A DNA stretch of 64,000 nt. Origin: Clostridiales bacterium (GTDB lineage: Bacteria; Bacillota; Clostridia; Christensenellales; UBA1242). The stretch covers positions 17,021 through 81,020 of the forward strand of contig SVIQ01000004.1 in NCBI GenBank assembly GCA_015069415.1, written 5' to 3'. Numbering within the stretch: the first letter of the stretch is position 1; each line of letters opens with the position of its first letter. The translations under genes and the position numbers were made by a program. Of this stretch, positions 1 to 64,000 are shown piece after piece. The notes under the pieces are model-generated. The model saw only the letters and a list, made by a program, of their open reading frames with translations. It was not told where the DNA came from and did not search any database.

Positions 1-1
1 G

Positions 2-448
2 TTTGGAATTGGTTGGTCAAAACATGTTCCAATCAATCCAATGAATTTCAAAAAGTACAGAGCAGGAACTAGGCTTGTGTCATTCTCTGGAATGCTTTCA
101 AATTTCTTGTTAGGATTAGCGAGCGCAATTACTTACTTTATTTGTAAAGATTTCTTGCCGGAAACTTCATTCTTATTCATTGTTTTGGACTACATTATGA
201 TTATCAACGGTTTCTTGGTGATGTTTAATATTATTCCAATCTTTCCGTTTGATGGTTTTACGTTTATTACATCATTTATGAGAAGTGACAACAAATTTAT
301 TCATTACAGCGTTAAAAACAGTATGAAAATTTTGTTTACAACACTAATTGTTGTTCTCATTATTGAAATATTTACAGGGTTTAACCTGCTTGATTGGTTC
401 TTAAGTTTGGTTTATGGATATATCTACTTGCCAATTGCTTTAATTTAG
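2..448 (+). CDS. Peptidase M50 / site-2 protease family membrane protein, C-terminal part (5' end upstream of window)
   Basis: Frame is open from base 2 (FGIGWSKHVPINP precedes the first Met at 41). Polytopic hydrophobic protein with the S2P-type motif FNIIPIFPFDG. Confidence 0.7.
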   Translation, partial: FGIGWSKHVPINPMNFKKYRAGTRLVSFSGMLSNFLLGLASAITYFICKDFLPETSFLFIVLDYIMIINGFLVMFNIIPIFPFDGFTFITSFMRSDNKFIHYSVKNSMKILFTTLIVVLIIEIFTGFNLLDWFLSLVYGYIYLPIALI

Positions 449-457
449 GGGTAAAAA

Positions 458-1204
458 GTGGAAGAGTTATACGAAGGAGAGTCTAAATTAACTTTTAAAC
501 TAGAGGGATTTGAAGGTCCTCTAGATCTTTTGTTGCACTTAATTAAAGAAAGCAATGTGTCAATCATGGAAGTTCAAATTTCCAGCATTACTGATCAATA
601 TATGAAGTACATGGAAAATTTAAGGGAACTAGACATGGATGAAGCGACAGCATTTTTGGATATGACAAGTAGATTGCTTGAAATTAAATCGAGAAGTTTA
701 CTTCCTGTTGAAGCTAGTGATGACGAAGAAGATCAAATTGATCCAGAAACATTACTTAAAATGCAACTTCAAGAGTATCAATTGTTTAAAGAAGCAAGCG
801 GAAATCTTCAACCTCTTGAAAATGTAAACAGACTTTACAAGCAACCAGATAAGTCAGTTGGAGATGCTAGAATTGTTTTCAATCAATTCAATCTTGACAA
901 ATTGTTAGATGCTTTTGCTTTTATCTTAATGAGAACAAAAGACAAAGAAAATCCACCTGAAAAGAAAATTAACAGAGACAGATGGACTGTTGCTGAAAAG
1001 ATTGATTTCTTGAATGCGACCTTAAAAGATAACGAACAAATTAATTTCTTTAGTTTGTTTGATGAAACGTATTCAAAACTAGAAGTAATTACAGTGTTTA
1101 TGGCGATTTTAGAATTGCTCAAATTTCAAAAAATCGAAGTTGTGCAATCTGAAAGATATGCCGATATAACTATTAAGAGAAAGGAGGTGCATGATGAACC
1201 TTAA
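458..1204 (+). CDS. scpA: Segregation and condensation protein A (kleisin)
   Basis: GTG start. N-terminal motif FKLEGFEGPLDLLLHLIKE. 14-nt overlap with scpB. Confidence 0.9.
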   Translation: MEELYEGESKLTFKLEGFEGPLDLLLHLIKESNVSIMEVQISSITDQYMKYMENLRELDMDEATAFLDMTSRLLEIKSRSLLPVEASDDEEDQIDPETLLKMQLQEYQLFKEASGNLQPLENVNRLYKQPDKSVGDARIVFNQFNLDKLLDAFAFILMRTKDKENPPEKKINRDRWTVAEKIDFLNATLKDNEQINFFSLFDETYSKLEVITVFMAILELLKFQKIEVVQSERYADITIKRKEVHDEP

Positions 1205-1814
1205 GGAAATAGCGAAAATTGTTGAAGGTGTTTTATTCGTTGCGGGAGAAGGTGTTGAAGTAGACGAATTTAAAACTCGTTTTGACATGAACGATAGAGA
1301 ATTTAACAAAGTTGTAGACATCTTAAAAGAAAAATATAACGAAACAAGCGGAGTTAATATAATTCGATTCAAAACTAAAATTCAACTTTGTTCAAATCCT
1401 GAAATAGTGGATAATATTAGTGAAATATTAAATCCAATTAGAGAAAGAAGTTTAACAAAAGCGGCGTTGGAAACAGTCGCAATAATTGCTTACAAACAAC
1501 CAATTACTCGTACAGAAATTGAAAATATTCGTGGTGCAAACAGTGATTATGCTATTCAACTTTTACAATCGAACAATCTTATTGAAGTTGTTGGAAGAAA
1601 GGACACTGTTGGTAAGCCGTTGCTGTTCGGAACTACAGAAAACTTCTTAAAACGTTTTGAACTTGAAAATATTGATGCTCTTCCAAATTATAATGAACTT
1701 CTTGACAGAATTAGAGTCATTCATAGCGAAGGTGAATCATTGTACAGAGAATTCTCAATTCCAGATGAAGAACCTAAACAAGAAGAAAAAAATGACGAGG
1801 AACAACCCGCATAA
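1191..1814 (+). CDS. scpB: Segregation and condensation protein B
   Basis: EIAKIVEGVLFVAGEGV and AALETVAIIAYKQPITRTEIENIRG winged-helix motifs. Follows scpA. Confidence 0.9.
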   Translation: MMNLKEIAKIVEGVLFVAGEGVEVDEFKTRFDMNDREFNKVVDILKEKYNETSGVNIIRFKTKIQLCSNPEIVDNISEILNPIRERSLTKAALETVAIIAYKQPITRTEIENIRGANSDYAIQLLQSNNLIEVVGRKDTVGKPLLFGTTENFLKRFELENIDALPNYNELLDRIRVIHSEGESLYREFSIPDEEPKQEEKNDEEQPA

Positions 1815-1823
1815 ATTTGAAAA

Positions 1824-1851
1824 TTAATAGATCTTTCTATTAATTTTTTTT
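1824..1851 (+). terminator. Intrinsic terminator after scpB
   Basis: TTAATAGA-TCTT-TCTATTAA followed by T8. Confidence 0.65.
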
Positions 1852-1864
1852 ACTAAAAATTTTT

Positions 1865-1893
1865 GCATAAAAAGATTAATTAATGAGAAACTA
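1865..1893 (+). promoter_or_regulatory. Candidate forespore sigma-F/G-type promoter upstream of ytfIJ
   Basis: GCATA, then 14 nt, then TGAGAAACTA approximates the sigma-F consensus (GCATR...GGnnAnAHTR). ytfJ belongs to the Bacillus forespore regulon. Confidence 0.25.
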
Positions 1894-1898
1894 GTTAC

Positions 1899-2450
1899 AT
1901 GTGGTCTCTTATTTTTTTCTTTATGAATGTAATGAACATTTTGTCGTTCATTTATCCATTCCTTGTTGAGTTTGATGTTAGAATGAATGTGCTTAAATTA
2001 AAGGGAATTGTAAGCATTAAGCTTTTTAATAAAATCAAATTTGAATTTAGAATTAGAGTAAAACATGGATACATTTATATTAATCATAAAAACAAATTAA
2101 GGAAAGAAAAAATTAGTAATAAAAATGTTAATTTAGTTTTTATTATGAAATTAATAAATCAATTGTATTTTAGAGAGCAATTTTTGAAGTTTTTTGTTAA
2201 ATCAAATTTTGGTTACTCTGAAGATGCCTGCGTTACCGCTGTAGCCTCTGGAAACATTGATATATTTACAAAAATGTTTTTGGGAAAAATTAAAAATAAT
2301 AAAAAATCTGCACATATTTTAGTTTCAGTTGAGCCAAAATACAATGAAGATGTATTTAATATTCGTGTAAATAATATAGTAAGAATTTCAGTTGTGGATT
2401 TGATTTACACGCTTATTTATACAAAATTATCTGCATGGAGAAAAGTATGA
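1899..2450 (+). CDS. YtfI-like (DUF2953-type) sporulation-associated protein
   Basis: Lies directly upstream of ytfJ and is ATGA-coupled to it, as in Bacillus ytfI-ytfJ. The family call rests on synteny and recollection. Start is uncertain (ATG 1899 or 1923). Confidence 0.45.
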   Translation: MWSLIFFFMNVMNILSFIYPFLVEFDVRMNVLKLKGIVSIKLFNKIKFEFRIRVKHGYIYINHKNKLRKEKISNKNVNLVFIMKLINQLYFREQFLKFFVKSNFGYSEDACVTAVASGNIDIFTKMFLGKIKNNKKSAHILVSVEPKYNEDVFNIRVNNIVRISVVDLIYTLIYTKLSAWRKV

Positions 2451-2845
2451 AAAAAGTTGACAGAGTAAATTTAAACAAGGATAAAAAGATTGAATCTTTA
2501 ATTGATGTGTCTATTGACAAAATTAGGTCGCTGATTGATGTGAACTGTGTGATTGGAAATCCTATAACTCTTCCGAATGACAACACAATTATTCCTATTT
2601 CAAAAGTGAGCGTAGGATTTATTTCGGGAGGCGGAGAGTACAGTGATTTAAATGCAAAACGCAATTCAGCAGATTTCCCAATGGCTGGTGGAACTGGAGG
2701 AGGATTTTCTGTTTCGCCAATAGGTTTTTTTGTGGTCGAAAAAGATAAATTTAAGATTATCAGAGCTGACAAATCTACTGCATATTTAGGACTAATAAAA
2801 AATGCAACAGAAGTTCTTAAAAAAGTTTTGGAGAGCCAAAAATGA
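2447..2845 (+). CDS. ytfJ: Sporulation protein YtfJ (GerW family)
   Basis: GNPITLPNDNTIIPISKVSVGFISGGGEYS and MAGGTGGGFSVSPIGFFVV are family-typical. Start moved to ATG 2447 (GGAGAAAAGT RBS, ATGA overlap with the upstream stop). Confidence 0.8.
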   Translation: MKKVDRVNLNKDKKIESLIDVSIDKIRSLIDVNCVIGNPITLPNDNTIIPISKVSVGFISGGGEYSDLNAKRNSADFPMAGGTGGGFSVSPIGFFVVEKDKFKIIRADKSTAYLGLIKNATEVLKKVLESQK

Positions 2846-3981
2846 AAAAGTTAGGAGCTGTTTTTCTTCTTGCTTTGATATGTGCTGTTTGTTTTGTACC
2901 TAATTTAAAGACGACTTACGCATATTTAGACACTTCAAGCGGAAAAGCAATGTGCGTAATCGAAAAAGATAGTGGGCGAATTTTGTTTAGTAAAAATGAA
3001 AAAACTAAACTTCCTATGGCGTCTACAACAAAAGTTGTTACTGCAATCACTGTTCTTGAAAATTGTGATGACTTAAATGAAATGATAACAGTAGACAATT
3101 CTTGCATTGGAGTAGAAGGAACATCAATTTATTTAAGACGTGGCGAACAAATTAAAGTTATAGATTTACTTTACGGGCTAATGTTAAGAAGCGGTAACGA
3201 TTCGGCTGTGGCACTTGCTTGTCACACAGCTGGAAGCGTAAATGAATTTGCAAAACTTATGAATGCAACAGCTGTAAAAGTGGGAGCTAATTCATCAAAC
3301 TTTGTTAATCCTCACGGATTGCACAATGAAAATCATTACACAACGGCACATGATTTAGCTTTAATTACAGCTCATGCTTTAAATAATCCTACTTTTAAAG
3401 AAATTGTTAGCACGAAAACACATGTAATAGAAGCAACTAATTGTTCAGACAAAAGATACTTAACAAATAAGAATAAACTCTTATCTACCTTAGATGGTTG
3501 CGTTGGTGTGAAAACGGGATTTACCATGAAGGCAGGACGATGTCTAGTAAGCGCTTGTGAAAGAAAAAATATGACAACTGTATGCGTTGTGCTTAATTGC
3601 GGACCTATGTTTGAAGAAAGTAAGGAACTTTTAAATTCCTCTTTTGACACATTTGAAAACATTAAACTAATCGACGCTAACGAAGAAATCTACAATGAAT
3701 ATGTCGAAAATGACACACACGCAAGATTATATTTATACGCTGAAGAAGATTTCTTTTATCCTTTAAAAGAAAGCGAAAAATCAGAAATTAGAAAAGAGTA
3801 CACTGTTAGGTTGGATGATGCTGAAATCGGAGACGAGGTTGGAGAAATTAAAGTATTTTTAAATAATCACTTGATTAAATCTCAAAAATTGTATACAATG
3901 AATAAAATTGATAAACTAATTGACAGTAAAACACTGCAAATTAGCGAAGCACTATGGGAAGAAGGATTAAATGAGAATTAA
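2842..3981 (+). CDS. dacB: D-alanyl-D-alanine carboxypeptidase (peptidase S11, low-MW PBP)
   Basis: Signal peptide present. Motifs SxxK (ASTTKV), SxN (SGND) and KTG (VKTGFT). The symbol is assigned only from scpAB-neighbourhood synteny with Bacillus. Confidence 0.8.
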   Translation: MKKLGAVFLLALICAVCFVPNLKTTYAYLDTSSGKAMCVIEKDSGRILFSKNEKTKLPMASTTKVVTAITVLENCDDLNEMITVDNSCIGVEGTSIYLRRGEQIKVIDLLYGLMLRSGNDSAVALACHTAGSVNEFAKLMNATAVKVGANSSNFVNPHGLHNENHYTTAHDLALITAHALNNPTFKEIVSTKTHVIEATNCSDKRYLTNKNKLLSTLDGCVGVKTGFTMKAGRCLVSACERKNMTTVCVVLNCGPMFEESKELLNSSFDTFENIKLIDANEEIYNEYVENDTHARLYLYAEEDFFYPLKESEKSEIRKEYTVRLDDAEIGDEVGEIKVFLNNHLIKSQKLYTMNKIDKLIDSKTLQISEALWEEGLNEN

Positions 3982-4684
3982 CAAGTATTTATCCACTGCA
4001 GGAATTGCCAGCAGACGAAAAGTTGAAGAATTTATTTTAAAAGGTCAAGTAAAAGTTAACGGAAAGGTTGTAAAAGACCTTTCTTGTGACATTAAAGACA
4101 CTGACATTGTTTATTTCAACAACAATATTGTAAGAGTGAGTCAAAATTTTGATTATTACAAACTTCACAAACCAAAAGGTTATGTTACAACTTCAAGTGA
4201 TGACAAGGACAGAAAAACTGTTATGGATTTGATGCGCGGAGTGCATTCTAGAGTTTTCCCTGTAGGTCGACTTGATTATGAGACGGAAGGACTTCTTATC
4301 ATGACAAACGACGGAGAGATTACTAACATTTTGACTAAGCCTTCTAGTGACGTTGAAAAAATCTATATGGTACACATTGATTCTGGTATAACAAAAGACG
4401 AAATCAAGAAATTGTCTTTAGGTGTTGACATTGGGGGATATACAACTAAACCATGCCGTGTGCTACCAATTGAAGTAAAAGATGATTTTTCTAAAATAGA
4501 AATTACAATTAGCGAAGGAAAGAATCGTCAAGTAAGAAAAATGATGGAAGCTGTTGGAAAGAATGTAACCCTTTTAAGAAGAATTCAAATAGGAGAGATT
4601 CGTTTAGGCGGACTTTCTCGTGGTGAATACACTAAACTAAACCAAAAAGAAATCAACTACTTAAAAAGTTTAAAGAAAAAGTAA
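3971..4684 (+). CDS. rluB: 23S rRNA pseudouridine synthase, RluB/RsuA family
   Basis: S4 domain MRINKYLSTAGIASRRKVEEFI. Catalytic GRLDYETEGLL motif. GKNRQVRKM. Confidence 0.85.
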   Translation: MRINKYLSTAGIASRRKVEEFILKGQVKVNGKVVKDLSCDIKDTDIVYFNNNIVRVSQNFDYYKLHKPKGYVTTSSDDKDRKTVMDLMRGVHSRVFPVGRLDYETEGLLIMTNDGEITNILTKPSSDVEKIYMVHIDSGITKDEIKKLSLGVDIGGYTTKPCRVLPIEVKDDFSKIEITISEGKNRQVRKMMEAVGKNVTLLRRIQIGEIRLGGLSRGEYTKLNQKEINYLKSLKKK

Positions 4685-4687
4685 AAA

Positions 4688-4710
4688 GGTGAGTTTTCTC
4701 ATCTTTTTTT
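4688..4710 (+). terminator. Intrinsic terminator after rluB
   Basis: GGTGAG-TTTT-CTCATC followed by T7. Confidence 0.6.
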
Positions 4711-4740
4711 CATGCTTTTGTCTTGAGTCTTTTCATTCAT

Positions 4741-4769
4741 TTGCAAAAGTAGAAAAAATATGTTAAAAT
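4741..4769 (+). promoter_or_regulatory. Sigma-A type promoter
   Basis: TTGCAA-17 nt-TAAAAT with TG at -15/-14. Confidence 0.5.
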
Positions 4770-4776
4770 AAATCAA

Positions 4777-6000
4777 ATGAAAAATTATGATGTAATTATA
4801 ATAGGTGGCGGAGCGTCTGGCATGATGACGTCGATTTTTTGTGCGCGTGACGGACTTAAAACGCTAGTCCTTGAACATAATGAAAAATTAGGTAAAAAGT
4901 TGTTTATTACAGGTAAGGGCAGATGTAACTTAACTAATGCGAGCGAAATTGAAACTCATTTAAATAACATTGTTACAAATTCTAAATTTATGTATTCTTC
5001 ACTCAATGCTTTTACACCAATTGACACAATTAATTTCTTTAATGAGTTGGGATTAAAGACAAAAGTTGAAAGAGGTAACAGAGTTTTCCCGCTTAGCGAC
5101 AAATCTAGCGATGTAATTAAGTCGCTTACAAACGCTATGGAAAGATATGGCGTGGAAGTTGAGTTGAATACTGAAGTTTTAAGTGTTACTAAAAATAATG
5201 ATGAATTCAATATATTGTGTTTAGAAAATAAAATATACACAGCAAAAAGTGTAGTCGTGGCAACGGGTGGCGTGTCGTATTCAGGAACGGGTGCTTCGAG
5301 CATAGGTTATGAAATTGCAAAAAGTTTTAATCATAATGTGGTAGAAACAAAAAGCGCATTGTGTCCAATTTTAGTAGAAGAAAATGTAGAGAAACTAAAT
5401 GGCTTATCGCTTAGAAATGTAAATGCAACGATTAAGGTTGGTGGTAAAAAATACGAAGAATTTGGCGAAATGATGTTCACTTACAATTCGATTACAGGTC
5501 CAATTGCTTTGACATTGTCTAGTAAAATCAACAAATTCGATTTAACAAATGTTGCTTTTTCAATAGACTTAAAACCAGCGCTTTCTAGAGAAAAATTAGA
5601 AGAAAAATTCGCTCGTGAAAGTAAAGAATTTGCTAAAAAGGACGTTAAAACTTATTTGATTTCATTAATGCCTGCAAAATTAACGGATATTTTTATGCAA
5701 AAAGCAAGGTTAACTAACAAAAAAGTAGCCGAAATAACTAAAATAGAAAGAAATAACTTAATAAACACCTTAAAACAATTTGACTTTAAAATAAAATCAT
5801 TAGATAATATAAACGTTAGTATTGTTACTTCTGGCGGAGTGGACACAAAGGAAATTTCAAGCAAAACTTGTGAAAGTAAGCTCGTTAAAAACTTGTATTT
5901 CATTGGTGAAGTTTTAGACGTAGACGCTTTAACTGGAGGATTTAATTTACAAATTGCGTGGTCAACAGCGTATGCTTGCGCTAGCGCATTAAAAGGATAG
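4777..6000 (+). CDS. NAD(P)/FAD-dependent oxidoreductase, HI0933/YhiN/BaiN family
   Basis: Rossmann motif DVIIIGGGASGMM. C-terminal GEVLDVDALTGGFNLQIAWSTA. Confidence 0.8.
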   Translation: MKNYDVIIIGGGASGMMTSIFCARDGLKTLVLEHNEKLGKKLFITGKGRCNLTNASEIETHLNNIVTNSKFMYSSLNAFTPIDTINFFNELGLKTKVERGNRVFPLSDKSSDVIKSLTNAMERYGVEVELNTEVLSVTKNNDEFNILCLENKIYTAKSVVVATGGVSYSGTGASSIGYEIAKSFNHNVVETKSALCPILVEENVEKLNGLSLRNVNATIKVGGKKYEEFGEMMFTYNSITGPIALTLSSKINKFDLTNVAFSIDLKPALSREKLEEKFARESKEFAKKDVKTYLISLMPAKLTDIFMQKARLTNKKVAEITKIERNNLINTLKQFDFKIKSLDNINVSIVTSGGVDTKEISSKTCESKLVKNLYFIGEVLDVDALTGGFNLQIAWSTAYACASALKG

Positions 6001-6002
6001 AT

Positions 6003-6599
6003 ATGATACATTTAATTTGCATGACAATAATTGCTTTACCAATGCTTTTGTTGTTCCCTGTAAAAAAGGTTGGAAAGAAAAATTTAAAACAGTTAAAAGG
6101 TAAAAATTACATTATTTCTTGTAATCACATGTCAAATTGTGACGCTGTAATGATGGATATTTTGTTCTTTAAAAAATTTAGATTTTTGTCAAAAAAAGAA
6201 CTATATGAAAACAAATTTGCTGGTTTCTTCATGCGTAAATTCGGCGGAATTCCAGTTGACAGAAACAATCCAGACCCTAAGGCAATTAAAGAAGTTTTTT
6301 CAGTGATTAAAAAGGGTAAAAAAGTTTGTATTTTCCCACAAGGAACTAGAAAACCAACTCCATATGTTGATGGCGACAGCGCAAAAGAAGGAGTTGCAAT
6401 GTTTTCAATCAGAACCGGAACTCCAGTTGTGCCTATGGCTTACACAAGAAAGTTTAAAATTTTTAGACGCAACAAGCTTTTAATTGGTGAGCCATTGTAC
6501 CCAGACGTTGACAGAAAGAAAGACAAAGCATACGTTTCAGAGTTTGCGGATCTTATTGTTAGCAAAATGAATGAATTACTTGACGGAGATAAGAAATAA
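6003..6599 (+). CDS. plsC: 1-acyl-sn-glycerol-3-phosphate acyltransferase
   Basis: HX4D motif (NHMSNCD) and FPQGTR block. N-terminal membrane anchor. Confidence 0.8.
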   Translation: MIHLICMTIIALPMLLLFPVKKVGKKNLKQLKGKNYIISCNHMSNCDAVMMDILFFKKFRFLSKKELYENKFAGFFMRKFGGIPVDRNNPDPKAIKEVFSVIKKGKKVCIFPQGTRKPTPYVDGDSAKEGVAMFSIRTGTPVVPMAYTRKFKIFRRNKLLIGEPLYPDVDRKKDKAYVSEFADLIVSKMNELLDGDKK

Positions 6600-7600
6600 T
6601 GAAAATGAAAGATTTTAACATAAGTTTTACGCAATATAATCGTGGAGATATCATTACTGGAACGATTGTAATGATTGGAGAAAAAGAGATTGTTGTTGCT
6701 TTAGGAGGGCTTAAAGAAGGAGTTTTCCCTAAAACAGAACTTGAACCTAATTTTAAGATTGGTGACGCTATTTTAGTTATGGTTACTGGCGAGATTGATG
6801 ACAAAGGATGCTTAGTTTTAACTCATGCTGGAATTAATAAAATTCTAGAAGACAAGGAAAAACTTAAAAACTTAAAAGTTGGTAGTGATTTTTCATTTGT
6901 GGTAAGTGAAGTGAGTGGACACGGCATTCTGGGCGATTTTATGGGTTACAGGGTTTTCTTGCCTTTTAGCCAATGCTCAACAAGTGATTACCAAAACAAA
7001 GATGATTTAAAATCAAGAGAGATTACTGCAATAGTGGTAGAAATTGACAACATAAAAAAATCAATTGTTTGTAGTACAAAGTTACTAAACAACGAAGAAA
7101 TTACACCAGTACAAGCGGGCGATGTTTTAAACGGTAAAGTCATTAAACTTGAAAATATGTTTGCAATCATCCTTTTAGAAAATGGAGCAAAAGCAAAGCT
7201 TTCAATTAAAGATGCTAGTTACAATCATATTTCATCTCTTGAAGAGGTTGTTAAACTTAATGAAGAAAGATTGTTTAAAATCTTAGAAACCAACACAGAT
7301 TTCTCAAGAATTAGTGTTGGCATTAAGCAATTAGAAACTGATCCACGTGACAAAGTGTTTAATTCAATCAGCCTTGGAGATGTAGTACATGGTCAAGTGG
7401 TGAAAATTTTACCTGTTGGAGCTTTAATTAAGCTTGAAAATGGTTTAACAGCGCTTGCTGTTACTAGAGAAAATAGTGACAGAGCAAATGTTGCAACTCA
7501 TCACATCTATAAAATCAACAGCGAGGTCACTGGTTATATTTCACACATTGATGCTGAAAACCGAAAATTAAATATAATTACTAAAGTAAAAGCAGAATAA
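6599..7600 (+). CDS. S1 RNA-binding domain protein (Firmicute ribosomal protein S1 homologue, YpfD-like)
   Basis: Repeated S1/OB segments (GDIITGTIV, GDVLNGKVIKLE, GDVVHGQVVKILPVGALIKLENG). Confidence 0.7.
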   Translation: MKMKDFNISFTQYNRGDIITGTIVMIGEKEIVVALGGLKEGVFPKTELEPNFKIGDAILVMVTGEIDDKGCLVLTHAGINKILEDKEKLKNLKVGSDFSFVVSEVSGHGILGDFMGYRVFLPFSQCSTSDYQNKDDLKSREITAIVVEIDNIKKSIVCSTKLLNNEEITPVQAGDVLNGKVIKLENMFAIILLENGAKAKLSIKDASYNHISSLEEVVKLNEERLFKILETNTDFSRISVGIKQLETDPRDKVFNSISLGDVVHGQVVKILPVGALIKLENGLTALAVTRENSDRANVATHHIYKINSEVTGYISHIDAENRKLNIITKVKAE

Positions 7601-7611
7601 AATTTCAACAA

Positions 7612-7650
7612 TTTTCGACAAACCTATTGAAAAATGTCGAAATTTGTTTT
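7612..7650 (+). terminator. Terminator-like hairpin after the S1-domain gene
   Basis: TTTCGACA...TGTCGAAA (8 bp, 14-nt loop) followed by TTTGTTTT. Confidence 0.45.
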
Positions 7651-7662
7651 ATTATTAGCACC

Positions 7663-8652
7663 ATGCTCAAAAAATTGGTGCCGTATGCAATCTTTTCAGT
7701 AATTTTAGTTGTAAGCATAGCATTGCTTATAATTTTTTCACGCTCAAAAGAAAAAGACAAGGAAGAGATTGATTACGCAACAAGTTTAACACTAAATTGT
7801 CCAAGAGAAATTTCCATGAGCGTTGGATCGTCTTTAAGGTTAGACGATGATTTTATTTCGGTTGCTCCTAAAAGTCAAAAGAGTAAACTGAATTGCAACA
7901 TTACTGTTAAAAGTGGTTCAATTGACAACATAGTTTTTGAAAATAATATTATTTCTGCACTCAAATCTGGATATTATTATTTTAATTTTTCTGTTGTAGG
8001 ACAGAATGATATTGAATTAAAAGAGACCTTAAAAATTCATGTTTTTGAGGCTAGCAAAGATCCATATTTAAATTTAATAACAAACAAAATCAACGAGGGA
8101 GATTCTGTAGATTTCTCTCGTCTTTTTAATTTATATGGCAGTCCAAAAGACAAGAAAGTTCAAACAAATGATTTAATAAAGTTTGAAAATAACAAGTTTT
8201 TCTTTTTAGATGACGGATTGGGAACGATTAAAATAACGTTGGTTTTCGATTACTACAAAATAGACTATGAATTTAAAATTCAAATTCAAAAGAAAATTTC
8301 AACTAATCCGGATGATTATGATTACGACATAGAGTTTCCTCCAACAGAAAACAATCCGCCGAAAGAGGATGAACTTCCGGGAGTTTCCGATATCGTTATA
8401 ACCGCAACTTACGAGTTTGAATTTAAAGAAAATAAGAAGTACAAAATTCCTTACGTTGTAACGGACAACGGTCATGAATATGTAAATCAAAGTGTGAAAT
8501 GCATTAGTCTTGACACCTCTATTGTTGAAGTTTATGAATCGATTGATTTGTTCATAACAATAATTTGTAAATCTAAAGGCACTGCTCTGATTGAAATATA
8601 TAGTGAATTTGATCCAAGCGTAAAAAAGATAATTGAAATTCACTTGATTTAA
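7663..8652 (+). CDS. Membrane-anchored extracellular protein with Ig-like (Big_2-like) C-terminal segment, function unknown
   Basis: Signal anchor MLKKLVPYAIFSVILVVSIALLIIF. Beta-rich body; C-terminal SLDTSIVEV...KGTALIEIYS resembles Big_2. Start set to ATG 7663 because the TTG at 7627 lies inside the upstream terminator hairpin. Confidence 0.5.
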   Translation: MLKKLVPYAIFSVILVVSIALLIIFSRSKEKDKEEIDYATSLTLNCPREISMSVGSSLRLDDDFISVAPKSQKSKLNCNITVKSGSIDNIVFENNIISALKSGYYYFNFSVVGQNDIELKETLKIHVFEASKDPYLNLITNKINEGDSVDFSRLFNLYGSPKDKKVQTNDLIKFENNKFFFLDDGLGTIKITLVFDYYKIDYEFKIQIQKKISTNPDDYDYDIEFPPTENNPPKEDELPGVSDIVITATYEFEFKENKKYKIPYVVTDNGHEYVNQSVKCISLDTSIVEVYESIDLFITIICKSKGTALIEIYSEFDPSVKKIIEIHLI

Positions 8653-8687
8653 AAAAATTACTATGTTAAACTAAAAAAGAGGATATT

Positions 8688-9182
8688 ATGAAATTATTAG
8701 AAATAGGAAAAATAGTGCGCGTTCATGGAATAAAGGGCGCCGTGAAAGTGATTTGTTATGTTGATGAAGGCATGACAGAATTTAAACATATTTATTTAAC
8801 AAACAAGAAAATAGATGCTAACATTACAAGCGCAAGACCATTAACTGGAGATGCTTTTGTTGTAACAATTGACGTTTTAAAAGATATCGACACAGCCGAA
8901 AGATTTAAAAATCAATCTATTTACATTGATAGAGATGAGTACGATGAGTTTGAAAACAAGCTTTATATGTCAGATTTAATAGGGAAAGACGTAGTAAACG
9001 AAAAGAACGAAAAGATTGGTGAATTGTTAGACTATGACGATTATGGTGCTTCAATCATTCTTACAATTAAATGTGGAGTAAATTCTTATTCAATTCCTTT
9101 TGTTGAAGAAATAATTGTATTTGATGAAGACGATGATGTCTTCAAGATCAATCAAAAGACATTTGAGGATCTAAGAGTATGA
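8688..9182 (+). CDS. rimM: 16S rRNA processing protein RimM
   Basis: IGKIVRVHGIKGAVKV N-terminus. ATGA-coupled to trmD. Confidence 0.9.
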   Translation: MKLLEIGKIVRVHGIKGAVKVICYVDEGMTEFKHIYLTNKKIDANITSARPLTGDAFVVTIDVLKDIDTAERFKNQSIYIDRDEYDEFENKLYMSDLIGKDVVNEKNEKIGELLDYDDYGASIILTIKCGVNSYSIPFVEEIIVFDEDDDVFKINQKTFEDLRV

Positions 9183-9847
9183 AAATAGACATTTTAACGC
9201 TTTTTCCTGAGATGTTTGCTCCTCTTAAGGAAAGTATCATAAAAAGGGCAGTTGAAGACGGAAAAATTGAAATTAATATAATCAATATTAGAGATTTTGC
9301 TGTTCCTCCACATTTTAAATGCGATGACGAACCTTTTGGTGGCGGAGCTGGTATGGTTATGATGTGCGAACCTCTCTTTAAGGCTATTGAAAGCGTAAAA
9401 AAAGACAACTCTAAAATTTACTATATGTCGCCAAGAGGTAAGGTTTTTAATCAAGAATTGGCAAAAGAATTGTCAACATTTGAACACATTATTTTCATCT
9501 GTGGTCATTATGAAGGTATTGATCAAAGAGTAATTGATTATTTTAACATAGAAGAACTTTCAATTGGTGATTATGTTTTAACAGGTGGCGAACTTCCAGC
9601 AATGGTTGTATCCGACAGCATTATTCGTTTAATTCCTGGAGTAATTAAAGAAGATAGCACAAAAGAAGAAAGCTTTAGTGAAAATTTGCTTGAGTACAAT
9701 CAGTACACAAGACCAGCAGAATTTAGGGGAATAAAAGTTCCTGAAATTTTACTAAGTGGTAATCACAAAAAAATTGAAGAATTTAGAAAAAATGAATCAA
9801 TTACTATAACAAAGAAAAACAGACCGGATTTACTAAAAGGAGAATAG
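9179..9847 (+). CDS. trmD: tRNA (guanine37-N1)-methyltransferase
   Basis: MKIDILTLFPEMF, FGGGAGMVM, GHYEGIDQRV. Confidence 0.95.
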   Translation: MKIDILTLFPEMFAPLKESIIKRAVEDGKIEINIINIRDFAVPPHFKCDDEPFGGGAGMVMMCEPLFKAIESVKKDNSKIYYMSPRGKVFNQELAKELSTFEHIIFICGHYEGIDQRVIDYFNIEELSIGDYVLTGGELPAMVVSDSIIRLIPGVIKEDSTKEESFSENLLEYNQYTRPAEFRGIKVPEILLSGNHKKIEEFRKNESITITKKNRPDLLKGE

Positions 9848-9848
9848 T

Positions 9849-10682
9849 ATGATTAACTGGTTTCCAGGGCACATGACCAAAACACTTAGAATCATGCAAA
9901 GTGACAGTAAACTTTGCGATTGTTTTGTGTACGTTGTAGATGCAAGATGTCCGCTTAGTTGTATTAATCCAGAATTTGTGAAAGTGGTTAAAGATAAGCC
10001 TATTTTGTTTGTTTTAAACAAAGCCGATTTAGTTGAAAAGAAAGATATTGAACGCTTTAAAGCTCATTTTGTTTCTCTTGGACATTCATGTGTTGCTCTA
10101 AATGCAACAATGAGTGGCACTTCTAAAATCATTGTAAACGAAATCAAAAAGATTTTTAAAGACCGCTTAGACAAAAACAAGGAAAGAGGCGTTAATTTCA
10201 TACTTCGAGCAATGGTTTTAGGAATTCCAAATTCAGGCAAGTCTACAATTGTTAACAATTTATGCGGTAAAGGTAGAGCTGTGACAGGAAACAAAGCTGG
10301 CGTAACCAGAACTAAACAATGGGTGAAAGTCGACGGAAACATTGAGTTTATGGACACTCCGGGAGTGTTGTTACCAAATTTTGAAGATGAAAGTCAAGCC
10401 TACAAACTCGCTTTCATAGGTTCAATTAAAGATGAAGTTTTAAATATTATTGACATTGCAAACCATCTAATTTCTGCATTAAATGAAATCGATGAGACAA
10501 TTTTAAAAACTAAATACAATGTAGATTTTAACTCTGAAACACTAGATATTGACATTTTGTCAATGATTGGTAAAAAACGAGGTTGTGTCATAAAAGGTGG
10601 CGAAATCGACACCGAGCGAGCAAGCAAAATTCTTCTCACAGATTTTAGATCTGCTAAACTTGGTAAAATTTGTTTGGAGTAA
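9849..10682 (+). CDS. rbgA: Ribosome biogenesis GTPase A (YlqF)
   Basis: INWFPGHM start. Circularly permuted GTPase motifs (LNKADL, GIPNSGKST, DTPG). Confidence 0.9.
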   Translation: MINWFPGHMTKTLRIMQSDSKLCDCFVYVVDARCPLSCINPEFVKVVKDKPILFVLNKADLVEKKDIERFKAHFVSLGHSCVALNATMSGTSKIIVNEIKKIFKDRLDKNKERGVNFILRAMVLGIPNSGKSTIVNNLCGKGRAVTGNKAGVTRTKQWVKVDGNIEFMDTPGVLLPNFEDESQAYKLAFIGSIKDEVLNIIDIANHLISALNEIDETILKTKYNVDFNSETLDIDILSMIGKKRGCVIKGGEIDTERASKILLTDFRSAKLGKICLE

Positions 10683-10685
10683 AAA

Positions 10686-11336
10686 ATGATAGACACTTTA
10701 AAAATTTTTAATCATGATTTAGAATTACTAAATGACAATATAAAAACAATCGCAGGAATAGATGAAGTAGGACGAGGACCTCTTGCTGGTCCGGTAGTAA
10801 CTGCTTGTGTAGTTATGCCTTATGACAAAATGCTAGAAGGTGTTTTTGACAGTAAAAAAGTAAGTAAGAAAAACAGACTTAGATTGTATGATGAAATTTT
10901 AAGTAAGGCAATGTCAGTTTCAATTTCTGTAAGAAATGAAAAAAGAATTGATGAAATCAACATCTTAAATGCGACTAAAGAATGTATGAAAGAATCGTAC
11001 GAAAAATTAATAGTAAAACCTGATTTATTGCTAGTTGATGCAGTGAAACTAAACATTGCAGAAAACGAAATGGCAATAATTAAAGGAGATGCAACTTCAT
11101 ATGCTATTGCATGTGCTTCGATTGTGGCAAAGGTGTATCGTGACAAAATGATGGAAGATTATGCAAAACTTTATCCAAATTATGATTTTGAAAATAATGT
11201 TGGTTATGGAACTAAAAAACACGTTGAAGCACTCAAAACATATGGAATTACGCCAATTCACAGACTTTCGTTCTTAAGTAAAATCATAGGAGAGGAAGAA
11301 TGCAAAAGATTGTATATGGAAAGAAAAGCGAAATAA
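10686..11336 (+). CDS. rnhB: Ribonuclease HII
   Basis: GIDEVGRGPLAGPVV active-site motif. Confidence 0.9.
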   Translation: MIDTLKIFNHDLELLNDNIKTIAGIDEVGRGPLAGPVVTACVVMPYDKMLEGVFDSKKVSKKNRLRLYDEILSKAMSVSISVRNEKRIDEINILNATKECMKESYEKLIVKPDLLLVDAVKLNIAENEMAIIKGDATSYAIACASIVAKVYRDKMMEDYAKLYPNYDFENNVGYGTKKHVEALKTYGITPIHRLSFLSKIIGEEECKRLYMERKAK

Positions 11337-11647
11337 TTGCTGGCGAATTTCTAAAGAAAAAAGGTTTGAAAATTCTTGAGTACAACTACAAAAACAAAAT
11401 TGGAGAAATTGACATTGTTGCAAAACAAAAAAATTACATAGTTTTTGTAGAAGTAAAGGCTAGAATGAGTAGAGCTTTTGGTGATCCTGCTGAAGCAGTT
11501 GACTTTAGAAAACAAGACAAAATTAGAAAAGTTGCGTCACTTTACTTAATGGAACATAATTTAATTGAATCAAATGTTAGATTTGATGTTGTAACAATTT
11601 TAGGTGATGAAAATCCTGAAATTAATCATATAATAAATGCTTTTTAA
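11300..11647 (+). CDS. yraN: YraN family (UPF0102) endonuclease-like protein
   Basis: GEIDIVAKQKNYIVFVEVKAR and RFDVV motifs. Follows rnhB as in Bacillus. Confidence 0.85.
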   Translation: MQKIVYGKKSEIIAGEFLKKKGLKILEYNYKNKIGEIDIVAKQKNYIVFVEVKARMSRAFGDPAEAVDFRKQDKIRKVASLYLMEHNLIESNVRFDVVTILGDENPEINHIINAF

Positions 11648-11657
11648 GGAGGAAATC

Positions 11658-12131
11658 ATGATTAAGACAGAAACTTTATTTACAGAGAAAATGCAAAAAG
11701 AATTGTCAAAAAAACAATTTAAACTTTGGTTATTTTTATTAATTTTTAGTAGTATTTTTGAATTTTTCACGATTATTTTAAGCTTTATGGGAGAAGATGT
11801 GTGGTCACTTCATTGCTGTAATTTAATTGTTGTTGTATTTAGCATAATTTGTATTCGAACTAATTTTAAAAATAGAAAAAATTGTGTTGAAAATAAAATA
11901 ATAAATAGTTACGAGTTTGACCAGGAGTATTTTTATGTTTCTACCACAAAAAATGGAGACAATCTTGGAAATATGAAAATTTATTACAAAGATATTATAA
12001 AAGTCAAGGAAACAGAAAATTATTTGTTTTTGTACATAAACAGAATAAACGCTTATCCAATCGACAAAGCTACAACATCTAAAGAAGATTTAATTTTAAT
12101 TAAAGGGTTAATAGAAAAGAGTAAAAAATAA
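11658..12131 (+). CDS. YcxB-like membrane protein
   Basis: AGGAGG RBS before ATG 11658. Two TM helices, then IYYKDIIKVKETENYLFLYINRINAYPIDK, typical of the YcxB-like family. Confidence 0.55.
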   Translation: MIKTETLFTEKMQKELSKKQFKLWLFLLIFSSIFEFFTIILSFMGEDVWSLHCCNLIVVVFSIICIRTNFKNRKNCVENKIINSYEFDQEYFYVSTTKNGDNLGNMKIYYKDIIKVKETENYLFLYINRINAYPIDKATTSKEDLILIKGLIEKSKK

Positions 12132-12153
12132 TATAAAAAATTTCAAAAAAGAC

Positions 12154-12182
12154 TTGCATTAATTAAAAATATATGATAGAAT
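12154..12182 (+). promoter_or_regulatory. rplS promoter
   Basis: TTGCAT-17 nt-TAGAAT with an upstream TGn. Followed by a ~55-nt leader (possible L19 autoregulatory leader, not verified). Confidence 0.55.
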
Positions 12183-12241
12183 AACAAAAGTATTGGCGGT
12201 CCGCTACAGTCCAATTGCAAGAACGTCAAGTAGGAGGTAAT

Positions 12242-12586
12242 ATGAATATTATTGACCAAATCGAGAAAGAACAATTACGCAACGACCTCACACCTTTCAA
12301 TATTGGAGACACCGTAAGAGTTATGGTTAAAGTCAAAGAGGGTGACAAAGAACGTATCCAAGCATACGAAGGCGTCGTAATCGCTAGAAAAGGATCTGGC
12401 ATTCGTGAAACTTTCACAGTTAGACGTGTGTCTTTCGGTTGTGGTGTTGAAAGAACATTCCCTGTTCACAGCCCAAGAATCGACAAGATCATCGTTACTA
12501 GAGCTGGTAAAGTTAGACGTGCTAAGATTTACTACATTCGTGATCTTTCAGGTAAAGCGGCAAAAGTTAAAGAAAAGAGAAATTAA
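12242..12586 (+). CDS. rplS: 50S ribosomal protein L19
   Basis: [36 protein letters not shown] before ATG 12242; the track start at 12215 lies in the leader. Confidence 0.95.
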
Positions 12587-12607
12587 TTTTAACGCTAGTT
12601 TTAAATT

Positions 12608-12632
12608 AGATGAGTTTAACTCATCTTTTTTT
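12608..12632 (+). terminator. Intrinsic terminator after rplS
   Basis: AGATGAG-TTTAA-CTCATCT followed by T7. Confidence 0.7.
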
Positions 12633-12668
12633 ATTTTTCATTTCATCAAACAAATGTTCGATAAATAA

Positions 12669-12697
12669 TTGACAAAAAATGGAAATTGTGCTAAACT
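12669..12697 (+). promoter_or_regulatory. comM-dprA-topA promoter
   Basis: TTGACA-17 nt-TGcTAAACT. Confidence 0.55.
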
Positions 12698-12715
12698 CCC
12701 ACAAAAGAGGTAAAT

Positions 12716-14248
12716 ATGTTAGCTAAAATATTATCATTAGGTTTAGATGGAATTAATGGTTATCCTGTTGAAATTGAATTAGATATTAATGCAGGAATTC
12801 CTGGTTATGACGTTGTTGGTCTTGCTGACACTGCAGTTAAAGAGAGTAAAGAAAGAGTAAGAGCTGCAATTAAAAACAGTGCTTTCAATTATCCAATTAA
12901 CAAGATTATTGTAAATCTTGCTCCGGCAGACACTAAAAAAGTCGGAAGTATGTACGATTTGCCAATTGCTTTAGGTATTTTAGTCGCTGAAGGAATTTTA
13001 GACAACAAAAAACTCAAAGATTATGTAGTGCTTGGAGAACTTAGCTTAGATGGTGAAATTAGAAAACTAGACGGTATTTTACCTATGCTAATTTCAGCTA
13101 AACAAATGGGTTACACTAAATTTATCATTCCAAAAGAAAACGCAAGAGAAGCATCTTTTATTGATGGAATTGAAACTTATGCTTTGTCTACACTTAAAGA
13201 AGTAGTAGGTCTTTTTAACGGCACGTTAAAAGTTGAAAAAAATGAAAGCCAATCTTTTGATCTGGTTGTAAAAAATCATAATTTCAAACATGATTTTAAG
13301 TACGTAAAAGGTCAAGTGTCTGCAAAACGTGCAATGGAAATTGCTGCAGCTGGTGGACATAACATTTTACTCATAGGACCTCCTGGAGCTGGAAAAACTA
13401 TGATGGCAAAATGCTTTCCTTCAATTCTTCCCGACTTGTCGTTTGAAGAAAGTTTAGAGGTTACTAAAATTCACAGTGTTGCTGGCGTTCTTGATTCTAA
13501 GACTGGTATTGTTGTAGAGCGTCCATTTAGATCTCCTCATCATACGGCAACATTAATTGCTTTAACTGGTGGTGGATCAAAAGCAAAACCGGGAGAAATT
13601 AGTCTTGCTCACAACGGTGTACTTTTCCTTGATGAAATGCCAGAATATGCAAGAAACACTATTGAAACGCTTCGTCAACCTATGGAAGATGGCTACATAA
13701 CTGTTGCAAGAAATGCCTTGACTGTTCAGTATCCTGCTAACTTCATTCTAGTTGCAAGTATGAATCCATGTCCATGCGGTTATTACGGAAGTTCAACCCA
13801 AGAATGTAAGTGTTCTCCTGGCGCAATTCATAAATATTTAACAAAAATTAGCGGGCCATTAATGGACAGAATTGATTTGCATGTAGAAGTTGACAGCGTT
13901 AACTACGAAGATTTAACTACAGAGAAACTTGAAGAGCCTAGTGAAAATGTAAAAGAAAGGGTTAATAAGGCTAGAGAAGTTCAACTCGCTAGATTTAAAG
14001 GCGAAAAATTTTATTCAAACAGCAAAATGAGTGAGAAACACTTCGTTAAGCATTGTAAACTTGACCCTGAAAGTAGCAAGTTAATTGAAATGGCGTTTAA
14101 GAGATTAAACATTTCAGCAAGAGGTTACAACAGAATTCTTAAAGTTGCTAGAACTATTGCCGATTTAGAGGGTAGTGAAAACATTAAAAAGGAACATGTT
14201 TTGGAAGCAATTCAATATAGAATGCTTGACAAAAAGTACACGGTGTAG
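12716..14248 (+). CDS. comM: YifB/ComM family Mg-chelatase-like AAA+ ATPase
   Basis: Lon-like N-domain. Walker A GPPGAGKT. Cys cluster CPCGYYGSSTQECKC. Confidence 0.9.
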   Translation: MLAKILSLGLDGINGYPVEIELDINAGIPGYDVVGLADTAVKESKERVRAAIKNSAFNYPINKIIVNLAPADTKKVGSMYDLPIALGILVAEGILDNKKLKDYVVLGELSLDGEIRKLDGILPMLISAKQMGYTKFIIPKENAREASFIDGIETYALSTLKEVVGLFNGTLKVEKNESQSFDLVVKNHNFKHDFKYVKGQVSAKRAMEIAAAGGHNILLIGPPGAGKTMMAKCFPSILPDLSFEESLEVTKIHSVAGVLDSKTGIVVERPFRSPHHTATLIALTGGGSKAKPGEISLAHNGVLFLDEMPEYARNTIETLRQPMEDGYITVARNALTVQYPANFILVASMNPCPCGYYGSSTQECKCSPGAIHKYLTKISGPLMDRIDLHVEVDSVNYEDLTTEKLEEPSENVKERVNKAREVQLARFKGEKFYSNSKMSEKHFVKHCKLDPESSKLIEMAFKRLNISARGYNRILKVARTIADLEGSENIKKEHVLEAIQYRMLDKKYTV

Positions 14249-14251
14249 GCT

Positions 14252-15334
14252 ATGACAATTGATGATAAAAATATATTATGGCTAGATTTATTTGAAGGAT
14301 TGTCTTACTCAAAAAAGAGAAAAATTTTAGAAATTGTAGGAAGAGGCGTGGATGTTAGAAGCATTTTTCTTTCCTCTCCTCAAATTAAAGATATATTAAC
14401 CGAACAAGAGTTTAACAAAATGTCACTTTGCCTTTTACCTCAATTTTTGGAACAAAAATTAAAAACGTATGAAGATGCAGGCATTAAGTTAATAACATTT
14501 TTTAACGAAGAATATCCTTATTTATTAAAAGAAATTTCAACACCACCGTTATGTTTATATTGCTTGGGTAACACACAGTTGTTAAATTCTTTTTGCATTG
14601 GAGTTGTTGGAACAAGAAAACCAACCGATTACGGTACTGTAGTTACAAAGCAATTCGTTAAAAAATTGGTAGCAAATGACATTACAATTGTGTCTGGAAT
14701 GGCTGTGGGGATTGATTCAGTTGCACATAAGACAGCTCTTGAAGAAGAAGGAAACACAATTGCTGTTTTGGCTGGAGGATTCAATCATGTTTATCCGGCG
14801 ATTAATCAACCGATGTTTAAGAAACTTCAAGAAAACAATTTGGTAATAAGCGAAAACAATCCAAACACAACTCCACTTCCGTATCTTTTCCCAATTAGAA
14901 ACAGGATTATTGCAGGTTTGTCGCGCGGGGTTTTTGTTCCAGAAGCAGGAAAGAAGAGTGGCTCTATGAGAACAATCGAAGATGCTGTAGAATTTAATCG
15001 TGACATTTTTATTCTTCCCGGCAAAATTAATTCTCCTATGAGCGAAGGGACAAATTTATGTATTAAAAAATATTTAGGTTCAATAGTGTTATGTCCGGAG
15101 GACATTTTAGACAATTTTCAAATTGTTGACAAAGAAAATGAAAAAAATGTAGGTATTCAACTTGACATGGACGCTCAAATTGTATTAGATTATATAAAGA
15201 CTGAAAAGAAAACTTTCCAACAGTTAGCAGATTTAACTCATCTTCCAACTAACAAGCTTAATATAATGCTAATGGAACTCGAAATGAATGGTTTGGTGAT
15301 TAAACTTGCGAACAACAGTTATATAATGGCTTAA
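14252..15334 (+). CDS. dprA: DNA processing protein DprA
   Basis: GVVGTRKPTDYG and SGMAVGIDS Rossmann-like core. Sits in the comM-dprA-topA arrangement. Confidence 0.9.
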   Translation: MTIDDKNILWLDLFEGLSYSKKRKILEIVGRGVDVRSIFLSSPQIKDILTEQEFNKMSLCLLPQFLEQKLKTYEDAGIKLITFFNEEYPYLLKEISTPPLCLYCLGNTQLLNSFCIGVVGTRKPTDYGTVVTKQFVKKLVANDITIVSGMAVGIDSVAHKTALEEEGNTIAVLAGGFNHVYPAINQPMFKKLQENNLVISENNPNTTPLPYLFPIRNRIIAGLSRGVFVPEAGKKSGSMRTIEDAVEFNRDIFILPGKINSPMSEGTNLCIKKYLGSIVLCPEDILDNFQIVDKENEKNVGIQLDMDAQIVLDYIKTEKKTFQQLADLTHLPTNKLNIMLMELEMNGLVIKLANNSYIMA

Positions 15335-15377
15335 AAGGAGCGTTTGCTTCTTTTTAGAGTCTTTAAAAGGAGATACT

Positions 15378-17456
15378 ATGAAGTTAGTATTTATAGAAGG
15401 ACCAGGTAAGAAAGACACAATTGCAAAGTACTTAGGAAGTGATTATTTAATCTGTCCAACGAAAGGTCATGTTAGGGATTTACCGGCAAAATCGTTCGCG
15501 ATAGATTTTAACAATAATTTTGAACCAACTTATGAAATCATACCAGAGAAAAAAGCTTTGGTGGCGGATTTCAAGAAAAAAGCAAAAGAAGCTGAAGCGA
15601 TTTACCTTGCAACCGACCCGGATAGGGAAGGTGAAGCAATGGCTTGGCATATTGCAACTATTTTAGGTTTAGACGAAAATGCTGTCGTTAGAACGGCTTT
15701 TAATGAAATTAGTAAGAAAGCTGTAAATGAAAGCATAGCTAATCCAAAACCGCTGAATTACAATTTAATTAACGCTCAGCAAGGTCGACGCGTTCTTGAC
15801 CGTATCGTAGGTTATGAATTAAGTCCATTATTATCTAAGAAAATTAGAAGTAAACTTAGCGCTGGACGTGTTCAATCTGTAACCTTAAAATTAGTTGTAG
15901 ACAGAGAACGAGCAATTCAAAATTTTGTACCAGTTGAGTACTGGAACATCACTGCAAATTTAAGTAAAAATGGAGAAAAGTTTAAGTCTGATTTAACACA
16001 TTATCAAGGCAAAAAGATTGAAATTCCAAACAAAGACAGTGCGGATAAAGTTTTAGTTGATTTACAAGATGCCGAGTTTAAAGTTGAATCTGTTAAAAGA
16101 CAAATAACTTATTCAAAACCACTTGCTCCGTACATTACGAGCACGCTTCAACAAGATGCGGTTAGTAAACTTAAAATGACACTTAATTCTTACACAAAAT
16201 GTGCTCAATCATTGTATGAAGGAGTTATGGTTGAAGGCGAAGGTAAAACAGCTCTTGTAACATATATCCGTACAGATTCGACACGTGTTAGTACAGATGC
16301 TCAATTCATGGCGAGAGATTATATCTTAGAAAATTTTGGGAAAGAATATCATCCTGGTAAATTTAATGAATTTGCATCAAAAGAAAGCGCTCAAGATGCC
16401 CACGAAGCAATTAGACCTATTAATTTAAAGTACACACCAGAGTACTTAAAGGGCAAAATTGATGAGCAGTACTTAAAACTTTACACTTTGGTTTTCAAAC
16501 GTTTTGTTGCAAGTCAAATGTCTTATGCTCAATATGACAGTTTAACAGTTGACATAACTGCGAATGATTACAAGTTCCGTTCAGGTGGTAAAGCTCTGAT
16601 TTTTGATGGATATACAAGAGTTTATAAGGTGCAAGAAGACGAAAAGAATGGAATTAACATTCCAGCTTTAAATGAAGGTGAAATTGTCAAAAAAGAAGAA
16701 ATTCTCAGCGAACAAAAATTTACAAAACCTCCAGTTAGATTTACAGAAGCATCACTCGTTAAAGAAATGGAAGTTCAAGGTATTGGACGTCCGTCAACTT
16801 ATGCGGCAACTGTTATGACACTTATGAATAGGGAGTATGTTGTTCAAGAAAAGAAAGCTCTTGTTCCAACAGAACTTGGAATGATGGTCACAGATTACTT
16901 AGATGATTACTTTAAAGACATCATGGATTTGAAGTTCACTGCAGAAATGGAAAAGAAACTTGACGATGTAGAACTCGGAAAATACAAGTGGCAAGACATT
17001 GTTGCGTCTTTCTACACTGGATTTAAAGAAAATATGCAATATGCAAGCACTCAAATGGGAGTAAGCATGCCTAAAGCACCACCTGAGCCAAGCGATGTAA
17101 AATGCGACAAGTGTGGCTCTATGATGGTTTATAGAGAAGGTAAATTCGGAAAATTCTTAGCATGTAGCAACTATCCAACATGTAAGAACACAAAGAATTT
17201 AAACGAACCAGAAAACAAAGTTGAAGACAAAGGATTATGTCCAAAATGTGGCGGAGTTGTTAGTGCGAAGTACAGCAAACGCGGAAAACTATTCTTTGGT
17301 TGTGACAACTATCCAAAATGTGATTACATTTCTTGGGACTTGCCTTTAAAAGAAAAATGTCCAAAGTGCGGTGAAGGATTGTTTAAGAAATTTAACGCTA
17401 AAGGTGTGGCGACAGTAGTTTGCAACGCTAAAGGATGTACATATGTCCAAAATTAA
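15378..17456 (+). CDS. topA: DNA topoisomerase I
   Basis: TOPRIM (LATDPDREGE). Active-site region YIRTDS. Three C-terminal CxxC zinc ribbons. Confidence 0.95.
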   Translation: MKLVFIEGPGKKDTIAKYLGSDYLICPTKGHVRDLPAKSFAIDFNNNFEPTYEIIPEKKALVADFKKKAKEAEAIYLATDPDREGEAMAWHIATILGLDENAVVRTAFNEISKKAVNESIANPKPLNYNLINAQQGRRVLDRIVGYELSPLLSKKIRSKLSAGRVQSVTLKLVVDRERAIQNFVPVEYWNITANLSKNGEKFKSDLTHYQGKKIEIPNKDSADKVLVDLQDAEFKVESVKRQITYSKPLAPYITSTLQQDAVSKLKMTLNSYTKCAQSLYEGVMVEGEGKTALVTYIRTDSTRVSTDAQFMARDYILENFGKEYHPGKFNEFASKESAQDAHEAIRPINLKYTPEYLKGKIDEQYLKLYTLVFKRFVASQMSYAQYDSLTVDITANDYKFRSGGKALIFDGYTRVYKVQEDEKNGINIPALNEGEIVKKEEILSEQKFTKPPVRFTEASLVKEMEVQGIGRPSTYAATVMTLMNREYVVQEKKALVPTELGMMVTDYLDDYFKDIMDLKFTAEMEKKLDDVELGKYKWQDIVASFYTGFKENMQYASTQMGVSMPKAPPEPSDVKCDKCGSMMVYREGKFGKFLACSNYPTCKNTKNLNEPENKVEDKGLCPKCGGVVSAKYSKRGKLFFGCDNYPKCDYISWDLPLKEKCPKCGEGLFKKFNAKGVATVVCNAKGCTYVQN

Positions 17457-18747
17457 CATTATAGGAGCAGGACTTGCTGGTAGTGAATGCGCAATCTATC
17501 TAGCAAACAAAGGGCACAAAGTAAATCTTTACGACATTAAAACTAAGTCAATGACTCCTGCTCATTCGTCAAGAGATTTTGCTGAAATTGTTTGTAGTAA
17601 TTCACTCAAAAGTGATGACATCTCAACAGCATCTGGAGTTTTCAAAAGAGAATTGTTAGCATTGGGTAGCACTCTTATTAAAACTGCGTATGATTACAGA
17701 GTTCCAGCCGGACAAGCTTTGGCTGTTGACAGAGAAGAATTTTCAAAGAAAATTACAGAACTTATTAAATCAAATTCTAACATTACAATTCATTGCGAAG
17801 ATGTTGGCTCTTTTGAAGAAGATGCAATTACAGTAATTGCTACTGGTCCGCTTTCAACAGACAACATGTGTAACGCAATCAAAAAGAAGATAGGGGAAGA
17901 TTTCTTTTACTTTTATGATGCAGTTGCGCCAATCGTTAGTTTTGAAAGTGTCGATATGTCAAAAGCTTTCTTTGCATCTCGCTACGACAAAGGCGGTGCA
18001 GATTACTTAAATTGTGCAATGAATAAAGATGAATATTTGAATTTTTACAATGAATTAGTTAATGCAAAAACCGCTGAACTCCACGAGTTTGAAAAGAACA
18101 AAATTTTCGAAAGCTGTATGCCTATTGAAATTATGGCAAAACGAGGGGTTGACGGAATTAGATTTGGACCATTGAAACCGGTGGGAATTAAAAATCCACA
18201 CAAAGAAGAACGTCCCTATGCTGTTGTTCAATTAAGAAAAGAAAATGCGCATGGAACAATGTACAATTTAGTAGGATTTCAAACAAATTTAACGTTCCCA
18301 GAGCAAAAGAGAGTGTTCTCGTTAATTCCGGGACTTGAAAATGCTGAATTTTTGCGCTACGGTGTAATGCACACAAACAATTTTGTAAACTTTCCAAAAT
18401 GTTTAGATGTTTATTCAAGACTAATTTGTGACAATAATATATTTATTGCCGGTCAACTTAGCGGAGTCGAAGGATATGTTGAAAGCATAGCTAGTGGATT
18501 GTATTGTGCGATTAATATAGACAGAATGATTAATAAAAAAGAATTAATTTCGTTTTCAGCTGACACAATTTTAGGTGGGTTGTACAACTATTTAATTAAT
18601 GCAAATCCTAAATCATTTCAGCCAATTAATGCAAATTTTGGGATTTTAAATCCAATTGAGGAAAGAGACAAAGCAAAGAGAAATCTTGCGTATGGAGTTC
18701 GCTCAAACGAAGAAATAAAGAGGAAATTAGAAGAAATTAAGGAGTAA
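17443..18747 (+). CDS. trmFO: Methylenetetrahydrofolate-tRNA-(uracil54-C5)-methyltransferase
   Basis: INIIGAGLAGSECA. Family-wide similarity. topA-trmFO-hslVU synteny. Confidence 0.9.
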   Translation: MSKINIIGAGLAGSECAIYLANKGHKVNLYDIKTKSMTPAHSSRDFAEIVCSNSLKSDDISTASGVFKRELLALGSTLIKTAYDYRVPAGQALAVDREEFSKKITELIKSNSNITIHCEDVGSFEEDAITVIATGPLSTDNMCNAIKKKIGEDFFYFYDAVAPIVSFESVDMSKAFFASRYDKGGADYLNCAMNKDEYLNFYNELVNAKTAELHEFEKNKIFESCMPIEIMAKRGVDGIRFGPLKPVGIKNPHKEERPYAVVQLRKENAHGTMYNLVGFQTNLTFPEQKRVFSLIPGLENAEFLRYGVMHTNNFVNFPKCLDVYSRLICDNNIFIAGQLSGVEGYVESIASGLYCAINIDRMINKKELISFSADTILGGLYNYLINANPKSFQPINANFGILNPIEERDKAKRNLAYGVRSNEEIKRKLEEIKE

Positions 18748-18749
18748 AA

Positions 18750-19277
18750 ATGGAAATTAAAGCCACGACAATTATCGGTGTAAAGCGCGATGGAAAAACA
18801 GTCATTGCAGGGGATGGACAAGCAACTTTAGGTGAGCATATTATTTTCAAAGCCAATTCTCACAAAGTAAAAAGAATTTACAATGACAAAGTAATTGTTG
18901 GTTTTGCTGGTCGTCCAACGGAAGGATTCACAATGTGCGAAGAGTTTGAAAAAATGTTAAACAAGTACAGCGGTAGCCTACTTAGAAGTGCTGTAGAATT
19001 TTCTAAAAATGTGCGTTCGTCTGGTGGTGGCGGAGAATCTATGATGATTGTTGCCGATCATGACAATATGTATGTAATCACTAGTCAAGGAGACGTTCTT
19101 GAACCAGATGATGGAATTTGTGGAATTGGAAGTGGTGGAACTTATGCGTTAAGTGCGGGTAGAGCGTTGCTTTACAACACGGATTTAGATGCTAGAACAA
19201 TTGCACATAAATCACTCGACATTGCGTCAGATATTTGCGTTTACACTAACAAAAATTTTGTTTTTGAGGAGGTTTAA
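18750..19277 (+). CDS. hslV: ATP-dependent protease subunit HslV
   Basis: TTIIGVKRDGKTVIAGDGQATLG N-terminal nucleophile region. GSGG motif. Confidence 0.9.
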   Translation: MEIKATTIIGVKRDGKTVIAGDGQATLGEHIIFKANSHKVKRIYNDKVIVGFAGRPTEGFTMCEEFEKMLNKYSGSLLRSAVEFSKNVRSSGGGGESMMIVADHDNMYVITSQGDVLEPDDGICGIGSGGTYALSAGRALLYNTDLDARTIAHKSLDIASDICVYTNKNFVFEEV

Positions 19278-19278
19278 A

Positions 19279-20586
19279 ATGCTTACATGTAAAGAAATTG
19301 TAGCAAGTCTTGATAATTATATTATCGGTCAACAAGAAGCAAAAAGAGCAGTTGCAATAGCTCTTAGAAATCGTTACAGAAGAAGTAAACTTGCTAAAAA
19401 TCTTCAAGATGAAATTACTCCAAAAAACATTATTTTCAAAGGACCTACAGGGGTTGGTAAAACTGAAATCGCAAGAAGAATTGAAAAGCTAATGAACGTT
19501 CCTTTTGTAAAAGTTGAAGCAACTAAGTACACTGAAGTAGGTTACGTGGGCCGTGATGTAGAAAGTATGGTGAGAGACCTTGTTGAAGCATCAGTGCGTT
19601 TAGTCAAGCGTGAGCACTCTGAAAAAATAAAAAATAGCGTTCTTGTAACTGTTAACAAAAAGATTACAGATGTTTTGTATCCGTTAAAGAAACAAGCAAA
19701 ACCAGAAGAAATGGAAACGGAAATCTTCAAGGAGCAATTTTACAAAGATTTTGAAGCTGGTAAATTTGATAAAGATATCATCGAAATTGAAGTAAAAGAG
19801 CAACCAAAACAAATTAATCTTCTTGACGGCATTGGAGCTGAGATTAACATTGGTCAAATTATGGGAGGCATTGTAAAAACTCCTAAAATGATGAAAAAAT
19901 TAACAGTTGAACGTGCTAGAGAACTTTTAGTGGAAGAGGAAAGTGACAAACGTGTAGATCCTGACACTATCAACAAAGAAGCTATCTCAAGAGCAGAGCG
20001 TGAAGGAATTATTTTCATTGATGAAATTGACAAAATCGCAGCAAAAAAATCTAACAGTCAAGATGTTTCTCGTGAAGGAGTTCAAAGAGACATTCTTCCA
20101 ATTGTAGAAGGTACGGTTGTTAACACAAAATATGGTGTAATTCATACTGATTTTATACTATTCATCGCGGCTGGTGCTTTCCAAATTTCAAGTGTTAGTG
20201 ATTTGATTCCAGAACTTCAAGGTCGTTTCCCAATTCAAGTAGAATTATCAAGTCTAAACAAAGACGATTTCAAAAAGATTTTAACCATTCCTCAAAATGC
20301 AATTACTAATCAGTATACTGAATTGTTAAAAGTTGACAATATTGATCTTGAGTTTACAGACGATGCTCTTGATGAAATTGCACGCCTTGCTGAACTTGAA
20401 AATGAAACAAAAGAAAACATAGGAGCAAGACGTCTTCAAACAATTATGGAAAAACTTTTAGAAGACATTTCTTTTAATGCAAGCGAACAAAATCCTATGG
20501 TTAAAGTTACAATAGACAAACCTTTCGTTGACAACACAATGAAAGACATAATTCAAAGCCATGACTACAAAAAATACATCTTATAA
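19279..20586 (+). CDS. hslU: ATP-dependent protease ATPase subunit HslU
   Basis: GAGGAGG RBS before ATG 19279. IVASLDNYIIGQQEAKRAVAIALRNR. Walker A GPTGVGKT. The track start at 19189 runs through the hslV 3' end. Confidence 0.95.
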   Translation: MLTCKEIVASLDNYIIGQQEAKRAVAIALRNRYRRSKLAKNLQDEITPKNIIFKGPTGVGKTEIARRIEKLMNVPFVKVEATKYTEVGYVGRDVESMVRDLVEASVRLVKREHSEKIKNSVLVTVNKKITDVLYPLKKQAKPEEMETEIFKEQFYKDFEAGKFDKDIIEIEVKEQPKQINLLDGIGAEINIGQIMGGIVKTPKMMKKLTVERARELLVEEESDKRVDPDTINKEAISRAEREGIIFIDEIDKIAAKKSNSQDVSREGVQRDILPIVEGTVVNTKYGVIHTDFILFIAAGAFQISSVSDLIPELQGRFPIQVELSSLNKDDFKKILTIPQNAITNQYTELLKVDNIDLEFTDDALDEIARLAELENETKENIGARRLQTIMEKLLEDISFNASEQNPMVKVTIDKPFVDNTMKDIIQSHDYKKYIL

Positions 20587-21262
20587 TTTAGAATTTCTAG
20601 ATAGATTTACAATGATGCTAACAGACGAGCAGATTAGGCGCTTGTCTTCTTTTCGTGTCCTTTTGTTTGGCGTAGGAGGAGTAGGAAGTGCTGTTGCTCA
20701 CATGTTGGTTAGATCGGGTATTCATGATTTAAGAATTGTTGATTTTGATGACATTGATGTAACGAACATTAATCGTCAAATGGTGGCAAATTCAAAGAAT
20801 GTTGGAAAACTTAAAGTTGATGAATTAGAAATTCAATTAAAAGACATAAATCCATGCACAAAAATAACAAAATATCCTTTAAAATTGGATGAAAACACTA
20901 TTAATGAAATTAATTTCGATTGTGATTATATTATTGACTGTATAGATGACATAAAGGCAAAAAAATTGCTTATTTTAAAAGCAAATGAAAAAAATATTCC
21001 TCTACTTTCATCAATGGGAGCTGGAAACAGAATGGAAATTCCAGAGTTTAAAATTGCAGATATTCAAAAGACATCGTATGATCCAATTGCAAAAATTTTA
21101 AGAAAATTTTGTAAAGAACAAGGGATTAAGCATTTAAAAGTTTGTTTCACAACTCAAAAAGCACTTAAATTTGATTGCAAAACGATTGCAAGTGTGGTAT
21201 ACTATCCAATAAATATGGCAACAATAATTACAGCAGAAGTGATTAATGACATTATTAACTAG
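20561..21262 (+). CDS. tcdA: ThiF/MoeB-type E1-like enzyme, probable tRNA threonylcarbamoyladenosine dehydratase
   Basis: LLFGVGGVGSAVAHML nucleotide-binding loop and NRQ motif. Start uncertain (20561 or the Met pair near 20609). Confidence 0.7.
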   Translation: MTTKNTSYNLEFLDRFTMMLTDEQIRRLSSFRVLLFGVGGVGSAVAHMLVRSGIHDLRIVDFDDIDVTNINRQMVANSKNVGKLKVDELEIQLKDINPCTKITKYPLKLDENTINEINFDCDYIIDCIDDIKAKKLLILKANEKNIPLLSSMGAGNRMEIPEFKIADIQKTSYDPIAKILRKFCKEQGIKHLKVCFTTQKALKFDCKTIASVVYYPINMATIITAEVINDIIN

Positions 21263-21274
21263 GGGGATGATTTT

Positions 21275-21598
21275 ATGGGTGAAGAGTTAAATTTTGATGA
21301 ATTGATTAACAGTGAACACTTGACAGTAATTGATTTCTCTGCGACATGGTGTATGCCTTGTAGAATGCTTAAACCTATTATCCATAGAGTTGCAGAAAAT
21401 TTCGACCACGTTGATTTTTTTGAGATTGACATTGATGAAAATGAAGAAATTGCTAAAAGATATAGAATTTTTAGCGTTCCGACTTTGCTTTGTTTCAAAA
21501 AGGGAAAGAAAATTGACAGTCTTGTGGGCTTGAATTCAGCCGAAACAATTGAAGATTTCATAAACAAATGCGATCAAGTAGACGTTGACAAATTATAA
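21275..21598 (+). CDS. trxA: Thioredoxin with non-canonical WCMPC active site
   Basis: VIDFSATWCMPCRMLKP and FSVPTLL thioredoxin-fold motifs. Confidence 0.85.
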   Translation: MGEELNFDELINSEHLTVIDFSATWCMPCRMLKPIIHRVAENFDHVDFFEIDIDENEEIAKRYRIFSVPTLLCFKKGKKIDSLVGLNSAETIEDFINKCDQVDVDKL

Positions 21599-21600
21599 AA

Positions 21601-21625
21601 ATAACCAATTTGGTTATTTTTTTTT
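21601..21625 (+). terminator. Intrinsic terminator after trx
   Basis: ATAACCA-ATT-TGGTTAT followed by T9. Confidence 0.65.
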
Positions 21626-21685
21626 GTAAAATCCTTGTATTTTCATTTTTTAATAATGTATAATGAAATCAAGGAGGAAAAGTAT

Positions 21686-22045
21686 ATGACAAAGTTAAAA
21701 AATAAAATTATTGCAACAGTACTTTCATTATTTATTTTACTTTCATCGCTTGTTTTGCTTTCAGGATGCGAAAAAGAGAGAAAGTATGAAGTTACTTTTA
21801 TGATTGCAGATTCAATAGTTGTTCAAGGTGAATCGTTTAAAGTAAATTACAAAGAAGCAGATTCGATTAAAATTTATGATGAAGAGTTAATTGGAAACAA
21901 AGCTCCAGACGCAGAGTATCAGAATAGTATTACTTACACATTTGCTGGTTGGTACACTGAAAAAGAATGTATTAATTCTTGGAATCTTTACAAAGACGAA
22001 GTTGAATCAAATGTTACTTTATACGCAAAATACGTAAAAAATTAA
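21686..22045 (+). CDS. Lipoprotein with Listeria/Bacteroides-type repeat (Flg_new-like)
   Basis: AAGGAGG RBS before ATG 21686. Lipobox LLSGC. YTFAGWYTEKEC repeat signature. Confidence 0.6.
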   Translation: MTKLKNKIIATVLSLFILLSSLVLLSGCEKERKYEVTFMIADSIVVQGESFKVNYKEADSIKIYDEELIGNKAPDAEYQNSITYTFAGWYTEKECINSWNLYKDEVESNVTLYAKYVKN

Positions 22046-22066
22046 GACGAAATTTTCGTCTTTTTT
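22046..22066 (+). terminator. Intrinsic terminator after the lipoprotein gene
   Basis: GACGA-AATTT-TCGTC followed by T6. Confidence 0.65.
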
Positions 22067-22079
22067 ATTAATCTAAATA

Positions 22080-22108
22080 TTGACAAAATATAACACATGT
22101 GTTAAACT
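22080..22108 (+). promoter_or_regulatory. nifS operon promoter
   Basis: TTGACA-17 nt-TGtTAAACT. Confidence 0.55.
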
Positions 22109-22125
22109 AAAAACGGAGAAAAAGT

Positions 22126-23325
22126 ATGGAAAACGAAAAGATTTATTTTGACAATGCTGCTACTACAATGCTTGGCGCTGAAGTCTTGAATGCTATGATG
22201 CCTGTTTTCAATGATGTTTATGGTAATTCTTCTTCAATTCATTCATTTGGTAGAGATGCCTCAAATTTGGTAGATTTAAGTAGAGACACAATTGCTGAAA
22301 CAATCTCAGCTAAATCTAATGAGATTTATTTTACAGGTAGTGGTAGTGAAGCTAACACTTGGGCAATTATTGGAATTGTCAATGCTTACAAAGGAAGAGG
22401 TAATCATATTATTACTAGCAAAATCGAACATCCTTCTGTAATTAATGCTTGCAAGTACTTAGAAGAACAAGGTTTTGAAGTTACTTATCTTGACGTCGAT
22501 CATAATGGTTTTGTTAACTTTGCAGAACTTTTAAGATCAATTAAGCCAACAACTATTTTAGCTTCTATTCAATCAGCAAACAATGAACTCGGAACTATTC
22601 AAAATCTTAAGGCAATCGCTCAAACTTTGCATGAAAAGGGCGTTTTGTTTCACACAGATGCTGTTCAACTTTATGGAAATATGATGATTGACGTTGAAGA
22701 TATCGGAATTGACGCTATGACGATTTCTTCACATAAGATTTATGGACCAAAAGGTGTTGGAGCATTGTATTTATCAAACAAGGTTAAAATTGATTCTATT
22801 ATATTTGGTGGAAATCAAGAAAGAGGTAAACGTGGTGGTACAACAAACACAGCAGGTGTAGTTGGTTTTGCTAAAGCATGCGAAATTGCTTATCGTGATA
22901 TCAGAACAAACAATCACAAAATTAACGGTCTTCATGATTATTTTATAACAAAACTTACCGACTCTGTTGAAAATATTGTTATCAATGCAAATGTAAGACA
23001 AAAGCTTCCAACTATTGTTTCTGTTACTTTTGTTGGAGTTGATGGTGAAAGTTTGCTTACAAAACTTGATATGAACGGAATTGCGGTTTCAACAGGTAGC
23101 GCATGTTCAAGTAACAGTTTAACTGTATCTCCTGTTATGACAGCAATCGGTTTAACAAATGAAGATGCAAGAGGTACAATTAGATTTAGTTTTGGTAAAA
23201 ACAACTCATACGCTGAAATAGACAAAGCGATTGTAGTTATCAAAAAAGTTGTAGATGAGTTAAGAGCTTTCTCTTCAACTTACGGAATGAAGACTCGTAA
23301 GAGAAAGGGGGACAAAAATGTATAG
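22126..23325 (+). CDS. iscS: Cysteine desulfurase (NifS/IscS class)
   Basis: PLP lysine context SSHKIYGPKGVGALY. Active-site loop STGSACSS. Confidence 0.9.
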   Translation: MENEKIYFDNAATTMLGAEVLNAMMPVFNDVYGNSSSIHSFGRDASNLVDLSRDTIAETISAKSNEIYFTGSGSEANTWAIIGIVNAYKGRGNHIITSKIEHPSVINACKYLEEQGFEVTYLDVDHNGFVNFAELLRSIKPTTILASIQSANNELGTIQNLKAIAQTLHEKGVLFHTDAVQLYGNMMIDVEDIGIDAMTISSHKIYGPKGVGALYLSNKVKIDSIIFGGNQERGKRGGTTNTAGVVGFAKACEIAYRDIRTNNHKINGLHDYFITKLTDSVENIVINANVRQKLPTIVSVTFVGVDGESLLTKLDMNGIAVSTGSACSSNSLTVSPVMTAIGLTNEDARGTIRFSFGKNNSYAEIDKAIVVIKKVVDELRAFSSTYGMKTRKRKGDKNV

Positions 23326-23689
23326 TAAACAAGTGCTTAAAATTTTAGAAAACCCTCAAAATGCTGGTAGAATTTCAAAGCCAGACGGAATTGCTGATGC
23401 TTACAACGAAGATAAAACAGCACATGTAGAATTTTCTCTTCGCGTTGAAAGTGGAATTATTACCAATTGTAATTTTAGAGCTCAAGCTAATCCATATATC
23501 ATTGCAATTTGTTCTACAATTACTCAAATGGTTAAAGGCAAAATGGTTGGAATGTTGTTTTTGGATCCTTACAACATCAAAACAACTCTTGGAGATGAAT
23601 CTCCAATTGATATTACATTCTGTATTGATTGTTTGAGAGATGCAGTTTTAGATTACAAAGAAAAATTGGAAAAAAATAACAAAGAATAA
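23318..23689 (+). CDS. IscU/NifU-like protein lacking most cluster ligands
   Basis: Collinear with IscU (MYSKQVLKILENPQNAGRI..., VKGK block) and overlaps nifS by 8 nt. The CGD and GCG cysteines are replaced; only the C-terminal Cys (FCIDCL) remains. Confidence 0.65.
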   Translation: MYSKQVLKILENPQNAGRISKPDGIADAYNEDKTAHVEFSLRVESGIITNCNFRAQANPYIIAICSTITQMVKGKMVGMLFLDPYNIKTTLGDESPIDITFCIDCLRDAVLDYKEKLEKNNKE

Positions 23690-23747
23690 TCATCGTTTTC
23701 GCTCATATTTCCTAAAATTCTACAAAGAATAATCTCAAGGAGGAAAT

Positions 23748-23927
23748 ATGAAGGAATTCTTGATTGGTATGGGAATTGGTGTGGTTGTTGGTTCAATTAT
23801 TTGTAAAACAAATAAACCTTTCTCCGACGCTGTTGAAAAGGGAGTAGAAAAAGGTAAAGAAATCATGAACGACATCAAAGACGAAGTTAGTTCAAAAATG
23901 TCAAAATCTAAAAAACAAGAAGATTAA
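23748..23927 (+). CDS. Small membrane-anchored protein (59 aa, YtxH-like), not in ORF track
   Basis: AAGGAGG RBS 7 nt before the ATG. MKEFLIGMGIGVVVGSIICK TM segment, then a charged helix. Followed by a terminator. Confidence 0.6.
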   Translation: MKEFLIGMGIGVVVGSIICKTNKPFSDAVEKGVEKGKEIMNDIKDEVSSKMSKSKKQED

Positions 23928-23934
23928 TTCAGGT

Positions 23935-23960
23935 CCTTAGCATATCGCTAAGGGCTTTTT
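23935..23960 (+). terminator. Intrinsic terminator after the 59-aa gene
   Basis: CCTTAGC-ATATC-GCTAAGG, then GCTTTTT. Confidence 0.7.
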
Positions 23961-24006
23961 GTTGACATTATTTAAATAAAAAAATTAAGAAAATTGTCGA
24001 AAATTC

Positions 24007-24036
24007 TTGACAAAAATGTGAGTTATATATTATATT
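24007..24036 (+). promoter_or_regulatory. Candidate promoter of the divergent sigma factor gene
   Basis: TTGACA-18 nt-TATATT. A second TTGACA lies at about 23962. Confidence 0.4.
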
Positions 24037-24060
24037 CTTAACACAAAAGGCGGATATGAT

Positions 24061-24699
24061 ATGGCAATTGCAAAAAATAATACACAAATAAATATTAATC
24101 AATTATATAAAGCTTATTTAAAAAATCCTACAGACACAAAAATCTGTAAACTAATTTGGGAATGTTTGTATGATTCTCTAATCAAACGCGTTGAGAATGA
24201 AGAAAATCTTGAAGATAACTCTGAAGTGATTTGGGATTTAATTAATGATGCAATTATTGACAAAATGGGAAGAGTTGAAAAAGATCCTATGCATTATTCT
24301 ACATGTTCTTACCAATCATTTGTTAACGCGTGTTACAATAAATTTTTGAGGTTGATGAACCAAAGAAAAATTCATGAAACAAAACCTTTATCTTATGAAG
24401 ACGAAGACGTAAAACAAGAACTTTACGACATGGCTATTACAAAAGATCCATTATTCGAAAGTATTGTTAGACAAGAGGCTAGAGAAGATATTCTTTCAGC
24501 TTTGGAAATATTAACAGAAAGACAAGCTCAAGTTATTAAATATATGTATGGTTTGGAAGATGGAAAATTTTGGACAATTACCGAAATAGCAGAAAATTTA
24601 GGAATGTCTTATGTTAGAATTTTGGCGATACAAAGAACTGCATTATGCAGATTAAGAAGGTCTTCTTTACTGAAAAGTTTAAAAAATGTAACGTTATAA
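24061..24699 (+). CDS. Sigma-70 family RNA polymerase sigma factor with divergent region 2
   Basis: Clear region 4 (LTERQAQVIKYMYGLEDGKFWTITEIAENLGMSYVRILAIQRTALCRLRR). The N-terminal half aligns only loosely to region 2. Confidence 0.7.
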   Translation: MAIAKNNTQININQLYKAYLKNPTDTKICKLIWECLYDSLIKRVENEENLEDNSEVIWDLINDAIIDKMGRVEKDPMHYSTCSYQSFVNACYNKFLRLMNQRKIHETKPLSYEDEDVKQELYDMAITKDPLFESIVRQEAREDILSALEILTERQAQVIKYMYGLEDGKFWTITEIAENLGMSYVRILAIQRTALCRLRRSSLLKSLKNVTL

Positions 24700-24750
24700 T
24701 AAACCATTTACATAGACAGGGAAGAGTTACATGATAAAATCGCGATAAAA

Positions 24751-24775
24751 AGGCATTAAAACAATGTCTTTTTAT
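24751..24775 (+). terminator. Intrinsic terminator after the sigma factor gene
   Basis: AGGCATT-AAAAC-AATGTCT (one G-U pair) followed by T5. Confidence 0.55.
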
Positions 24776-24810
24776 TTTACTTAAATTAAAAAAGGTGCTA
24801 TAATATAAAT

Positions 24811-25221
24811 ATGAAAGCTATGGGAATTGATTTTGGTATGGCAAGAATAGGAGTGGCTTTAAGCGATGACACTATGTTTTTGGCGTCACCTTTTCAGACA
24901 TACAAAAGAAAAGACATTGAAACAGACCTTAATTATTTTGCAAATCTAATTAAGGAAAAGAATGTGTCGTTAGTCGTTTGTGGGCTTCCTATGAATATGC
25001 AAGGGGAAGAACAAGAAATCGCTAAAAAAACTAGGGAATTCATGGCTCAACTTAAAGAAAAAATCGATTTTGAATTAGAATTCTTTGATGAACGCTTAAC
25101 CTCAAGCATTGCGGAAGACATCTTAAGAGAAACAGAAAAAGACTGGAAAAAACGTAAAGAAAAATTAGATATGGTGGCGGCGTCCATTATTTTGCAAGAT
25201 TATTTAGATATGAAAAGATAA
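24811..25221 (+). CDS. ruvX: Holliday junction resolvase-like protein YqgF/RuvX
   Basis: MGIDFGMARIGVALSD. C-terminal DMVAASIILQDYLD. Confidence 0.9.
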   Translation: MKAMGIDFGMARIGVALSDDTMFLASPFQTYKRKDIETDLNYFANLIKEKNVSLVVCGLPMNMQGEEQEIAKKTREFMAQLKEKIDFELEFFDERLTSSIAEDILRETEKDWKKRKEKLDMVAASIILQDYLDMKR

Positions 25222-25234
25222 AAAGGAGAAAATT

Positions 25235-25543
25235 ATGAAAGCAAAAGACCCAATTAAACAAATCTTAGACGAAAAAAACATTGAAAACATTATTTTACAC
25301 GATGAAAACAACAATCCAATCGAATTTGAACAAATTGCAGTTATTCCATTGGAGGAAACAAACAAATTGTATGCAATTTTAATTCCAATTACTCCAATGC
25401 AAGGAGTAGAAGAAGGCGAAGGCGTTTTGTTCGAACTTGACGAAGAAAAAGGCGATTTAATTGTAATTAACGACGAAAAAATTATCGATAAAGTTATTGC
25501 AATCTACGAAAAAATGCTTAACGAAGGCGAAAGCGAAGAATAA
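25235..25543 (+). CDS. DUF1292 family protein (YrzB-like)
   Basis: NPIEFEQIAVIPLEETNKLYAILIPI core. Follows ruvX as in Bacillus yrrK-yrzB. Confidence 0.75.
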   Translation: MKAKDPIKQILDEKNIENIILHDENNNPIEFEQIAVIPLEETNKLYAILIPITPMQGVEEGEGVLFELDEEKGDLIVINDEKIIDKVIAIYEKMLNEGESEE

Positions 25544-25555
25544 TAAATAAAATAT

Positions 25556-25583
25556 AAAAAACGACCGATTTTGGTCGTTTTTT
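25556..25583. terminator. Bidirectional terminator between DUF1292 gene and the convergent orphan gene
   Basis: A5-ACGACC-GATTTT-GGTCGT-T6. Confidence 0.7.
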
Positions 25584-25980
25584 AAATGGCTTTTTCATTT
25601 TCGATAATAGCCTTGCCAATATAAATGTTATATGCTGGTAATTGTTCTTCTTCTAAAAATTGACGCATTACTATTTGATTTTTTAAAATTTCTTCAGGAA
25701 GGCAGAGGAAAGAGGGTCTTTCAATATTCAACTTTTCATAACAATCGCTTAAGAAAATATATGCTTCTAGAATGTTTTTGTCTTTAATCAAATTCTTTAA
25801 TCTTCTTTTAAAAGTATAAATTTGTTTACTTGAAATTACTTTTGATTTAACAACTATGAATTCGTCATTTGAAAAAGGAAGAATAAACTGAATTCCAATG
25901 TCTTTACCTTGAGGGTCATAACTGGTTTTTATTGGTAATTCTTCTAAAAAAATATAATCTCTAGCAATTGAGGTTTCCAT
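25582..25980 (-). CDS. Hypothetical protein, no family recognised
   Basis: 132-aa ORF with AAAGGAG RBS, its own consensus promoter and a shared bidirectional terminator. One of only a few minus-strand genes in the window. Confidence 0.6.
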   Translation of the reverse strand: METSIARDYIFLEELPIKTSYDPQGKDIGIQFILPFSNDEFIVVKSKVISSKQIYTFKRRLKNLIKDKNILEAYIFLSDCYEKLNIERPSFLCLPEEILKNQIVMRQFLEEEQLPAYNIYIGKAIIENEKAI

Positions 25981-26014
25981 TTTTTCTCCTTTACATGACT
26001 ATTACGTTATATGC

Positions 26015-26043
26015 ATTATAACATTAATTAAATCAATTGTCAA
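26015..26043 (-). promoter_or_regulatory. Promoter of the orphan minus-strand gene
   Basis: On the minus strand: TTGACA-17 nt-TGtTATAAT. Confidence 0.55.
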
Positions 26044-26135
26044 TTTTAAGAAAAATGATACGCTTATTATTTACTTTTGTTAAATTATTTTACAAAATAA
26101 TTTGCTGTTAAGCAAAAAAACTTTACAATATTCCG

Positions 26136-26164
26136 TTGACAAACCAATTCATATCTGTTAAAAT
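26136..26164 (+). promoter_or_regulatory. rpsB-tsf promoter
   Basis: TTGACA-17 nt-TGtTAAAAT. Followed by a ~105-nt leader. Confidence 0.65.
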
Positions 26165-26272
26165 AAGTTTGTTCAATGAATAAGCACCCATTACGATTGC
26201 TAGACTGTTGCCTTTATTCAGGTTCAATAGCAAGACGACTAGTGGGGAAGTAGACAAACAGGAGGAAAATTT

Positions 26273-27118
26273 ATGTCAGTTATTTCAATGAAACAATTAT
26301 TGGAGGCTGGATGTCATTTCGGTCACCAAACTAGAAAGTGGAACCCTAAGATGAAGAAATATATCTTCACAGATAGAAATGGTATTCACATCCTTAACTT
26401 AGAAGACACTTCTAAGAAAGTTGATGAAGCTTATGTTTTCATCAAAGAAAAAGTGCTTGCTGGCGCTAACGTTTTGTTCATCGGAACAAAGAAACAAGCT
26501 AGCGAAATCGTAAAGCAAGAAGCTGAAAGATCTAACATGTTCTATGTTAATTCTCGTTGGTTGGGTGGTACTCTTACTAACTTCACAACTCTTAGAAAGA
26601 GAATTGACAGAATGAACAAGTTAAACAACATGGAAGCTTTAGGAGATTTTGATCTTCTTCCTAAGAAAGAAGTTATCAAACTTCGTGCTGAACGCGACAA
26701 ACTTGCTATCAATCTTACTGGTATCAAAGATATGACTGGTATTCCAGGACTTATCATTTTAGTAGACCCACACACAGAGCACATTGCAGTTAAAGAAGCT
26801 AAACGCCTTGGTATCCCAGTTGTTGGTATTGTTGACACTAACAGTGATCCAGATGACGTTGACGTATGCATCCCTGCTAACGATGATGCAATCGGTTCAG
26901 TTAAACTTATTTTAAGTGCATTGACTGATGCAATTTTGGAAGCTAAGGGTGGAGAAATTCTTCATGACCTTAACGCTAACGATGAAGATGTTTCTATGGA
27001 AGCTATGGTTACAGGCGAAATCGTAAAAGAAGAAGCTCAAGAAGAAAAAGCAACAAAAAAACGTGCCCCAAAGAAAGAAGCTAAAGTTGAGTCTAATGAC
27101 GAAACTGAAAATGCGTAA
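26273..27118 (+). CDS. rpsB: 30S ribosomal protein S2 (with charged C-terminal tail)
   Basis: [22 protein letters not shown]. Confidence 0.95.
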
Positions 27119-27143
27119 AAATTAAATTTTTAAAGGAGAAAGT

Positions 27144-27800
27144 ATGATTACAGCATCACAAGTTAATGAACTTAGAGGTATGACTGGTGCAGGCATGATG
27201 GACTGCAAAAGAGCTTTGGAAGAAGCTAATGGAGACATGAAAAAGGCTAGCGACATCTTAAGAGAAAAGGGAATCGCTAAAGCTGCAAAGAAAGAAGGCA
27301 GAATTGCTGCTGAAGGATTCATTGATTCTTACGTTCACGGAAACGGAAGTTTTGCTTCTCTTGTTGAATTCAACACTGAAACAGACTTTGCTGCAAAGAA
27401 TGAAGAACTTAGAACATTTGCTCACAATGTTAACATGCAAATCGTTGCATGTCGTCCTATCTGCGTAAATATCGCAGACGTTCCAGCTGAAAAAATCGCT
27501 GAAGAAAAAGCAATCTACCGTGCTCAACTTTTAAACGAAGGAAAGCCAGAAGCTATCGTTGACAAAATTGTTGAAGGTAAAATTAACAAGTACTTTGAAG
27601 AAGTCGTTCTTATGGAGCAAACTTACATTAAAGATCCAGATGGCAAGAAGAAAGTTAAAGACGTTTTAACTGATTTAGTTGCTAAAATTGGAGAAAAAAT
27701 CACAATCAGAAGATTTACTCTTATGGTTATGGGCGAAGGTTTAACTAAACGTAATGATGACTTTGCTGCAGAAGTTGCTGCTCAAATGAATCAAAAATAA
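27144..27800 (+). CDS. tsf: Elongation factor Ts (short form)
   Basis: [27 protein letters not shown]-like N-terminus. Follows rpsB. Confidence 0.95.
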
Positions 27801-27818
27801 ATCTTTGTTAATAAATAA

Positions 27819-27850
27819 ATAGTAAGCTATTTTGCTTGCTATTTTTTTTG
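27819..27850 (+). terminator. Intrinsic terminator after tsf
   Basis: ATAGTAAGC-TATTTT-GCTTGCTAT followed by T8. Confidence 0.65.
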
Positions 27851-27882
27851 TTTTGGGCTAAAATGGTTTTTAGGAGAAAATT

Positions 27883-28449
27883 ATGGACGAAATGATTGAA
27901 ATGACTATGTTGGAATATAGTGACAACTTAGATAAAATTTACAATCACTTTATTGATGAACTAATGATGATTAGAGTGGGTAGAGCTAACCCTAAAGTGA
28001 TTGAGAACATAAAAGTGGATTATTATGGAACAAGAACTCCAATTTTCCAAACTGCAAATATTACAGTACAAGATGCAAGAATGTTGGTTGTATCTCCTTG
28101 GGATATCTCAACTTTAAAATCTATTAAAGCAGGAATTGAAGCAGCTAATCTTGGAGTTTCAATTAGCGATGATGGTAAAATTATACGTGTTGGTTTCCCA
28201 ATGCTTACAGAAGAAAGAAGACGCGAGTACACTAAAGATGCTAAAAAGCTTTTAGAAGAATCAAAAATTGCCATGAGAAACGCTAGACGTGATTGTTTGG
28301 ATGTCTTCAAAGAGATGAAAAAGAACAGTGAAATTAGCGAAGATGATTATGATTCTTTAGACAAAGATGTTCAAAAAACTCTTGATTCTTACACTGCAAA
28401 AGCAGACGTTAGTTGCGAAAAGAAAATTGCCGATATTATGGAGGTTTAG
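27883..28449 (+). CDS. frr: Ribosome recycling factor
   Basis: MIRVGRANPKVIENIKVDYYG and LTEERRRE motifs. Confidence 0.95.
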   Translation: MDEMIEMTMLEYSDNLDKIYNHFIDELMMIRVGRANPKVIENIKVDYYGTRTPIFQTANITVQDARMLVVSPWDISTLKSIKAGIEAANLGVSISDDGKIIRVGFPMLTEERRREYTKDAKKLLEESKIAMRNARRDCLDVFKEMKKNSEISEDDYDSLDKDVQKTLDSYTAKADVSCEKKIADIMEV

Positions 28450-28450
28450 T

Positions 28451-29164
28451 TTGAATTTCGAAAAAATGAAACTAGACCCACGAATGCCTAAACATATCGG
28501 TTTCATTATCGATGGAAATGGCAGATGGGCAAAGAGGAGAGGACTTCCTAGAAGTGCTGGTCACCAAGTGGGAAGTGAAAACGTAAAAAAACACATTGAA
28601 TACTGTCAACAATTAGGAATTCCTAATGTGTCTTTTTATTGCTTTTCAAGTGAAAATTGGAAAAGAAGCGAAAAAGAAGTTAAGTTTTTGATGGAAAAAT
28701 TTGATGAAATGCTTGATGAGTACAAAAAAGACTATCTGGACAAAAATGTTCGTATTATAATTTCTGGAGATATGACAGACGAGCGACTTCCGTTGTCCGT
28801 AAGACAAAAAGCGGAAGAACTTATGCTTTTAACAAAGGATAAAACAGAATTAGTTTTAAACATGTGTATCAACTATGGTGGTCGTGACGAACTTTTAATG
28901 GCGTTTAAGAAGATTGCTGAAGAAAATGGAGAATACACAGAAGAAAATGTTGAAAAACATCTTTACACTAAAGATATGCTTCCACTTGACTTTGTAATCA
29001 GAACTTCAGGAGAAAAGAGAAGTAGCAACTTCATGCCATGGCAATCAACATACAGTGAATGGCTTTTCCCTAAAAAGACTTGGCCAGCTTTTTCGAAATG
29101 TGATTTAGTTAAGGCATTAAAGATTTACATGAAAAGAAACAGAAGATTTGGAGGCGTGAAATAG
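28451..29164 (+). CDS. uppS: Undecaprenyl diphosphate synthase
   Basis: HIGFIIDGNGRWA and ENWKR motifs. TTG 28451 sits 6 nt after GGAGG; ATG 28466 is the alternative. The track start at 28367 lies inside frr. Confidence 0.9.
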   Translation: MNFEKMKLDPRMPKHIGFIIDGNGRWAKRRGLPRSAGHQVGSENVKKHIEYCQQLGIPNVSFYCFSSENWKRSEKEVKFLMEKFDEMLDEYKKDYLDKNVRIIISGDMTDERLPLSVRQKAEELMLLTKDKTELVLNMCINYGGRDELLMAFKKIAEENGEYTEENVEKHLYTKDMLPLDFVIRTSGEKRSSNFMPWQSTYSEWLFPKKTWPAFSKCDLVKALKIYMKRNRRFGGVK

Positions 29165-29165
29165 C

Positions 29166-30065
29166 ATGAAAAAGAGAATTATTACAGGAACGTTTATATT
29201 TTTAGTTACAGCACTTTGTGTACTTGCTAAATTATTACCACATGATATTGGGGCTTATATATTTGACGTTTTCGCTTTAGCAGTTGTGATAGTAGCAGGC
29301 TTTGAAATGAGCGAAATCATGAACAAAGGCGGAAAAAATGTTAACAAATTTTTAACGTCAATGTATGGAATATTTTATTACATTGTTTTGTTAATTTGCT
29401 TAAAAGTTGCAGATTTTAATGACATTATATGGATTGAAATGTTAGCTTTAATTGCTTATGGCATAGTAACATTTCTTGTTGAATGGATTAAAGCTCCAAA
29501 AGGAAGTTTAAAAGAGCATTTCAATGTCGCTGTTAACACATTGATAGCATGTCTATATCCAAGTTTCATGTTCTGTTTGATTTTAAATATCAACCACATG
29601 GATTACTTTGTAGGAATTAGAAACTTCTCATTAATGTTTGTAGTTATGGTGTTTGCTATTTCTATGCTTACAGACACTCTTGCATTATTTGTAGGTTGTG
29701 CTCTTAAAGGTCCAAAACTTGCTCCATCAATTAGTCCTAAAAAGACAATAAGTGGTGCGTGTGGTGGTTTAATTGGCGGAATGTTAGGCGCTATGCTTGT
29801 TTTCTTAGTTATTAAGAATGTTTCAGGTCTTGCAACAATGCTTAGCCAATATGGACTTGCTTGGTGGCATTTCTTACTCATCGGTTTACTTGGTTCAGTA
29901 ATCGGTCAAGCAGGAGATTTGTTCGAAAGTAAGTTAAAAAGAAAAGTAAACATTAAAGACAGTGGAAACTTGTTCCCAGGTCACGGCGGAATGATGGACA
30001 GAGTAGATTCAATCATATTCGTAGTTGTTTTCTTAACAATTTGTTTAACAATTATCACAATGTAA
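29166..30065 (+). CDS. cdsA: Phosphatidate cytidylyltransferase
   Basis: SKLKRKVNIKDSGNLFPGHGGMMDRVDS signature. Polytopic. Confidence 0.9.
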   Translation: MKKRIITGTFIFLVTALCVLAKLLPHDIGAYIFDVFALAVVIVAGFEMSEIMNKGGKNVNKFLTSMYGIFYYIVLLICLKVADFNDIIWIEMLALIAYGIVTFLVEWIKAPKGSLKEHFNVAVNTLIACLYPSFMFCLILNINHMDYFVGIRNFSLMFVVMVFAISMLTDTLALFVGCALKGPKLAPSISPKKTISGACGGLIGGMLGAMLVFLVIKNVSGLATMLSQYGLAWWHFLLIGLLGSVIGQAGDLFESKLKRKVNIKDSGNLFPGHGGMMDRVDSIIFVVVFLTICLTIITM

Positions 30066-30107
30066 GAGTATAATTTAAAACTACTTTGAATAAAATTAAA
30101 GGAAAGT

Positions 30108-31274
30108 ATGTCCAATTTATTAAGTTTATCAAAAATATTAGTTTACGGTGGCTACATAATTGTAGCCATTCTTGTTTTGCTTCTTATGGTTCTAATTCAC
30201 GAATTAGGTCATTATGTAGCTGGAAAAATTTTAAAATTTAAAATCAATGAATTTAGCATAGGGTTTGGTCCTAAGATATTTCAAAAAACAAAGAAAAATG
30301 GCGAAAAAGTGACACTGAGAGTTTTACCTCTAGGTGGGTACTGTGCTTTTGAGGGCGAAACAGAAGATGATTTAAACAATCCCGAAGCGTTCAACAATCA
30401 AAAGCCTTGGAAAAGATTAATTGTCCTTTTTGCCGGTGCTTTCTTTAACTTCTTAAGCGGTATTATTTTCTCGTTTATTTTGCTTGTTTCTTGTGGTTAC
30501 GATTTAGTTGAAGTTAAAAAAGTCGACAGTGCATCAATGAACTATGGAATTTTTAGGAAAGGCGATGTAATCGTTGGTGTAGAAAATGAGGACTTCGATT
30601 TTGTTCATGACAAGTATTTAAACAGCCTTATTACTGAAAATCTTGAAGAAAAATATGCTAAAAACGGTGATATCAAATCAACTTATGATTACATGTACAC
30701 CGAAAAAGGCGAAAATCGTTACATGAAGAAAGAGTCTATTTCATACGAAGTTGTAAGAGATGGCGATGATATAACAATTAATGCATATATTAACGTGATA
30801 TATGATGAAAAGGGTGAATACGTTGGTTGGTCAATGTTAAACACTGAAAAAACAACTAATGAGTTTGAAATTGCTACTCATAAGTATTCATTTGGAGAAG
30901 CATTAAAAGAAGCGGTGCCGTTTACTTTTAAATGGGCATGGAAAGTGCTAATTATCTTCGGAGATTTAATCACTGGACAATTGTCAATTACTTCACTCGG
31001 CGGGCCGGTTACAACAATAAATATGATTGCTTCATATACTCAACAAAGCATAAGTTATTTAGTGTTGCTGTTGCCTTTAATAGCGGTAAATCTTGCAGTG
31101 TTTAATCTTCTTCCAATTCCGGCGTTAGACGGTTTCCAAATGATATTTACGATTATTGAATGGATAAGGAAGAAACCTGTTAAGAGAGAAGTTGTTAATA
31201 TGATTAACAACATAGGACTGATTGCATTGCTAGGCTTAGTAATTGTGGTTGATATATTACAGTTCGTACTCTAA
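30108..31274 (+). CDS. rseP: RIP zinc metalloprotease RseP/RasP (site-2 protease)
   Basis: HELGHY zinc motif in TM1. C-terminal NLLPIPALDG. Confidence 0.9.
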   Translation: MSNLLSLSKILVYGGYIIVAILVLLLMVLIHELGHYVAGKILKFKINEFSIGFGPKIFQKTKKNGEKVTLRVLPLGGYCAFEGETEDDLNNPEAFNNQKPWKRLIVLFAGAFFNFLSGIIFSFILLVSCGYDLVEVKKVDSASMNYGIFRKGDVIVGVENEDFDFVHDKYLNSLITENLEEKYAKNGDIKSTYDYMYTEKGENRYMKKESISYEVVRDGDDITINAYINVIYDEKGEYVGWSMLNTEKTTNEFEIATHKYSFGEALKEAVPFTFKWAWKVLIIFGDLITGQLSITSLGGPVTTINMIASYTQQSISYLVLLLPLIAVNLAVFNLLPIPALDGFQMIFTIIEWIRKKPVKREVVNMINNIGLIALLGLVIVVDILQFVL

Positions 31275-31276
31275 AA

Positions 31277-31302
31277 AGTGTCTAAAATATTGACACTTTT
31301 TT
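31277..31302 (+). terminator. Terminator after rseP, overlapping the next -35 box
   Basis: AGTGTC-9 nt-GACACT followed by T6. Confidence 0.5.
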
Positions 31303-31318
31303 CTTTTTTTGTTATAAT
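31290..31318 (+). promoter_or_regulatory. Consensus promoter ending 6 nt before the ATG of the exonuclease gene
   Basis: TTGACA-17 nt-TGtTATAAT, then TTCGTC, then ATG. No SD. Confidence 0.6.
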
Positions 31319-31324
31319 TTCGTC

Positions 31325-32845
31325 ATGCAAAATATAATGGAAGTTTTAAATAATATTTTTGATGGTGTGAGATTTAAAGATGCTAATTACAGAGAAAAAG
31401 ACAATGTATGCTCTGTTAATTTTTTGTATAATCCATCAAGTTTTAAACCGACAGACGAAAACAAAGAAGAAATGCTCAAAAATTTGAAAAAATATGTAGG
31501 GGATTATGTTAACTACGAAATGGTGTTTGTTTCTTGTCCTTTAGATAAGAGAGAAATCGCCAATCATACGTACACAACGTTAGTTAATAATTTTCCAGCT
31601 CTCACTAAAAATTTTACATATGATGATGTTAAAGTAGAAATCAATAATTTGAGTGTAAATATTAGTTTAAAACTCAGTCCTTCAAGCTATGATTATGCAA
31701 CTAGTCTTAAAAGAGAGGATTTAGTTGAAACTAAATTAAAAGAATCATTTTTTGCAGATTTTCATGTCACCTTTGACAAAAAAGAAGATGAGATAGAAGT
31801 TAAAGACGTAATTGCAAACAATATGGAACTTTTATCTAGTATTAAAGAAGCGGAAGAAAAAACTGTTTACGAATTGTCTAATATAACGGATATTATTGGT
31901 AAAAATGAGTATACGCTTGCAATTGATTATTCTAAAGTTAATTCAGCACTCGAAAATGTCGTAATTTGCGGAACTGTTACAAACAACCAAAAGAAAACAT
32001 ACAAACGTTCTTATACAAAAAATGGCGAAACAAAAGAAATTGAAAAAGTATTTTACAGTTTTAGCATAAAAAATGGCGACAAAGTTATGTATTGCTCAAT
32101 TTTTCCTCGTCAATCAGATGAACTTAAAGGCGATTTGATTGAAGTTGGCATGAACGTTTGTTGCTTTGGCTCATTCAGAGAATACAATGGTAAATTTAGT
32201 TTTAATGCTTTTTCAATTGCTAGATGTGAGTACAAGAGAGAAGAAATCAAGTCAGGGTTTAAGCATGTAAACGAAGAGTATCACACAGTATTCCCTGAAA
32301 AATACATAGATTACGAGCAAAGTGGTTTGTTCGATGCTCAAGACAAAACCTTTGATGGAACATATGTCGTTTTCGACGTAGAAACAACTGGTCTTGATTC
32401 GCTGAAAGATGAAATCATAGAAATCGGTGCTTGTAAAGTGACGAATGGAAGAATTGATGAAATCTTTTCAACGTTTGTAAAGCCAATTAAAAAAATTCCT
32501 AAAGAGATAACAGAACTTACTGGAATTACAGAGGAAATGGTGGCGGATGCGCCTACAATTAATTATGTTTTACCGGATTTTTACAAGTTTTGTTATGGTT
32601 CAACTCTTGTCGCGCACAATATATCTTTCGACATTGGTTTTATTCACAATATATCAAAAAGATTGTCGTACAATTTTGACCACGTCCTTATGGATACAAT
32701 CGAAATGGCAAGAGAGAAAGTTCCGGGACTAAAAAATTACAAATTGGGAACAGTTGTAGAAAAACTTGGAATTGTTCTAGATAATGCACATAGAGCGATT
32801 AATGATGCAACTGCAACTGCAAAAGTTTTTATAAAATTAATGTAA
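31325..32845 (+). CDS. OB-fold plus DEDDh 3'-5' exonuclease protein occupying the polC position (no polymerase or PHP domain)
   Basis: Exo I YVVFDVETTGLD, Exo II LVAHNISFDIGF, Exo III HRAINDATATAKVF. The upstream segment VICGTVTNNQKK...CCFGSF resembles the PolC OB domain. The protein ends right after Exo III. Confidence 0.7.
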   Translation: MQNIMEVLNNIFDGVRFKDANYREKDNVCSVNFLYNPSSFKPTDENKEEMLKNLKKYVGDYVNYEMVFVSCPLDKREIANHTYTTLVNNFPALTKNFTYDDVKVEINNLSVNISLKLSPSSYDYATSLKREDLVETKLKESFFADFHVTFDKKEDEIEVKDVIANNMELLSSIKEAEEKTVYELSNITDIIGKNEYTLAIDYSKVNSALENVVICGTVTNNQKKTYKRSYTKNGETKEIEKVFYSFSIKNGDKVMYCSIFPRQSDELKGDLIEVGMNVCCFGSFREYNGKFSFNAFSIARCEYKREEIKSGFKHVNEEYHTVFPEKYIDYEQSGLFDAQDKTFDGTYVVFDVETTGLDSLKDEIIEIGACKVTNGRIDEIFSTFVKPIKKIPKEITELTGITEEMVADAPTINYVLPDFYKFCYGSTLVAHNISFDIGFIHNISKRLSYNFDHVLMDTIEMAREKVPGLKNYKLGTVVEKLGIVLDNAHRAINDATATAKVFIKLM

Positions 32846-32851
32846 AATCTA

Positions 32852-32880
32852 TTGATTTATTTAAATTTATATGATATACT
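32852..32880 (+). promoter_or_regulatory. rimP-nusA-infB operon promoter
   Basis: TTGATT-17 nt-TGaTATACT. Confidence 0.55.
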
Positions 32881-32893
32881 AATAATACTTACT

Positions 32894-32928
32894 AGGAGTG
32901 GCCGGCGCCACTCCTAACTTAGTTTTTA
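32894..32928 (+). promoter_or_regulatory. GC-rich leader hairpin with interrupted U tract (candidate attenuator)
   Basis: AGGAGTGGC-CGGC-GCCACTCCT (9-bp stem, 32894-32915), then AACTTAGTTTTTA. Lies between the predicted TSS and the rimP RBS. Confidence 0.5.
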
Positions 32929-32937
32929 AGGAGAAGT

Positions 32938-33390
32938 ATGAAAATTGCAGATTTAGTTTTTGAAAAAATTGAACCATTATTTGATGGGGAAATTAAACTT
33001 GTGGAAGTTGATTACATTAAAAAGCAAGACGGAATGCATTTAATTGTCTACATTGACAAAGAAAATGGAATTACTATCGACGATTGTGTTGAAGTAACTC
33101 ATATGTTAAACGAACCATTGGATGAAATTAATCCAACTAAAGACGCGTCATATTCACTTGATGTGTCATCTTACGGATTGGACAAGCCTCTAAAATTTGA
33201 TTGGCAGTTTAAGAAGTATTTTGGTAAAAAAGTGAACGTCAAACTTTACAGAAAAATTGATGACAAAAAAGAATTTGTCGCAACATTAGAAGCAAAAACT
33301 GAAGACAAAGTAGTGTTCAGTCTTGATGAAGAAAATTTTGAGATTGACATGAAAGAAATTGCATACATTACACCATACATTGAATTTTAA
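32938..33390 (+). CDS. rimP: Ribosome maturation factor RimP
   Basis: Precedes nusA. Family-typical LEVSSxGLDxPL block (LDVSSYGLDKPL). Confidence 0.9.
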   Translation: MKIADLVFEKIEPLFDGEIKLVEVDYIKKQDGMHLIVYIDKENGITIDDCVEVTHMLNEPLDEINPTKDASYSLDVSSYGLDKPLKFDWQFKKYFGKKVNVKLYRKIDDKKEFVATLEAKTEDKVVFSLDEENFEIDMKEIAYITPYIEF

Positions 33391-33400
33391 GGAGAAAATA

Positions 33401-34528
33401 ATGATTAACAAAGATTTTTTTGCAGCATTAAAAGATTTGGAACAAGAAAAAGGAATTAATGAGGAAGTGTTCATTTCAGCACTTGAGCAAGCATTGACTG
33501 CAGCGTACAAGAAAAACAGCGGAATGGCTAAAAACGCACAAGTTAAATTAAATCCAGAAAAGAACACTATTAAGATTTATTCATACAGAACTGTCGTTGA
33601 ACAAGTTGAAGACGAAGAAAAAGAAATCAGTCTTGAAGAAGCAAAGCAAATTAAACATGCTTACAAGATTGGCGACATGGTAATGCAAGAAGAGTCAACT
33701 AAAGACTTTAATCGTATCGCTGTTCAAACTGCTAAACAAGTTATTACACAAAAGATTAAAGAAATTGAAAAACAATCGATTTACAAAGACATTGCAGACA
33801 AGGAAGGAAAACTAATTGTTGCAAACGTTAAACGTATTGATGTTGACAATGTTTACCTTGAAATTGGTGGAACAACTCTTGAAGGATTGCTTACAAAGCG
33901 TGATATGATGGCTACAGACAACTTAACAGTTGGACAAAGAGTAAAAGTTTATGTTCGTCACATTAAAGATGACTTTAGAGGAACTGTAGTTCAAGTTTCA
34001 AGAACTCATCCAAATTTCGTAAGAATGTTGCTTGAAATGGAAGTTCCAGAACTAACTAACGGAGAAGTGTCAATTGTTGGAATTGTGCGTGAAGCAGGAC
34101 TTAGAACTAAAATTGCTGTTTCTACTACTGTTCCAAACCTTGACCCTATCGGAGCATGTATTGGTAACAAAGGCGCACGTGTAAACGCAGTAATTAATGA
34201 ATTAAACGGTGAAAAAATTGATATAATTAATTACAGTGAAAACCCAGCAGATTACATTGTTTCAGCATTAAGCCCAGCAGAAGTTAGTGAAATTACAGTT
34301 GACACAGTTGCAGGTGTTGCAAACGTGCTTGTGCCAGAAAACAAATTGTCACTTGCTATCGGAAAGGGTGGTCACAATGTTCGTTTAGCTGCTAAACTCA
34401 CAGGTTACAAAATTGACGTGAAACCTATCTCAAGCGTTCAAGTTGAAAACAAATCAAATGATGTTGTAAGTACTGCAAACGCTAACATTATTTTGGATGA
34501 CGATTTCTTTAGTGATATCGATGAGTAA
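33401..34528 (+). CDS. nusA: Transcription termination/antitermination factor NusA
   Basis: AAGGAG RBS before ATG 33401. MINKDFFAALKDLEQEKGI. S1 domain plus two KH domains (GACIGNKGARV, LAIGKGGHNVRLA). Confidence 0.95.
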   Translation: MINKDFFAALKDLEQEKGINEEVFISALEQALTAAYKKNSGMAKNAQVKLNPEKNTIKIYSYRTVVEQVEDEEKEISLEEAKQIKHAYKIGDMVMQEESTKDFNRIAVQTAKQVITQKIKEIEKQSIYKDIADKEGKLIVANVKRIDVDNVYLEIGGTTLEGLLTKRDMMATDNLTVGQRVKVYVRHIKDDFRGTVVQVSRTHPNFVRMLLEMEVPELTNGEVSIVGIVREAGLRTKIAVSTTVPNLDPIGACIGNKGARVNAVINELNGEKIDIINYSENPADYIVSALSPAEVSEITVDTVAGVANVLVPENKLSLAIGKGGHNVRLAAKLTGYKIDVKPISSVQVENKSNDVVSTANANIILDDDFFSDIDE

Positions 34529-34531
34529 AAT

Positions 34532-34789
34532 ATGCATATAAAAAGAGAAAGACGTTGCTGTGTTTGTAGAAGCACAAAGCAACAAAAAGAAATGATAAGG
34601 GTTGCAAAGATAAACGACGAGTTTTACTTAGACCTTAATCAAAAATTAGACGGCAGAGGGGCATACGTTTGTGATTTAAGCGAGTGTCTTCTTGAAGCAA
34701 AAAAAAGAAAAGCATTAAATCGTACTTTTAAATGCGATGTCGGAAACGAGATTTATGTCAAATTGGAGGAGTATGCAAAAAATAAGTAG
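34532..34789 (+). CDS. ylxR: YlxR/RnpM (DUF448) RNA-binding protein
   Basis: RRCCVCRSTK...GRGAYVC signature. Position after nusA. Confidence 0.9.
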   Translation: MHIKRERRCCVCRSTKQQKEMIRVAKINDEFYLDLNQKLDGRGAYVCDLSECLLEAKKRKALNRTFKCDVGNEIYVKLEEYAKNK

Positions 34790-35054
34790 TTACATTGGTT
34801 TTGCAATAAAAGCTCGAAAAGTTGTGTTTGGTCAATCAATGGTAAAACACACACCCAAACAACTTCATTTAGTCCTCGTTTCAGACTCTGCTAGTGAAAA
34901 CTTAAAAGACTTAGCAAAGTTGTCAGCATCAAAGCACGGTTGTGAAATGCTGGAAATTAACGACTTAGAAAATTTAACACATAAGAAAGATATTAAGATC
35001 ATTGGTTTGTTAGATGAAAGTTTAGCAAAAGCAATTATCAACAATAAGGAGTAA
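34773..35054 (+). CDS. ylxQ: L7Ae-family RNA-binding protein YlxQ
   Basis: GGAGGAG RBS before ATG 34773. IGFAIKARKVVFG motif. Located between ylxR and infB. Confidence 0.85.
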   Translation: MQKISSYIGFAIKARKVVFGQSMVKHTPKQLHLVLVSDSASENLKDLAKLSASKHGCEMLEINDLENLTHKKDIKIIGLLDESLAKAIINNKE

Positions 35055-35059
35055 TAGAT

Positions 35060-37591
35060 TTGACCAACGAAACAAAAAATCCAGAATTTAACAAAGCAAT
35101 TAAACAATTGCAAATCATGGTTAGGGAAAAAACATTAGTGTCACTTGCCGAAAATTATTATAATTTGAAGCAAGACATTAGTGCTATTACCCGTTCGGCG
35201 AAGGAAAAGGAAAACAAGATAATAGCATCTCTAGGAAAAGAAGAAAAGAAGGTGGAAACTCCTTCTGTTGTTTCTCTTCCAAAAGAAGAGAAAGTTGTGC
35301 CTCAAGAAACTAAAACAGAGCCGGTTAAAGAACTTCAACCAAATCGTCAAGAAAATAAATTTGACAAGAATCGTAACAATAAATTTGGACAAAACAACCA
35401 AAACCAAAGAGGTAATAACTTTAATAACAGATATCAAAATGCTCAAAATGGACAAAATCCTCAATTTAGACAAAATAATCGTCCATTTGGTAATAATCAA
35501 AATAACAGATTAAACCAAAACGGAACACGTCCATTTGGAAATGGAACTAGACCTAACAATCCAAACTTTAAATCTGGTCAAAGACCTCCATTTAACAAAG
35601 ATAATCAACAAAAACGTCCAGCTATCAACTATGCTCAACCTATTATTATGGCAACTCCTCAAAGAAGTTTCGCAACTAAAAAGAAAGAGGGCGAAAGATT
35701 TGAAGAAAAACGTCAATATAGTAAGCGCGACTTGTTAAAGCGTGGAATGCTTGTTGAAGGTGATGAAGACAGAGTAATTAATCGTAAAGTTAAGAAGAAA
35801 AAAGAGGTTGCTGAAGTTAAAGTTGAACGTCCAACAGGTCCAGCTGTTATTACGACAGAAAATATCACTGTAAAATTGTTGAGTGAAGTTACAGGTAGAC
35901 CTGTCAGCGAAATCATTAAAAAGTTTATGGTTTTGGGAATGATGGTGACAATTAATTCTACAATCGACTTCGAAACCGCTGAATTGATTTTGTCTGATAT
36001 GGGAATTGAGCTTCAACAAAAACTTGACAAGACAAGTGAAGAAAAACTTGAAGATTTGAGAACAAGTATGAAGTCATACGACATGTCTGAGGCTAGTGAA
36101 AGACCTCCAATTGTTACAGTTATGGGTCACGTTGACCATGGTAAAACAAGCTTACTTGATTACATTAGAAAATCTAAAGTTACAACAGCAGAAGCTGGTG
36201 GTATCACTCAAGCAATTGGTGCTTACAAAGTTAACGTTAACAACAAATCTATTACATTTATTGACACTCCTGGACACGAAGCATTTACAGCAATGAGAGC
36301 AAGAGGTGCGTCTGTTACAGATATTGCTATTTTGATTGTTGCTGCAGATGATGGAATTATGCCTCAAACAGTTGAAGCAATCAATCACATAAAATCAGCA
36401 AATATTCCTATGATCGTTGCAATCAACAAAATGGATAAGCCACAAGCTGACCCTGATAGAATTCTTCAACAATTAGCTGAACACAACGTTCTCCCTGAAG
36501 AATGGGGTGGAGATGCTATCATTTGTAAGATTTCAGCTCATACAGGTCAAGGAATTGACAAACTTCTTGAAACAATCTTGCTTGTAGCAGAAGTTCAAGA
36601 GCTTAAAGCTAATCCAGACATTCCTGCAATGGGAACATTGATTGAAGCACGTCTTGACAAAGGAAAAGGTGCGATTGCATCTCTAATTGTACGTGACGGA
36701 TCTCTTCATATTGGAGATACAATCGTATCAGGAACAAGCATATGTAAAGTTAAAGCAATGATTGATGAAAACAACAAACAAGTCAAAGTTGCAACTCCTT
36801 CAATGCCTGTAACAGTACTAGGATTTAACGAAGTTCCAACAGCTGGTGAAACATTTACAGCAGTTGACGAAAAACTTTCAAAACAAATCGTTGAAGAAAG
36901 AAAAGCAAAAATCAAAGAAGACCTTATTAAAGGTAGCGGTGGAAACACTCTTGAAGACCTACTTCAAAAGACTAGTGAAAAAGATATGAAGATCTTGAAT
37001 GTAATTTTGAAAACAGATGTTCATGGATCTCTTGAAGCAATTAAAGCTTCTGTTTTAAAATTACAAAATGACGAAGTTAAAATTAACATATTACATTCTG
37101 GAGTGGGAGCAATCAGCGAAAGTGATGTTATCCTTGCTGGAGCGTCTAATGCTATGCTTATTGCGTTCAACATTGGTCAAGACAGCAAAGTTAAAACTAT
37201 GACTGAAAGAATGAAAATTAAGGTTTATTCTTACAAAATCATTTATGAACTCTTAGACGAAATCGAGAGAGTTGTTAAAGGTATGAAAGAACCTAAATAT
37301 GAAGAAGTTTACCTTGGACGCGCTGAATGTTTGGCAGTATTTAAACTTTCAAACGCTGGAGTTGTTGCAGGATGTATGGTTAGAGATGGAAAAATTATGC
37401 GTGGTGAACACGTAAGAATTTACCGTGGTGATGACATGATTTGTGAAACCGAAATCAAATCTCTAAAAATTGTTAAAGATGACGTAAAAGAAGCAGGAAA
37501 AGACAGAGAATGTGGAATCAAAACTAACTTCGATGATGTTCAAGTAGGAGATAGATTTGAATGTTACACTCTTAAAAGGATTGAAGAATAA
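35060..37591 (+). CDS. infB: Translation initiation factor IF-2
   Basis: TTG start. G-domain [27 protein letters not shown]-rich N-terminal linker. Confidence 0.95.
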
Positions 37592-37959
37592 TGAAAAATG
37601 TTAGATTAGAAAGAATTAACAGTCAACTTCAAAAAGAAATTTCGTTTATCATTGACAACAAAATTCGAGATCCTCAAATCGATGCAATAATAGGTGTTAG
37701 CGCGGTTGAAATCACACCAGATTTAGCTGATGCTAATGTTTATATTACATCGTTAGGATCTACTCCTAAAGAGGAAGTTATTGCTCGTATAAAGGGAGCT
37801 GGAAGTTACATTCGAAAAGAACTCGCAAAACGTATACGTTTGAGAATAACTCCTAGATTAAATTTTAAACTTGACACAAGCGAAGATTATTACAACAAAA
37901 TTGACAACATTTTAAAGAACATTACTTACTCAACAGAGAGTGATGAAGATGAAGAATAA
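37591..37959 (+). CDS. rbfA: Ribosome-binding factor A
   Basis: RINSQLQKEISFII, and PRLNFKLDTS near the C-terminus. Follows infB. Confidence 0.9.
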   Translation: MKNVRLERINSQLQKEISFIIDNKIRDPQIDAIIGVSAVEITPDLADANVYITSLGSTPKEEVIARIKGAGSYIRKELAKRIRLRITPRLNFKLDTSEDYYNKIDNILKNITYSTESDEDEE

Positions 37960-38800
37960 AGGAATAATTGCAGTAAACAAGCCTAAAGACTGGACGAGCT
38001 TTGATGTGGTGAACAAAATTAAACATTTAGTTCGTCCTTTAAAGGTAGGTCATTTAGGGACGCTTGATCCAATGGCGACTGGTGTGTTGCTAGTTACCGT
38101 AGGTAAAGCAACGAAGTTGTTTGATTTAATGCAAGAAAAGAAAAAAACGTATATTGCAACATTCGAATTTGGATACACAACTGATACATTAGATGCGGTT
38201 GGTACAAAATTGGATTCAACCTCTATAATTCCAACTAAGGATGAAATAGAAAGAGAATTAAAAAATTTCATTGGTGTTATTGACCAAATACCACCACAGT
38301 TCAGCGCAAAATCTGTGAATGGTGTTAGAGCATACGAAATGGCAAGAAAAGGTATTAGTGTTGAATTAAAGTCTAAAAAAGTAATAATTTATGACATAAA
38401 GTTGATTAGTTACAATAAAGGTGTTCTAAAACTTGAAATTGAGTGCGGTAGTGGCACTTACATTCGCTCAATCGGGCGAGATTTAGCTCTTAACTTAAAT
38501 AGTCTCGCTACCATGACCAATTTAGTTCGTTCAAAGGTTGGAAATGTTGAGTTGGATGCATGCATTGACGTTCAAAATTTAAACAAAGACAACATTTTGG
38601 AGCAAATGATGCCTTTAGATCAAGTAATTAATTATCCAGTTCTAAACGTTGACGAAATTGTAAAAACTAGACTACTTAATGGATTAACTCAAAATATCAA
38701 TCTAAGCGATGGGGAATATTTACTAAAAGAAGCTGGCGACGTTCAGGCAATTGTAAAAATTAACAATAATGTAGCCAAAATGTCCATCTTTTTAGGTTAA
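37940..38800 (+). CDS. truB: tRNA pseudouridine55 synthase
   Basis: GIIAVNKPKDWTSFDVV and GHLGTLDPMATGVL catalytic Asp motif. Start may be ATG 37949. Confidence 0.9.
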   Translation: MMKMKNKGIIAVNKPKDWTSFDVVNKIKHLVRPLKVGHLGTLDPMATGVLLVTVGKATKLFDLMQEKKKTYIATFEFGYTTDTLDAVGTKLDSTSIIPTKDEIERELKNFIGVIDQIPPQFSAKSVNGVRAYEMARKGISVELKSKKVIIYDIKLISYNKGVLKLEIECGSGTYIRSIGRDLALNLNSLATMTNLVRSKVGNVELDACIDVQNLNKDNILEQMMPLDQVINYPVLNVDEIVKTRLLNGLTQNINLSDGEYLLKEAGDVQAIVKINNNVAKMSIFLG

Positions 38801-38804
38801 AACA

Positions 38805-38833
38805 TTGTCAAAACCTTAGATTTATGATATAAT
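38805..38833 (+). promoter_or_regulatory. efp promoter
   Basis: TTGTCA-17 nt-TGaTATAAT. Confidence 0.55.
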
Positions 38834-38858
38834 AAAAAAGATTAAAGGAGAAAAATAT

Positions 38859-39437
38859 ATGATTACAGCAGGAGATATTAGAAAAGGTGTAATTTTTGAT
38901 GATGGATCATCAACTGACCCTAAAAAACCAAGTTTGTTTTTAGTTGTTGATTTCCAACACGTAAAACCAGGTAAGGGAGCAGCTTTCGTTCGTACTACAT
39001 TAAAGAACGTTTTAAGCGGAAAAGTTATTGAAAAAACTTTCAACCCTTCAGAAAAAATTAACGATATTACAATTGAAAGAAAAGAAATGATGTATCTTTA
39101 CAATGAAGGCGGTTTGTACTACTTCATGGATAATGAAACATATGATCAAATTCCTTTCAACTACGACACTGTTAAAGAAACTCTTAACTTTGTTGTTGAA
39201 AACACAAATTGTAGCGTTCAATTCTACAATGGACAACCTATTAACGTTGAACCACCTATTTTCGTAGAATTAACAATCGCAAAAACTGAACCAGGAGTTA
39301 GAGGTGACACAGTTAAAACTGGTGGTAAACCAGCAACTCTTGAAACTGGCTATGTAATTCAAGTTCCACTTTTCGTAAATGAAGGGGATAGAGTTAGAGT
39401 TGACACTCGTACAGGCGAGTACATGGAAAGACTTTAA
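38859..39437 (+). CDS. efp: Elongation factor P
   Basis: [21 protein letters not shown] with the conserved modified Lys loop. An extra [12 protein letters not shown] segment lies before it. Confidence 0.95.
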
Positions 39438-39450
39438 AATTAACGTCGAA

Positions 39451-39483
39451 AAATCAGTACAATTGTTGTATTGATTTTTTTTG
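39451..39483 (+). terminator. Intrinsic terminator after efp
   Basis: AAATCAGTACA-ATTGT-TGTATTGATTT followed by a T run. Confidence 0.65.
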
Positions 39484-39517
39484 TGCATTTTATTTTTTTT
39501 TCTAAATATTTTTTAAT

Positions 39518-40429
39518 ATGTTAAAAGATTATTTAGACCATGAAATGTACAAACACATAGTTTCAGCATTTAATTTTAATGATATTAATGAAATCAGAAT
39601 GAGAGTTAATCAAAATTTGATTGTTGTTGTAAAAAATAAAAAATATTTTGTAAAAGATGATAATGGAGATTTTATAAAAATTTCTAAGTTTGATTTAGAA
39701 AATTTTATTAGACGAGCGTCACAAAATTCGCTGTATGCTTACAACGATAGCATAATTAATGGATATATTACATTACCTAAAGGAATAAGAGTTGGATTGT
39801 CTGGAGAAGTAGTGAGCGAAAATGGACAAGTAATGACTATTAAAAACTTCAGTTCATTAAGCATTCGTATACCTCACATAATTAAAAATTGCAGTTTACC
39901 CGTTTATGATTTTTTGGTAAAAGGAGGGGACGTAAAAAACACATTAATAGTGTCCTCTCCTGGGGCTGGCAAAACGACATTTCTAAGAGATTTAATTTTT
40001 CAATTTTACACACATAACTTTTCAAAAAACGTTTTGCTAGTGGATGAAAGAAATGAAATCACAAACATGAATGACAGTGAAATAAGCTATGATTTGGGGT
40101 GTTTTGTTGATATATACACTAATTGTAGCAAGTCTTTCGCTTTTAAGAATGGAATACGAAGTATGCGACCAGAGATTATAGTTGTTGACGAATTAGATTT
40201 AGAAAAGGATTTAGCTGGACTTATTAATGCCATGAATTCAGGAGTGACAGTAATTGCTACAATTCACGCTAAAGATATTAATCAATTGAAAAGGAAAACT
40301 GGTTTCGACGAAATTTTAAATCAAAGATATTTCCAAAGATTTGTTGTTTTAAATGAGGACAACGGCCCTGGAACCCTTGAAGGGGTTTATGATGAACGAT
40401 TAAATTACATTTTTAGTGGTGGGTTATGA
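39518..40429 (+). CDS. spoIIIAA: Stage III sporulation protein AA (ATPase)
   Basis: Walker A SSPGAGKTTFLRDL and Walker B IIVVDEL. First gene of an eight-gene cluster. Confidence 0.85.
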   Translation: MLKDYLDHEMYKHIVSAFNFNDINEIRMRVNQNLIVVVKNKKYFVKDDNGDFIKISKFDLENFIRRASQNSLYAYNDSIINGYITLPKGIRVGLSGEVVSENGQVMTIKNFSSLSIRIPHIIKNCSLPVYDFLVKGGDVKNTLIVSSPGAGKTTFLRDLIFQFYTHNFSKNVLLVDERNEITNMNDSEISYDLGCFVDIYTNCSKSFAFKNGIRSMRPEIIVVDELDLEKDLAGLINAMNSGVTVIATIHAKDINQLKRKTGFDEILNQRYFQRFVVLNEDNGPGTLEGVYDERLNYIFSGGL

Positions 40430-40899
40430 AATGGTTGTTAATTATTACTTTTATTTTTGTAATTATGATAATCGCACTATCTGTCAGCGAGCAGTATAAA
40501 GACAAATATAATTTTTACGTTAATTTAAAATTATTTTTAGAAAAATTTAAATTGAATTTAGCATTCAAACAAGAAAAATTAGATAATTTCTTAAATTCAA
40601 TTAAATCTAAAAAGCAATTTAGACTTTTTATTGATGAATATAAAAGATATTTGGAAACAAACGAATTAGATTTAAGCAAAATTCAAATTTTAGAGCAAGA
40701 TGAGATAGCAGAATTGAAGGAAATCATCACATCTGTTGGCAGATTGGATCAGAAAGGCGAACTAGAGCAAACTGAATGTTTTTTAAAAAGAATTGAGCCG
40801 AAATTAAGTAAAGCAAATGAAGATATGACTAAACTTTGTCCTATGATAATCAAATTGTCATTGTTGTTTGCCGTAGGACTAGCAATTCTCTTAATTTAG
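40426..40899 (+). CDS. spoIIIAB: Stage III sporulation protein AB
   Basis: N- and C-terminal TM segments flank a helical domain. Size and position match spoIIIAB. ATGA overlap with AA. Confidence 0.7.
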   Translation: MKWLLIITFIFVIMIIALSVSEQYKDKYNFYVNLKLFLEKFKLNLAFKQEKLDNFLNSIKSKKQFRLFIDEYKRYLETNELDLSKIQILEQDEIAELKEIITSVGRLDQKGELEQTECFLKRIEPKLSKANEDMTKLCPMIIKLSLLFAVGLAILLI

Positions 40900-40910
40900 G
40901 AGGAAGACTT

Positions 40911-41099
40911 ATGGAAATAATCTTTAAACTGGCAGGAATAGGACTAATAACATCAATTGTTAATCAAATTTTAAAACATTGTGGCAAAGAAGAAATTGCA
41001 TCAATTACTACACTTGCGGGATTAGTTATTAGCTTGCTTATGGTGGTTGGTTTGATTGAAGACCTATTTACAACTGTAAAATCCTTGTTCGTTTTGTAG
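40911..41099 (+). CDS. spoIIIAC: Stage III sporulation protein AC
   Basis: GGAGG RBS before ATG 40911. 62-aa two-TM protein MEIIFKLAGIGLITSIVNQILK. Confidence 0.8.
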   Translation: MEIIFKLAGIGLITSIVNQILKHCGKEEIASITTLAGLVISLLMVVGLIEDLFTTVKSLFVL

Positions 41100-41105
41100 G
41101 TTTTT

Positions 41106-41492
41106 ATGAGTGAAATTTTAAAAATTGTAGCGGTGGCGTTGGTCACAGTTTTTGCACATATGTTAATTAAGCAGACAAAACCAGAATTAGCCCTTTTAAT
41201 TTCAATTGCTGGCAGTGTAATGATTATAATAATGGTTGTCGGAACGTTTAAAAATGTTTTTGGCTCATTTTATCAAATATTCAATAAAACCGGTGTAAAG
41301 ATGGAACTTTTAAGTCCATTATTTAAAATTTTAGCCATCGGTTACATTGCGGAATTTGGAGCAAATATATGCGTTGATGCAGGGGCGAGTAGTGTCGCGG
41401 ACAAGATTTTATTTTCGGCAAAACTAATTATTCTTGTTGTTGCGTTGCCTATTATTACATCAGTAATTGATATGGTGGTGTCGCTATTATGA
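41106..41492 (+). CDS. spoIIIAD: Stage III sporulation protein AD
   Basis: 128-aa polytopic paralogue of AC (ILKIVAVALVTVF..., IGYIAEFGANICVDAG). Confidence 0.8.
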   Translation: MSEILKIVAVALVTVFAHMLIKQTKPELALLISIAGSVMIIIMVVGTFKNVFGSFYQIFNKTGVKMELLSPLFKILAIGYIAEFGANICVDAGASSVADKILFSAKLIILVVALPIITSVIDMVVSLL

Positions 41493-42700
41493 TGAAATTA
41501 AAGAAAAGAAATGCAAGTCTTTGCTTAATGTTAGTTTTAATGCTTCTCCTCATGATAGTGATTGCTCCAGCTGAAACATATTGTTTAGAAACAAACACAA
41601 CGAGTCAAATTGAAGAAGAATTAAATGAAAGCATAGTCAATGAACTTGACGCAATCGATTTTAAAGATTTAAGTAAAGTAATTGAAGAATTTAATGAGAA
41701 AAATACAAACTTATTTTCATTAGGCAATTTAAAAGAAAAGGTTTACGAAGTAATTAGCGGAGAAAATGCAGTTAATTATTCATCTTTTTTTGCTTCACTT
41801 TTTTCAAATGTTATTGATAAGGTAGTCCGTTATCTTCCAATGTTGTCGCTCATTATTGCAATAGGAGTAATTGGAAATCTTTTAAATGGAGTAAAAAGTA
41901 AATTTAATGAAAAATCTACTAGTAACCTAATTCATTTGGTTTGCTTTATGGTTGTTGCAATTTTGGTAATTGCTATGGTTTCATCGCTAGCAATAGACAC
42001 AGGGCAGTCAATTGACAGTATGGTTAGCCAAATGAATGTGTTGTTTCCAATTCTGTTAACTTTAATGGTTGGAATTGGAGCGCATGCCAGCGTAGGAGTG
42101 TTTCAACCGGTTGTAGCAATTATTTCTACATATGTTGCAGATATTTTTAATTTCTTTATAATGCCGTTGTTTATGTTTAGTTTTGTCTTTGGTATCATAT
42201 CAAATATATCAGATAACGTTAAAGTAGATAAGTTTAGTTCGTTTGTTTCAGGATTGTTTAAATGGACAGTAGGAATTGTGTTTACTATATTCTTTGCAGT
42301 CTTTTCATTGCAGGGCATAACAGCGGGGAAATTCGATAGTTTAAGCATTCGTACAACTAAATACACAATTAAGAGCTATGTTCCAGTAATGGGAGGATAC
42401 TTGTCAGACGGAATGGATTTAATTTTGGCTAGCTCTGTATTAATAAAAAACTCAATAGGTCTAGTTGGAATTTTACTAATCATTACTACGATTTTGTCAC
42501 CAATCTTAGATATAGTAATATTCAGTTTAATGATGAAATTAATCTCAGCTGTTTTACAACCTATGGGCAACAGCAAACTTTCAAATTTCTTATCTAGCAC
42601 TTCAAAATCAGTTACTATGCTATCAACATGTTTAATTGCTGTAGGATTTATGTATTTAATATCAATCGGTCTAGTCATGACGACAAGTGTGGTGGTGTGA
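41489..42700 (+). CDS. spoIIIAE: Stage III sporulation protein AE
   Basis: Signal peptide plus about 7 TM segments. About 400 aa. Fifth position in the cluster. Confidence 0.8.
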   Translation: MMKLKKRNASLCLMLVLMLLLMIVIAPAETYCLETNTTSQIEEELNESIVNELDAIDFKDLSKVIEEFNEKNTNLFSLGNLKEKVYEVISGENAVNYSSFFASLFSNVIDKVVRYLPMLSLIIAIGVIGNLLNGVKSKFNEKSTSNLIHLVCFMVVAILVIAMVSSLAIDTGQSIDSMVSQMNVLFPILLTLMVGIGAHASVGVFQPVVAIISTYVADIFNFFIMPLFMFSFVFGIISNISDNVKVDKFSSFVSGLFKWTVGIVFTIFFAVFSLQGITAGKFDSLSIRTTKYTIKSYVPVMGGYLSDGMDLILASSVLIKNSIGLVGILLIITTILSPILDIVIFSLMMKLISAVLQPMGNSKLSNFLSSTSKSVTMLSTCLIAVGFMYLISIGLVMTTSVVV

Positions 42701-43173
42701 TGAAAGCATATGTTTTAAGTATACTAGGAGTTACAATTTGCGGGATAATAATTGACGTCATTATTCCAAGTGGCAAAATTAATAATTATATTAAAAGTAT
42801 TTACTCAATTTTTGTGGTGGCGGTTATTTTAACACCTCTTATAAATTTCTTTTCTAAAGGTAAAGATTTTACTCTTAATTATCAAGATTATGCTGTTAAT
42901 GAAAAGTTACTAAATTTTATATCAAACAGCAAAGTAGATGCGTTAGAAAAAGAACTTCAACAGGCCTTAATAAACGAAGGATACAGCGGAGTGGACATAA
43001 ATCTAAATTTTTCGCTAGAAAATGACGAAATAGTTTACAATTCATGCAATGTAAATATTTCAAAATTGGTCATTGCAGAAGAAAAAAAGCATATAAATAA
43101 ATATCAATTCATTTCAGGAGTTATTGAAGAACGTACAAATTTAGCAAGTGAGGTAATTGTATTCGATGAGTGA
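42700..43173 (+). CDS. spoIIIAF: Stage III sporulation protein AF
   Basis: ATG overlaps the AE stop (TGATG). Two N-terminal TM segments, MKAYVLSILGVTICGIIIDVIIPSG. Called by position. Confidence 0.7.
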   Translation: MKAYVLSILGVTICGIIIDVIIPSGKINNYIKSIYSIFVVAVILTPLINFFSKGKDFTLNYQDYAVNEKLLNFISNSKVDALEKELQQALINEGYSGVDINLNFSLENDEIVYNSCNVNISKLVIAEEKKHINKYQFISGVIEERTNLASEVIVFDE

Positions 43174-43615
43174 TTTGCCTAAAAAAGTCGGTTTTAAATG
43201 GCTGGACAAGCTAAAAAAAGTAAAGCATATTGAAATTTATGTGTCTGTCATCTTTGTTGCAATTTTACTTTTAATCTACATGTCCAGTTATTCAAAAAAA
43301 TCATCTAAAAAGGTTGCAGACACTGGAAATGAGATGATGGTTACTGAGTACGTAGATAAGCTTGAAAGCGATTTAGAAGAAATTTTAAATGGTATTGGAG
43401 GGGTGACAAATGTAAAAATTTTGATTACTTTGGATATGGGACAAGCAGACGTTACAGATTCCGAAATTAATCTAAATGCTTTTCCTCCAATAAAAGGCGT
43501 ACTTGTTACTGCTAAAGGATTAAACAACACTACAACACGAATGAAGGTTTTACATGCGATAGAAACCGTTATTAACATTTCAGACGGAAACATTGAAATT
43601 TTGTCAAGAGATTAG
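43166..43615 (+). CDS. spoIIIAG: Stage III sporulation protein AG
   Basis: Single TM, then a ring-building-motif-like domain (GVTNVKILITL...VKGVLVTAKG). Alternative TTG start at 43157. Confidence 0.75.
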   Translation: MSDLPKKVGFKWLDKLKKVKHIEIYVSVIFVAILLLIYMSSYSKKSSKKVADTGNEMMVTEYVDKLESDLEEILNGIGGVTNVKILITLDMGQADVTDSEINLNAFPPIKGVLVTAKGLNNTTTRMKVLHAIETVINISDGNIEILSRD

Positions 43616-43623
43616 GAGGGATT

Positions 43624-44115
43624 ATGAAAACAATGTCAAAAAAGAAAAAAATCATTATTTTGTCAGTGATGATAGCTTTATTGTTAGTGACTGGCTATGT
43701 AAATGTGGCTCTCAACAGTTCGCTTTCAAGCGGTGGATCAGCGCAAACAAGTGCATCAAGCACAAATGCAAACTTTTACTCAACATACAGAACTGAGAGG
43801 GAAGCAACAAGAACGCAAGAAATCCAATTTTATGATTCAATTCTAGCAAATGCATCTTCTTCTCAAGCATCAAAAGAGGAAGCTGAAGCAAACAAAAATG
43901 CTTTAATTAGCCAAATGGAAAAAGAATTAGTTACAGAAGGCATTATCAGAGGAAAGGGATTTGAAGATGCAATTGTAACTAGCAGTAGTGCAAATGTAAA
44001 CGTATTCATCAAATGTCAAGAACTAACAAGCGCTGAAGTTGCTCAAATCACAACAGTCGTTACAGAGCAATTAGGTGTTGAAATTGATAAAATTGTGATT
44101 ATACCCTCAGAATAA
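43624..44115 (+). CDS. spoIIIAH: Stage III sporulation protein AH
   Basis: N-terminal TM, Ser/Ala-rich linker and a C-terminal YscJ/FliF-like domain. Last gene of the cluster. Confidence 0.75.
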   Translation: MKTMSKKKKIIILSVMIALLLVTGYVNVALNSSLSSGGSAQTSASSTNANFYSTYRTEREATRTQEIQFYDSILANASSSQASKEEAEANKNALISQMEKELVTEGIIRGKGFEDAIVTSSSANVNVFIKCQELTSAEVAQITTVVTEQLGVEIDKIVIIPSE

Positions 44116-44144
44116 TTGCTAAATAAAAATAATTGTGTTATAAT
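44116..44144 (+). promoter_or_regulatory. asp23-nusB-xseAB promoter
   Basis: TTGCTA-17 nt-TGtTATAAT. Confidence 0.5.
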
Positions 44145-44162
44145 AAACACAAGAGGGTGAAT

Positions 44163-44522
44163 ATGGCACAATTGAGAAGTAATAAAGGTGAAAATGAAAC
44201 TTTAATCAATAAAAACATGGTTGTTTCTATCGTGAGTTTAGCAACCAAAGAAATTAAAGGAGTTAAGAATGTTTACAAATCTAAACGTTTGGGCTTCTTA
44301 AAAATATTTAACAAAAACATCGGTCAAGGTGTTAAAATCAAGTACACAGCAACTGGACTTTTAATTGATATTTATATTGTTGTGGACACAGACGTGGAAG
44401 TAAATGATGTTGTTTACAAAATTCAACAAAACGTTAAAAACAGCATTAAAACATTGTTACCAAATCAACAAATTAAGTCAATTAATGTACATGTTATGGA
44501 TGCAAGCAAACCTTCTCTCTAA
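44163..44522 (+). CDS. Asp23/Gls24 family alkaline shock protein
   Basis: VSIVSLATKEIKGVKNV and IDIYIVVDTDVEVNDV family pattern. Position before nusB as with Bacillus yqhY. Confidence 0.8.
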   Translation: MAQLRSNKGENETLINKNMVVSIVSLATKEIKGVKNVYKSKRLGFLKIFNKNIGQGVKIKYTATGLLIDIYIVVDTDVEVNDVVYKIQQNVKNSIKTLLPNQQIKSINVHVMDASKPSL

Positions 44523-44554
44523 ACTGAGAGAAATTTTGCTTATAAGGAGAACTT

Positions 44555-44923
44555 ATGAAAAGAACAGAAGCAAGAGAATTAGCATTTAAAACAATATATT
44601 CTAGATTTTTTAATCATAGCGAAGAAGATATTTTAGAAAATGCAAGTTTAAATGATTTAGATTTTACGACTAAAATATTAGGATTTTTTGCTGAGCATTA
44701 TGCTGAAATTAACGAAAAAATTAGTTCAAATCTTAAGGGCTTTACATTAGAAAGACTAAACAAAATTGATTTAGCAATCTTGATTTTGGCAGTAATAGAA
44801 CTTGATTATGTCAAAAATCCAAAAGAAGTTGTAATCAATGAAGCTGTAGAACTTGCTAAAAAGTATTCTACAGAAAAGAGCCCTAAATTTATTAATGGTT
44901 TCTTAGCAGGCCTTGTTAAATAA
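44555..44923 (+). CDS. nusB: Transcription antitermination factor NusB
   Basis: MKRTEARELAFKTIYS, INEAVELAKKYS, FINGFL. Confidence 0.9.
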   Translation: MKRTEARELAFKTIYSRFFNHSEEDILENASLNDLDFTTKILGFFAEHYAEINEKISSNLKGFTLERLNKIDLAILILAVIELDYVKNPKEVVINEAVELAKKYSTEKSPKFINGFLAGLVK

Positions 44924-46098
44924 TGAAAGTTTTTTCCGTTAGAGAAATAAACAGAATAATAAAAGATTTAATAGACAACGAAGTAATTCTTGAAGACATT
45001 GTAGTTACTGGAGAGTTGTCTAGTTTTTCTATTACAAGGGATGTTGCATATTTTACGCTAAAAGACACTGACAATTTGCTAAGTTGCGTTCAATTTCACT
45101 GCAAACGTGAGTTTTTAATTGGTGACATGGTAGAGTGTCGCGGTAACATTAAATACTATCCAAAAGGCGGAAAATTAACATTTAATGTACTCAGTATTCA
45201 AGAGTGTGGTCAAGGTGAATTGTACAAACAATTCATTGAACTAAAAAACAAGCTTGAAAAAGAAGGTATGTTTAGTGACTTGTACAAAATTCCAATTCCA
45301 AAATTTGTAAAATCAATTGGAGTGGTGACTAGTAAAACTGGAGCGGTTTTGCAAGACATAAAGAATGTAGTATCAAGAAGAAATCCAAGTCTTGAAATCT
45401 TTGTTTATGACGCTCAAGTTCAGGGAAAGTATGCTGTCAACGATGTAATTCAAGGCATAACTTATTTTGACAATTTAACAGACGTGGACGTAATTATTGT
45501 CGCTAGAGGAGGAGGAAGCCTGGAAGACTTAATGCCGTTTAATGATGAAGAGTTGGCTCGTGTTGCCTTTATATGTAACAAACCATTAATTAGTGCAGTA
45601 GGACATGAAACGGATTTTTCCATTTTAGACTTTGTTTCAGATTTAAGAGCTCCTACGCCAAGCGCTGCGGCTGAAATAGTTACTTTTGATAAAACTGAAT
45701 TAATTAATAAAATAAAAGATTTGAAATCAAATTTTAGTAAAAATATATTGTATATGATTGAAGAGAAAAGTTACGATGTAAAATACAAACTTTCGAGTCT
45801 CTCATCTTCAGTTCAAGACAACATTAATGACGCAATAATGGACATAAATGAAAAATTTATTTTGTGTGATAAAAATATTAATACAATGATTACTAATGCT
45901 ACACATTGTGTAGATAAAAGTATAAAAACACTAGATGTTCTTAATCCTGCAAGGCTTTTAAACAAGGGTTATTCAATAGTAACGGTCAATGATGACTCAA
46001 TAAACGCAACAAATGTGAACGTTGGAGATGAAATAAAAGTGATTGCAAATGATGTAAAAATTCATGCAAAAGTAACAAAAAAGGAGAAAAGATGTTAG
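44923..46098 (+). CDS. xseA: Exodeoxyribonuclease VII large subunit
   Basis: N-terminal OB fold (VVTGELSSFS). GVVTSKTGAVLQDI. ARGGGSLEDL. Confidence 0.9.
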   Translation: MKVFSVREINRIIKDLIDNEVILEDIVVTGELSSFSITRDVAYFTLKDTDNLLSCVQFHCKREFLIGDMVECRGNIKYYPKGGKLTFNVLSIQECGQGELYKQFIELKNKLEKEGMFSDLYKIPIPKFVKSIGVVTSKTGAVLQDIKNVVSRRNPSLEIFVYDAQVQGKYAVNDVIQGITYFDNLTDVDVIIVARGGGSLEDLMPFNDEELARVAFICNKPLISAVGHETDFSILDFVSDLRAPTPSAAAEIVTFDKTELINKIKDLKSNFSKNILYMIEEKSYDVKYKLSSLSSSVQDNINDAIMDINEKFILCDKNINTMITNATHCVDKSIKTLDVLNPARLLNKGYSIVTVNDDSINATNVNVGDEIKVIANDVKIHAKVTKKEKRC

Positions 46099-46295
46099 AG
46101 CAAGACATTAAACGTTTAGAAGAAATAGCAAAAGCTTTAGAAGAAGGAACAAATCTTGATGAAGGTTTGAAGCTTTACGAAGAGGGCTGTAAGCTTGCTA
46201 AAAAATGTTTAGAACAATTAGAAAAAGCAAAATTAAAAGTTACTATGATTAAAAAAGAGTACGAAGACAAAGAAAATGATGAAAAATCAGAGTAA
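46092..46295 (+). CDS. xseB: Exodeoxyribonuclease VII small subunit
   Basis: 67-aa helical protein LEEIAKALEEGTNLDEGLKLYEEG. Follows xseA. Confidence 0.9.
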   Translation: MLEQDIKRLEEIAKALEEGTNLDEGLKLYEEGCKLAKKCLEQLEKAKLKVTMIKKEYEDKENDEKSE

Positions 46296-46330
46296 TTTTA
46301 CAAAATTCGACTAATTTCTTTTAATTTTAC

Positions 46331-46358
46331 TTGAAAATTAATCATATTATGGTATAAT
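46331..46358 (+). promoter_or_regulatory. Promoter ending 7 nt before ATG 46366
   Basis: TTGAAA-16 nt-TGgTATAAT, then TAAAAAA, then ATG. No SD. Confidence 0.5.
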
Positions 46359-46365
46359 TAAAAAA

Positions 46366-47055
46366 ATGTTTAATTTAATTCGCAAATTTCGACAAATACC
46401 AGAATCAAAAAAAATTATTGTTTATGGCAAGTTGGCATTTTTACGAAACTTGTGTTTTTTTGCTTTTAAAATTGCTGTCGGAATTTGGTTTGAATCATGG
46501 TTCCTTATTGCAATCGCACTTTACGGTCTTTCAATTGGATATGTAAAAAACAATTGTTCAACCGGACTACGAAAAAATAAAGACAACCTTAAAGACATAA
46601 ATTCTTACATTCATGGCGGAATTGTCCTGACAATTTCCAGTGTGTTTTACATAGGTTATTCGATTTCTCAGATTTTCTTCCAACAAAATTATCAGTATAA
46701 TTTGGTAATTGCTATTACAATCGCTGCATATTCTGCGTACAGTATTACAAAATCACTTTGTGGTGTAATCAGATCTAAAGGTAAAACTATGCTCATTAAA
46801 GAGTACAAATTAACTAATTTTGCCGGAGCATTTAACCATATAGTGCTTGCTCAAGTTGCGTTGCTTTCAGTCATGGAAACAGAAAAAAACATGGCATTAT
46901 TCAATGGTGTTTTGGCAATTTCAGTTGGTTTCATAATTATGGTCATAGGAATATATCTAATAGTTGATGGTGTGAAAAAGAAAAAGAAGTACAAAGAAAT
47001 TATTTCTAGACATCCAGAAATCGTAAAATACTTAAATGAAGATGAAAATGATTAA
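46366..47055 (+). CDS. Polytopic membrane protein, function unknown
   Basis: About 6 hydrophobic segments and a lysine-rich C-terminus. No SD; a consensus promoter sits directly upstream. Confidence 0.55.
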   Translation: MFNLIRKFRQIPESKKIIVYGKLAFLRNLCFFAFKIAVGIWFESWFLIAIALYGLSIGYVKNNCSTGLRKNKDNLKDINSYIHGGIVLTISSVFYIGYSISQIFFQQNYQYNLVIAITIAAYSAYSITKSLCGVIRSKGKTMLIKEYKLTNFAGAFNHIVLAQVALLSVMETEKNMALFNGVLAISVGFIIMVIGIYLIVDGVKKKKKYKEIISRHPEIVKYLNEDEND

Positions 47056-47094
47056 AAACAATCATTTTTTTCATGCTTATTTACATTAAAAAAA

Positions 47095-47122
47095 ACACTT
47101 AGGAAAACCTAAGTGTTTTTCT
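47095..47122. terminator. Bidirectional terminator shared by the membrane-protein gene and tRNA-Glu
   Basis: A-run-ACACTTAGG-AAAA-CCTAAGTGT-T-run. Confidence 0.7.
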
Positions 47123-47123
47123 T

Positions 47124-47198
47124 TGGTACCCCTATGGGGAATCGAACCCCAGTCTTAGCCGTGAGAGGGCCATGTCCTAACCTCTAGACTATAGGGGC
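47124..47198 (-). tRNA. tRNA-Glu (anticodon CUC), CCA encoded
   Basis: Reverse complement GCCCCTATAGTCTAGAGGTTAGGACATGGCCCTCTCACGGCTAAGACTGGGGTTCGATTCCCCATAGGGGTACCA folds as a cloverleaf. It has a 7-bp acceptor stem (G1-U72), a Glu-type D arm, the anticodon loop CTCTCAC and a GTTCGATTC T loop. Confidence 0.85.
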
Positions 47199-47214
47199 AT
47201 ATTGGTACGCTTGA

Positions 47215-47243
47215 ATACTAACATAAATTTTGAGTTTTTTCAA
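47215..47243 (-). promoter_or_regulatory. tRNA-Glu promoter
   Basis: On the minus strand: TTGAAA-17 nt-TGtTAGTAT, 16 nt upstream of the mature 5' end. Confidence 0.55.
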
Positions 47244-47288
47244 GTATTTTTATGGAAATTTTTTAAAATTGTGGTATAATCACAGAAA

Positions 47289-48800
47289 ATGAACAAAAGA
47301 ATGCACAAAAGTTGGTTTAATTTTAGGCCTTTATTACTAATATTTGTTTTCCTAATGTTAGGAAGTCTTTTTGGTTTCTTTGTAACAAAGCATTTAGTTT
47401 TATCTATCATTGTCCTTGCTTTAATAATGAGTTTAACACTGGTTGTTGCGATAATCAACAAGAAACCTAAATTTTTCATTATTCCAGTTGTGTCGTTCTT
47501 AATTGCATTTTCATTTTTCAATTTTGCATGCTTAAAATTTGATAGGAATTTGGATATTCCAGAAACTGTTAGTGCTAGAATTTATAGTGTTGACGTTAAA
47601 GAAAAATCCTGCTTGGTTAAAGCAGATAATTGTAAAATTGATGGAGTAAAAGTAAGCGCATATATTTACATTTATGACACTTCTGGATTGTATGAAGGAA
47701 TTGAAATTGGAAGAAAGATTGAATTTAATCCAAAGAAAGCATATAAAAGTGACTTGAATTATGGAGACGTTCCAAATGCTAGAATGTACAAAGAAAATCT
47801 GAGAATGTCTTTTACAGTTGATATTGATAACGTAAAAATAGGGAAATTAGATAAAACTTTTGCTGAAGAAATCAAGTCATATGTTAAAACTAAACTTCAA
47901 GACGGACTTACGACTGAAAATGTTGAAATCGCTTATTCAGCTTTGTTTGGCGACAAAGAATTTTTAAACGACAATCAGTATAATGCTTACAGGATTTCTG
48001 GTATTGCACATTTATTAGCAGTATCTGGTTTACATGTTGGTATAATTACTTCAATACTGTACTTTATTTTAGACAGGATAAGATTTAAAGGCTGGAAAAG
48101 ATTGTTTCTTGTCTCAGCATTTCTGTTTGTGTATGCGTACATATGTGGATTTGCTGTGTCTGTAGTTAGAGCAATGATAATGGCAATAGTCTTGATGCTT
48201 AGTAAAATCTTTAAAGAAGATTATGACACCTTATCTTCAATTTCTATTGCTGGAATTATAATTTTCTTGTTTAATCCTTTGTGTGTTTTCGACATAGGTT
48301 TTCAAATGAGTTTTGCTTGTGTCTTTGGTATTGCATTATTTAGCACACCAATCAAGAATGCTCTTATGTCTATTAAATTTCCAGAACAAGTTGCAACTGC
48401 TTTTGCAATAAGCTTGTCTACTATGATAGCTCTCATGATTATCATGGCGTATTATTTCAAAACTTTGAACATTATTTCACTAATTGCAAACATTTTGTTA
48501 ATTCCGATTTTTACAATAGGATTTTCTATTGTATTCGTAATTTCAATGCTGTCGTTTATCCCAAACATTTGTGTTGTCTTATATCCAGTAAATTACATAT
48601 TCGATTTTATTAATGTTGTGGCAATTGCTTTAGGAAGTTTACCATTTGCTAACATGCGTACAATAGGGATTCATTTCTTAGGTATTATTGTATATTTTGT
48701 AATTCTGTTCATTTTAAGTAGCATTTGTCTTGCAAAACCATTGAACAAAGCAATAATATCAATAAGTTTGCTTGCAATTTTGGTGCTTCTTCTGGTATAA
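47289..48800 (+). CDS. comEC: ComEC/Rec2 DNA internalisation channel protein (no C-terminal metallo-beta-lactamase domain)
   Basis: ISGIAHLLAVSGLHVGII competence-domain signature. N-terminal OB-like region. Ends after the TM core at 503 aa. Confidence 0.85.
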   Translation: MNKRMHKSWFNFRPLLLIFVFLMLGSLFGFFVTKHLVLSIIVLALIMSLTLVVAIINKKPKFFIIPVVSFLIAFSFFNFACLKFDRNLDIPETVSARIYSVDVKEKSCLVKADNCKIDGVKVSAYIYIYDTSGLYEGIEIGRKIEFNPKKAYKSDLNYGDVPNARMYKENLRMSFTVDIDNVKIGKLDKTFAEEIKSYVKTKLQDGLTTENVEIAYSALFGDKEFLNDNQYNAYRISGIAHLLAVSGLHVGIITSILYFILDRIRFKGWKRLFLVSAFLFVYAYICGFAVSVVRAMIMAIVLMLSKIFKEDYDTLSSISIAGIIIFLFNPLCVFDIGFQMSFACVFGIALFSTPIKNALMSIKFPEQVATAFAISLSTMIALMIIMAYYFKTLNIISLIANILLIPIFTIGFSIVFVISMLSFIPNICVVLYPVNYIFDFINVVAIALGSLPFANMRTIGIHFLGIIVYFVILFILSSICLAKPLNKAIISISLLAILVLLLV

Positions 48801-48807
48801 TAAAATT

Positions 48808-49722
48808 ATGAATTTCATGGAATTTAATAAATCAATTAAATCAAGTTTGAGCGTTGTCTACAATTTAGTAGGCTCAGACTTTTTTTTGATTAATCAGGCA
48901 ATTAAGAATTTAAAATCATTACTAATTCAAAACTTTGAAGAATTTAACTTTCAAAAGATAGATGCTGAGAAACTAAAGAAAGAAGAATTAGTACCATTGT
49001 TAGAAACACTTCCTATTGGAAATGATTATAGATTAGTAGTATTAAACAACCCTTCAAGCGAAGCGGTGGATGTAATAAACAAGTTTGAATTTGTTGATTC
49101 TTCATTAGTTATTGTATGTGTCAATGCAGAGAAACTAAACGTAGGAGAAAAAGTTGATTGTGCATTCCTAGAAAGAAATGATTTAACTAAATACATTTTA
49201 AATTACCTTAGTAAAAATGAAACATCAATCAAAGAACAAGCCCTTGACTACTTAATTGAGGCTTGTGACAGTGATTTAACTAGAATTAACAATGAATTAA
49301 ACAAACTTGTAGCATATGCAACAGAACAAAAGGTAATAGATATGGAAATGGTTACAAATCTAGTTACTAATTCAACGGAATATGTAATATATATGCTTAC
49401 AAGCGCAATAGATGAAAAGAATTTGACAAAGTATCAATCCGTCTTGCATGAAATGAACAAAAATCAAACGTCAGGTGAAATATTTTCTTATTTAGGCAAA
49501 TATTTCAAAAGAATGCAAAACATATCGCTAAGTAAAGACGACAATGAATTAAGTTCTATCTTAAACATTAAGCCATACGCAATAAAAATGTCTAGACAAG
49601 CAATAAGCAAGAACGGAATTAAGTACTACATTAATCTTTATCATAAGTATGTTGATTTAGATTATAAAATCAAATCAGGTAAGATTACAGCACATAACGC
49701 TTTGTACGAGTTGGTGTTCTAA
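48808..49722 (+). CDS. holA: DNA polymerase III delta subunit
   Basis: About 305 aa. VYNLVGSDFFLINQAIKNLK N-terminus. Follows comEC as in Bacillus. Confidence 0.75.
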   Translation: MNFMEFNKSIKSSLSVVYNLVGSDFFLINQAIKNLKSLLIQNFEEFNFQKIDAEKLKKEELVPLLETLPIGNDYRLVVLNNPSSEAVDVINKFEFVDSSLVIVCVNAEKLNVGEKVDCAFLERNDLTKYILNYLSKNETSIKEQALDYLIEACDSDLTRINNELNKLVAYATEQKVIDMEMVTNLVTNSTEYVIYMLTSAIDEKNLTKYQSVLHEMNKNQTSGEIFSYLGKYFKRMQNISLSKDDNELSSILNIKPYAIKMSRQAISKNGIKYYINLYHKYVDLDYKIKSGKITAHNALYELVF

Positions 49723-50381
49723 TGGATTTGTTATTACCAAGTAAAATCGTTTACTCTAAAAGAAAAACTTTGGCCATTCAAATTAATGTTGACGGGGATT
49801 TAATTGTCAGAGCTCCTATGCGAGCAAAAGAAAGCGAAATCACGGCTTTTATTACGAAACATAAAGATTGGATAATAGAAAAAAGGACTAAAGCATTAAC
49901 TAGTAAAACAGAACCTCTTGAATTAAAAGACGGAGAAGAAATTATCATTCTAGAAAATTCTTATAAATTGAAGATAATAGACACAGATAGAGTAAAAATA
50001 CGAGGCAATGAGATAATTGTGCCTAAAGTTAATTCAAAAGACAAACTAATAACTAAAATTAAGGCAGTACTAAAAAAATATTTGCTTATTAGAGTCAAAG
50101 AGGTGGCGGATATGTACAATTTTAGTTATTCATCCGTGTCTGTTAGTAGTGCTAAAACAAATTGGGGTTCATGCAGTCATAATGATAAACTTCATTTTAC
50201 TTATCGTTTAGCTTTGTGCCCACTTGACGTAATTGATTACATCATTGTTCACGAACTTTGTCACACAAAAGTAAAAAATCATAGCATACGCTTTTGGAAA
50301 TTAGTTAAAAGTATCATGCCAAACTATAAAACTTTTGAAAGATGGCTAAAAGATAATAAATCGATAATGAATTTATTGTAA
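49722..50381 (+). CDS. YgjP-like (DUF45) zinc metallopeptidase/hydrolase
   Basis: IIVHELCHTKVKNHSIRFW HExxH motif in the C-terminal third. Confidence 0.75.
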   Translation: MDLLLPSKIVYSKRKTLAIQINVDGDLIVRAPMRAKESEITAFITKHKDWIIEKRTKALTSKTEPLELKDGEEIIILENSYKLKIIDTDRVKIRGNEIIVPKVNSKDKLITKIKAVLKKYLLIRVKEVADMYNFSYSSVSVSSAKTNWGSCSHNDKLHFTYRLALCPLDVIDYIIVHELCHTKVKNHSIRFWKLVKSIMPNYKTFERWLKDNKSIMNLL

Positions 50382-50398
50382 AATACGATATTTAGATA

Positions 50399-50426
50399 TT
50401 GACAAATGCGATTTTTGTGCTAAAAT
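50399..50426 (+). promoter_or_regulatory. Promoter of the WG-repeat gene
   Basis: TTGACA-16 nt-TGcTAAAAT. Confidence 0.5.
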
Positions 50427-50452
50427 GCTGTTACAAAAAAAGGAGAAAGATT

Positions 50453-50908
50453 ATGGCAAGTTACATTGACACATTAAGAGATTGGCTACGATTTAAAATA
50501 GCTGAAAATTATAAGGGCAAAGACCATATAATAAGTGACTTATTCGAAAGATACACCGGTGTTTCAGGATTGGATGACGGTTTAAATGTTGTACTAAGTA
50601 AAGGTGGAAGATTTGGATATATCAATGAATTTGGTGAAGAAATAGTTCCTTGTAAATTTAAGGATATTAAAACAAAACATTCTTCTATTGGAATCTTGGT
50701 AGTACAAGATAAGCATGGACAATGGGGAGTTATTAATGGTTTTGCTCAAAGTGAAGATGAAGTTGAAATTGTTCCATTTGGTGCATTTGCAATGATTTAT
50801 GACTTTACACTTAATGGAATTGCTAGAGTTGTTTATCACGATGGATCAAAAGGATTAATCGACTTACAAGGAACTGTTATAGCTCACGGTGACACGTTCA
50901 ACATTTAA
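50453..50908 (+). CDS. WG-repeat (KWG) containing protein
   Basis: AAGGAGA RBS before ATG 50453. GRFGYINEFGEEIVPCKFKD and GQWGVINGF repeats. The track TTG start at 50399 is the -35 box of the promoter. Confidence 0.6.
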   Translation: MASYIDTLRDWLRFKIAENYKGKDHIISDLFERYTGVSGLDDGLNVVLSKGGRFGYINEFGEEIVPCKFKDIKTKHSSIGILVVQDKHGQWGVINGFAQSEDEVEIVPFGAFAMIYDFTLNGIARVVYHDGSKGLIDLQGTVIAHGDTFNI

Positions 50909-50963
50909 TAAAAATTGTATATAATTTAAAAAGAAAAAAATATGTGATGAGTGAATAAGAAAA

Positions 50964-50992
50964 AATCTATTATAAAACTAATAGATTTTTTT
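50964..50992 (+). terminator. Intrinsic terminator after the WG-repeat gene
   Basis: AATCTATTA-TAAAAC-TAATAGATT followed by T7. Confidence 0.55.
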
Positions 50993-50998
50993 ATAAAG

Positions 50999-51027
50999 AT
51001 TGAGGTTTAACTCCTCAATTTTTTTTT
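50999..51027 (+). terminator. Second tandem terminator
   Basis: ATTGAGG-7 nt-CCTCAAT followed by T9. Confidence 0.55.
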
Positions 51028-51047
51028 AGTCTAATGTATTTTAAAAT

Positions 51048-51070
51048 AAAAAAACTCTCCATTGGGAGAG
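51048..51070 (-). terminator. Intrinsic terminator after rpsT
   Basis: On the minus strand: CTCTCC-CAAT-GGAGAG followed by T7. Confidence 0.65.
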
Positions 51071-51076
51071 CGGAGA

Positions 51077-51334
51077 CTAAGCAGCTTTGTAAGAGCTTAA
51101 TCTTGATTTCTTTCTGTTAGCAGTAGCTTTTTGCATAATGCCTTTAGAAACAGCTGAATCGATTAAAGAGAAAGTTTCACTTAAAAGTTTACTTGCGTTC
51201 TCTTGTTCGCCGTTATCAACAGCAGATTTATATTTTTTAACGAAAGTAGCAATCTTAGTTTTGTAAGATTTGTTTTCCATAGTTTGTCTGTCAATAACAT
51301 CAATACGTTTCTTAGCAGATTTGATATTTGCCAT
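51077..51334 (-). CDS. rpsT: 30S ribosomal protein S20
   Basis: MANIKSAKKRIDV... GGAGG RBS before the ATG at 51334. Confidence 0.9.
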   Translation of the reverse strand: MANIKSAKKRIDVIDRQTMENKSYKTKIATFVKKYKSAVDNGEQENASKLLSETFSLIDSAVSKGIMQKATANRKKSRLSSYKAA

Positions 51335-51423
51335 ACATTCCTCCAATACTTTCCAAGTATATCAAATAAAAATAGAAAAAGCAAGTGCTTTCACAAAATT
51401 TTTCCAAAATCATAAATTATTAT

Positions 51424-52107
51424 ATGAAAAAAGACAAATCTCCTTTGATAGGCATTTTAGACAGCGGAATTGGTGGTGTTAGCGTTTTAAAGGAAATAAT
51501 TAAAAGAAACGGCGGAGGTAATTTTATATATCTCGCAGACAATGCTATGATGCCATATGGGAACAAGACAAAAGAAGAAATACAACAAAGAGTTACAAGT
51601 TTAATAGATATGCTCAAAAACAAATATAAGGTAGATAAAGTGATAGTGGCTTGTAACACAGCGTCAAGCCTATTAGAGACAGATGATAATGATATAATAA
51701 AAATGCAATTTAACAAAGAAGACACTTATATAGGGACTCATTTAACTAAAAAGCAAATAGGAGATAATGTAATCGAACTCAAATCTCTTGCAAGAATTAT
51801 AGAAAACAACATAAATAACAAAGATAAGCTAGATAGAATTATTAAAAGATACATAGATACACTAAGACTAAGGGAACTAGATAGTCTACTACTAGGATGC
51901 ACTCATTATGAATTAGTTAATGATATATTTAAAAAGCATATGCCTAATACTAATATAATTAACAATAGCGAAAGGATGGGATTAGAGTTACTAGATTATA
52001 GAGATAATAGTTTAAATCTGTCCGTAATACTAACAAAGCAGAGTAAAAGCTATCAAAGTTTAATCTTTAGATTAATAAAAGAAGAAGTGGATGAAAGAAT
52101 ATTCTAA
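51424..52107 (+). CDS. murI: Glutamate racemase
   Basis: IGILDSGIGGVSVLKEI, ACNTAS and GCTHY catalytic Cys motifs. Start at ATG 51424. Confidence 0.85.
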   Translation: MKKDKSPLIGILDSGIGGVSVLKEIIKRNGGGNFIYLADNAMMPYGNKTKEEIQQRVTSLIDMLKNKYKVDKVIVACNTASSLLETDDNDIIKMQFNKEDTYIGTHLTKKQIGDNVIELKSLARIIENNINNKDKLDRIIKRYIDTLRLRELDSLLLGCTHYELVNDIFKKHMPNTNIINNSERMGLELLDYRDNSLNLSVILTKQSKSYQSLIFRLIKEEVDERIF

Positions 52108-54344
52108 ACATACCACTTCTTTTTAGCACTGTTAATTTTAGAATCTAGTAATCCGATTAAATACTCTTTAGGTTTAATAGTACACTCTGAAAGGATAATA
52201 TCTTTATTGGAGTCTATTAGTTTATAGTTAATAGTTTCATATTTAAACACATTTTCATCAAGATAGGATATTTGTTCATTAGTGTTAGATAGTTTAAGCA
52301 AATCACTAGATTTGTTATTAGCAGTTTTAATCAGTTTGTAAGAATTATATTTTTTCGTTTCAAAACTAATTAAAGCACCATTTTCTGATAGTATAACATT
52401 TAAGTTTTCACTTTTTTGAGTGTTTTGAGGTGGCGGATTACTAGTTTTAAAGTAGTCGTATAATGTGTAGCGATCTAAGTCAGACGATGGAGAAACAACT
52501 AAATTGTTAGTTTCGTATTCGTTTAGGTCAAACGGAAGTTTACTAACACTTTCAGGAACAGCAAAGTCTTTAGGCTTGTTTGATTTATATAAATAAGACA
52601 AAATTTCGTAATTAATTTGAGTAGGTTCATTTGAGCTTTTCATGTCGTTTGGTAAAAATTTGTCTTTTAAATTTGCAATCCAAGTAAGAACTGTATGTTC
52701 GCTCGTGTAAGCAATGTTGTACAAGTCAGTGTTTTTCTCATTGACGCTTGCAGTTCCAGTTTTTGAGCATACTGGTAAATTTAAAGAACTAAGTCTTTTA
52801 GCAGAGCCTTTTTCAGCACACGTTTTTAACATGTCGTTGACTAAGAAACAATCTTCTTCATTAAACAATTTTTCGCTGTAACCTTTATTTTCGTAAATGA
52901 CTAATCCCTCATTTGTTTCTATTTTTTTAACAAAAGTTAATCCATGCGTAGTACCTTGATTTGCTAAAATAGAGTAGGCTTTTGCAAGATTTAATAAATT
53001 AACACCATTTTTTGTTGATCCTAATGCAAGTGCCAAATTTAAATCTGAGTTATTTAAGTGGATATCAAACTTGGTAAGGGTTTCTTTAGCTTTTTTAAGA
53101 CCTACATAATCGAGAGCCTTCACCGATGGAATGTTATGTGAATAAGCAAGGCTGTCTCTAACACTAACATATCCATGATAATTACCATCTGCGTTTTTTG
53201 GAGAATAACCGCTGTAATTAATTTCTTCGTCTAGAATTTTTGTAGCTGGTGAGAGTAAGTTTTCTTCAATGCAAGGAAGATATACGGCTAAAGGTTTTAG
53301 AGTTGATGCTGGCTGTCTTTGTAAATTATGTAAGTTATAGTAACTGTTAGAATAATAAGCGAGAACATGTCCTTCGTTGGACAAAACAACACTTAACGAG
53401 TCTAAATTTCTATCTTTAACTTGATTTGATGAGGAAATTATTTGATTCTGTAAATTTTCGTCCTTGTATGTAATGATTTTATACTTAGCATTGATTAATT
53501 CTCTTTCAGACATATTAAGCAATGAACAAGCTTCATGAATTGCAACTTGCTCGTAACTGTTGTTATGATTGTGAGAAAAAGATAATGTGATATCTGAATT
53601 AATTAAATTATTGTAATCTGTTTTGTTAATAAATTTCTGTTTCAACATTTCTTTTGCTACAAGATTACGTCGTTTTATGCAATTTTCATAGTTGTTAATA
53701 GGGGAGTAATAAGCTGGAGATTTAATTAGTCCTGCTAAAGTGCATGCTTCATTTAAAGTTAAATCTTTTGCAGATTTGTTAAAGTAAACAAGACTTGCAT
53801 TTTCGATTCCATAAGCGTTTGACCCAAAATAGATTGTGTTTAAGTACATTTCTAAGATTTCTTTTTTACTAAACTTTTTTTCCATTTTGTGAGCTAAAAC
53901 GAGCTCTTTGACTTTCCTTGCATATGTTTTCTCATTAGTAAGTAGTGCATTTTTTACCAACTGTTGACTTATTGTTGACGCTCCTTGTTGCTTCGAGTTA
54001 CTAGTAAAATTTATAAATCCTGCCTTTAAAATACGCAAAAAATCAAAACCATTATGAGAATAAAATCTTTTGTCCTCTATTGCAACAAATGCGTTTGAAA
54101 CATAGTTTGGCAAAGATTCAATTTCAATAATCGAACGTGTGGTGTTAAAAAGAGAATTTTCATTTGAGTTTTCTGACACCACAATAACTCCGTTATTGTA
54201 ACTAGTCAATTTATCTACGTCTAAAGAATATTTATTATAAAAAACAGCTGTAATTATCGAAATTAAAGCAAAAAGACTAACAATAATAATGCTAAAGGTC
54301 AACAACACTTTTTTTAACTTAGATTTGCGCGTTTTTTTCATCAC
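52104..54344 (-). CDS. Class A penicillin-binding protein (glycosyltransferase + transpeptidase)
   Basis: Signal anchor. GT51 motifs AFVAIEDKRFYSHNGFD and GASTISQQLVKN. Transpeptidase motifs STLKP and KTGT. About 150-aa C-terminal extension. Confidence 0.9.
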   Translation of the reverse strand: MMKKTRKSKLKKVLLTFSIIIVSLFALISIITAVFYNKYSLDVDKLTSYNNGVIVVSENSNENSLFNTTRSIIEIESLPNYVSNAFVAIEDKRFYSHNGFDFLRILKAGFINFTSNSKQQGASTISQQLVKNALLTNEKTYARKVKELVLAHKMEKKFSKKEILEMYLNTIYFGSNAYGIENASLVYFNKSAKDLTLNEACTLAGLIKSPAYYSPINNYENCIKRRNLVAKEMLKQKFINKTDYNNLINSDITLSFSHNHNNSYEQVAIHEACSLLNMSERELINAKYKIITYKDENLQNQIISSSNQVKDRNLDSLSVVLSNEGHVLAYYSNSYYNLHNLQRQPASTLKPLAVYLPCIEENLLSPATKILDEEINYSGYSPKNADGNYHGYVSVRDSLAYSHNIPSVKALDYVGLKKAKETLTKFDIHLNNSDLNLALALGSTKNGVNLLNLAKAYSILANQGTTHGLTFVKKIETNEGLVIYENKGYSEKLFNEEDCFLVNDMLKTCAEKGSAKRLSSLNLPVCSKTGTASVNEKNTDLYNIAYTSEHTVLTWIANLKDKFLPNDMKSSNEPTQINYEILSYLYKSNKPKDFAVPESVSKLPFDLNEYETNNLVVSPSSDLDRYTLYDYFKTSNPPPQNTQKSENLNVILSENGALISFETKKYNSYKLIKTANNKSSDLLKLSNTNEQISYLDENVFKYETINYKLIDSNKDIILSECTIKPKEYLIGLLDSKINSAKKKWYV

Positions 54345-54413
54345 TCTATTATTTGCAAATTATGAAAAAAAATTAACAAAAGTGATTAAATTGACGGAAT
54401 TTGCTTTTTTTAC

Positions 54414-54442
54414 TTGAAAATTCTTTGATATTATAATATAAT
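54414..54442 (+). promoter_or_regulatory. miaB-mutSL-miaA promoter ending 6 nt before the ATG
   Basis: TTGAAA-17 nt-TATAAT, then ATCACC, then ATG. No SD. Confidence 0.45.
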
Positions 54443-54448
54443 ATCACC

Positions 54449-55774
54449 ATGAGTGAAATTAGCAAATTTTTTCATGTTGTAACATTTGGTTGCCAAATGA
54501 ATGTACATGAAACAGAAAAAATCAAAGGCAAACTTGCCAGTTTAAATATGAAAGAAACATTAGACATCAAAAAAGCAGATGTCGTAGTTTTTAACACTTG
54601 TTGTATTAGAGAAAAGGCAGAAGACAAGGCGTATAATCAAATTGTTAAAATGAAAAAGCTTAAAGAAAAGAATCCTAACATGATTATCGTTGTATGTGGA
54701 TGCATGCCTCAACAACCTAAAGGTAAGTACAATTTAAAAGAAAAATTACCTTTTGTTGACGTAATTGTTGGAACTCACAATGTAAATTCTATTGCAGACC
54801 ATGTTAAAGCTTTATTGGGAGAAAGAAAGAGGGTGTACGAAATCATCGAAAAGCCAGTTGCCAGCATGGACACACCTAATTGCATTCGCGACGACAAGTA
54901 CAATGCATATGTAAACATAATTTATGGTTGCAACAAGTTCTGCACGTATTGTATTGTTCCTCACGTTAGAGGAAGAGAACAAAGTAGACCAGCAAAAGAA
55001 ATCTACGAAGAAGTAAAAGACCTTGTTCAAAACAAAGGTTACAGATTTATTACATTACTTGGACAAAATGTAAATTCCTACGGTAAAGATTTAAAAAGTA
55101 AAATGACATTTGCGTCACTTCTTGAATCTCTTTGCAAAATTGAGGGAGACTTTAAAATTAAGTTTATGACTTCTCATCCTATGGATTTTGGCGAAGATTT
55201 AATTAAAGTAATGAAAAATGAAAATAAAGTGGCAAAAGCATTGCATTTACCAGTACAATCTGGAAGTAGTAAGATTTTGTTTAAGATGAACAGACATTAT
55301 GACATTAAGCATTACATGTCATTAATCAAAAAAGTAAAACGTGCAATTCCAGAAATCAGTTTGTCAACCGACATTATAGTAGGCTTCCCTGGTGAAACTG
55401 AAAAGGACTTTAATCAAACACTAAAACTTTTAAAGAAAGTTAAATATGATCAAGTCTTTGCTTTCATGTACTCAAAAAGAACTGGAACTCCTGCTTGCGA
55501 ATTCGCAGATCAAATTGATGAAAAGGTAAAAAATGTTAGATTAAACAAGCTTTTACGCCTTCAAAAGATCATTGAAAAGGATCAAAACAAGAAGTATTTT
55601 AACAAAACATACAATTGTTTAATCAAATTCGTCAATGGAGTAACGATGGGAATTACAGACGGAGGGAAAGACATTTACATCCCTAACTACAAATATAAAA
55701 ATGAAAACTATTTTGCTTCAGTTAAAGTGGAGGAAATTAGAGACCATAAATTATCAGGAGTAATCGATGAGTAA
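54449..55774 (+). CDS. miaB: tRNA-i6A37 methylthiotransferase
   Basis: FHVVTFGCQMNVHETE UPF0004 domain. Radical SAM CNKFCTYCIVP. Confidence 0.9.
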   Translation: MSEISKFFHVVTFGCQMNVHETEKIKGKLASLNMKETLDIKKADVVVFNTCCIREKAEDKAYNQIVKMKKLKEKNPNMIIVVCGCMPQQPKGKYNLKEKLPFVDVIVGTHNVNSIADHVKALLGERKRVYEIIEKPVASMDTPNCIRDDKYNAYVNIIYGCNKFCTYCIVPHVRGREQSRPAKEIYEEVKDLVQNKGYRFITLLGQNVNSYGKDLKSKMTFASLLESLCKIEGDFKIKFMTSHPMDFGEDLIKVMKNENKVAKALHLPVQSGSSKILFKMNRHYDIKHYMSLIKKVKRAIPEISLSTDIIVGFPGETEKDFNQTLKLLKKVKYDQVFAFMYSKRTGTPACEFADQIDEKVKNVRLNKLLRLQKIIEKDQNKKYFNKTYNCLIKFVNGVTMGITDGGKDIYIPNYKYKNENYFASVKVEEIRDHKLSGVIDE

Positions 55775-58307
55775 AGAAAAATCAGCTATGATGCAAAATT
55801 ATGAGGCAACAAAAGAGCAATATAAAGATTGCATCCTTTTTTACAGACTTGGTGACTTCTATGAAATGTTCAATGAAGACGCTATTATTTGTAGCAAAGA
55901 ACTAGATTTGACTTTAACCGGAAAAAGTTGTGGTTTGGATGAAAGAGCTCCCATGTGCGGAGTTCCTCATCACGCATATGAGTCATATGTTCAAAGATTA
56001 ATAGAAAAAGGCTACAAGGTAGCAATCTGCGAGCAAACAGACAAAATCGTTAACAAAGTAATGCAAAGAGAGGTTGTTCGTATTATTACGCCAGGTACAG
56101 TAATTGACAGCGCAATGTTAACAGGACAAGGCAACAACTACATAATGTGTATATACAAAAATAAAAATACTATATCTTATGCTTATGGAGATTTGTCTAC
56201 AGGAGAAATTAACGTAGGAACAAAAACAGACAAAAACATAGATTCTTTCATTAATGACCAAATTGTTCGAATTATGCCTAACGAAGTCATCTGTAATGAA
56301 GAAATGTTTTCAATTAGTGCTGATTTGTATTGCGTTAAAACAGACAAAATCCGTTTTAATCAGTATTATGAATGGGCATTTAAACTTTCAAAAGCTGAAG
56401 ATAATGTAAAGAAACAGTATGGTTTATCTAGTTTAAAAGGTTATGATTTTCAGTCTGAAGAATTAATTATTGCATTGGGAGCAATGCTCGAGTACTTCTA
56501 TGAAACTCAAAAAAGAGAGTTGAAGCATTTAAAAATGCCTAAAATCATACGTGACGAACAATTTATGTATGTTGACACTAACACTAGAAGAAATCTCGAA
56601 ATTGAAACAACAATGAGAGAAAACGAAAAACATGGTAGTCTTTTGTGGGTTTTAGATGACACTCAAACAAGTGGTGGCGCACGTATGTTGAAGAGTTGGG
56701 TTAGACTTCCGCTTCAAGACAAAAAGGAAATAAACAAACGTCTTGACATGGTTGAGTTTTTATGCTCAAATGCTTTACTACGTGAGGAATTAAAGCTAAC
56801 ACTAGCTAAAATTCAAGATATCGAACGATTTGCAGGTAGAATTTGTTATGGCAACATTTCGCCTAAAGATTGCTTAGCTTTAGCAAATTCATTGGACGAG
56901 GTTCCAAATTTAAAACGTATCTTAACGACAACTAACCAAGAAAGTCTTTTAGAATTGAATGAAAAGCTCGTAAATGTTTCTGGGCTAGTTGATATAATTA
57001 GATCAACAATAGATCCAGAAGCGCCCGCAAACCTAAAAGATGGTGGATATATTAGACAAGGCTTTAATAAGGAATTGGACTATTATAGAAGTTTAAACAA
57101 AGATTCACGCGATTTCATTCTAGATCTTCAACAAAGAGAAAAAGACGAAACTGGTATTAAGAATCTAAAAATAGGCTACAATCGTATTTTTGGTTACTAC
57201 ATTGAAGTTGGTAAGTTGTACCTTGATTTAGTTCCATTTAGGTACATAAGAAAGCAAACAACAGCAAATGCAGAAAGATACATTACAGAAGAATTAAAGA
57301 AATTTGAAGAAGACATCATTACAAGTACAGAAAAGGCGTTAAAACTAGAAGAGGGCATATTCTTAGCTCTTAAAGAGCAACTTGCTGAGAATGTTGAAAT
57401 AATGCAACAAATTGCTAATATTATTTCGACAATTGACTGCATCTATTCTTTAGCAAGCGTTGCATACAACAATGATTATTGCCGTCCAAAATTAACTAAT
57501 GATAAAACGATAAACATAAAAAATGGACGTCATCCTGTTATTGAAAAGGTTTCAAAGTCTAACACTTTCATTCCAAACGACTGTGTTTTGAACGACAAAG
57601 ATCAATCTACAATTATCCTAACAGGTCCTAATATGGCAGGAAAATCAACTTATATGCGTCAAGTTGCTCTCATCACATATATGGCTCACATTGGCTCATT
57701 TGTGCCAGCAACTGAAGCAGAAGTGTCAATTGTAGACAGAATCTTTACGAGAATCGGAGCAAGTGATGATTTAGCTGTTGGCCAGTCTACATTTATGGTT
57801 GAAATGATTGAAGTTGCTAACATTTTGAATTATTGCACAAACAATAGCTTAATTATTTTAGATGAAGTAGGAAGAGGAACTTCAACTTTCGACGGATTGT
57901 CTATCGCATGGGCTGTTGTTGAGTACCTTGCAACTAATTTGAATGCAAAAACCTTATTTGCTACGCATTATCATGAATTGATGCAGTTAGAAGGAAAATA
58001 TGAAGGAGTCAAAAACTACTGTATTTCTATTAAAGAAATAGGGGGAAAGCTCGTTTTCCTTAGAAAAATTATGAGAGGTAGCGCAACTCGTAGTTATGGT
58101 ATTGAAGTTGCAAGCTTAGCAGGACTCCCTGAAACAATAATTTCAAGAAGCAAAGAATTAATGCAAGAATTTGAAAGCGAAAAAATTCGTGACAACGTGA
58201 GTACAGACAGCGAAATTGTAGATATTTTAAAACATACTAACATAAACGAAATGTCTCCAATGAGCGCGTTTGAAACTTTATCTCATTTGATTAATTTAGT
58301 TAAGTAG
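55767..58307 (+). CDS. mutS: DNA mismatch repair protein MutS
   Basis: FYRLGDFYEMF mismatch-binding motif. Walker A GPNMAGKST. DEVGRGTS. Confidence 0.95.
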   Translation: MSKEKSAMMQNYEATKEQYKDCILFYRLGDFYEMFNEDAIICSKELDLTLTGKSCGLDERAPMCGVPHHAYESYVQRLIEKGYKVAICEQTDKIVNKVMQREVVRIITPGTVIDSAMLTGQGNNYIMCIYKNKNTISYAYGDLSTGEINVGTKTDKNIDSFINDQIVRIMPNEVICNEEMFSISADLYCVKTDKIRFNQYYEWAFKLSKAEDNVKKQYGLSSLKGYDFQSEELIIALGAMLEYFYETQKRELKHLKMPKIIRDEQFMYVDTNTRRNLEIETTMRENEKHGSLLWVLDDTQTSGGARMLKSWVRLPLQDKKEINKRLDMVEFLCSNALLREELKLTLAKIQDIERFAGRICYGNISPKDCLALANSLDEVPNLKRILTTTNQESLLELNEKLVNVSGLVDIIRSTIDPEAPANLKDGGYIRQGFNKELDYYRSLNKDSRDFILDLQQREKDETGIKNLKIGYNRIFGYYIEVGKLYLDLVPFRYIRKQTTANAERYITEELKKFEEDIITSTEKALKLEEGIFLALKEQLAENVEIMQQIANIISTIDCIYSLASVAYNNDYCRPKLTNDKTINIKNGRHPVIEKVSKSNTFIPNDCVLNDKDQSTIILTGPNMAGKSTYMRQVALITYMAHIGSFVPATEAEVSIVDRIFTRIGASDDLAVGQSTFMVEMIEVANILNYCTNNSLIILDEVGRGTSTFDGLSIAWAVVEYLATNLNAKTLFATHYHELMQLEGKYEGVKNYCISIKEIGGKLVFLRKIMRGSATRSYGIEVASLAGLPETIISRSKELMQEFESEKIRDNVSTDSEIVDILKHTNINEMSPMSAFETLSHLINLVK

Positions 58308-58315
58308 GAGTAATT

Positions 58316-60142
58316 ATGGCAATTAATGTCTTAGACACAATGATTATTAACAGAATTTCTGCAGGCGAAGTTGTAGAAAGTCCTTTTTCCATTGTTAAAG
58401 AGTTGTTGGACAATTCAATTGATGCCGGTGCTACAAAAATAGACATAAGCATTAGAGGGGGAGGTAGTGATCATATCTCTGTAAAAGACAATGGTTCAGG
58501 AATTGAATATGAAGACATTAAAAAAGCCTTTTTACCTCATGCTACCAGCAAAATTAAAGATATTGAAGACTTAGAAAGTATTTTAACTTTAGGATTTAGA
58601 GGAGAAGCATTAGCAAGTATTTCTAATGTTAGTCAAGTGACTCTAACTACAAAAACTGAAACGAATGATTGTGCTTACTCAATTAATGTTTTTGGTGGGG
58701 AATTTGGAGAAATTGTACCGACTTCTTTTGAAAGAGGAACAGAAATTCAAGTTAATAATCTTTTTTACAACACTCCAGCAAGAAGAAAATTCTTAAAAAA
58801 ACCAAAGTCAGAAGAAAATCAAATCACTAACATTATCACACGCTATATGCTTGCTCATCCTGAGATTAGCTTTAAGTACACAGTTGATGACAAAGTTCTT
58901 TATCAAACTAAAGGCACAAATTTAAAAGACGCAATATATAGTATTTACGGATTGGAATTCACACAAAATCTTTTAGAAATAGAAGGTGAAATAGGTAATG
59001 TCCATTTGTCAGGATTCGTTTCAAAGGTTGGATTTAGCAAACCTAACACAACTTATCAAACATTAATGGTAAATTCTAGATATGTCATTGATGAAATTGT
59101 TTCAAAAGCTGTTTATATGGCTCAAGAAGAGTACTTAATGCCAAGACAATTTCCTGTGTATATTATGAATATAACCATGCCTAGCATTGATGTTGATGTT
59201 AATGTGCATCCAAGTAAGATGAACATAAAATTTGCAAATCCAAGTAAGATTTATGATTTAGTCTATTCAACTGTAAAATCAGCGATATTTAAATTTTTAA
59301 ATCCAGAAATTAAAAAAGTAGAAGCGAAAGAGGAAGTAATTGAAAGCAATTTAATTAAAACAGACTTGTCTTCATTGCAAGAATTTTCAATTTCACCTAA
59401 TTTAACAACAACATACAACGACAAAATTCGATTCCATCAATCTAGTCAAGTTGAAATGGAGGAGGTTGAAGCGGACATTAAAGAAGAAACTAAAGAAATA
59501 AAGCCTTTAGTTCAAGAAAAAGTTGAAGAAGTAAAACAATTTGAAAATTATCAAAACATTCGAGATTTGACGTCTTACAAAATTGTTGGAGAAATTTTTA
59601 ACGAATTCGTTATTTTAGAAAATGAAGACAACATGATTTTGTTGGATTTCCATGCCGGTCATGAGCGATTAAATTATGACAAGCTTGTTGCAATGATTGA
59701 AAGTAAACAACTAGTCACACAAGATTTGTTAGTGCCTTACGTTCAAGAAATAAGCGAACAAGAACTTTCTTATATTTTATCATTAAAAGACGAATTATTT
59801 GCACTTGGATTTGATGTCGATAGTTTTGGAGAAAGAGCAATCGTAATTAATTCTGTTCCTGTTCAATTAAAGGACATAAATTTAAAGAATTTTGTTGACG
59901 ATCTTCTTCATGATATGAAAAATATCAAACCTAAAATCAACAATGAATTAAATAATTATCTAATGCAAAAAGCTTGTAAGAGTAGCGTAAAATCAGGTAT
60001 GAAATTAAGCGAAATGGAAATCAAAGATTTGCTAAAGGACTTAGACATGAAACATCCTGTTTTGTTGTGTCCTCATGGACGTCCTGTACTTACTGTTGTT
60101 AGTCGAAGTCAAATTGAAAAATGGTTTAAGAGAATAGTATGA
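58316..60142 (+). CDS. mutL: DNA mismatch repair protein MutL
   Basis: IAAGEVV-type ISAGEVVESP, GHKL ATPase DNGSGI, GFRGEAL. Confidence 0.95.
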   Translation: MAINVLDTMIINRISAGEVVESPFSIVKELLDNSIDAGATKIDISIRGGGSDHISVKDNGSGIEYEDIKKAFLPHATSKIKDIEDLESILTLGFRGEALASISNVSQVTLTTKTETNDCAYSINVFGGEFGEIVPTSFERGTEIQVNNLFYNTPARRKFLKKPKSEENQITNIITRYMLAHPEISFKYTVDDKVLYQTKGTNLKDAIYSIYGLEFTQNLLEIEGEIGNVHLSGFVSKVGFSKPNTTYQTLMVNSRYVIDEIVSKAVYMAQEEYLMPRQFPVYIMNITMPSIDVDVNVHPSKMNIKFANPSKIYDLVYSTVKSAIFKFLNPEIKKVEAKEEVIESNLIKTDLSSLQEFSISPNLTTTYNDKIRFHQSSQVEMEEVEADIKEETKEIKPLVQEKVEEVKQFENYQNIRDLTSYKIVGEIFNEFVILENEDNMILLDFHAGHERLNYDKLVAMIESKQLVTQDLLVPYVQEISEQELSYILSLKDELFALGFDVDSFGERAIVINSVPVQLKDINLKNFVDDLLHDMKNIKPKINNELNNYLMQKACKSSVKSGMKLSEMEIKDLLKDLDMKHPVLLCPHGRPVLTVVSRSQIEKWFKRIV

Positions 60143-61041
60143 GAAAGATAGTTATAATTACAGGGCTTACAGCGAGCGGAAAAAGCTCTCTTGCGGTAGA
60201 AATCGCTAAAAAATATAATGCTGAAATCATTTCTTGTGACAGTGTTCAAATTTACAAAGGTTTAGACATTGGAAGCGCAAAGGAAAGTAAAATTATTAGA
60301 AACAAAGTGCCTCATCATTTAATTGATATATGTGAATTTACTGACACATTCAATGTTAGTCAATTCATCGAAAACTGTATGTCTTCAGTTGAAGATATTT
60401 TATCAAGAAAAAAACTTCCAATTATTGTTGGAGGGACAGGAATGTATGTAAAAGCGCTTCTTGAAGGCTACACTTTTGGCGAAGCGTTGGCAAACCAAGA
60501 ATTTAGGCAAAACATGCAAAATTTAGCTAAAGAAGAGGGCAATAGGGCTGTTTGGGATAAGTTATATGAAAAGAACTCTGAACTCGCTAATTCTGTTCAT
60601 CCTAATAATTTACACAGGGTTATTAGATATCTTGAAATTGAAACTTTTGGAAATAACTTAGAAAAGACAGAATCTCCTTTAAAAGATTATGAGGTTTGCG
60701 CAATCGGTGTAATAGAAGATAGAGAGATAATCTACACCAGAATAAACAAGCGCGTTGATGAAATGATTGACGAGGGACTTGAAAAAGAGGTTAAAGGCTT
60801 AATTGATAAGGGAGCAACACGCGACCTTCAATCAATGAATACGATAGGCTACAAAGAATGGTTTGATTATTTTGAAAATAAAACAAACAAAAATCAAACA
60901 GTAGATTTAATCAAACAACACACAAGAAACTATTGTAAACGTCAATTAACTTTTTTAAAGACAATTAAAGATGTCAAATTGCTTAAAAAAGATGAAGCAA
61001 AAGATTATATTGAGGAATTTTTAAATGATAACAATAAATAA
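60139..61041 (+). CDS. miaA: tRNA dimethylallyltransferase
   Basis: P-loop GLTASGKS. SCDSVQIYKGLDIGSAK. ATGA overlap with mutL. Confidence 0.9.
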   Translation: MRKIVIITGLTASGKSSLAVEIAKKYNAEIISCDSVQIYKGLDIGSAKESKIIRNKVPHHLIDICEFTDTFNVSQFIENCMSSVEDILSRKKLPIIVGGTGMYVKALLEGYTFGEALANQEFRQNMQNLAKEEGNRAVWDKLYEKNSELANSVHPNNLHRVIRYLEIETFGNNLEKTESPLKDYEVCAIGVIEDREIIYTRINKRVDEMIDEGLEKEVKGLIDKGATRDLQSMNTIGYKEWFDYFENKTNKNQTVDLIKQHTRNYCKRQLTFLKTIKDVKLLKKDEAKDYIEEFLNDNNK

Positions 61042-62263
61042 TGAAATTATGCAATTTTTAAACGATTGTGAAAAAGAATTAAAAGAAAAATTTGATGAAA
61101 TTGATGCTATTGAATTTGAAAATCAATTAAAAGTTTTAAATGCTTTTAATGAAAACCGAATTCAAGCTCATCATTTCATCGGAAGTAGTGGGTATGGTCA
61201 TAATGATATCGGAAAAGAAAAAATATCTAGTGTTTTTGCGTCTATTTACCACACTGAAGACGCTTTTGTAAGTCCTTTAATCAGTTGCGGTACTGAAGCA
61301 ATCAGCCAAACATTGTTTGGTCTTCTTAGACCTAATGACACAATGCTTTGCATTTCTGGAACACCTTATGACACATTAATGAACATAATTTATGGGGTAG
61401 AGGGAAAGAATGTTGGATCTTTAAAAGATTATAACATTAATTACGCTGAAGTTGATTTAAAAGACGGAGATTTTGATTTAGAAAGCATTTCTAAAGCAAT
61501 TAATGAATTGAATCCAAAGATGATTTACATTCAACGTTCACGCGGTTATTCTTTAAGAAATGCGTTAAGTATTGCGCAAATAGAAAGAGCTATCAAAGAG
61601 GTTAGAAAATATACTAACGCTTATGTTGTGGTTGACAATTGTTACGGCGAATTTACTGAAACAAAAGAGCCTACTGACGTTGGCGCAGATTTAGTCGTTG
61701 GATCCCTCCTAAAGAATATGGGCGGAGGAATTGCTCCAACTGGTGGTTATATGGCAGGAAAGAGCGAAATGATTGAATTGATATCATACAAATTCACTAG
61801 TCCAGCTTTGGGAGTAGACACGGGTTCATATGAGCCTGGATACAAGTCTTTCTTTGAAGGAGTCTTTGTTTCTCCTCACGTTGTTGCAAATGCGAAGAAA
61901 TTAGTGGCTTTAACAAGTCTTGCAATGAATAAACTAGGATATGAAACAGTACCATCTAAAGATCAAACTATTTCAGACATTGTTTGTTGCATAAACTTTA
62001 AGGATAAAGACAAGCTAGTTAAATTTACACGTGCAATTCAATTTACAAGCGCAATAGACAGTGATTCGGTCCTTGAAGCGGGGGAGATGGATGGATATGC
62101 CGATTTAATCATTATGGCAAGTGGAAGCTTTAATCAAGGTAGTAGCATCGAACTTAGTTGTGATGGACCTATGCGTGAGCCATACGCAGGTTTCTTACAA
62201 GGTTGTTTAACCTATCAACACGGCAAAATCGGCCTCATGAACGCAATTAAAGCAATTAAATAA
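61025..62263 (+). CDS. ynbB: Methionine gamma-lyase-like PLP enzyme (YnbB / aluminium-resistance family)
   Basis: GSSGYGHNDIGKEKI and GSLLKNMGGGIAPTGGY (PLP Lys) family motifs. Confidence 0.8.
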   Translation: MITINNEIMQFLNDCEKELKEKFDEIDAIEFENQLKVLNAFNENRIQAHHFIGSSGYGHNDIGKEKISSVFASIYHTEDAFVSPLISCGTEAISQTLFGLLRPNDTMLCISGTPYDTLMNIIYGVEGKNVGSLKDYNINYAEVDLKDGDFDLESISKAINELNPKMIYIQRSRGYSLRNALSIAQIERAIKEVRKYTNAYVVVDNCYGEFTETKEPTDVGADLVVGSLLKNMGGGIAPTGGYMAGKSEMIELISYKFTSPALGVDTGSYEPGYKSFFEGVFVSPHVVANAKKLVALTSLAMNKLGYETVPSKDQTISDIVCCINFKDKDKLVKFTRAIQFTSAIDSDSVLEAGEMDGYADLIIMASGSFNQGSSIELSCDGPMREPYAGFLQGCLTYQHGKIGLMNAIKAIK

Positions 62264-62271
62264 AAATAAGA

Positions 62272-62300
62272 AGAAACACTTTAAACTAGTTTCTTTTTTT
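62272..62300 (+). terminator. Terminator after ynbB
   Basis: AGAAAC-11 nt-GTTTCT followed by T7. Confidence 0.5.
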
Positions 62301-62493
62301 AATTTTAATTCGCCAATTAAATCCAAATTTAATTAATAGTAAACAAATATATAGAGTAGGATAGGAATATTATAGTAAAAAGCATGTTAGAAAGGTAAAA
62401 TTGTGTGTGTGGACAAAAATGGAGGAGTAAAAAAAGATTTACATATAACTTTGCGTAAAACAATACTAATATACAATTTAATATAAAAAAATA

Positions 62494-62520
62494 GGAGTAG
62501 GGAAGACCTACTCTTTTTTA
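62494..62520. terminator. Hairpin terminating the repressor-peptide transcript (T runs on both sides)
   Basis: GGAGTAGG-GAAGA-CCTACTCT flanked by A7 upstream and T6 downstream. Confidence 0.6.
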
Positions 62521-62603
62521 TTTTGATCTTCTAATATTTTTAAAATTTTCTTCATCCTTTTATTTATTTTGATTACGTATAGTAATACAAAAAATGAAAA
62601 CAT
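62508..62603 (-). CDS. 31-aa peptide co-transcribed downstream of the repressor (not in ORF track)
   Basis: AAGGAGG RBS 4 nt before the ATG, 10 nt after the repressor stop. MFSFFVLLYVIKINKRMKKILKILEDQNKKE. Its stop codon lies inside a terminator stem. Confidence 0.45.
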   Translation of the reverse strand: MFSFFVLLYVIKINKRMKKILKILEDQNKKE

Positions 62604-62613
62604 AGTGCCTCCT

Positions 62614-62886
62614 TTATTTTATCTTAACATTAATATTACTGCTGTTATTGAAACTATTGTTGATTTGTACTTTAGCACGTTCACTAGGTGTATCTATTTC
62701 TAATAGTTCGTCAGCAGTGCAGTTAAAAAGAATGCAAAGTTTTCTAATAATGTCAATGCTTGGTTCTCTTACTCCTTGTTCATAGTGAGCGTAGCATTGT
62801 CTAGTCACACCAATTCTAAGTGCAACTTCTTCTTGTTTTAATTTACTTTGATTTCTGTAATATTTAAATTGATTTTTTAAACTCAT
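62614..62886 (-). CDS. XRE/cI-type helix-turn-helix repressor
   Basis: LKQEEVALRIGVTRQCYAHYEQGVREPSIDIIRKLCILFNCTADELL HTH_3 pattern. Divergent from a run of small + strand ORFs. Confidence 0.85.
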   Translation of the reverse strand: MSLKNQFKYYRNQSKLKQEEVALRIGVTRQCYAHYEQGVREPSIDIIRKLCILFNCTADELLEIDTPSERAKVQINNSFNNSSNINVKIK

Positions 62887-62892
62887 AAAAAA

Positions 62893-62901
62893 ATTATATC
62901 A
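62893..62901 (-). promoter_or_regulatory. Leftward extended -10 element for the repressor gene (leaderless-type geometry)
   Basis: On the minus strand: TGATATAAT, then TTTTTT, then ATG of the repressor. No SD. Confidence 0.4.
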
Positions 62902-62911
62902 AAATGTGTCA
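62895..62911. promoter_or_regulatory. Operator half-site O1 overlapping the leftward -10
   Basis: AATGTGTCAT is shared with O2 and O3. The left half (TATATCA) is degenerate. Confidence 0.35.
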
Positions 62912-62918
62912 TTTTTGC

Positions 62919-62948
62919 TTGACAATGATACATAATGTGTCGTAATAT
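62919..62948 (+). promoter_or_regulatory. Rightward (lytic-type) promoter of the integrated element
   Basis: TTGACA-18 nt-TAATAT. The spacer is filled by operator-like palindrome O2. Confidence 0.5.
62926..62942. promoter_or_regulatory. Operator-like imperfect palindrome O2
   Basis: TGATACA-TAA-TGTGTCG. Part of a 22-nt direct repeat (62922-62943) matching 62955-62976 at 19/22 positions. Confidence 0.55.
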
Positions 62949-62959
62949 TATTTCAACAA

Positions 62960-62976
62960 TGATACAGAACGTGTCA
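62960..62976. promoter_or_regulatory. Operator-like imperfect palindrome O3
   Basis: TGATACA-GAA-CGTGTCA, between the -10 box and the first rightward RBS. Confidence 0.55.
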
Positions 62977-62992
62977 TTTAAAAGGAGTGTAT

Positions 62993-63226
62993 ATGTTAAG
63001 TCATTACGAATTTATTGCTAAACCGAAAAAAAACAAACGTTTAGCACGTGGATTGAAAGCAATTGATGATATTATCGATTATTTCAGTTTTCACAACATT
63101 GACACTGACAATGCAATTTATGTTTTAGGTAGTATACTAAAAGTTTTAATGGATTGTAAACGTTGTGGTGTCTTATTGCTCAACAGAGAACAAAGGAGGA
63201 AGAATGGAAATCGTAGATCTAGTTAA
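62993..63226 (+). CDS. Hypothetical early protein of the integrated element
   Basis: AAAGGAG RBS before ATG 62993. First gene of the rightward transcription unit. Basic C-terminus. Confidence 0.5.
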   Translation: MLSHYEFIAKPKKNKRLARGLKAIDDIIDYFSFHNIDTDNAIYVLGSILKVLMDCKRCGVLLLNREQRRKNGNRRSS

Positions 63227-63425
63227 AGAGTGTTTACCTTACGTGTTTTCGATTCTTGCAACTATCGTTGCGTTTATCAAAGGTAAACCAAAGAAAACAA
63301 AGTCAGTCGAAGAAATCAAAGCAACCGCTGACAAAAAGTATCATGCTTACGTCGAAAAGCAATTAAAGAAGAACAAAATCGAAAATGTTCTAATTGAAAC
63401 AACAGATGAAGAAGTAGAGGTGTAG
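63204..63425 (+). CDS. Hypothetical small membrane-anchored protein
   Basis: AAGGAGG RBS before ATG 63204. TM segment LPYVFSILATIVAFI, then a charged tail. Confidence 0.5.
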   Translation: MEIVDLVKECLPYVFSILATIVAFIKGKPKKTKSVEEIKATADKKYHAYVEKQLKKNKIENVLIETTDEEVEV

Positions 63426-63426
63426 A

Positions 63427-63621
63427 GTGAAAGTTTCAGATGAAGAAATTGAAATTTTTAGTAAAGAGAATTCTTTGCGATTGTCGAATTTTAAAGATTT
63501 GCTTGTTTCTTTAGATAAGAAAACTTTGGTAAATATTGTTTTGTCTTATTTTATTGAATCTCAAATTATTAAGCAAAAGGAGGAACAAGATGGCAAAGAG
63601 AAGAAAAGCGATGAAAAATAG
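63427..63621 (+). CDS. Hypothetical protein
   Basis: GTG start 1 nt after the previous stop (GAGGTG upstream). 64 aa with an acidic/lysine-rich end. Confidence 0.45.
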   Translation: MKVSDEEIEIFSKENSLRLSNFKDLLVSLDKKTLVNIVLSYFIESQIIKQKEEQDGKEKKSDEK

Positions 63622-63712
63622 CATAGATAGTCGTATCTTTAAACGTACAGCTGTTAAAGGCAAGAAAATCAATGTAGATCCAGCGCCAATGCGTGGTGGA
63701 ATTAGGTTGTAG
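63590..63712 (+). CDS. 40-aa highly basic protein resembling Microviridae (gokushovirus) ORF8/J-type DNA-binding protein (not in ORF track)
   Basis: AAAGGAGG RBS 6 nt before the ATG. MAKRRKAMKNSIDSRIFKRTAVKGKKINVDPAPMRGGIRL has 13 K/R and 2 D. The SxRxFxxTA...MRGGIRL pattern is recalled from gokushovirus small basic proteins. Confidence 0.5.
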   Translation: MAKRRKAMKNSIDSRIFKRTAVKGKKINVDPAPMRGGIRL

Positions 63713-63713
63713 A

Positions 63714-63881
63714 ATGAAAGAATCTCAAAAGATACAACTAAAACTTAAAATAATACAACATTTTAAAGGTCTTCACTTTACCTTAGTTGAAATGTATGAA
63801 ATATTCGACGAATTAAAAAGTGACTTAAGTAAAATTGCCGTAGAGCAAGAACTAGAAAGATTAAAAATTAGGAGAAAATAA
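63714..63881 (+). CDS. Hypothetical helical protein
   Basis: ATG 63714 lies 2 nt after the previous stop. 55 aa, predicted helical. Confidence 0.45.
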   Translation: MKESQKIQLKLKIIQHFKGLHFTLVEMYEIFDELKSDLSKIAVEQELERLKIRRK

Positions 63882-63883
63882 TT

Positions 63884-64000
63884 ATGAAAATTTATGCAAT
63901 TAAAGACGTTAAAGCTGGATTTGGAAAACCATTTTTAGGACATGATAACGAATCAATTGTTAGAGAGTTTGCGTTGTCTTGTAATTCAAAACCAGGATTT
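63884..64000 (+). CDS. Partial ORF (3' end beyond window) resembling Microviridae VP5-type non-structural protein N-terminus
   Basis: AGGAGAAAA RBS. MKIYAIKDVKAGFGKPFLGHDNESIVREFALSCN matches the recalled pattern MKxFxIxDxKxxxxxxPFxxxxxxxAxRxFxxxxN. Confidence 0.4.
   Translation, partial: MKIYAIKDVKAGFGKPFLGHDNESIVREFALSCNSKPGF

Follow-up and report, generated by a model that had tools for sequence, protein, structure and literature searches.

A probable gokushovirus-like Microviridae prophage with its own cI-like repressor at a palindromic chromosomal site in Clostridia

Gokushoviruses are among the most abundant phages of the gut and, to our knowledge, almost none of them has a cultured host or a known mechanism of lysogeny. 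The closest described prophages are those of the enterobacterial EC6098 group (Kirchberger & Ochman 2020, PMC7062461), which, like the element described here, are of gokushovirus type, encode no integrase and have a conserved host recombination site on one side and a phage-derived, more divergent copy on the other. They occupy the canonical 28-bp XerC/XerD dif of Enterobacteria, their integration is lost in a host deleted for xerC, and the main text of that paper mentions no repressor. The BMV1-7 (Alpavirinae) proviruses of Bacteroidetes (Krupovic & Forterre 2011, PMC3091885) are also integrase-less and have dif-like flanks, and the use of the host dimer-resolution machinery has been inferred for them, as it is for the present prophage, although both their microvirus lineage and the phylum of their hosts are different. 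The main text describing them contains no regulator or repressor, and GC skew is not analysable in their case, whereas for the present locus both the skew position and empty and occupied alleles are available. Complete microvirus prophages of Firmicutes, to which the present one also belongs, were first reported in 2022, in Erysipelatoclostridium and Mammaliicoccus sciuri, according to the passages of Kirchberger et al. (PMC9239249) considered here, which describe no integration sites, recombinase or lysogeny control for them; a preprint of 2021 had assigned gut gokushoviruses to Clostridiales hosts.

Regarding the hosts, most Firmicutes are reported to have XerC/XerD with a conserved dif (PMC3025954, PMC8136486), and in the XerS/difSL system of streptococci and lactococci and the XerH/difH system of epsilon-proteobacteria the gene of a recombinase of ~350 aa is linked to its nearly symmetric site at the terminus (PMC5357621). 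Among the IMEX elements used for comparison (the CTX, VGJ and TLC phages and the GGI), those of TLC/GGI type carry one good arm, a central region and a degenerate second arm (PMC5357621). In Legionellales, integrated elements have already led to the discovery of a dif/Xer system, as far as the part of PMC9765430 considered here goes.

The window analysed is a stretch of 64,000 nt from a Clostridiales bacterium whose nearest named relatives are Ca. Onthoplasma (Christensenellales). Positions 62445-64000 probably form the leftmost 1.55 kb of a gokushovirus-like Microviridae prophage, intact and 5,830 nt long, residing in the chromosome of a low-GC Clostridia host. An earlier note on this DNA had considered a microvirus lysogen in a spore-forming Firmicute unusual. 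The description of the host is plausible because it carries a spoIIIAE-like gene, but the host phylum is unsurprising in view of the Erysipelatoclostridium and Mammaliicoccus prophages, to judge from the same passages of PMC9239249. The left end of the element and its surroundings are composed of the following features:

62264..62444, no strand: host DNA from the ynbB stop to the attachment site, aligning with the left flank of empty Ca. Onthoplasma sites
62445..62480, + strand: attL, formed by a host-type arm, a spacer and a phage-derived degenerate arm
62445-62467, + strand: 23-nt repeat within attL, ATAACTTTGCGTAAAACAATACT, recurring at 4654-4676 of contig L018 (68275-68297 of the composite)
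62493..62515, no strand: bidirectional intrinsic terminator at the phage left end (2 terminator-like sites vs 0.1 expected from shuffles)
62508..62603, - strand: 31-aa ORF, MFSFFVLLYVIKINKRMKKILKILEDQNKKE, downstream of the repressor gene and called as a gene in JGI contigs

The start of the element had been placed at 62508, but the real start is the att core at 62445-62480, and 62508-62603, a small minus-strand ORF with the terminator, lies inside the phage. The host flank contains the ynbB terminator hairpin (near 62270-62300) and conserved TGTGGA...TTTACAT blocks shared with the empty Ca. Onthoplasma sites, and it is identical in two independent contigs (L016 and L017). A direct repeat of the left junction, sought at the far end, is indeed there: it is exact over 23 nt, bounds the prophage and has its copies 5,830 nt apart. 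attL is composed of the host-type arm ACTTTGCGTAAAA, the 6-nt spacer CAATAC (62461-66) and the degenerate arm TAATATACAATTT (62467-80), and attR, in L018, is a perfect 13-6-13 palindrome, ACTTTGCGTAAAA-CAATAC-TTTTACGCAAAGT. The terminator would end the repressor transcript and, in the circular form, would also follow Rep; a similar hairpin is found after attP in a free relative, bajarodmic virus 781. The 31-aa ORF, with no PHROG match and absent from this relative, is taken as a putative gene only.

The remainder of the element is supplied by contigs L001 and L018, identical to the window across the overlap (0 mismatches). Beyond the window, L018 adds the full ORF5, an internal scaffold VP3 (Pfam Chlamy_scaf, 111 bits) and the three proteins for which profile searches had been advised, namely an F-type major capsid protein (MCP, VP1; Pfam Phage_F, 571 bits, residues 10-547), a pilot protein (VP2; phrog_8693, E=1e-11) and an HUH rolling-circle initiator (Rep, VP4/A; REP_ORF2-G2P, 70.9 bits; phrog_942, E=2.5e-112) in which the motifs HFHILLF and YVARYV are readable. 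The MCP is 45.5% identical to that of Chlamydia phage 3 over 98% of its length, 46.5% to that of Marine gokushovirus and 60% to that of bajarodmic virus 1054, and its identity to members of the gokushovirus-like 'Family 3' (sensu PMC9239249) reaches the threshold of at least 30% used for that family. The att-to-att length of 5,830 nt, known here from the integrated copy only, is within the family size range. No ORF of the 5.83 kb matched an external (D-type) scaffold or a (G-type) spike in Pfam and PHROG scans. Genes for terminase, portal or tail proteins, PICI genes or an int/primase/terS module, which would have pointed to another kind of element, are absent between attL and attR, and no ORF of this interval matches Phage_integrase or a resolvase, so that the lack of an integrase perceived at the window edge extends to the whole 5.83-kb element. 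Microviruses usually have all their genes on one coding strand. The repressor gene and the 31-aa ORF, located on the strand opposite to the rest, are atypical for the family, a trait that does not exclude membership in Microviridae.

Mis-binning of microvirus contigs into MAGs is common (a 'Methanobacteriota' MAG, for example, contains L014 and L015), and PMC9239249 warns of it in the passages considered, so an assembly chimera between host and microvirus was weighed. It is hardly conceivable here, as at least five independent contigs from different samples and assemblers span the left junction, whose sequence is identical in independent assemblies (JGI; ENA, with k141_-prefixed contigs) from at least 10 samples, the right junction lies on a separate contig (L018), and the junctions follow the exact logic of att sites, with matching empty alleles in relatives.

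Within the window, the rightward genes of the prophage are:

62993..63226, + strand: first ORF of the operon, 77 aa, in a Cro-like position
63204..63425, + strand: 73-aa ORF (ORF call) with a hydrophobic N-terminal segment
63427..63621, + strand: 64-aa ORF (ORF call) with a GTG start
63590..63712, + strand: 40-aa K/R-rich DNA-binding protein ending in MRGGIRL, a VP8/J analogue (phrog_10695, E=4e-9, full length)
63714..63881, + strand: 55-aa ORF with a weak RBS, 69% identical to its bajarodmic virus 781 counterpart
63884..64000, + strand: N-terminus of an ORF5/VP5-type non-structural protein (Pfam Phage_ORF5; phrog_1670) that runs off the window

The six packed ORFs are as the earlier note had them, but the strong RBSs attributed to all of them are found in five (AGGAG/GGAGG type), that of the 55-aa ORF being weak. 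In the 77-aa protein no HTH was detected and no family matched, and an ORF of the same size occupies this position in bajarodmic virus 781. The 73-aa ORF resembles a small membrane ORF that is the first gene of an Onthoplasma microvirus (L098 11417-11698), and the 64-aa ORF has no significant family match. Two likenesses proposed in the earlier note, of the 40-aa ORF to ORF8/J and of the terminal ORF to VP5, were borne out. In addition to its PHROG match, the 40-aa protein has tblastn matches in 644 Microviridae records, many of them annotated 'DNA binding protein', and its gene is just upstream of ORF5 in bajarodmic virus 781, in L011 to L013 and also in L014. The terminal ORF exceeds the Phage_ORF5 cut-off (27 bits) both as the 39 in-window residues (31.2 bits) and as the full protein of 142 aa (55.4 bits), its continuation past the window being read from L001 and L018.

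To the left of this operon lies the region proposed to control lysogeny:

62614..62886, - strand: XRE/cI-type repressor, 90 aa (Pfam HTH_3, 55.3 bits; phrog_8 and phrog_3, transcriptional regulator/repressor)
62887..62992, no strand: divergent control region, 106 nt, with promoter and operator-like motifs
62894-62902, - strand: extended -10, TGATATAAT, 7 nt from the repressor ATG
62896-62910, no strand: operator-like imperfect palindrome O3, ATATCAAAATGTGTC, 15 nt
62919-24 (TTGACA) and 62943-48 (TAATAT), + strand: promoter TTGACA-18-TAATAT, recognised by its sequence motifs
62927-62941, no strand: operator-like imperfect palindrome O1, GATACATAATGTGTC, 15 nt
62961-62975, no strand: operator-like imperfect palindrome O2, GATACAGAACGTGTC, 15 nt

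The minus-strand repressor beside a divergent, operator-bearing promoter region, already noticed in the window, is confirmed by the HTH_3 gene, the promoter and the presence of repeated 15-20-nt motifs. As in cI/Cro-type immunity regions, an HTH_3 repressor gene diverges from the lytic operon and putative operators overlap both promoters. Because the extended -10 is only 7 nt from the repressor ATG, the transcript would be leaderless-like. Lysogeny would then be held by the phage's own 90-aa XRE protein, transcribed antisense to all the other phage genes from this leaderless-type promoter and binding O1-O3, its candidate operators, which overlap the promoter of the early/structural operon. In the free circular bajarodmic virus 781, a minus-strand ORF left unannotated encodes a protein 61% identical to the repressor, and temperate tailed phages of Firmicutes provide the next-best matches with their repressors. 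Of ~3,500 microvirus records, nearly all lack a homologue; an own cI-like repressor is a rare trait in Microviridae. This rarity could also suit a different role, in which the XRE protein would form a two-gene cassette with the 31-aa hydrophobic ORF located immediately downstream, as its antitoxin-like or exclusion half, or would be a general regulator; the protein is small and only HTH families match it, with no S24 peptidase (RecA-stimulated self-cleavage, as in lambda cI), and enterobacterial gokushovirus lysogens need no known repressor, a word absent from the main text of PMC7062461. Such a role is nevertheless quite unlikely, given that the gene arrangement is classically divergent, with both promoters overlapped by the three operator-like palindromes, that the closest non-microvirus homologues are repressors of temperate Firmicute phages, that bajarodmic virus 781 lacks the 31-aa ORF, and that this virus keeps the layout but has other operator sequences.

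The free relative, bajarodmic virus 781 (PQ007018.1), is a circular microvirus found in kangaroo-rat faeces; it shares its gene order with the window prophage and is 74% identical to it in nucleotide sequence over the repressor/early region (XRE 61%, MCP 59%). Both have the attP position and arm (CTTTGCGCAAAA), the layout of the control region and the leaderless-type XRE promoter (TGnTATAAT-7-ATG) in common, and the XRE gene, unannotated in the record, is also on the opposite strand. They differ in length (5,160 nt vs 5,830 nt), in the spacer (CGCTTC), in the operators (ATAGCAnTTTGCTAT) and in the 31-aa ORF. At the place equivalent to attL, this virus contains CTTTGCGCAAAA-CGCTTC followed by a degenerate arm, the predicted attP; the attP of the phage separates the stop codon of Rep from the 3' end of the repressor gene, and the predicted junction of the circular form of the window phage reads ...GTATACATAACTTTGCGTAAAACAATACTAATATACAATTT...

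Related genomes without an insertion after ynbB, whose comparison had been recommended, do exist: Ca. Onthoplasma and related sister species have the ynbB-serS locus either empty or occupied, and the empty sites are perfect 14-6-14 palindromes. In Ca. Onthoplasma faecigallinarum, among contigs with identical YnbB, three are empty (ATCTTTGCGTAAAA-CACTTC-TTTTACGCAAAGAT) and one (L098) is occupied by a different microvirus of 5,294 nt, with a degenerate arm in attL and a regenerated attR. Perfect palindromes occur at the same locus in four further relatives, where the two arms vary together and each species has its own spacer, suggesting that the palindromic host site is functional. The same att architecture, with different arms, is found in L011, a Lachnospiraceae MAG, and in all three prophages whose att sites are resolved (those of the window, L098 and L011; L012 was left out) the phage spacer is that of the host. 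In the window's own species the prophage is present on all contigs examined, none of which has an empty site. This, together with the absence of a circular junction of the exact phage in the two collections searched and the decay of the L102 prophage, whose MCP is split into three pieces, might indicate a defective, fixed remnant no longer able to excise or to make virions. We regard that as very unlikely, since the core genes of the window prophage are all full length with intact motifs, both attL and attR are intact, the site is polymorphic within one sister species, and the 74%-identical relative was recovered in full, as a circular genome, from a faecal virome.

The prophage encodes no recombinase, the first property of IMEX elements, and their flanks (a host site, plus a copy with a shared arm, a shared centre and a degenerate second arm) are recognised in the window and L018, in L098 when compared with the empty L099, and in L011. 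Host Xer-mediated (IMEX-type) integration is most likely because the site lies at a change of GC skew, 2.5 kb from an Xer-family gene that has an arm of the site in its promoter. attP, which shares an arm and the 6-nt spacer with the host site while its second arm is degenerate, would be recombined, on the double-stranded replicative form, with the palindromic host site by the host tyrosine recombinase, giving rise to a hybrid attL and regenerating the perfect site as attR. No second inverted site able to form a CTX-like hairpin in ssDNA is present, which makes the double-stranded form the likely substrate.

The Xer-family gene of the host is separated from the site by serS, and is kept beside serS and lexA in empty and occupied strains. 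The best model for its product is XerS (NF003462; 174 bits vs a cut-off of 267, aligned over 12-339 against 5-353 of 360), followed by XerA (159), XerC (158) and XerD (151 bits); the Xer subtype is not assignable, as every curated Xer cut-off is missed. GC skew is +0.15 to the left of the element vs -0.13 to the right, where only ~3.5 kb are available in this host, and its sign also flips at the site in L099, L105, L108, L011 and L102 (at least six genomes in all). From these data, the palindrome between ynbB and serS is most likely the dif of this lineage and the Xer-family protein its probable enzyme, although a separate XerCD/dif pair may lie in the part of the host genome beyond the sequence covered here. 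As a 'dif-like' site, it departs from the canonical XerCD dif: it is a perfect 13/14-6-13/14 palindrome, linked to a single Xer-like recombinase gene and unrelated to the enterobacterial site, in a Gram-positive host. Best matches to canonical dif in the sequence searched have 8-10 mismatches in 28. L099 has a weak dif-like motif after the recombinase gene. difSL, for its part, has 31 bp with an 11-bp centre and adjoins its gene, whereas the window site has a 6-nt spacer by symmetry, a perfect dyad and a distance of 2.5 kb.

The lack of similarity to canonical dif, the recombinase scores under all curated Xer cut-offs, the XerC/XerD pair with conserved dif reported for most Firmicutes and the motif in L099 could be reconciled with a palindrome that is a dedicated attachment site, not a dimer-resolution site, for a tyrosine recombinase outside Xer/dif that resides in the host, whether domesticated or island-derived, and is borrowed by the microvirus. 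This is unlikely, in view of the coincidence of the site with the skew change in at least six genomes, the conservation of recombinase and site with and without prophage, across species and beside serS and lexA, the dyad symmetry maintained by co-varying arms, and the linkage of gene and site at the terminus, a hallmark of the single-recombinase systems XerS/difSL and XerH/difH (PMC5357621).

Returning to the palindrome as the lineage's dif, the locus suggests that an uncultured lineage of Clostridia has a dif-like system of non-canonical type with a single recombinase, and matching of attP arms and spacers to such host sites could therefore predict hosts of related metagenomic microviruses. 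A wider reading, tentative and somewhat short of even chances, is that an undescribed single-recombinase Xer system with a 14-6-14 palindromic dif exists in Christensenellales-like and some other Clostridia, linked with a lambda-style switch acquired by a gokushovirus-like sub-lineage. If so, the Xer system would have extra half-sites, including one in the recombinase promoter, and microviruses as its natural IMEX, and the switch (an antisense, leaderless XRE repressor with tripartite operators, with tailed Firmicute phages as its source) would make this 5.8-kb genome the first of a microvirus in which an immunity region is recognisable. The locus extends current understanding without overturning it: the paradigm of Xer-exploiting microviruses reaches from Enterobacteria and Bacteroidetes to Gram-positive hosts and gains a regulatory layer. 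It is also a testable system, with attP, attB, attL and attR defined, natural empty and occupied alleles, a named candidate host recombinase and a minimal putative repressor-operator module on a 5.8-kb genome small enough for synthesis.

The arm sequence recurs ~20-60 nt upstream of the recombinase start codon in every species examined; in the window host only a half-site adjoins the gene, ~50 nt upstream, in its promoter. The microvirus prophages of L012 and L102 directly adjoin homologous recombinase genes, and in L102 a full palindrome lies ~60 nt from a recombinase gene 34% identical to that of the window host.

At the right end of the window, the gene run that closes with ynbB is followed by the left end of a microvirus prophage (62445-64000), with the following content:

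mutS, mutL, miaA and ynbB, + strand: gene run, ynbB stop at 62263
62614-62886, - strand: HTH_3/XRE gene (90 aa) downstream of ynbB, next to a 106-nt intergenic region
right of this intergenic region, + strand: six closely packed ORFs, the last continuing past the window end

The XRE protein scores 55 bits against Pfam HTH_3 and also matches PHROG repressor families, a full-length match to phrog_10695 (E=4e-9) was obtained for the 40-aa K/R-rich protein, and the 39 in-window residues of the terminal ORF score 31.2 against Pfam Phage_ORF5 (gathering score 27); the small ORFs of 77, 73, 64 and 55 aa have no significant Pfam or PHROG match. Because of these three matches, the features described at this edge by the earlier note (a minus-strand cI/XRE repressor beside six short plus-strand ORFs, one of 40 aa resembling a Microviridae protein and a terminal one resembling VP5) are accurate and no chance pattern.

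Public contigs identical to the window were located through exact-protein look-up. One of them (L001) adds 1.5 kb to the right, and an IMG/VR contig of 8,240 nt (L018), with zero mismatches over window 63622-64000, adds 7.9 kb; its positions plus 63621 give window coordinates, called composite beyond the window end. L018 contains:

263-691: ORF5, 142 aa (Phage_ORF5, 55 bits)
693-1214: internal scaffold (Chlamy_scaf, 111 bits)
1207-2862: major capsid protein (Phage_F, 571 bits)
2871-3215: pilot protein, 114 aa (phrog_8693)
3552-4634: HUH Rep, 360 aa (phrog_942, E=2.5e-112)
after 4634: non-coding DNA, about 540 nt
5171-5404, - strand: coiled-coil ORF, 77 aa
5503-6885, - strand: serS
7194-8240, + strand: tyrosine recombinase, 348 aa

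The capsid, pilot and replication proteins expected of a microvirus are all present. The capsid shares 45.5% identity with its counterpart in Chlamydia phage 3 and at most 60% with that of any deposited microvirus. Between the prophage junctions, genes for terminase, portal, tail, primase and integrase are all absent, so that the reading of the element as integrase-less and Microviridae-like is supported and is not refuted by gene content, which in turn rules out the tailed-prophage and PICI readings; an assembly chimera is ruled out by the independent contigs that cover the junctions. A scan of GTDB representatives identified capsid relatives (43-62%). Three of these are integrated in MAGs of Clostridia; the other two lie on short contigs (L014 and L015, 5.1 and 3.8 kb, host flanks absent) in a 'Methanobacteriota archaeon' MAG and probably reflect mis-binning, not microviruses of archaea. 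A further contig matching the window, L007 (ENA ERZ27248351), is only 95% identical, with six gaps, over the equivalent of window 63210-63805 (small ORFs), compared with 99.8-100% for all the others. The sample series thus also contains a diverged variant of the phage.

The left junction recurs at the far end of the element, where a direct repeat had been anticipated, as an exact 23-nt copy (ATAACTTTGCGTAAAACAATACT; 62445-62467 and composite 68275-68297, separation 5,830 nt). The left copy, attL, is ACTTTGCGTAAAA-CAATAC-TAATATACAATTT, with a degenerate right arm, and the right copy, attR, is the perfect palindrome ACTTTGCGTAAAA-CAATAC-TTTTACGCAAAGT. The geometry assigns the right arm of attL to the phage and that of attR to the host; therefore, the host attB is a perfect palindrome (predicted sequence TTACATATAACTTTGCGTAAAACAATACTTTTACGCAAAGTGAAATAGG), and the phage attP is composed of a good arm, the identical spacer and a degenerate arm (predicted junction GTATACATAACTTTGCGTAAAACAATACTAATATACAATTT). 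Bajarodmic virus 781 (PQ007018.1), a free circular relative with 74% nucleotide identity to the window phage over the repressor/early region, has a site of exactly this attP type, CTTTGCGCAAAA-CGCTTC-ACAATG…, located between the stop codon of Rep and the 3' end of the XRE homologue. The 23-nt core has no match in the JGI metagenome contigs, a collection evidently without samples holding this organism, and matches only L018 in IMG/VR, where neither a circular attP junction nor an empty attB of the exact species was found.

The nearest named homologues of the window YnbB (80% identity) belong to Candidatus Onthoplasma (Clostridia, order Christensenellales), and alleles were compared among contigs encoding one identical Onthoplasma YnbB protein. 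Three of these contigs lack the insertion after ynbB and allow the comparison that the earlier note had proposed: they carry ynbB, 720 nt, serS, the recombinase gene and lexA, their empty site being a perfect palindrome (ATCTTTGCGTAAAA-CACTTC-TTTTACGCAAAGAT), and the flanks of the window prophage can be aligned to those of the empty site. In another one (L098), a different microvirus of 5,294 nt (ORF5, scaffold, capsid and Rep genes) is inserted exactly at the palindrome, generating attL ATCTTTGCGTAAAA-CACTTC-TTTTGCGAGTAAAT and attR ATCTTTGCGCAAAA-CACTTC-TTTTACGCAAAGAT. At this locus, four more relatives also carry an empty site in the form of a perfect palindrome, in which the arms co-vary and the spacer varies by species, including:

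…GCGTAAAA-GAATGG-TTTTACGC…
…GCGCAAAA-CTCTTC-TTTTGCGC…
…TTCGCAAAA-CACTTC-TTTTGCGAA…

A related prophage in a Lachnospiraceae MAG (L011) is flanked by ATCTCTTCGCAAAA-CCTGTC-TTTTGGAATGTAAA and the perfect ATCTCTTCGCAAAA-CCTGTC-TTTTGCGAAGAGAT. In the window, L098 and L011 prophages the phage-side spacer is identical to the host spacer, a requirement of strand exchange by tyrosine recombinases.

Just before attR, the L098 and L011 prophages carry a small plus-strand RHH (Arc/CopG-type) gene (16428-16601 and 13277-13414, respectively) that replaces the XRE gene found after attL in the window phage; the DNA flanking attP seems to be a slot for interchangeable regulators. On the host side, the non-coding stretch of about 400-430 nt from attB to the next half-site (L018 4690-5115, composite 68311-68736; 11382-11776 in L099, an empty Onthoplasma contig) contains the blocks TGTGGAAATCA, TCCAC, TTCGACAAG and TCCACAT, conserved across species, and TGTGGA-type motifs are also present on the left flank (window 62405-62420). 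An Rfam search of the junction regions, including this stretch, returned no RNA families.

The recombinase contains a Phage_integrase catalytic domain in which the RKHRH/Y residues are readable. Among NCBIfam models it matches XerS best (full length, 174 bits, under the 267-bit cut-off), the XerA, XerC and XerD models scoring 151-159 bits, and it is 72.5% identical to its Onthoplasma orthologue. It is a host gene, because it is flanked by serS and lexA in both prophage-bearing and prophage-free strains. The arm ATCTTTGCGTAAAA, or a one-base variant, is found as an inverted copy, about 20-60 nt ahead of the start codon of the recombinase gene, and as a further single copy about 430-840 nt right of the palindrome; all six examined relatives share both copies with the window host:

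window host: composite 68737-68748 (L018 5116-5127) and 70754-70765 (L018 7133-7144)
L099: 11777-11788 and 13609-13620

The whole 64-kb window contains the 12-mer arm a single time, roughly as often as chance predicts; the 8.3 kb around this locus contain it five times. Homologous recombinase genes also directly adjoin two microvirus prophages of more distant relationship (L012 and L102). It is likely that the host recombinase acts on this palindrome, and the conservation of the extra arm copies suggests that they could serve in autoregulation or as accessory recombinase binding sites.

The L102 prophage (6626-13100; GCA_965643355.1, a genome with the spore genes cotJ and yunB) is decaying, with its capsid gene in three ORFs. 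It adjoins a minus-strand recombinase gene. About 60 nt separate the start of that gene from a near-perfect palindrome (ATTGAACAAAA-TTTTTA-TTTTGCTCAAT), and the right arm of this palindrome recurs at the opposite prophage end. L012 (8949-15513), from a goat-caecum Clostridia MAG of about 55% GC, lies right after ynbB and right before a recombinase gene of 46% GC whose product is 31% identical to that of the window host, with a 50-aa membrane ORF in the gap preceding this gene. A perfect palindrome, CTATACTAAA-TTAATA-TTTAGTATAC, is present at its left junction only, and no flanking repeat was found.

GC skew is +0.15 in the 62 kb left of the element versus -0.13 in the 3.5 kb to its right, and its sign also flips at the site in L011, L102, L099 and two other contigs (L105 and L108). 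In the single-recombinase systems XerS/difSL and XerH/difH, the recombinase gene is characteristically linked to a nearly symmetric site in the terminus (PMC5357621). What speaks against simply calling the site dif is that it shows no resemblance to canonical dif and that the enzyme cannot be placed in a Xer subtype; when the B. subtilis, E. coli and difSL sites were used as queries in Hamming scans, no match was convincing. That the palindrome is a dimer-resolution site is therefore probable but unproven.

Directly after the recombinase stop in L099 lies ACACCATATAATGTGTATTATGTGCCAT (14725-14752), with a dif-like core (ATAA-TGTGTA-TTAT); it is a weak and unconvincing candidate for a canonical dif, given that positions in its XerD arm do not fit. 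Nearby, upstream of lexA, there is a Cheo-type LexA box (CGAACAAATGTTTG). Firmicute aminoacyl-tRNA synthetase genes might be expected to have a T-box leader; none reaches the Rfam gathering threshold upstream of serS (L018 6886-7193; L099 13255-13682).

The XRE gene is antisense to all other phage genes. Upstream of its ATG, the minus strand contains TGATATAAT and seven T residues and no RBS; by its sequence, this would be an extended -10 promoter yielding a leaderless-type mRNA, and the TGnTATAAT-7-ATG arrangement is common to the window phage and PQ007018.1. An opposing predicted promoter (TTGACA-18-TAATAT, 62919-62948) would drive the small-ORF and structural operon. Both promoters are spanned by three 15-nt imperfect palindromes (ATATCAAAATGTGTC, GATACATAATGTGTC and GATACAGAACGTGTC), two of them inside a 20-nt direct repeat spaced by 34 nt. 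PQ007018.1 has an equivalent layout with other palindromes (ATAGCAnTTTGCTAT) and an XRE protein 61% identical, as expected of heteroimmune repressor/operator pairs. We infer that the XRE protein, which has no S24 domain, binds these operators and represses.

Among 3,516 capsid-match records of the phage collection, PQ007018.1 alone encodes a homologue of this XRE protein; other XRE matches are repressors of temperate tailed Firmicute phages, and two small 'Bacteriophage sp.' records that also match it (MT839040 and MT839134) are not microviruses. The PQ007018.1 deposit omits the XRE homologue (3550-3813, minus strand) and the 40-aa and 55-aa ORFs, and databases may contain more microviruses with a repressor than are recognised as such.

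In Bacteroidetes, microvirus prophages that lack an integrase and occupy dif-like sites have been inferred (PMC3091885), and Xer-dependent integration at dif has been demonstrated in enterobacteria (PMC7062461); the main texts of both papers mention no repressor. Complete microviral prophages of Firmicutes (Erysipelatoclostridium and Mammaliicoccus sciuri) were reported in 2022 as the first from Gram-positive hosts (PMC9239249), and a 2021 preprint assigned gut 'Gokushoviridae' to Clostridiales hosts. Therefore, host phylum alone is no longer surprising. The antisense XRE/operator module is new within the literature found, as are a target site that is non-canonical, perfectly palindromic and tied to one Xer-like gene, and the natural empty and occupied alleles defining all four att sites. 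The prophage is a well-defined, experimentally tractable case and no new category of element; through it, the model of microviruses exploiting Xer comes to include Gram-positive gut bacteria and gains a recognisable genetic switch. The host lineage also carries sporulation genes, as deduced from a SpoIIIAE-like protein encoded at window 41489-42697 (TIGR02829, 231 bits, just below the 247-bit cut-off).
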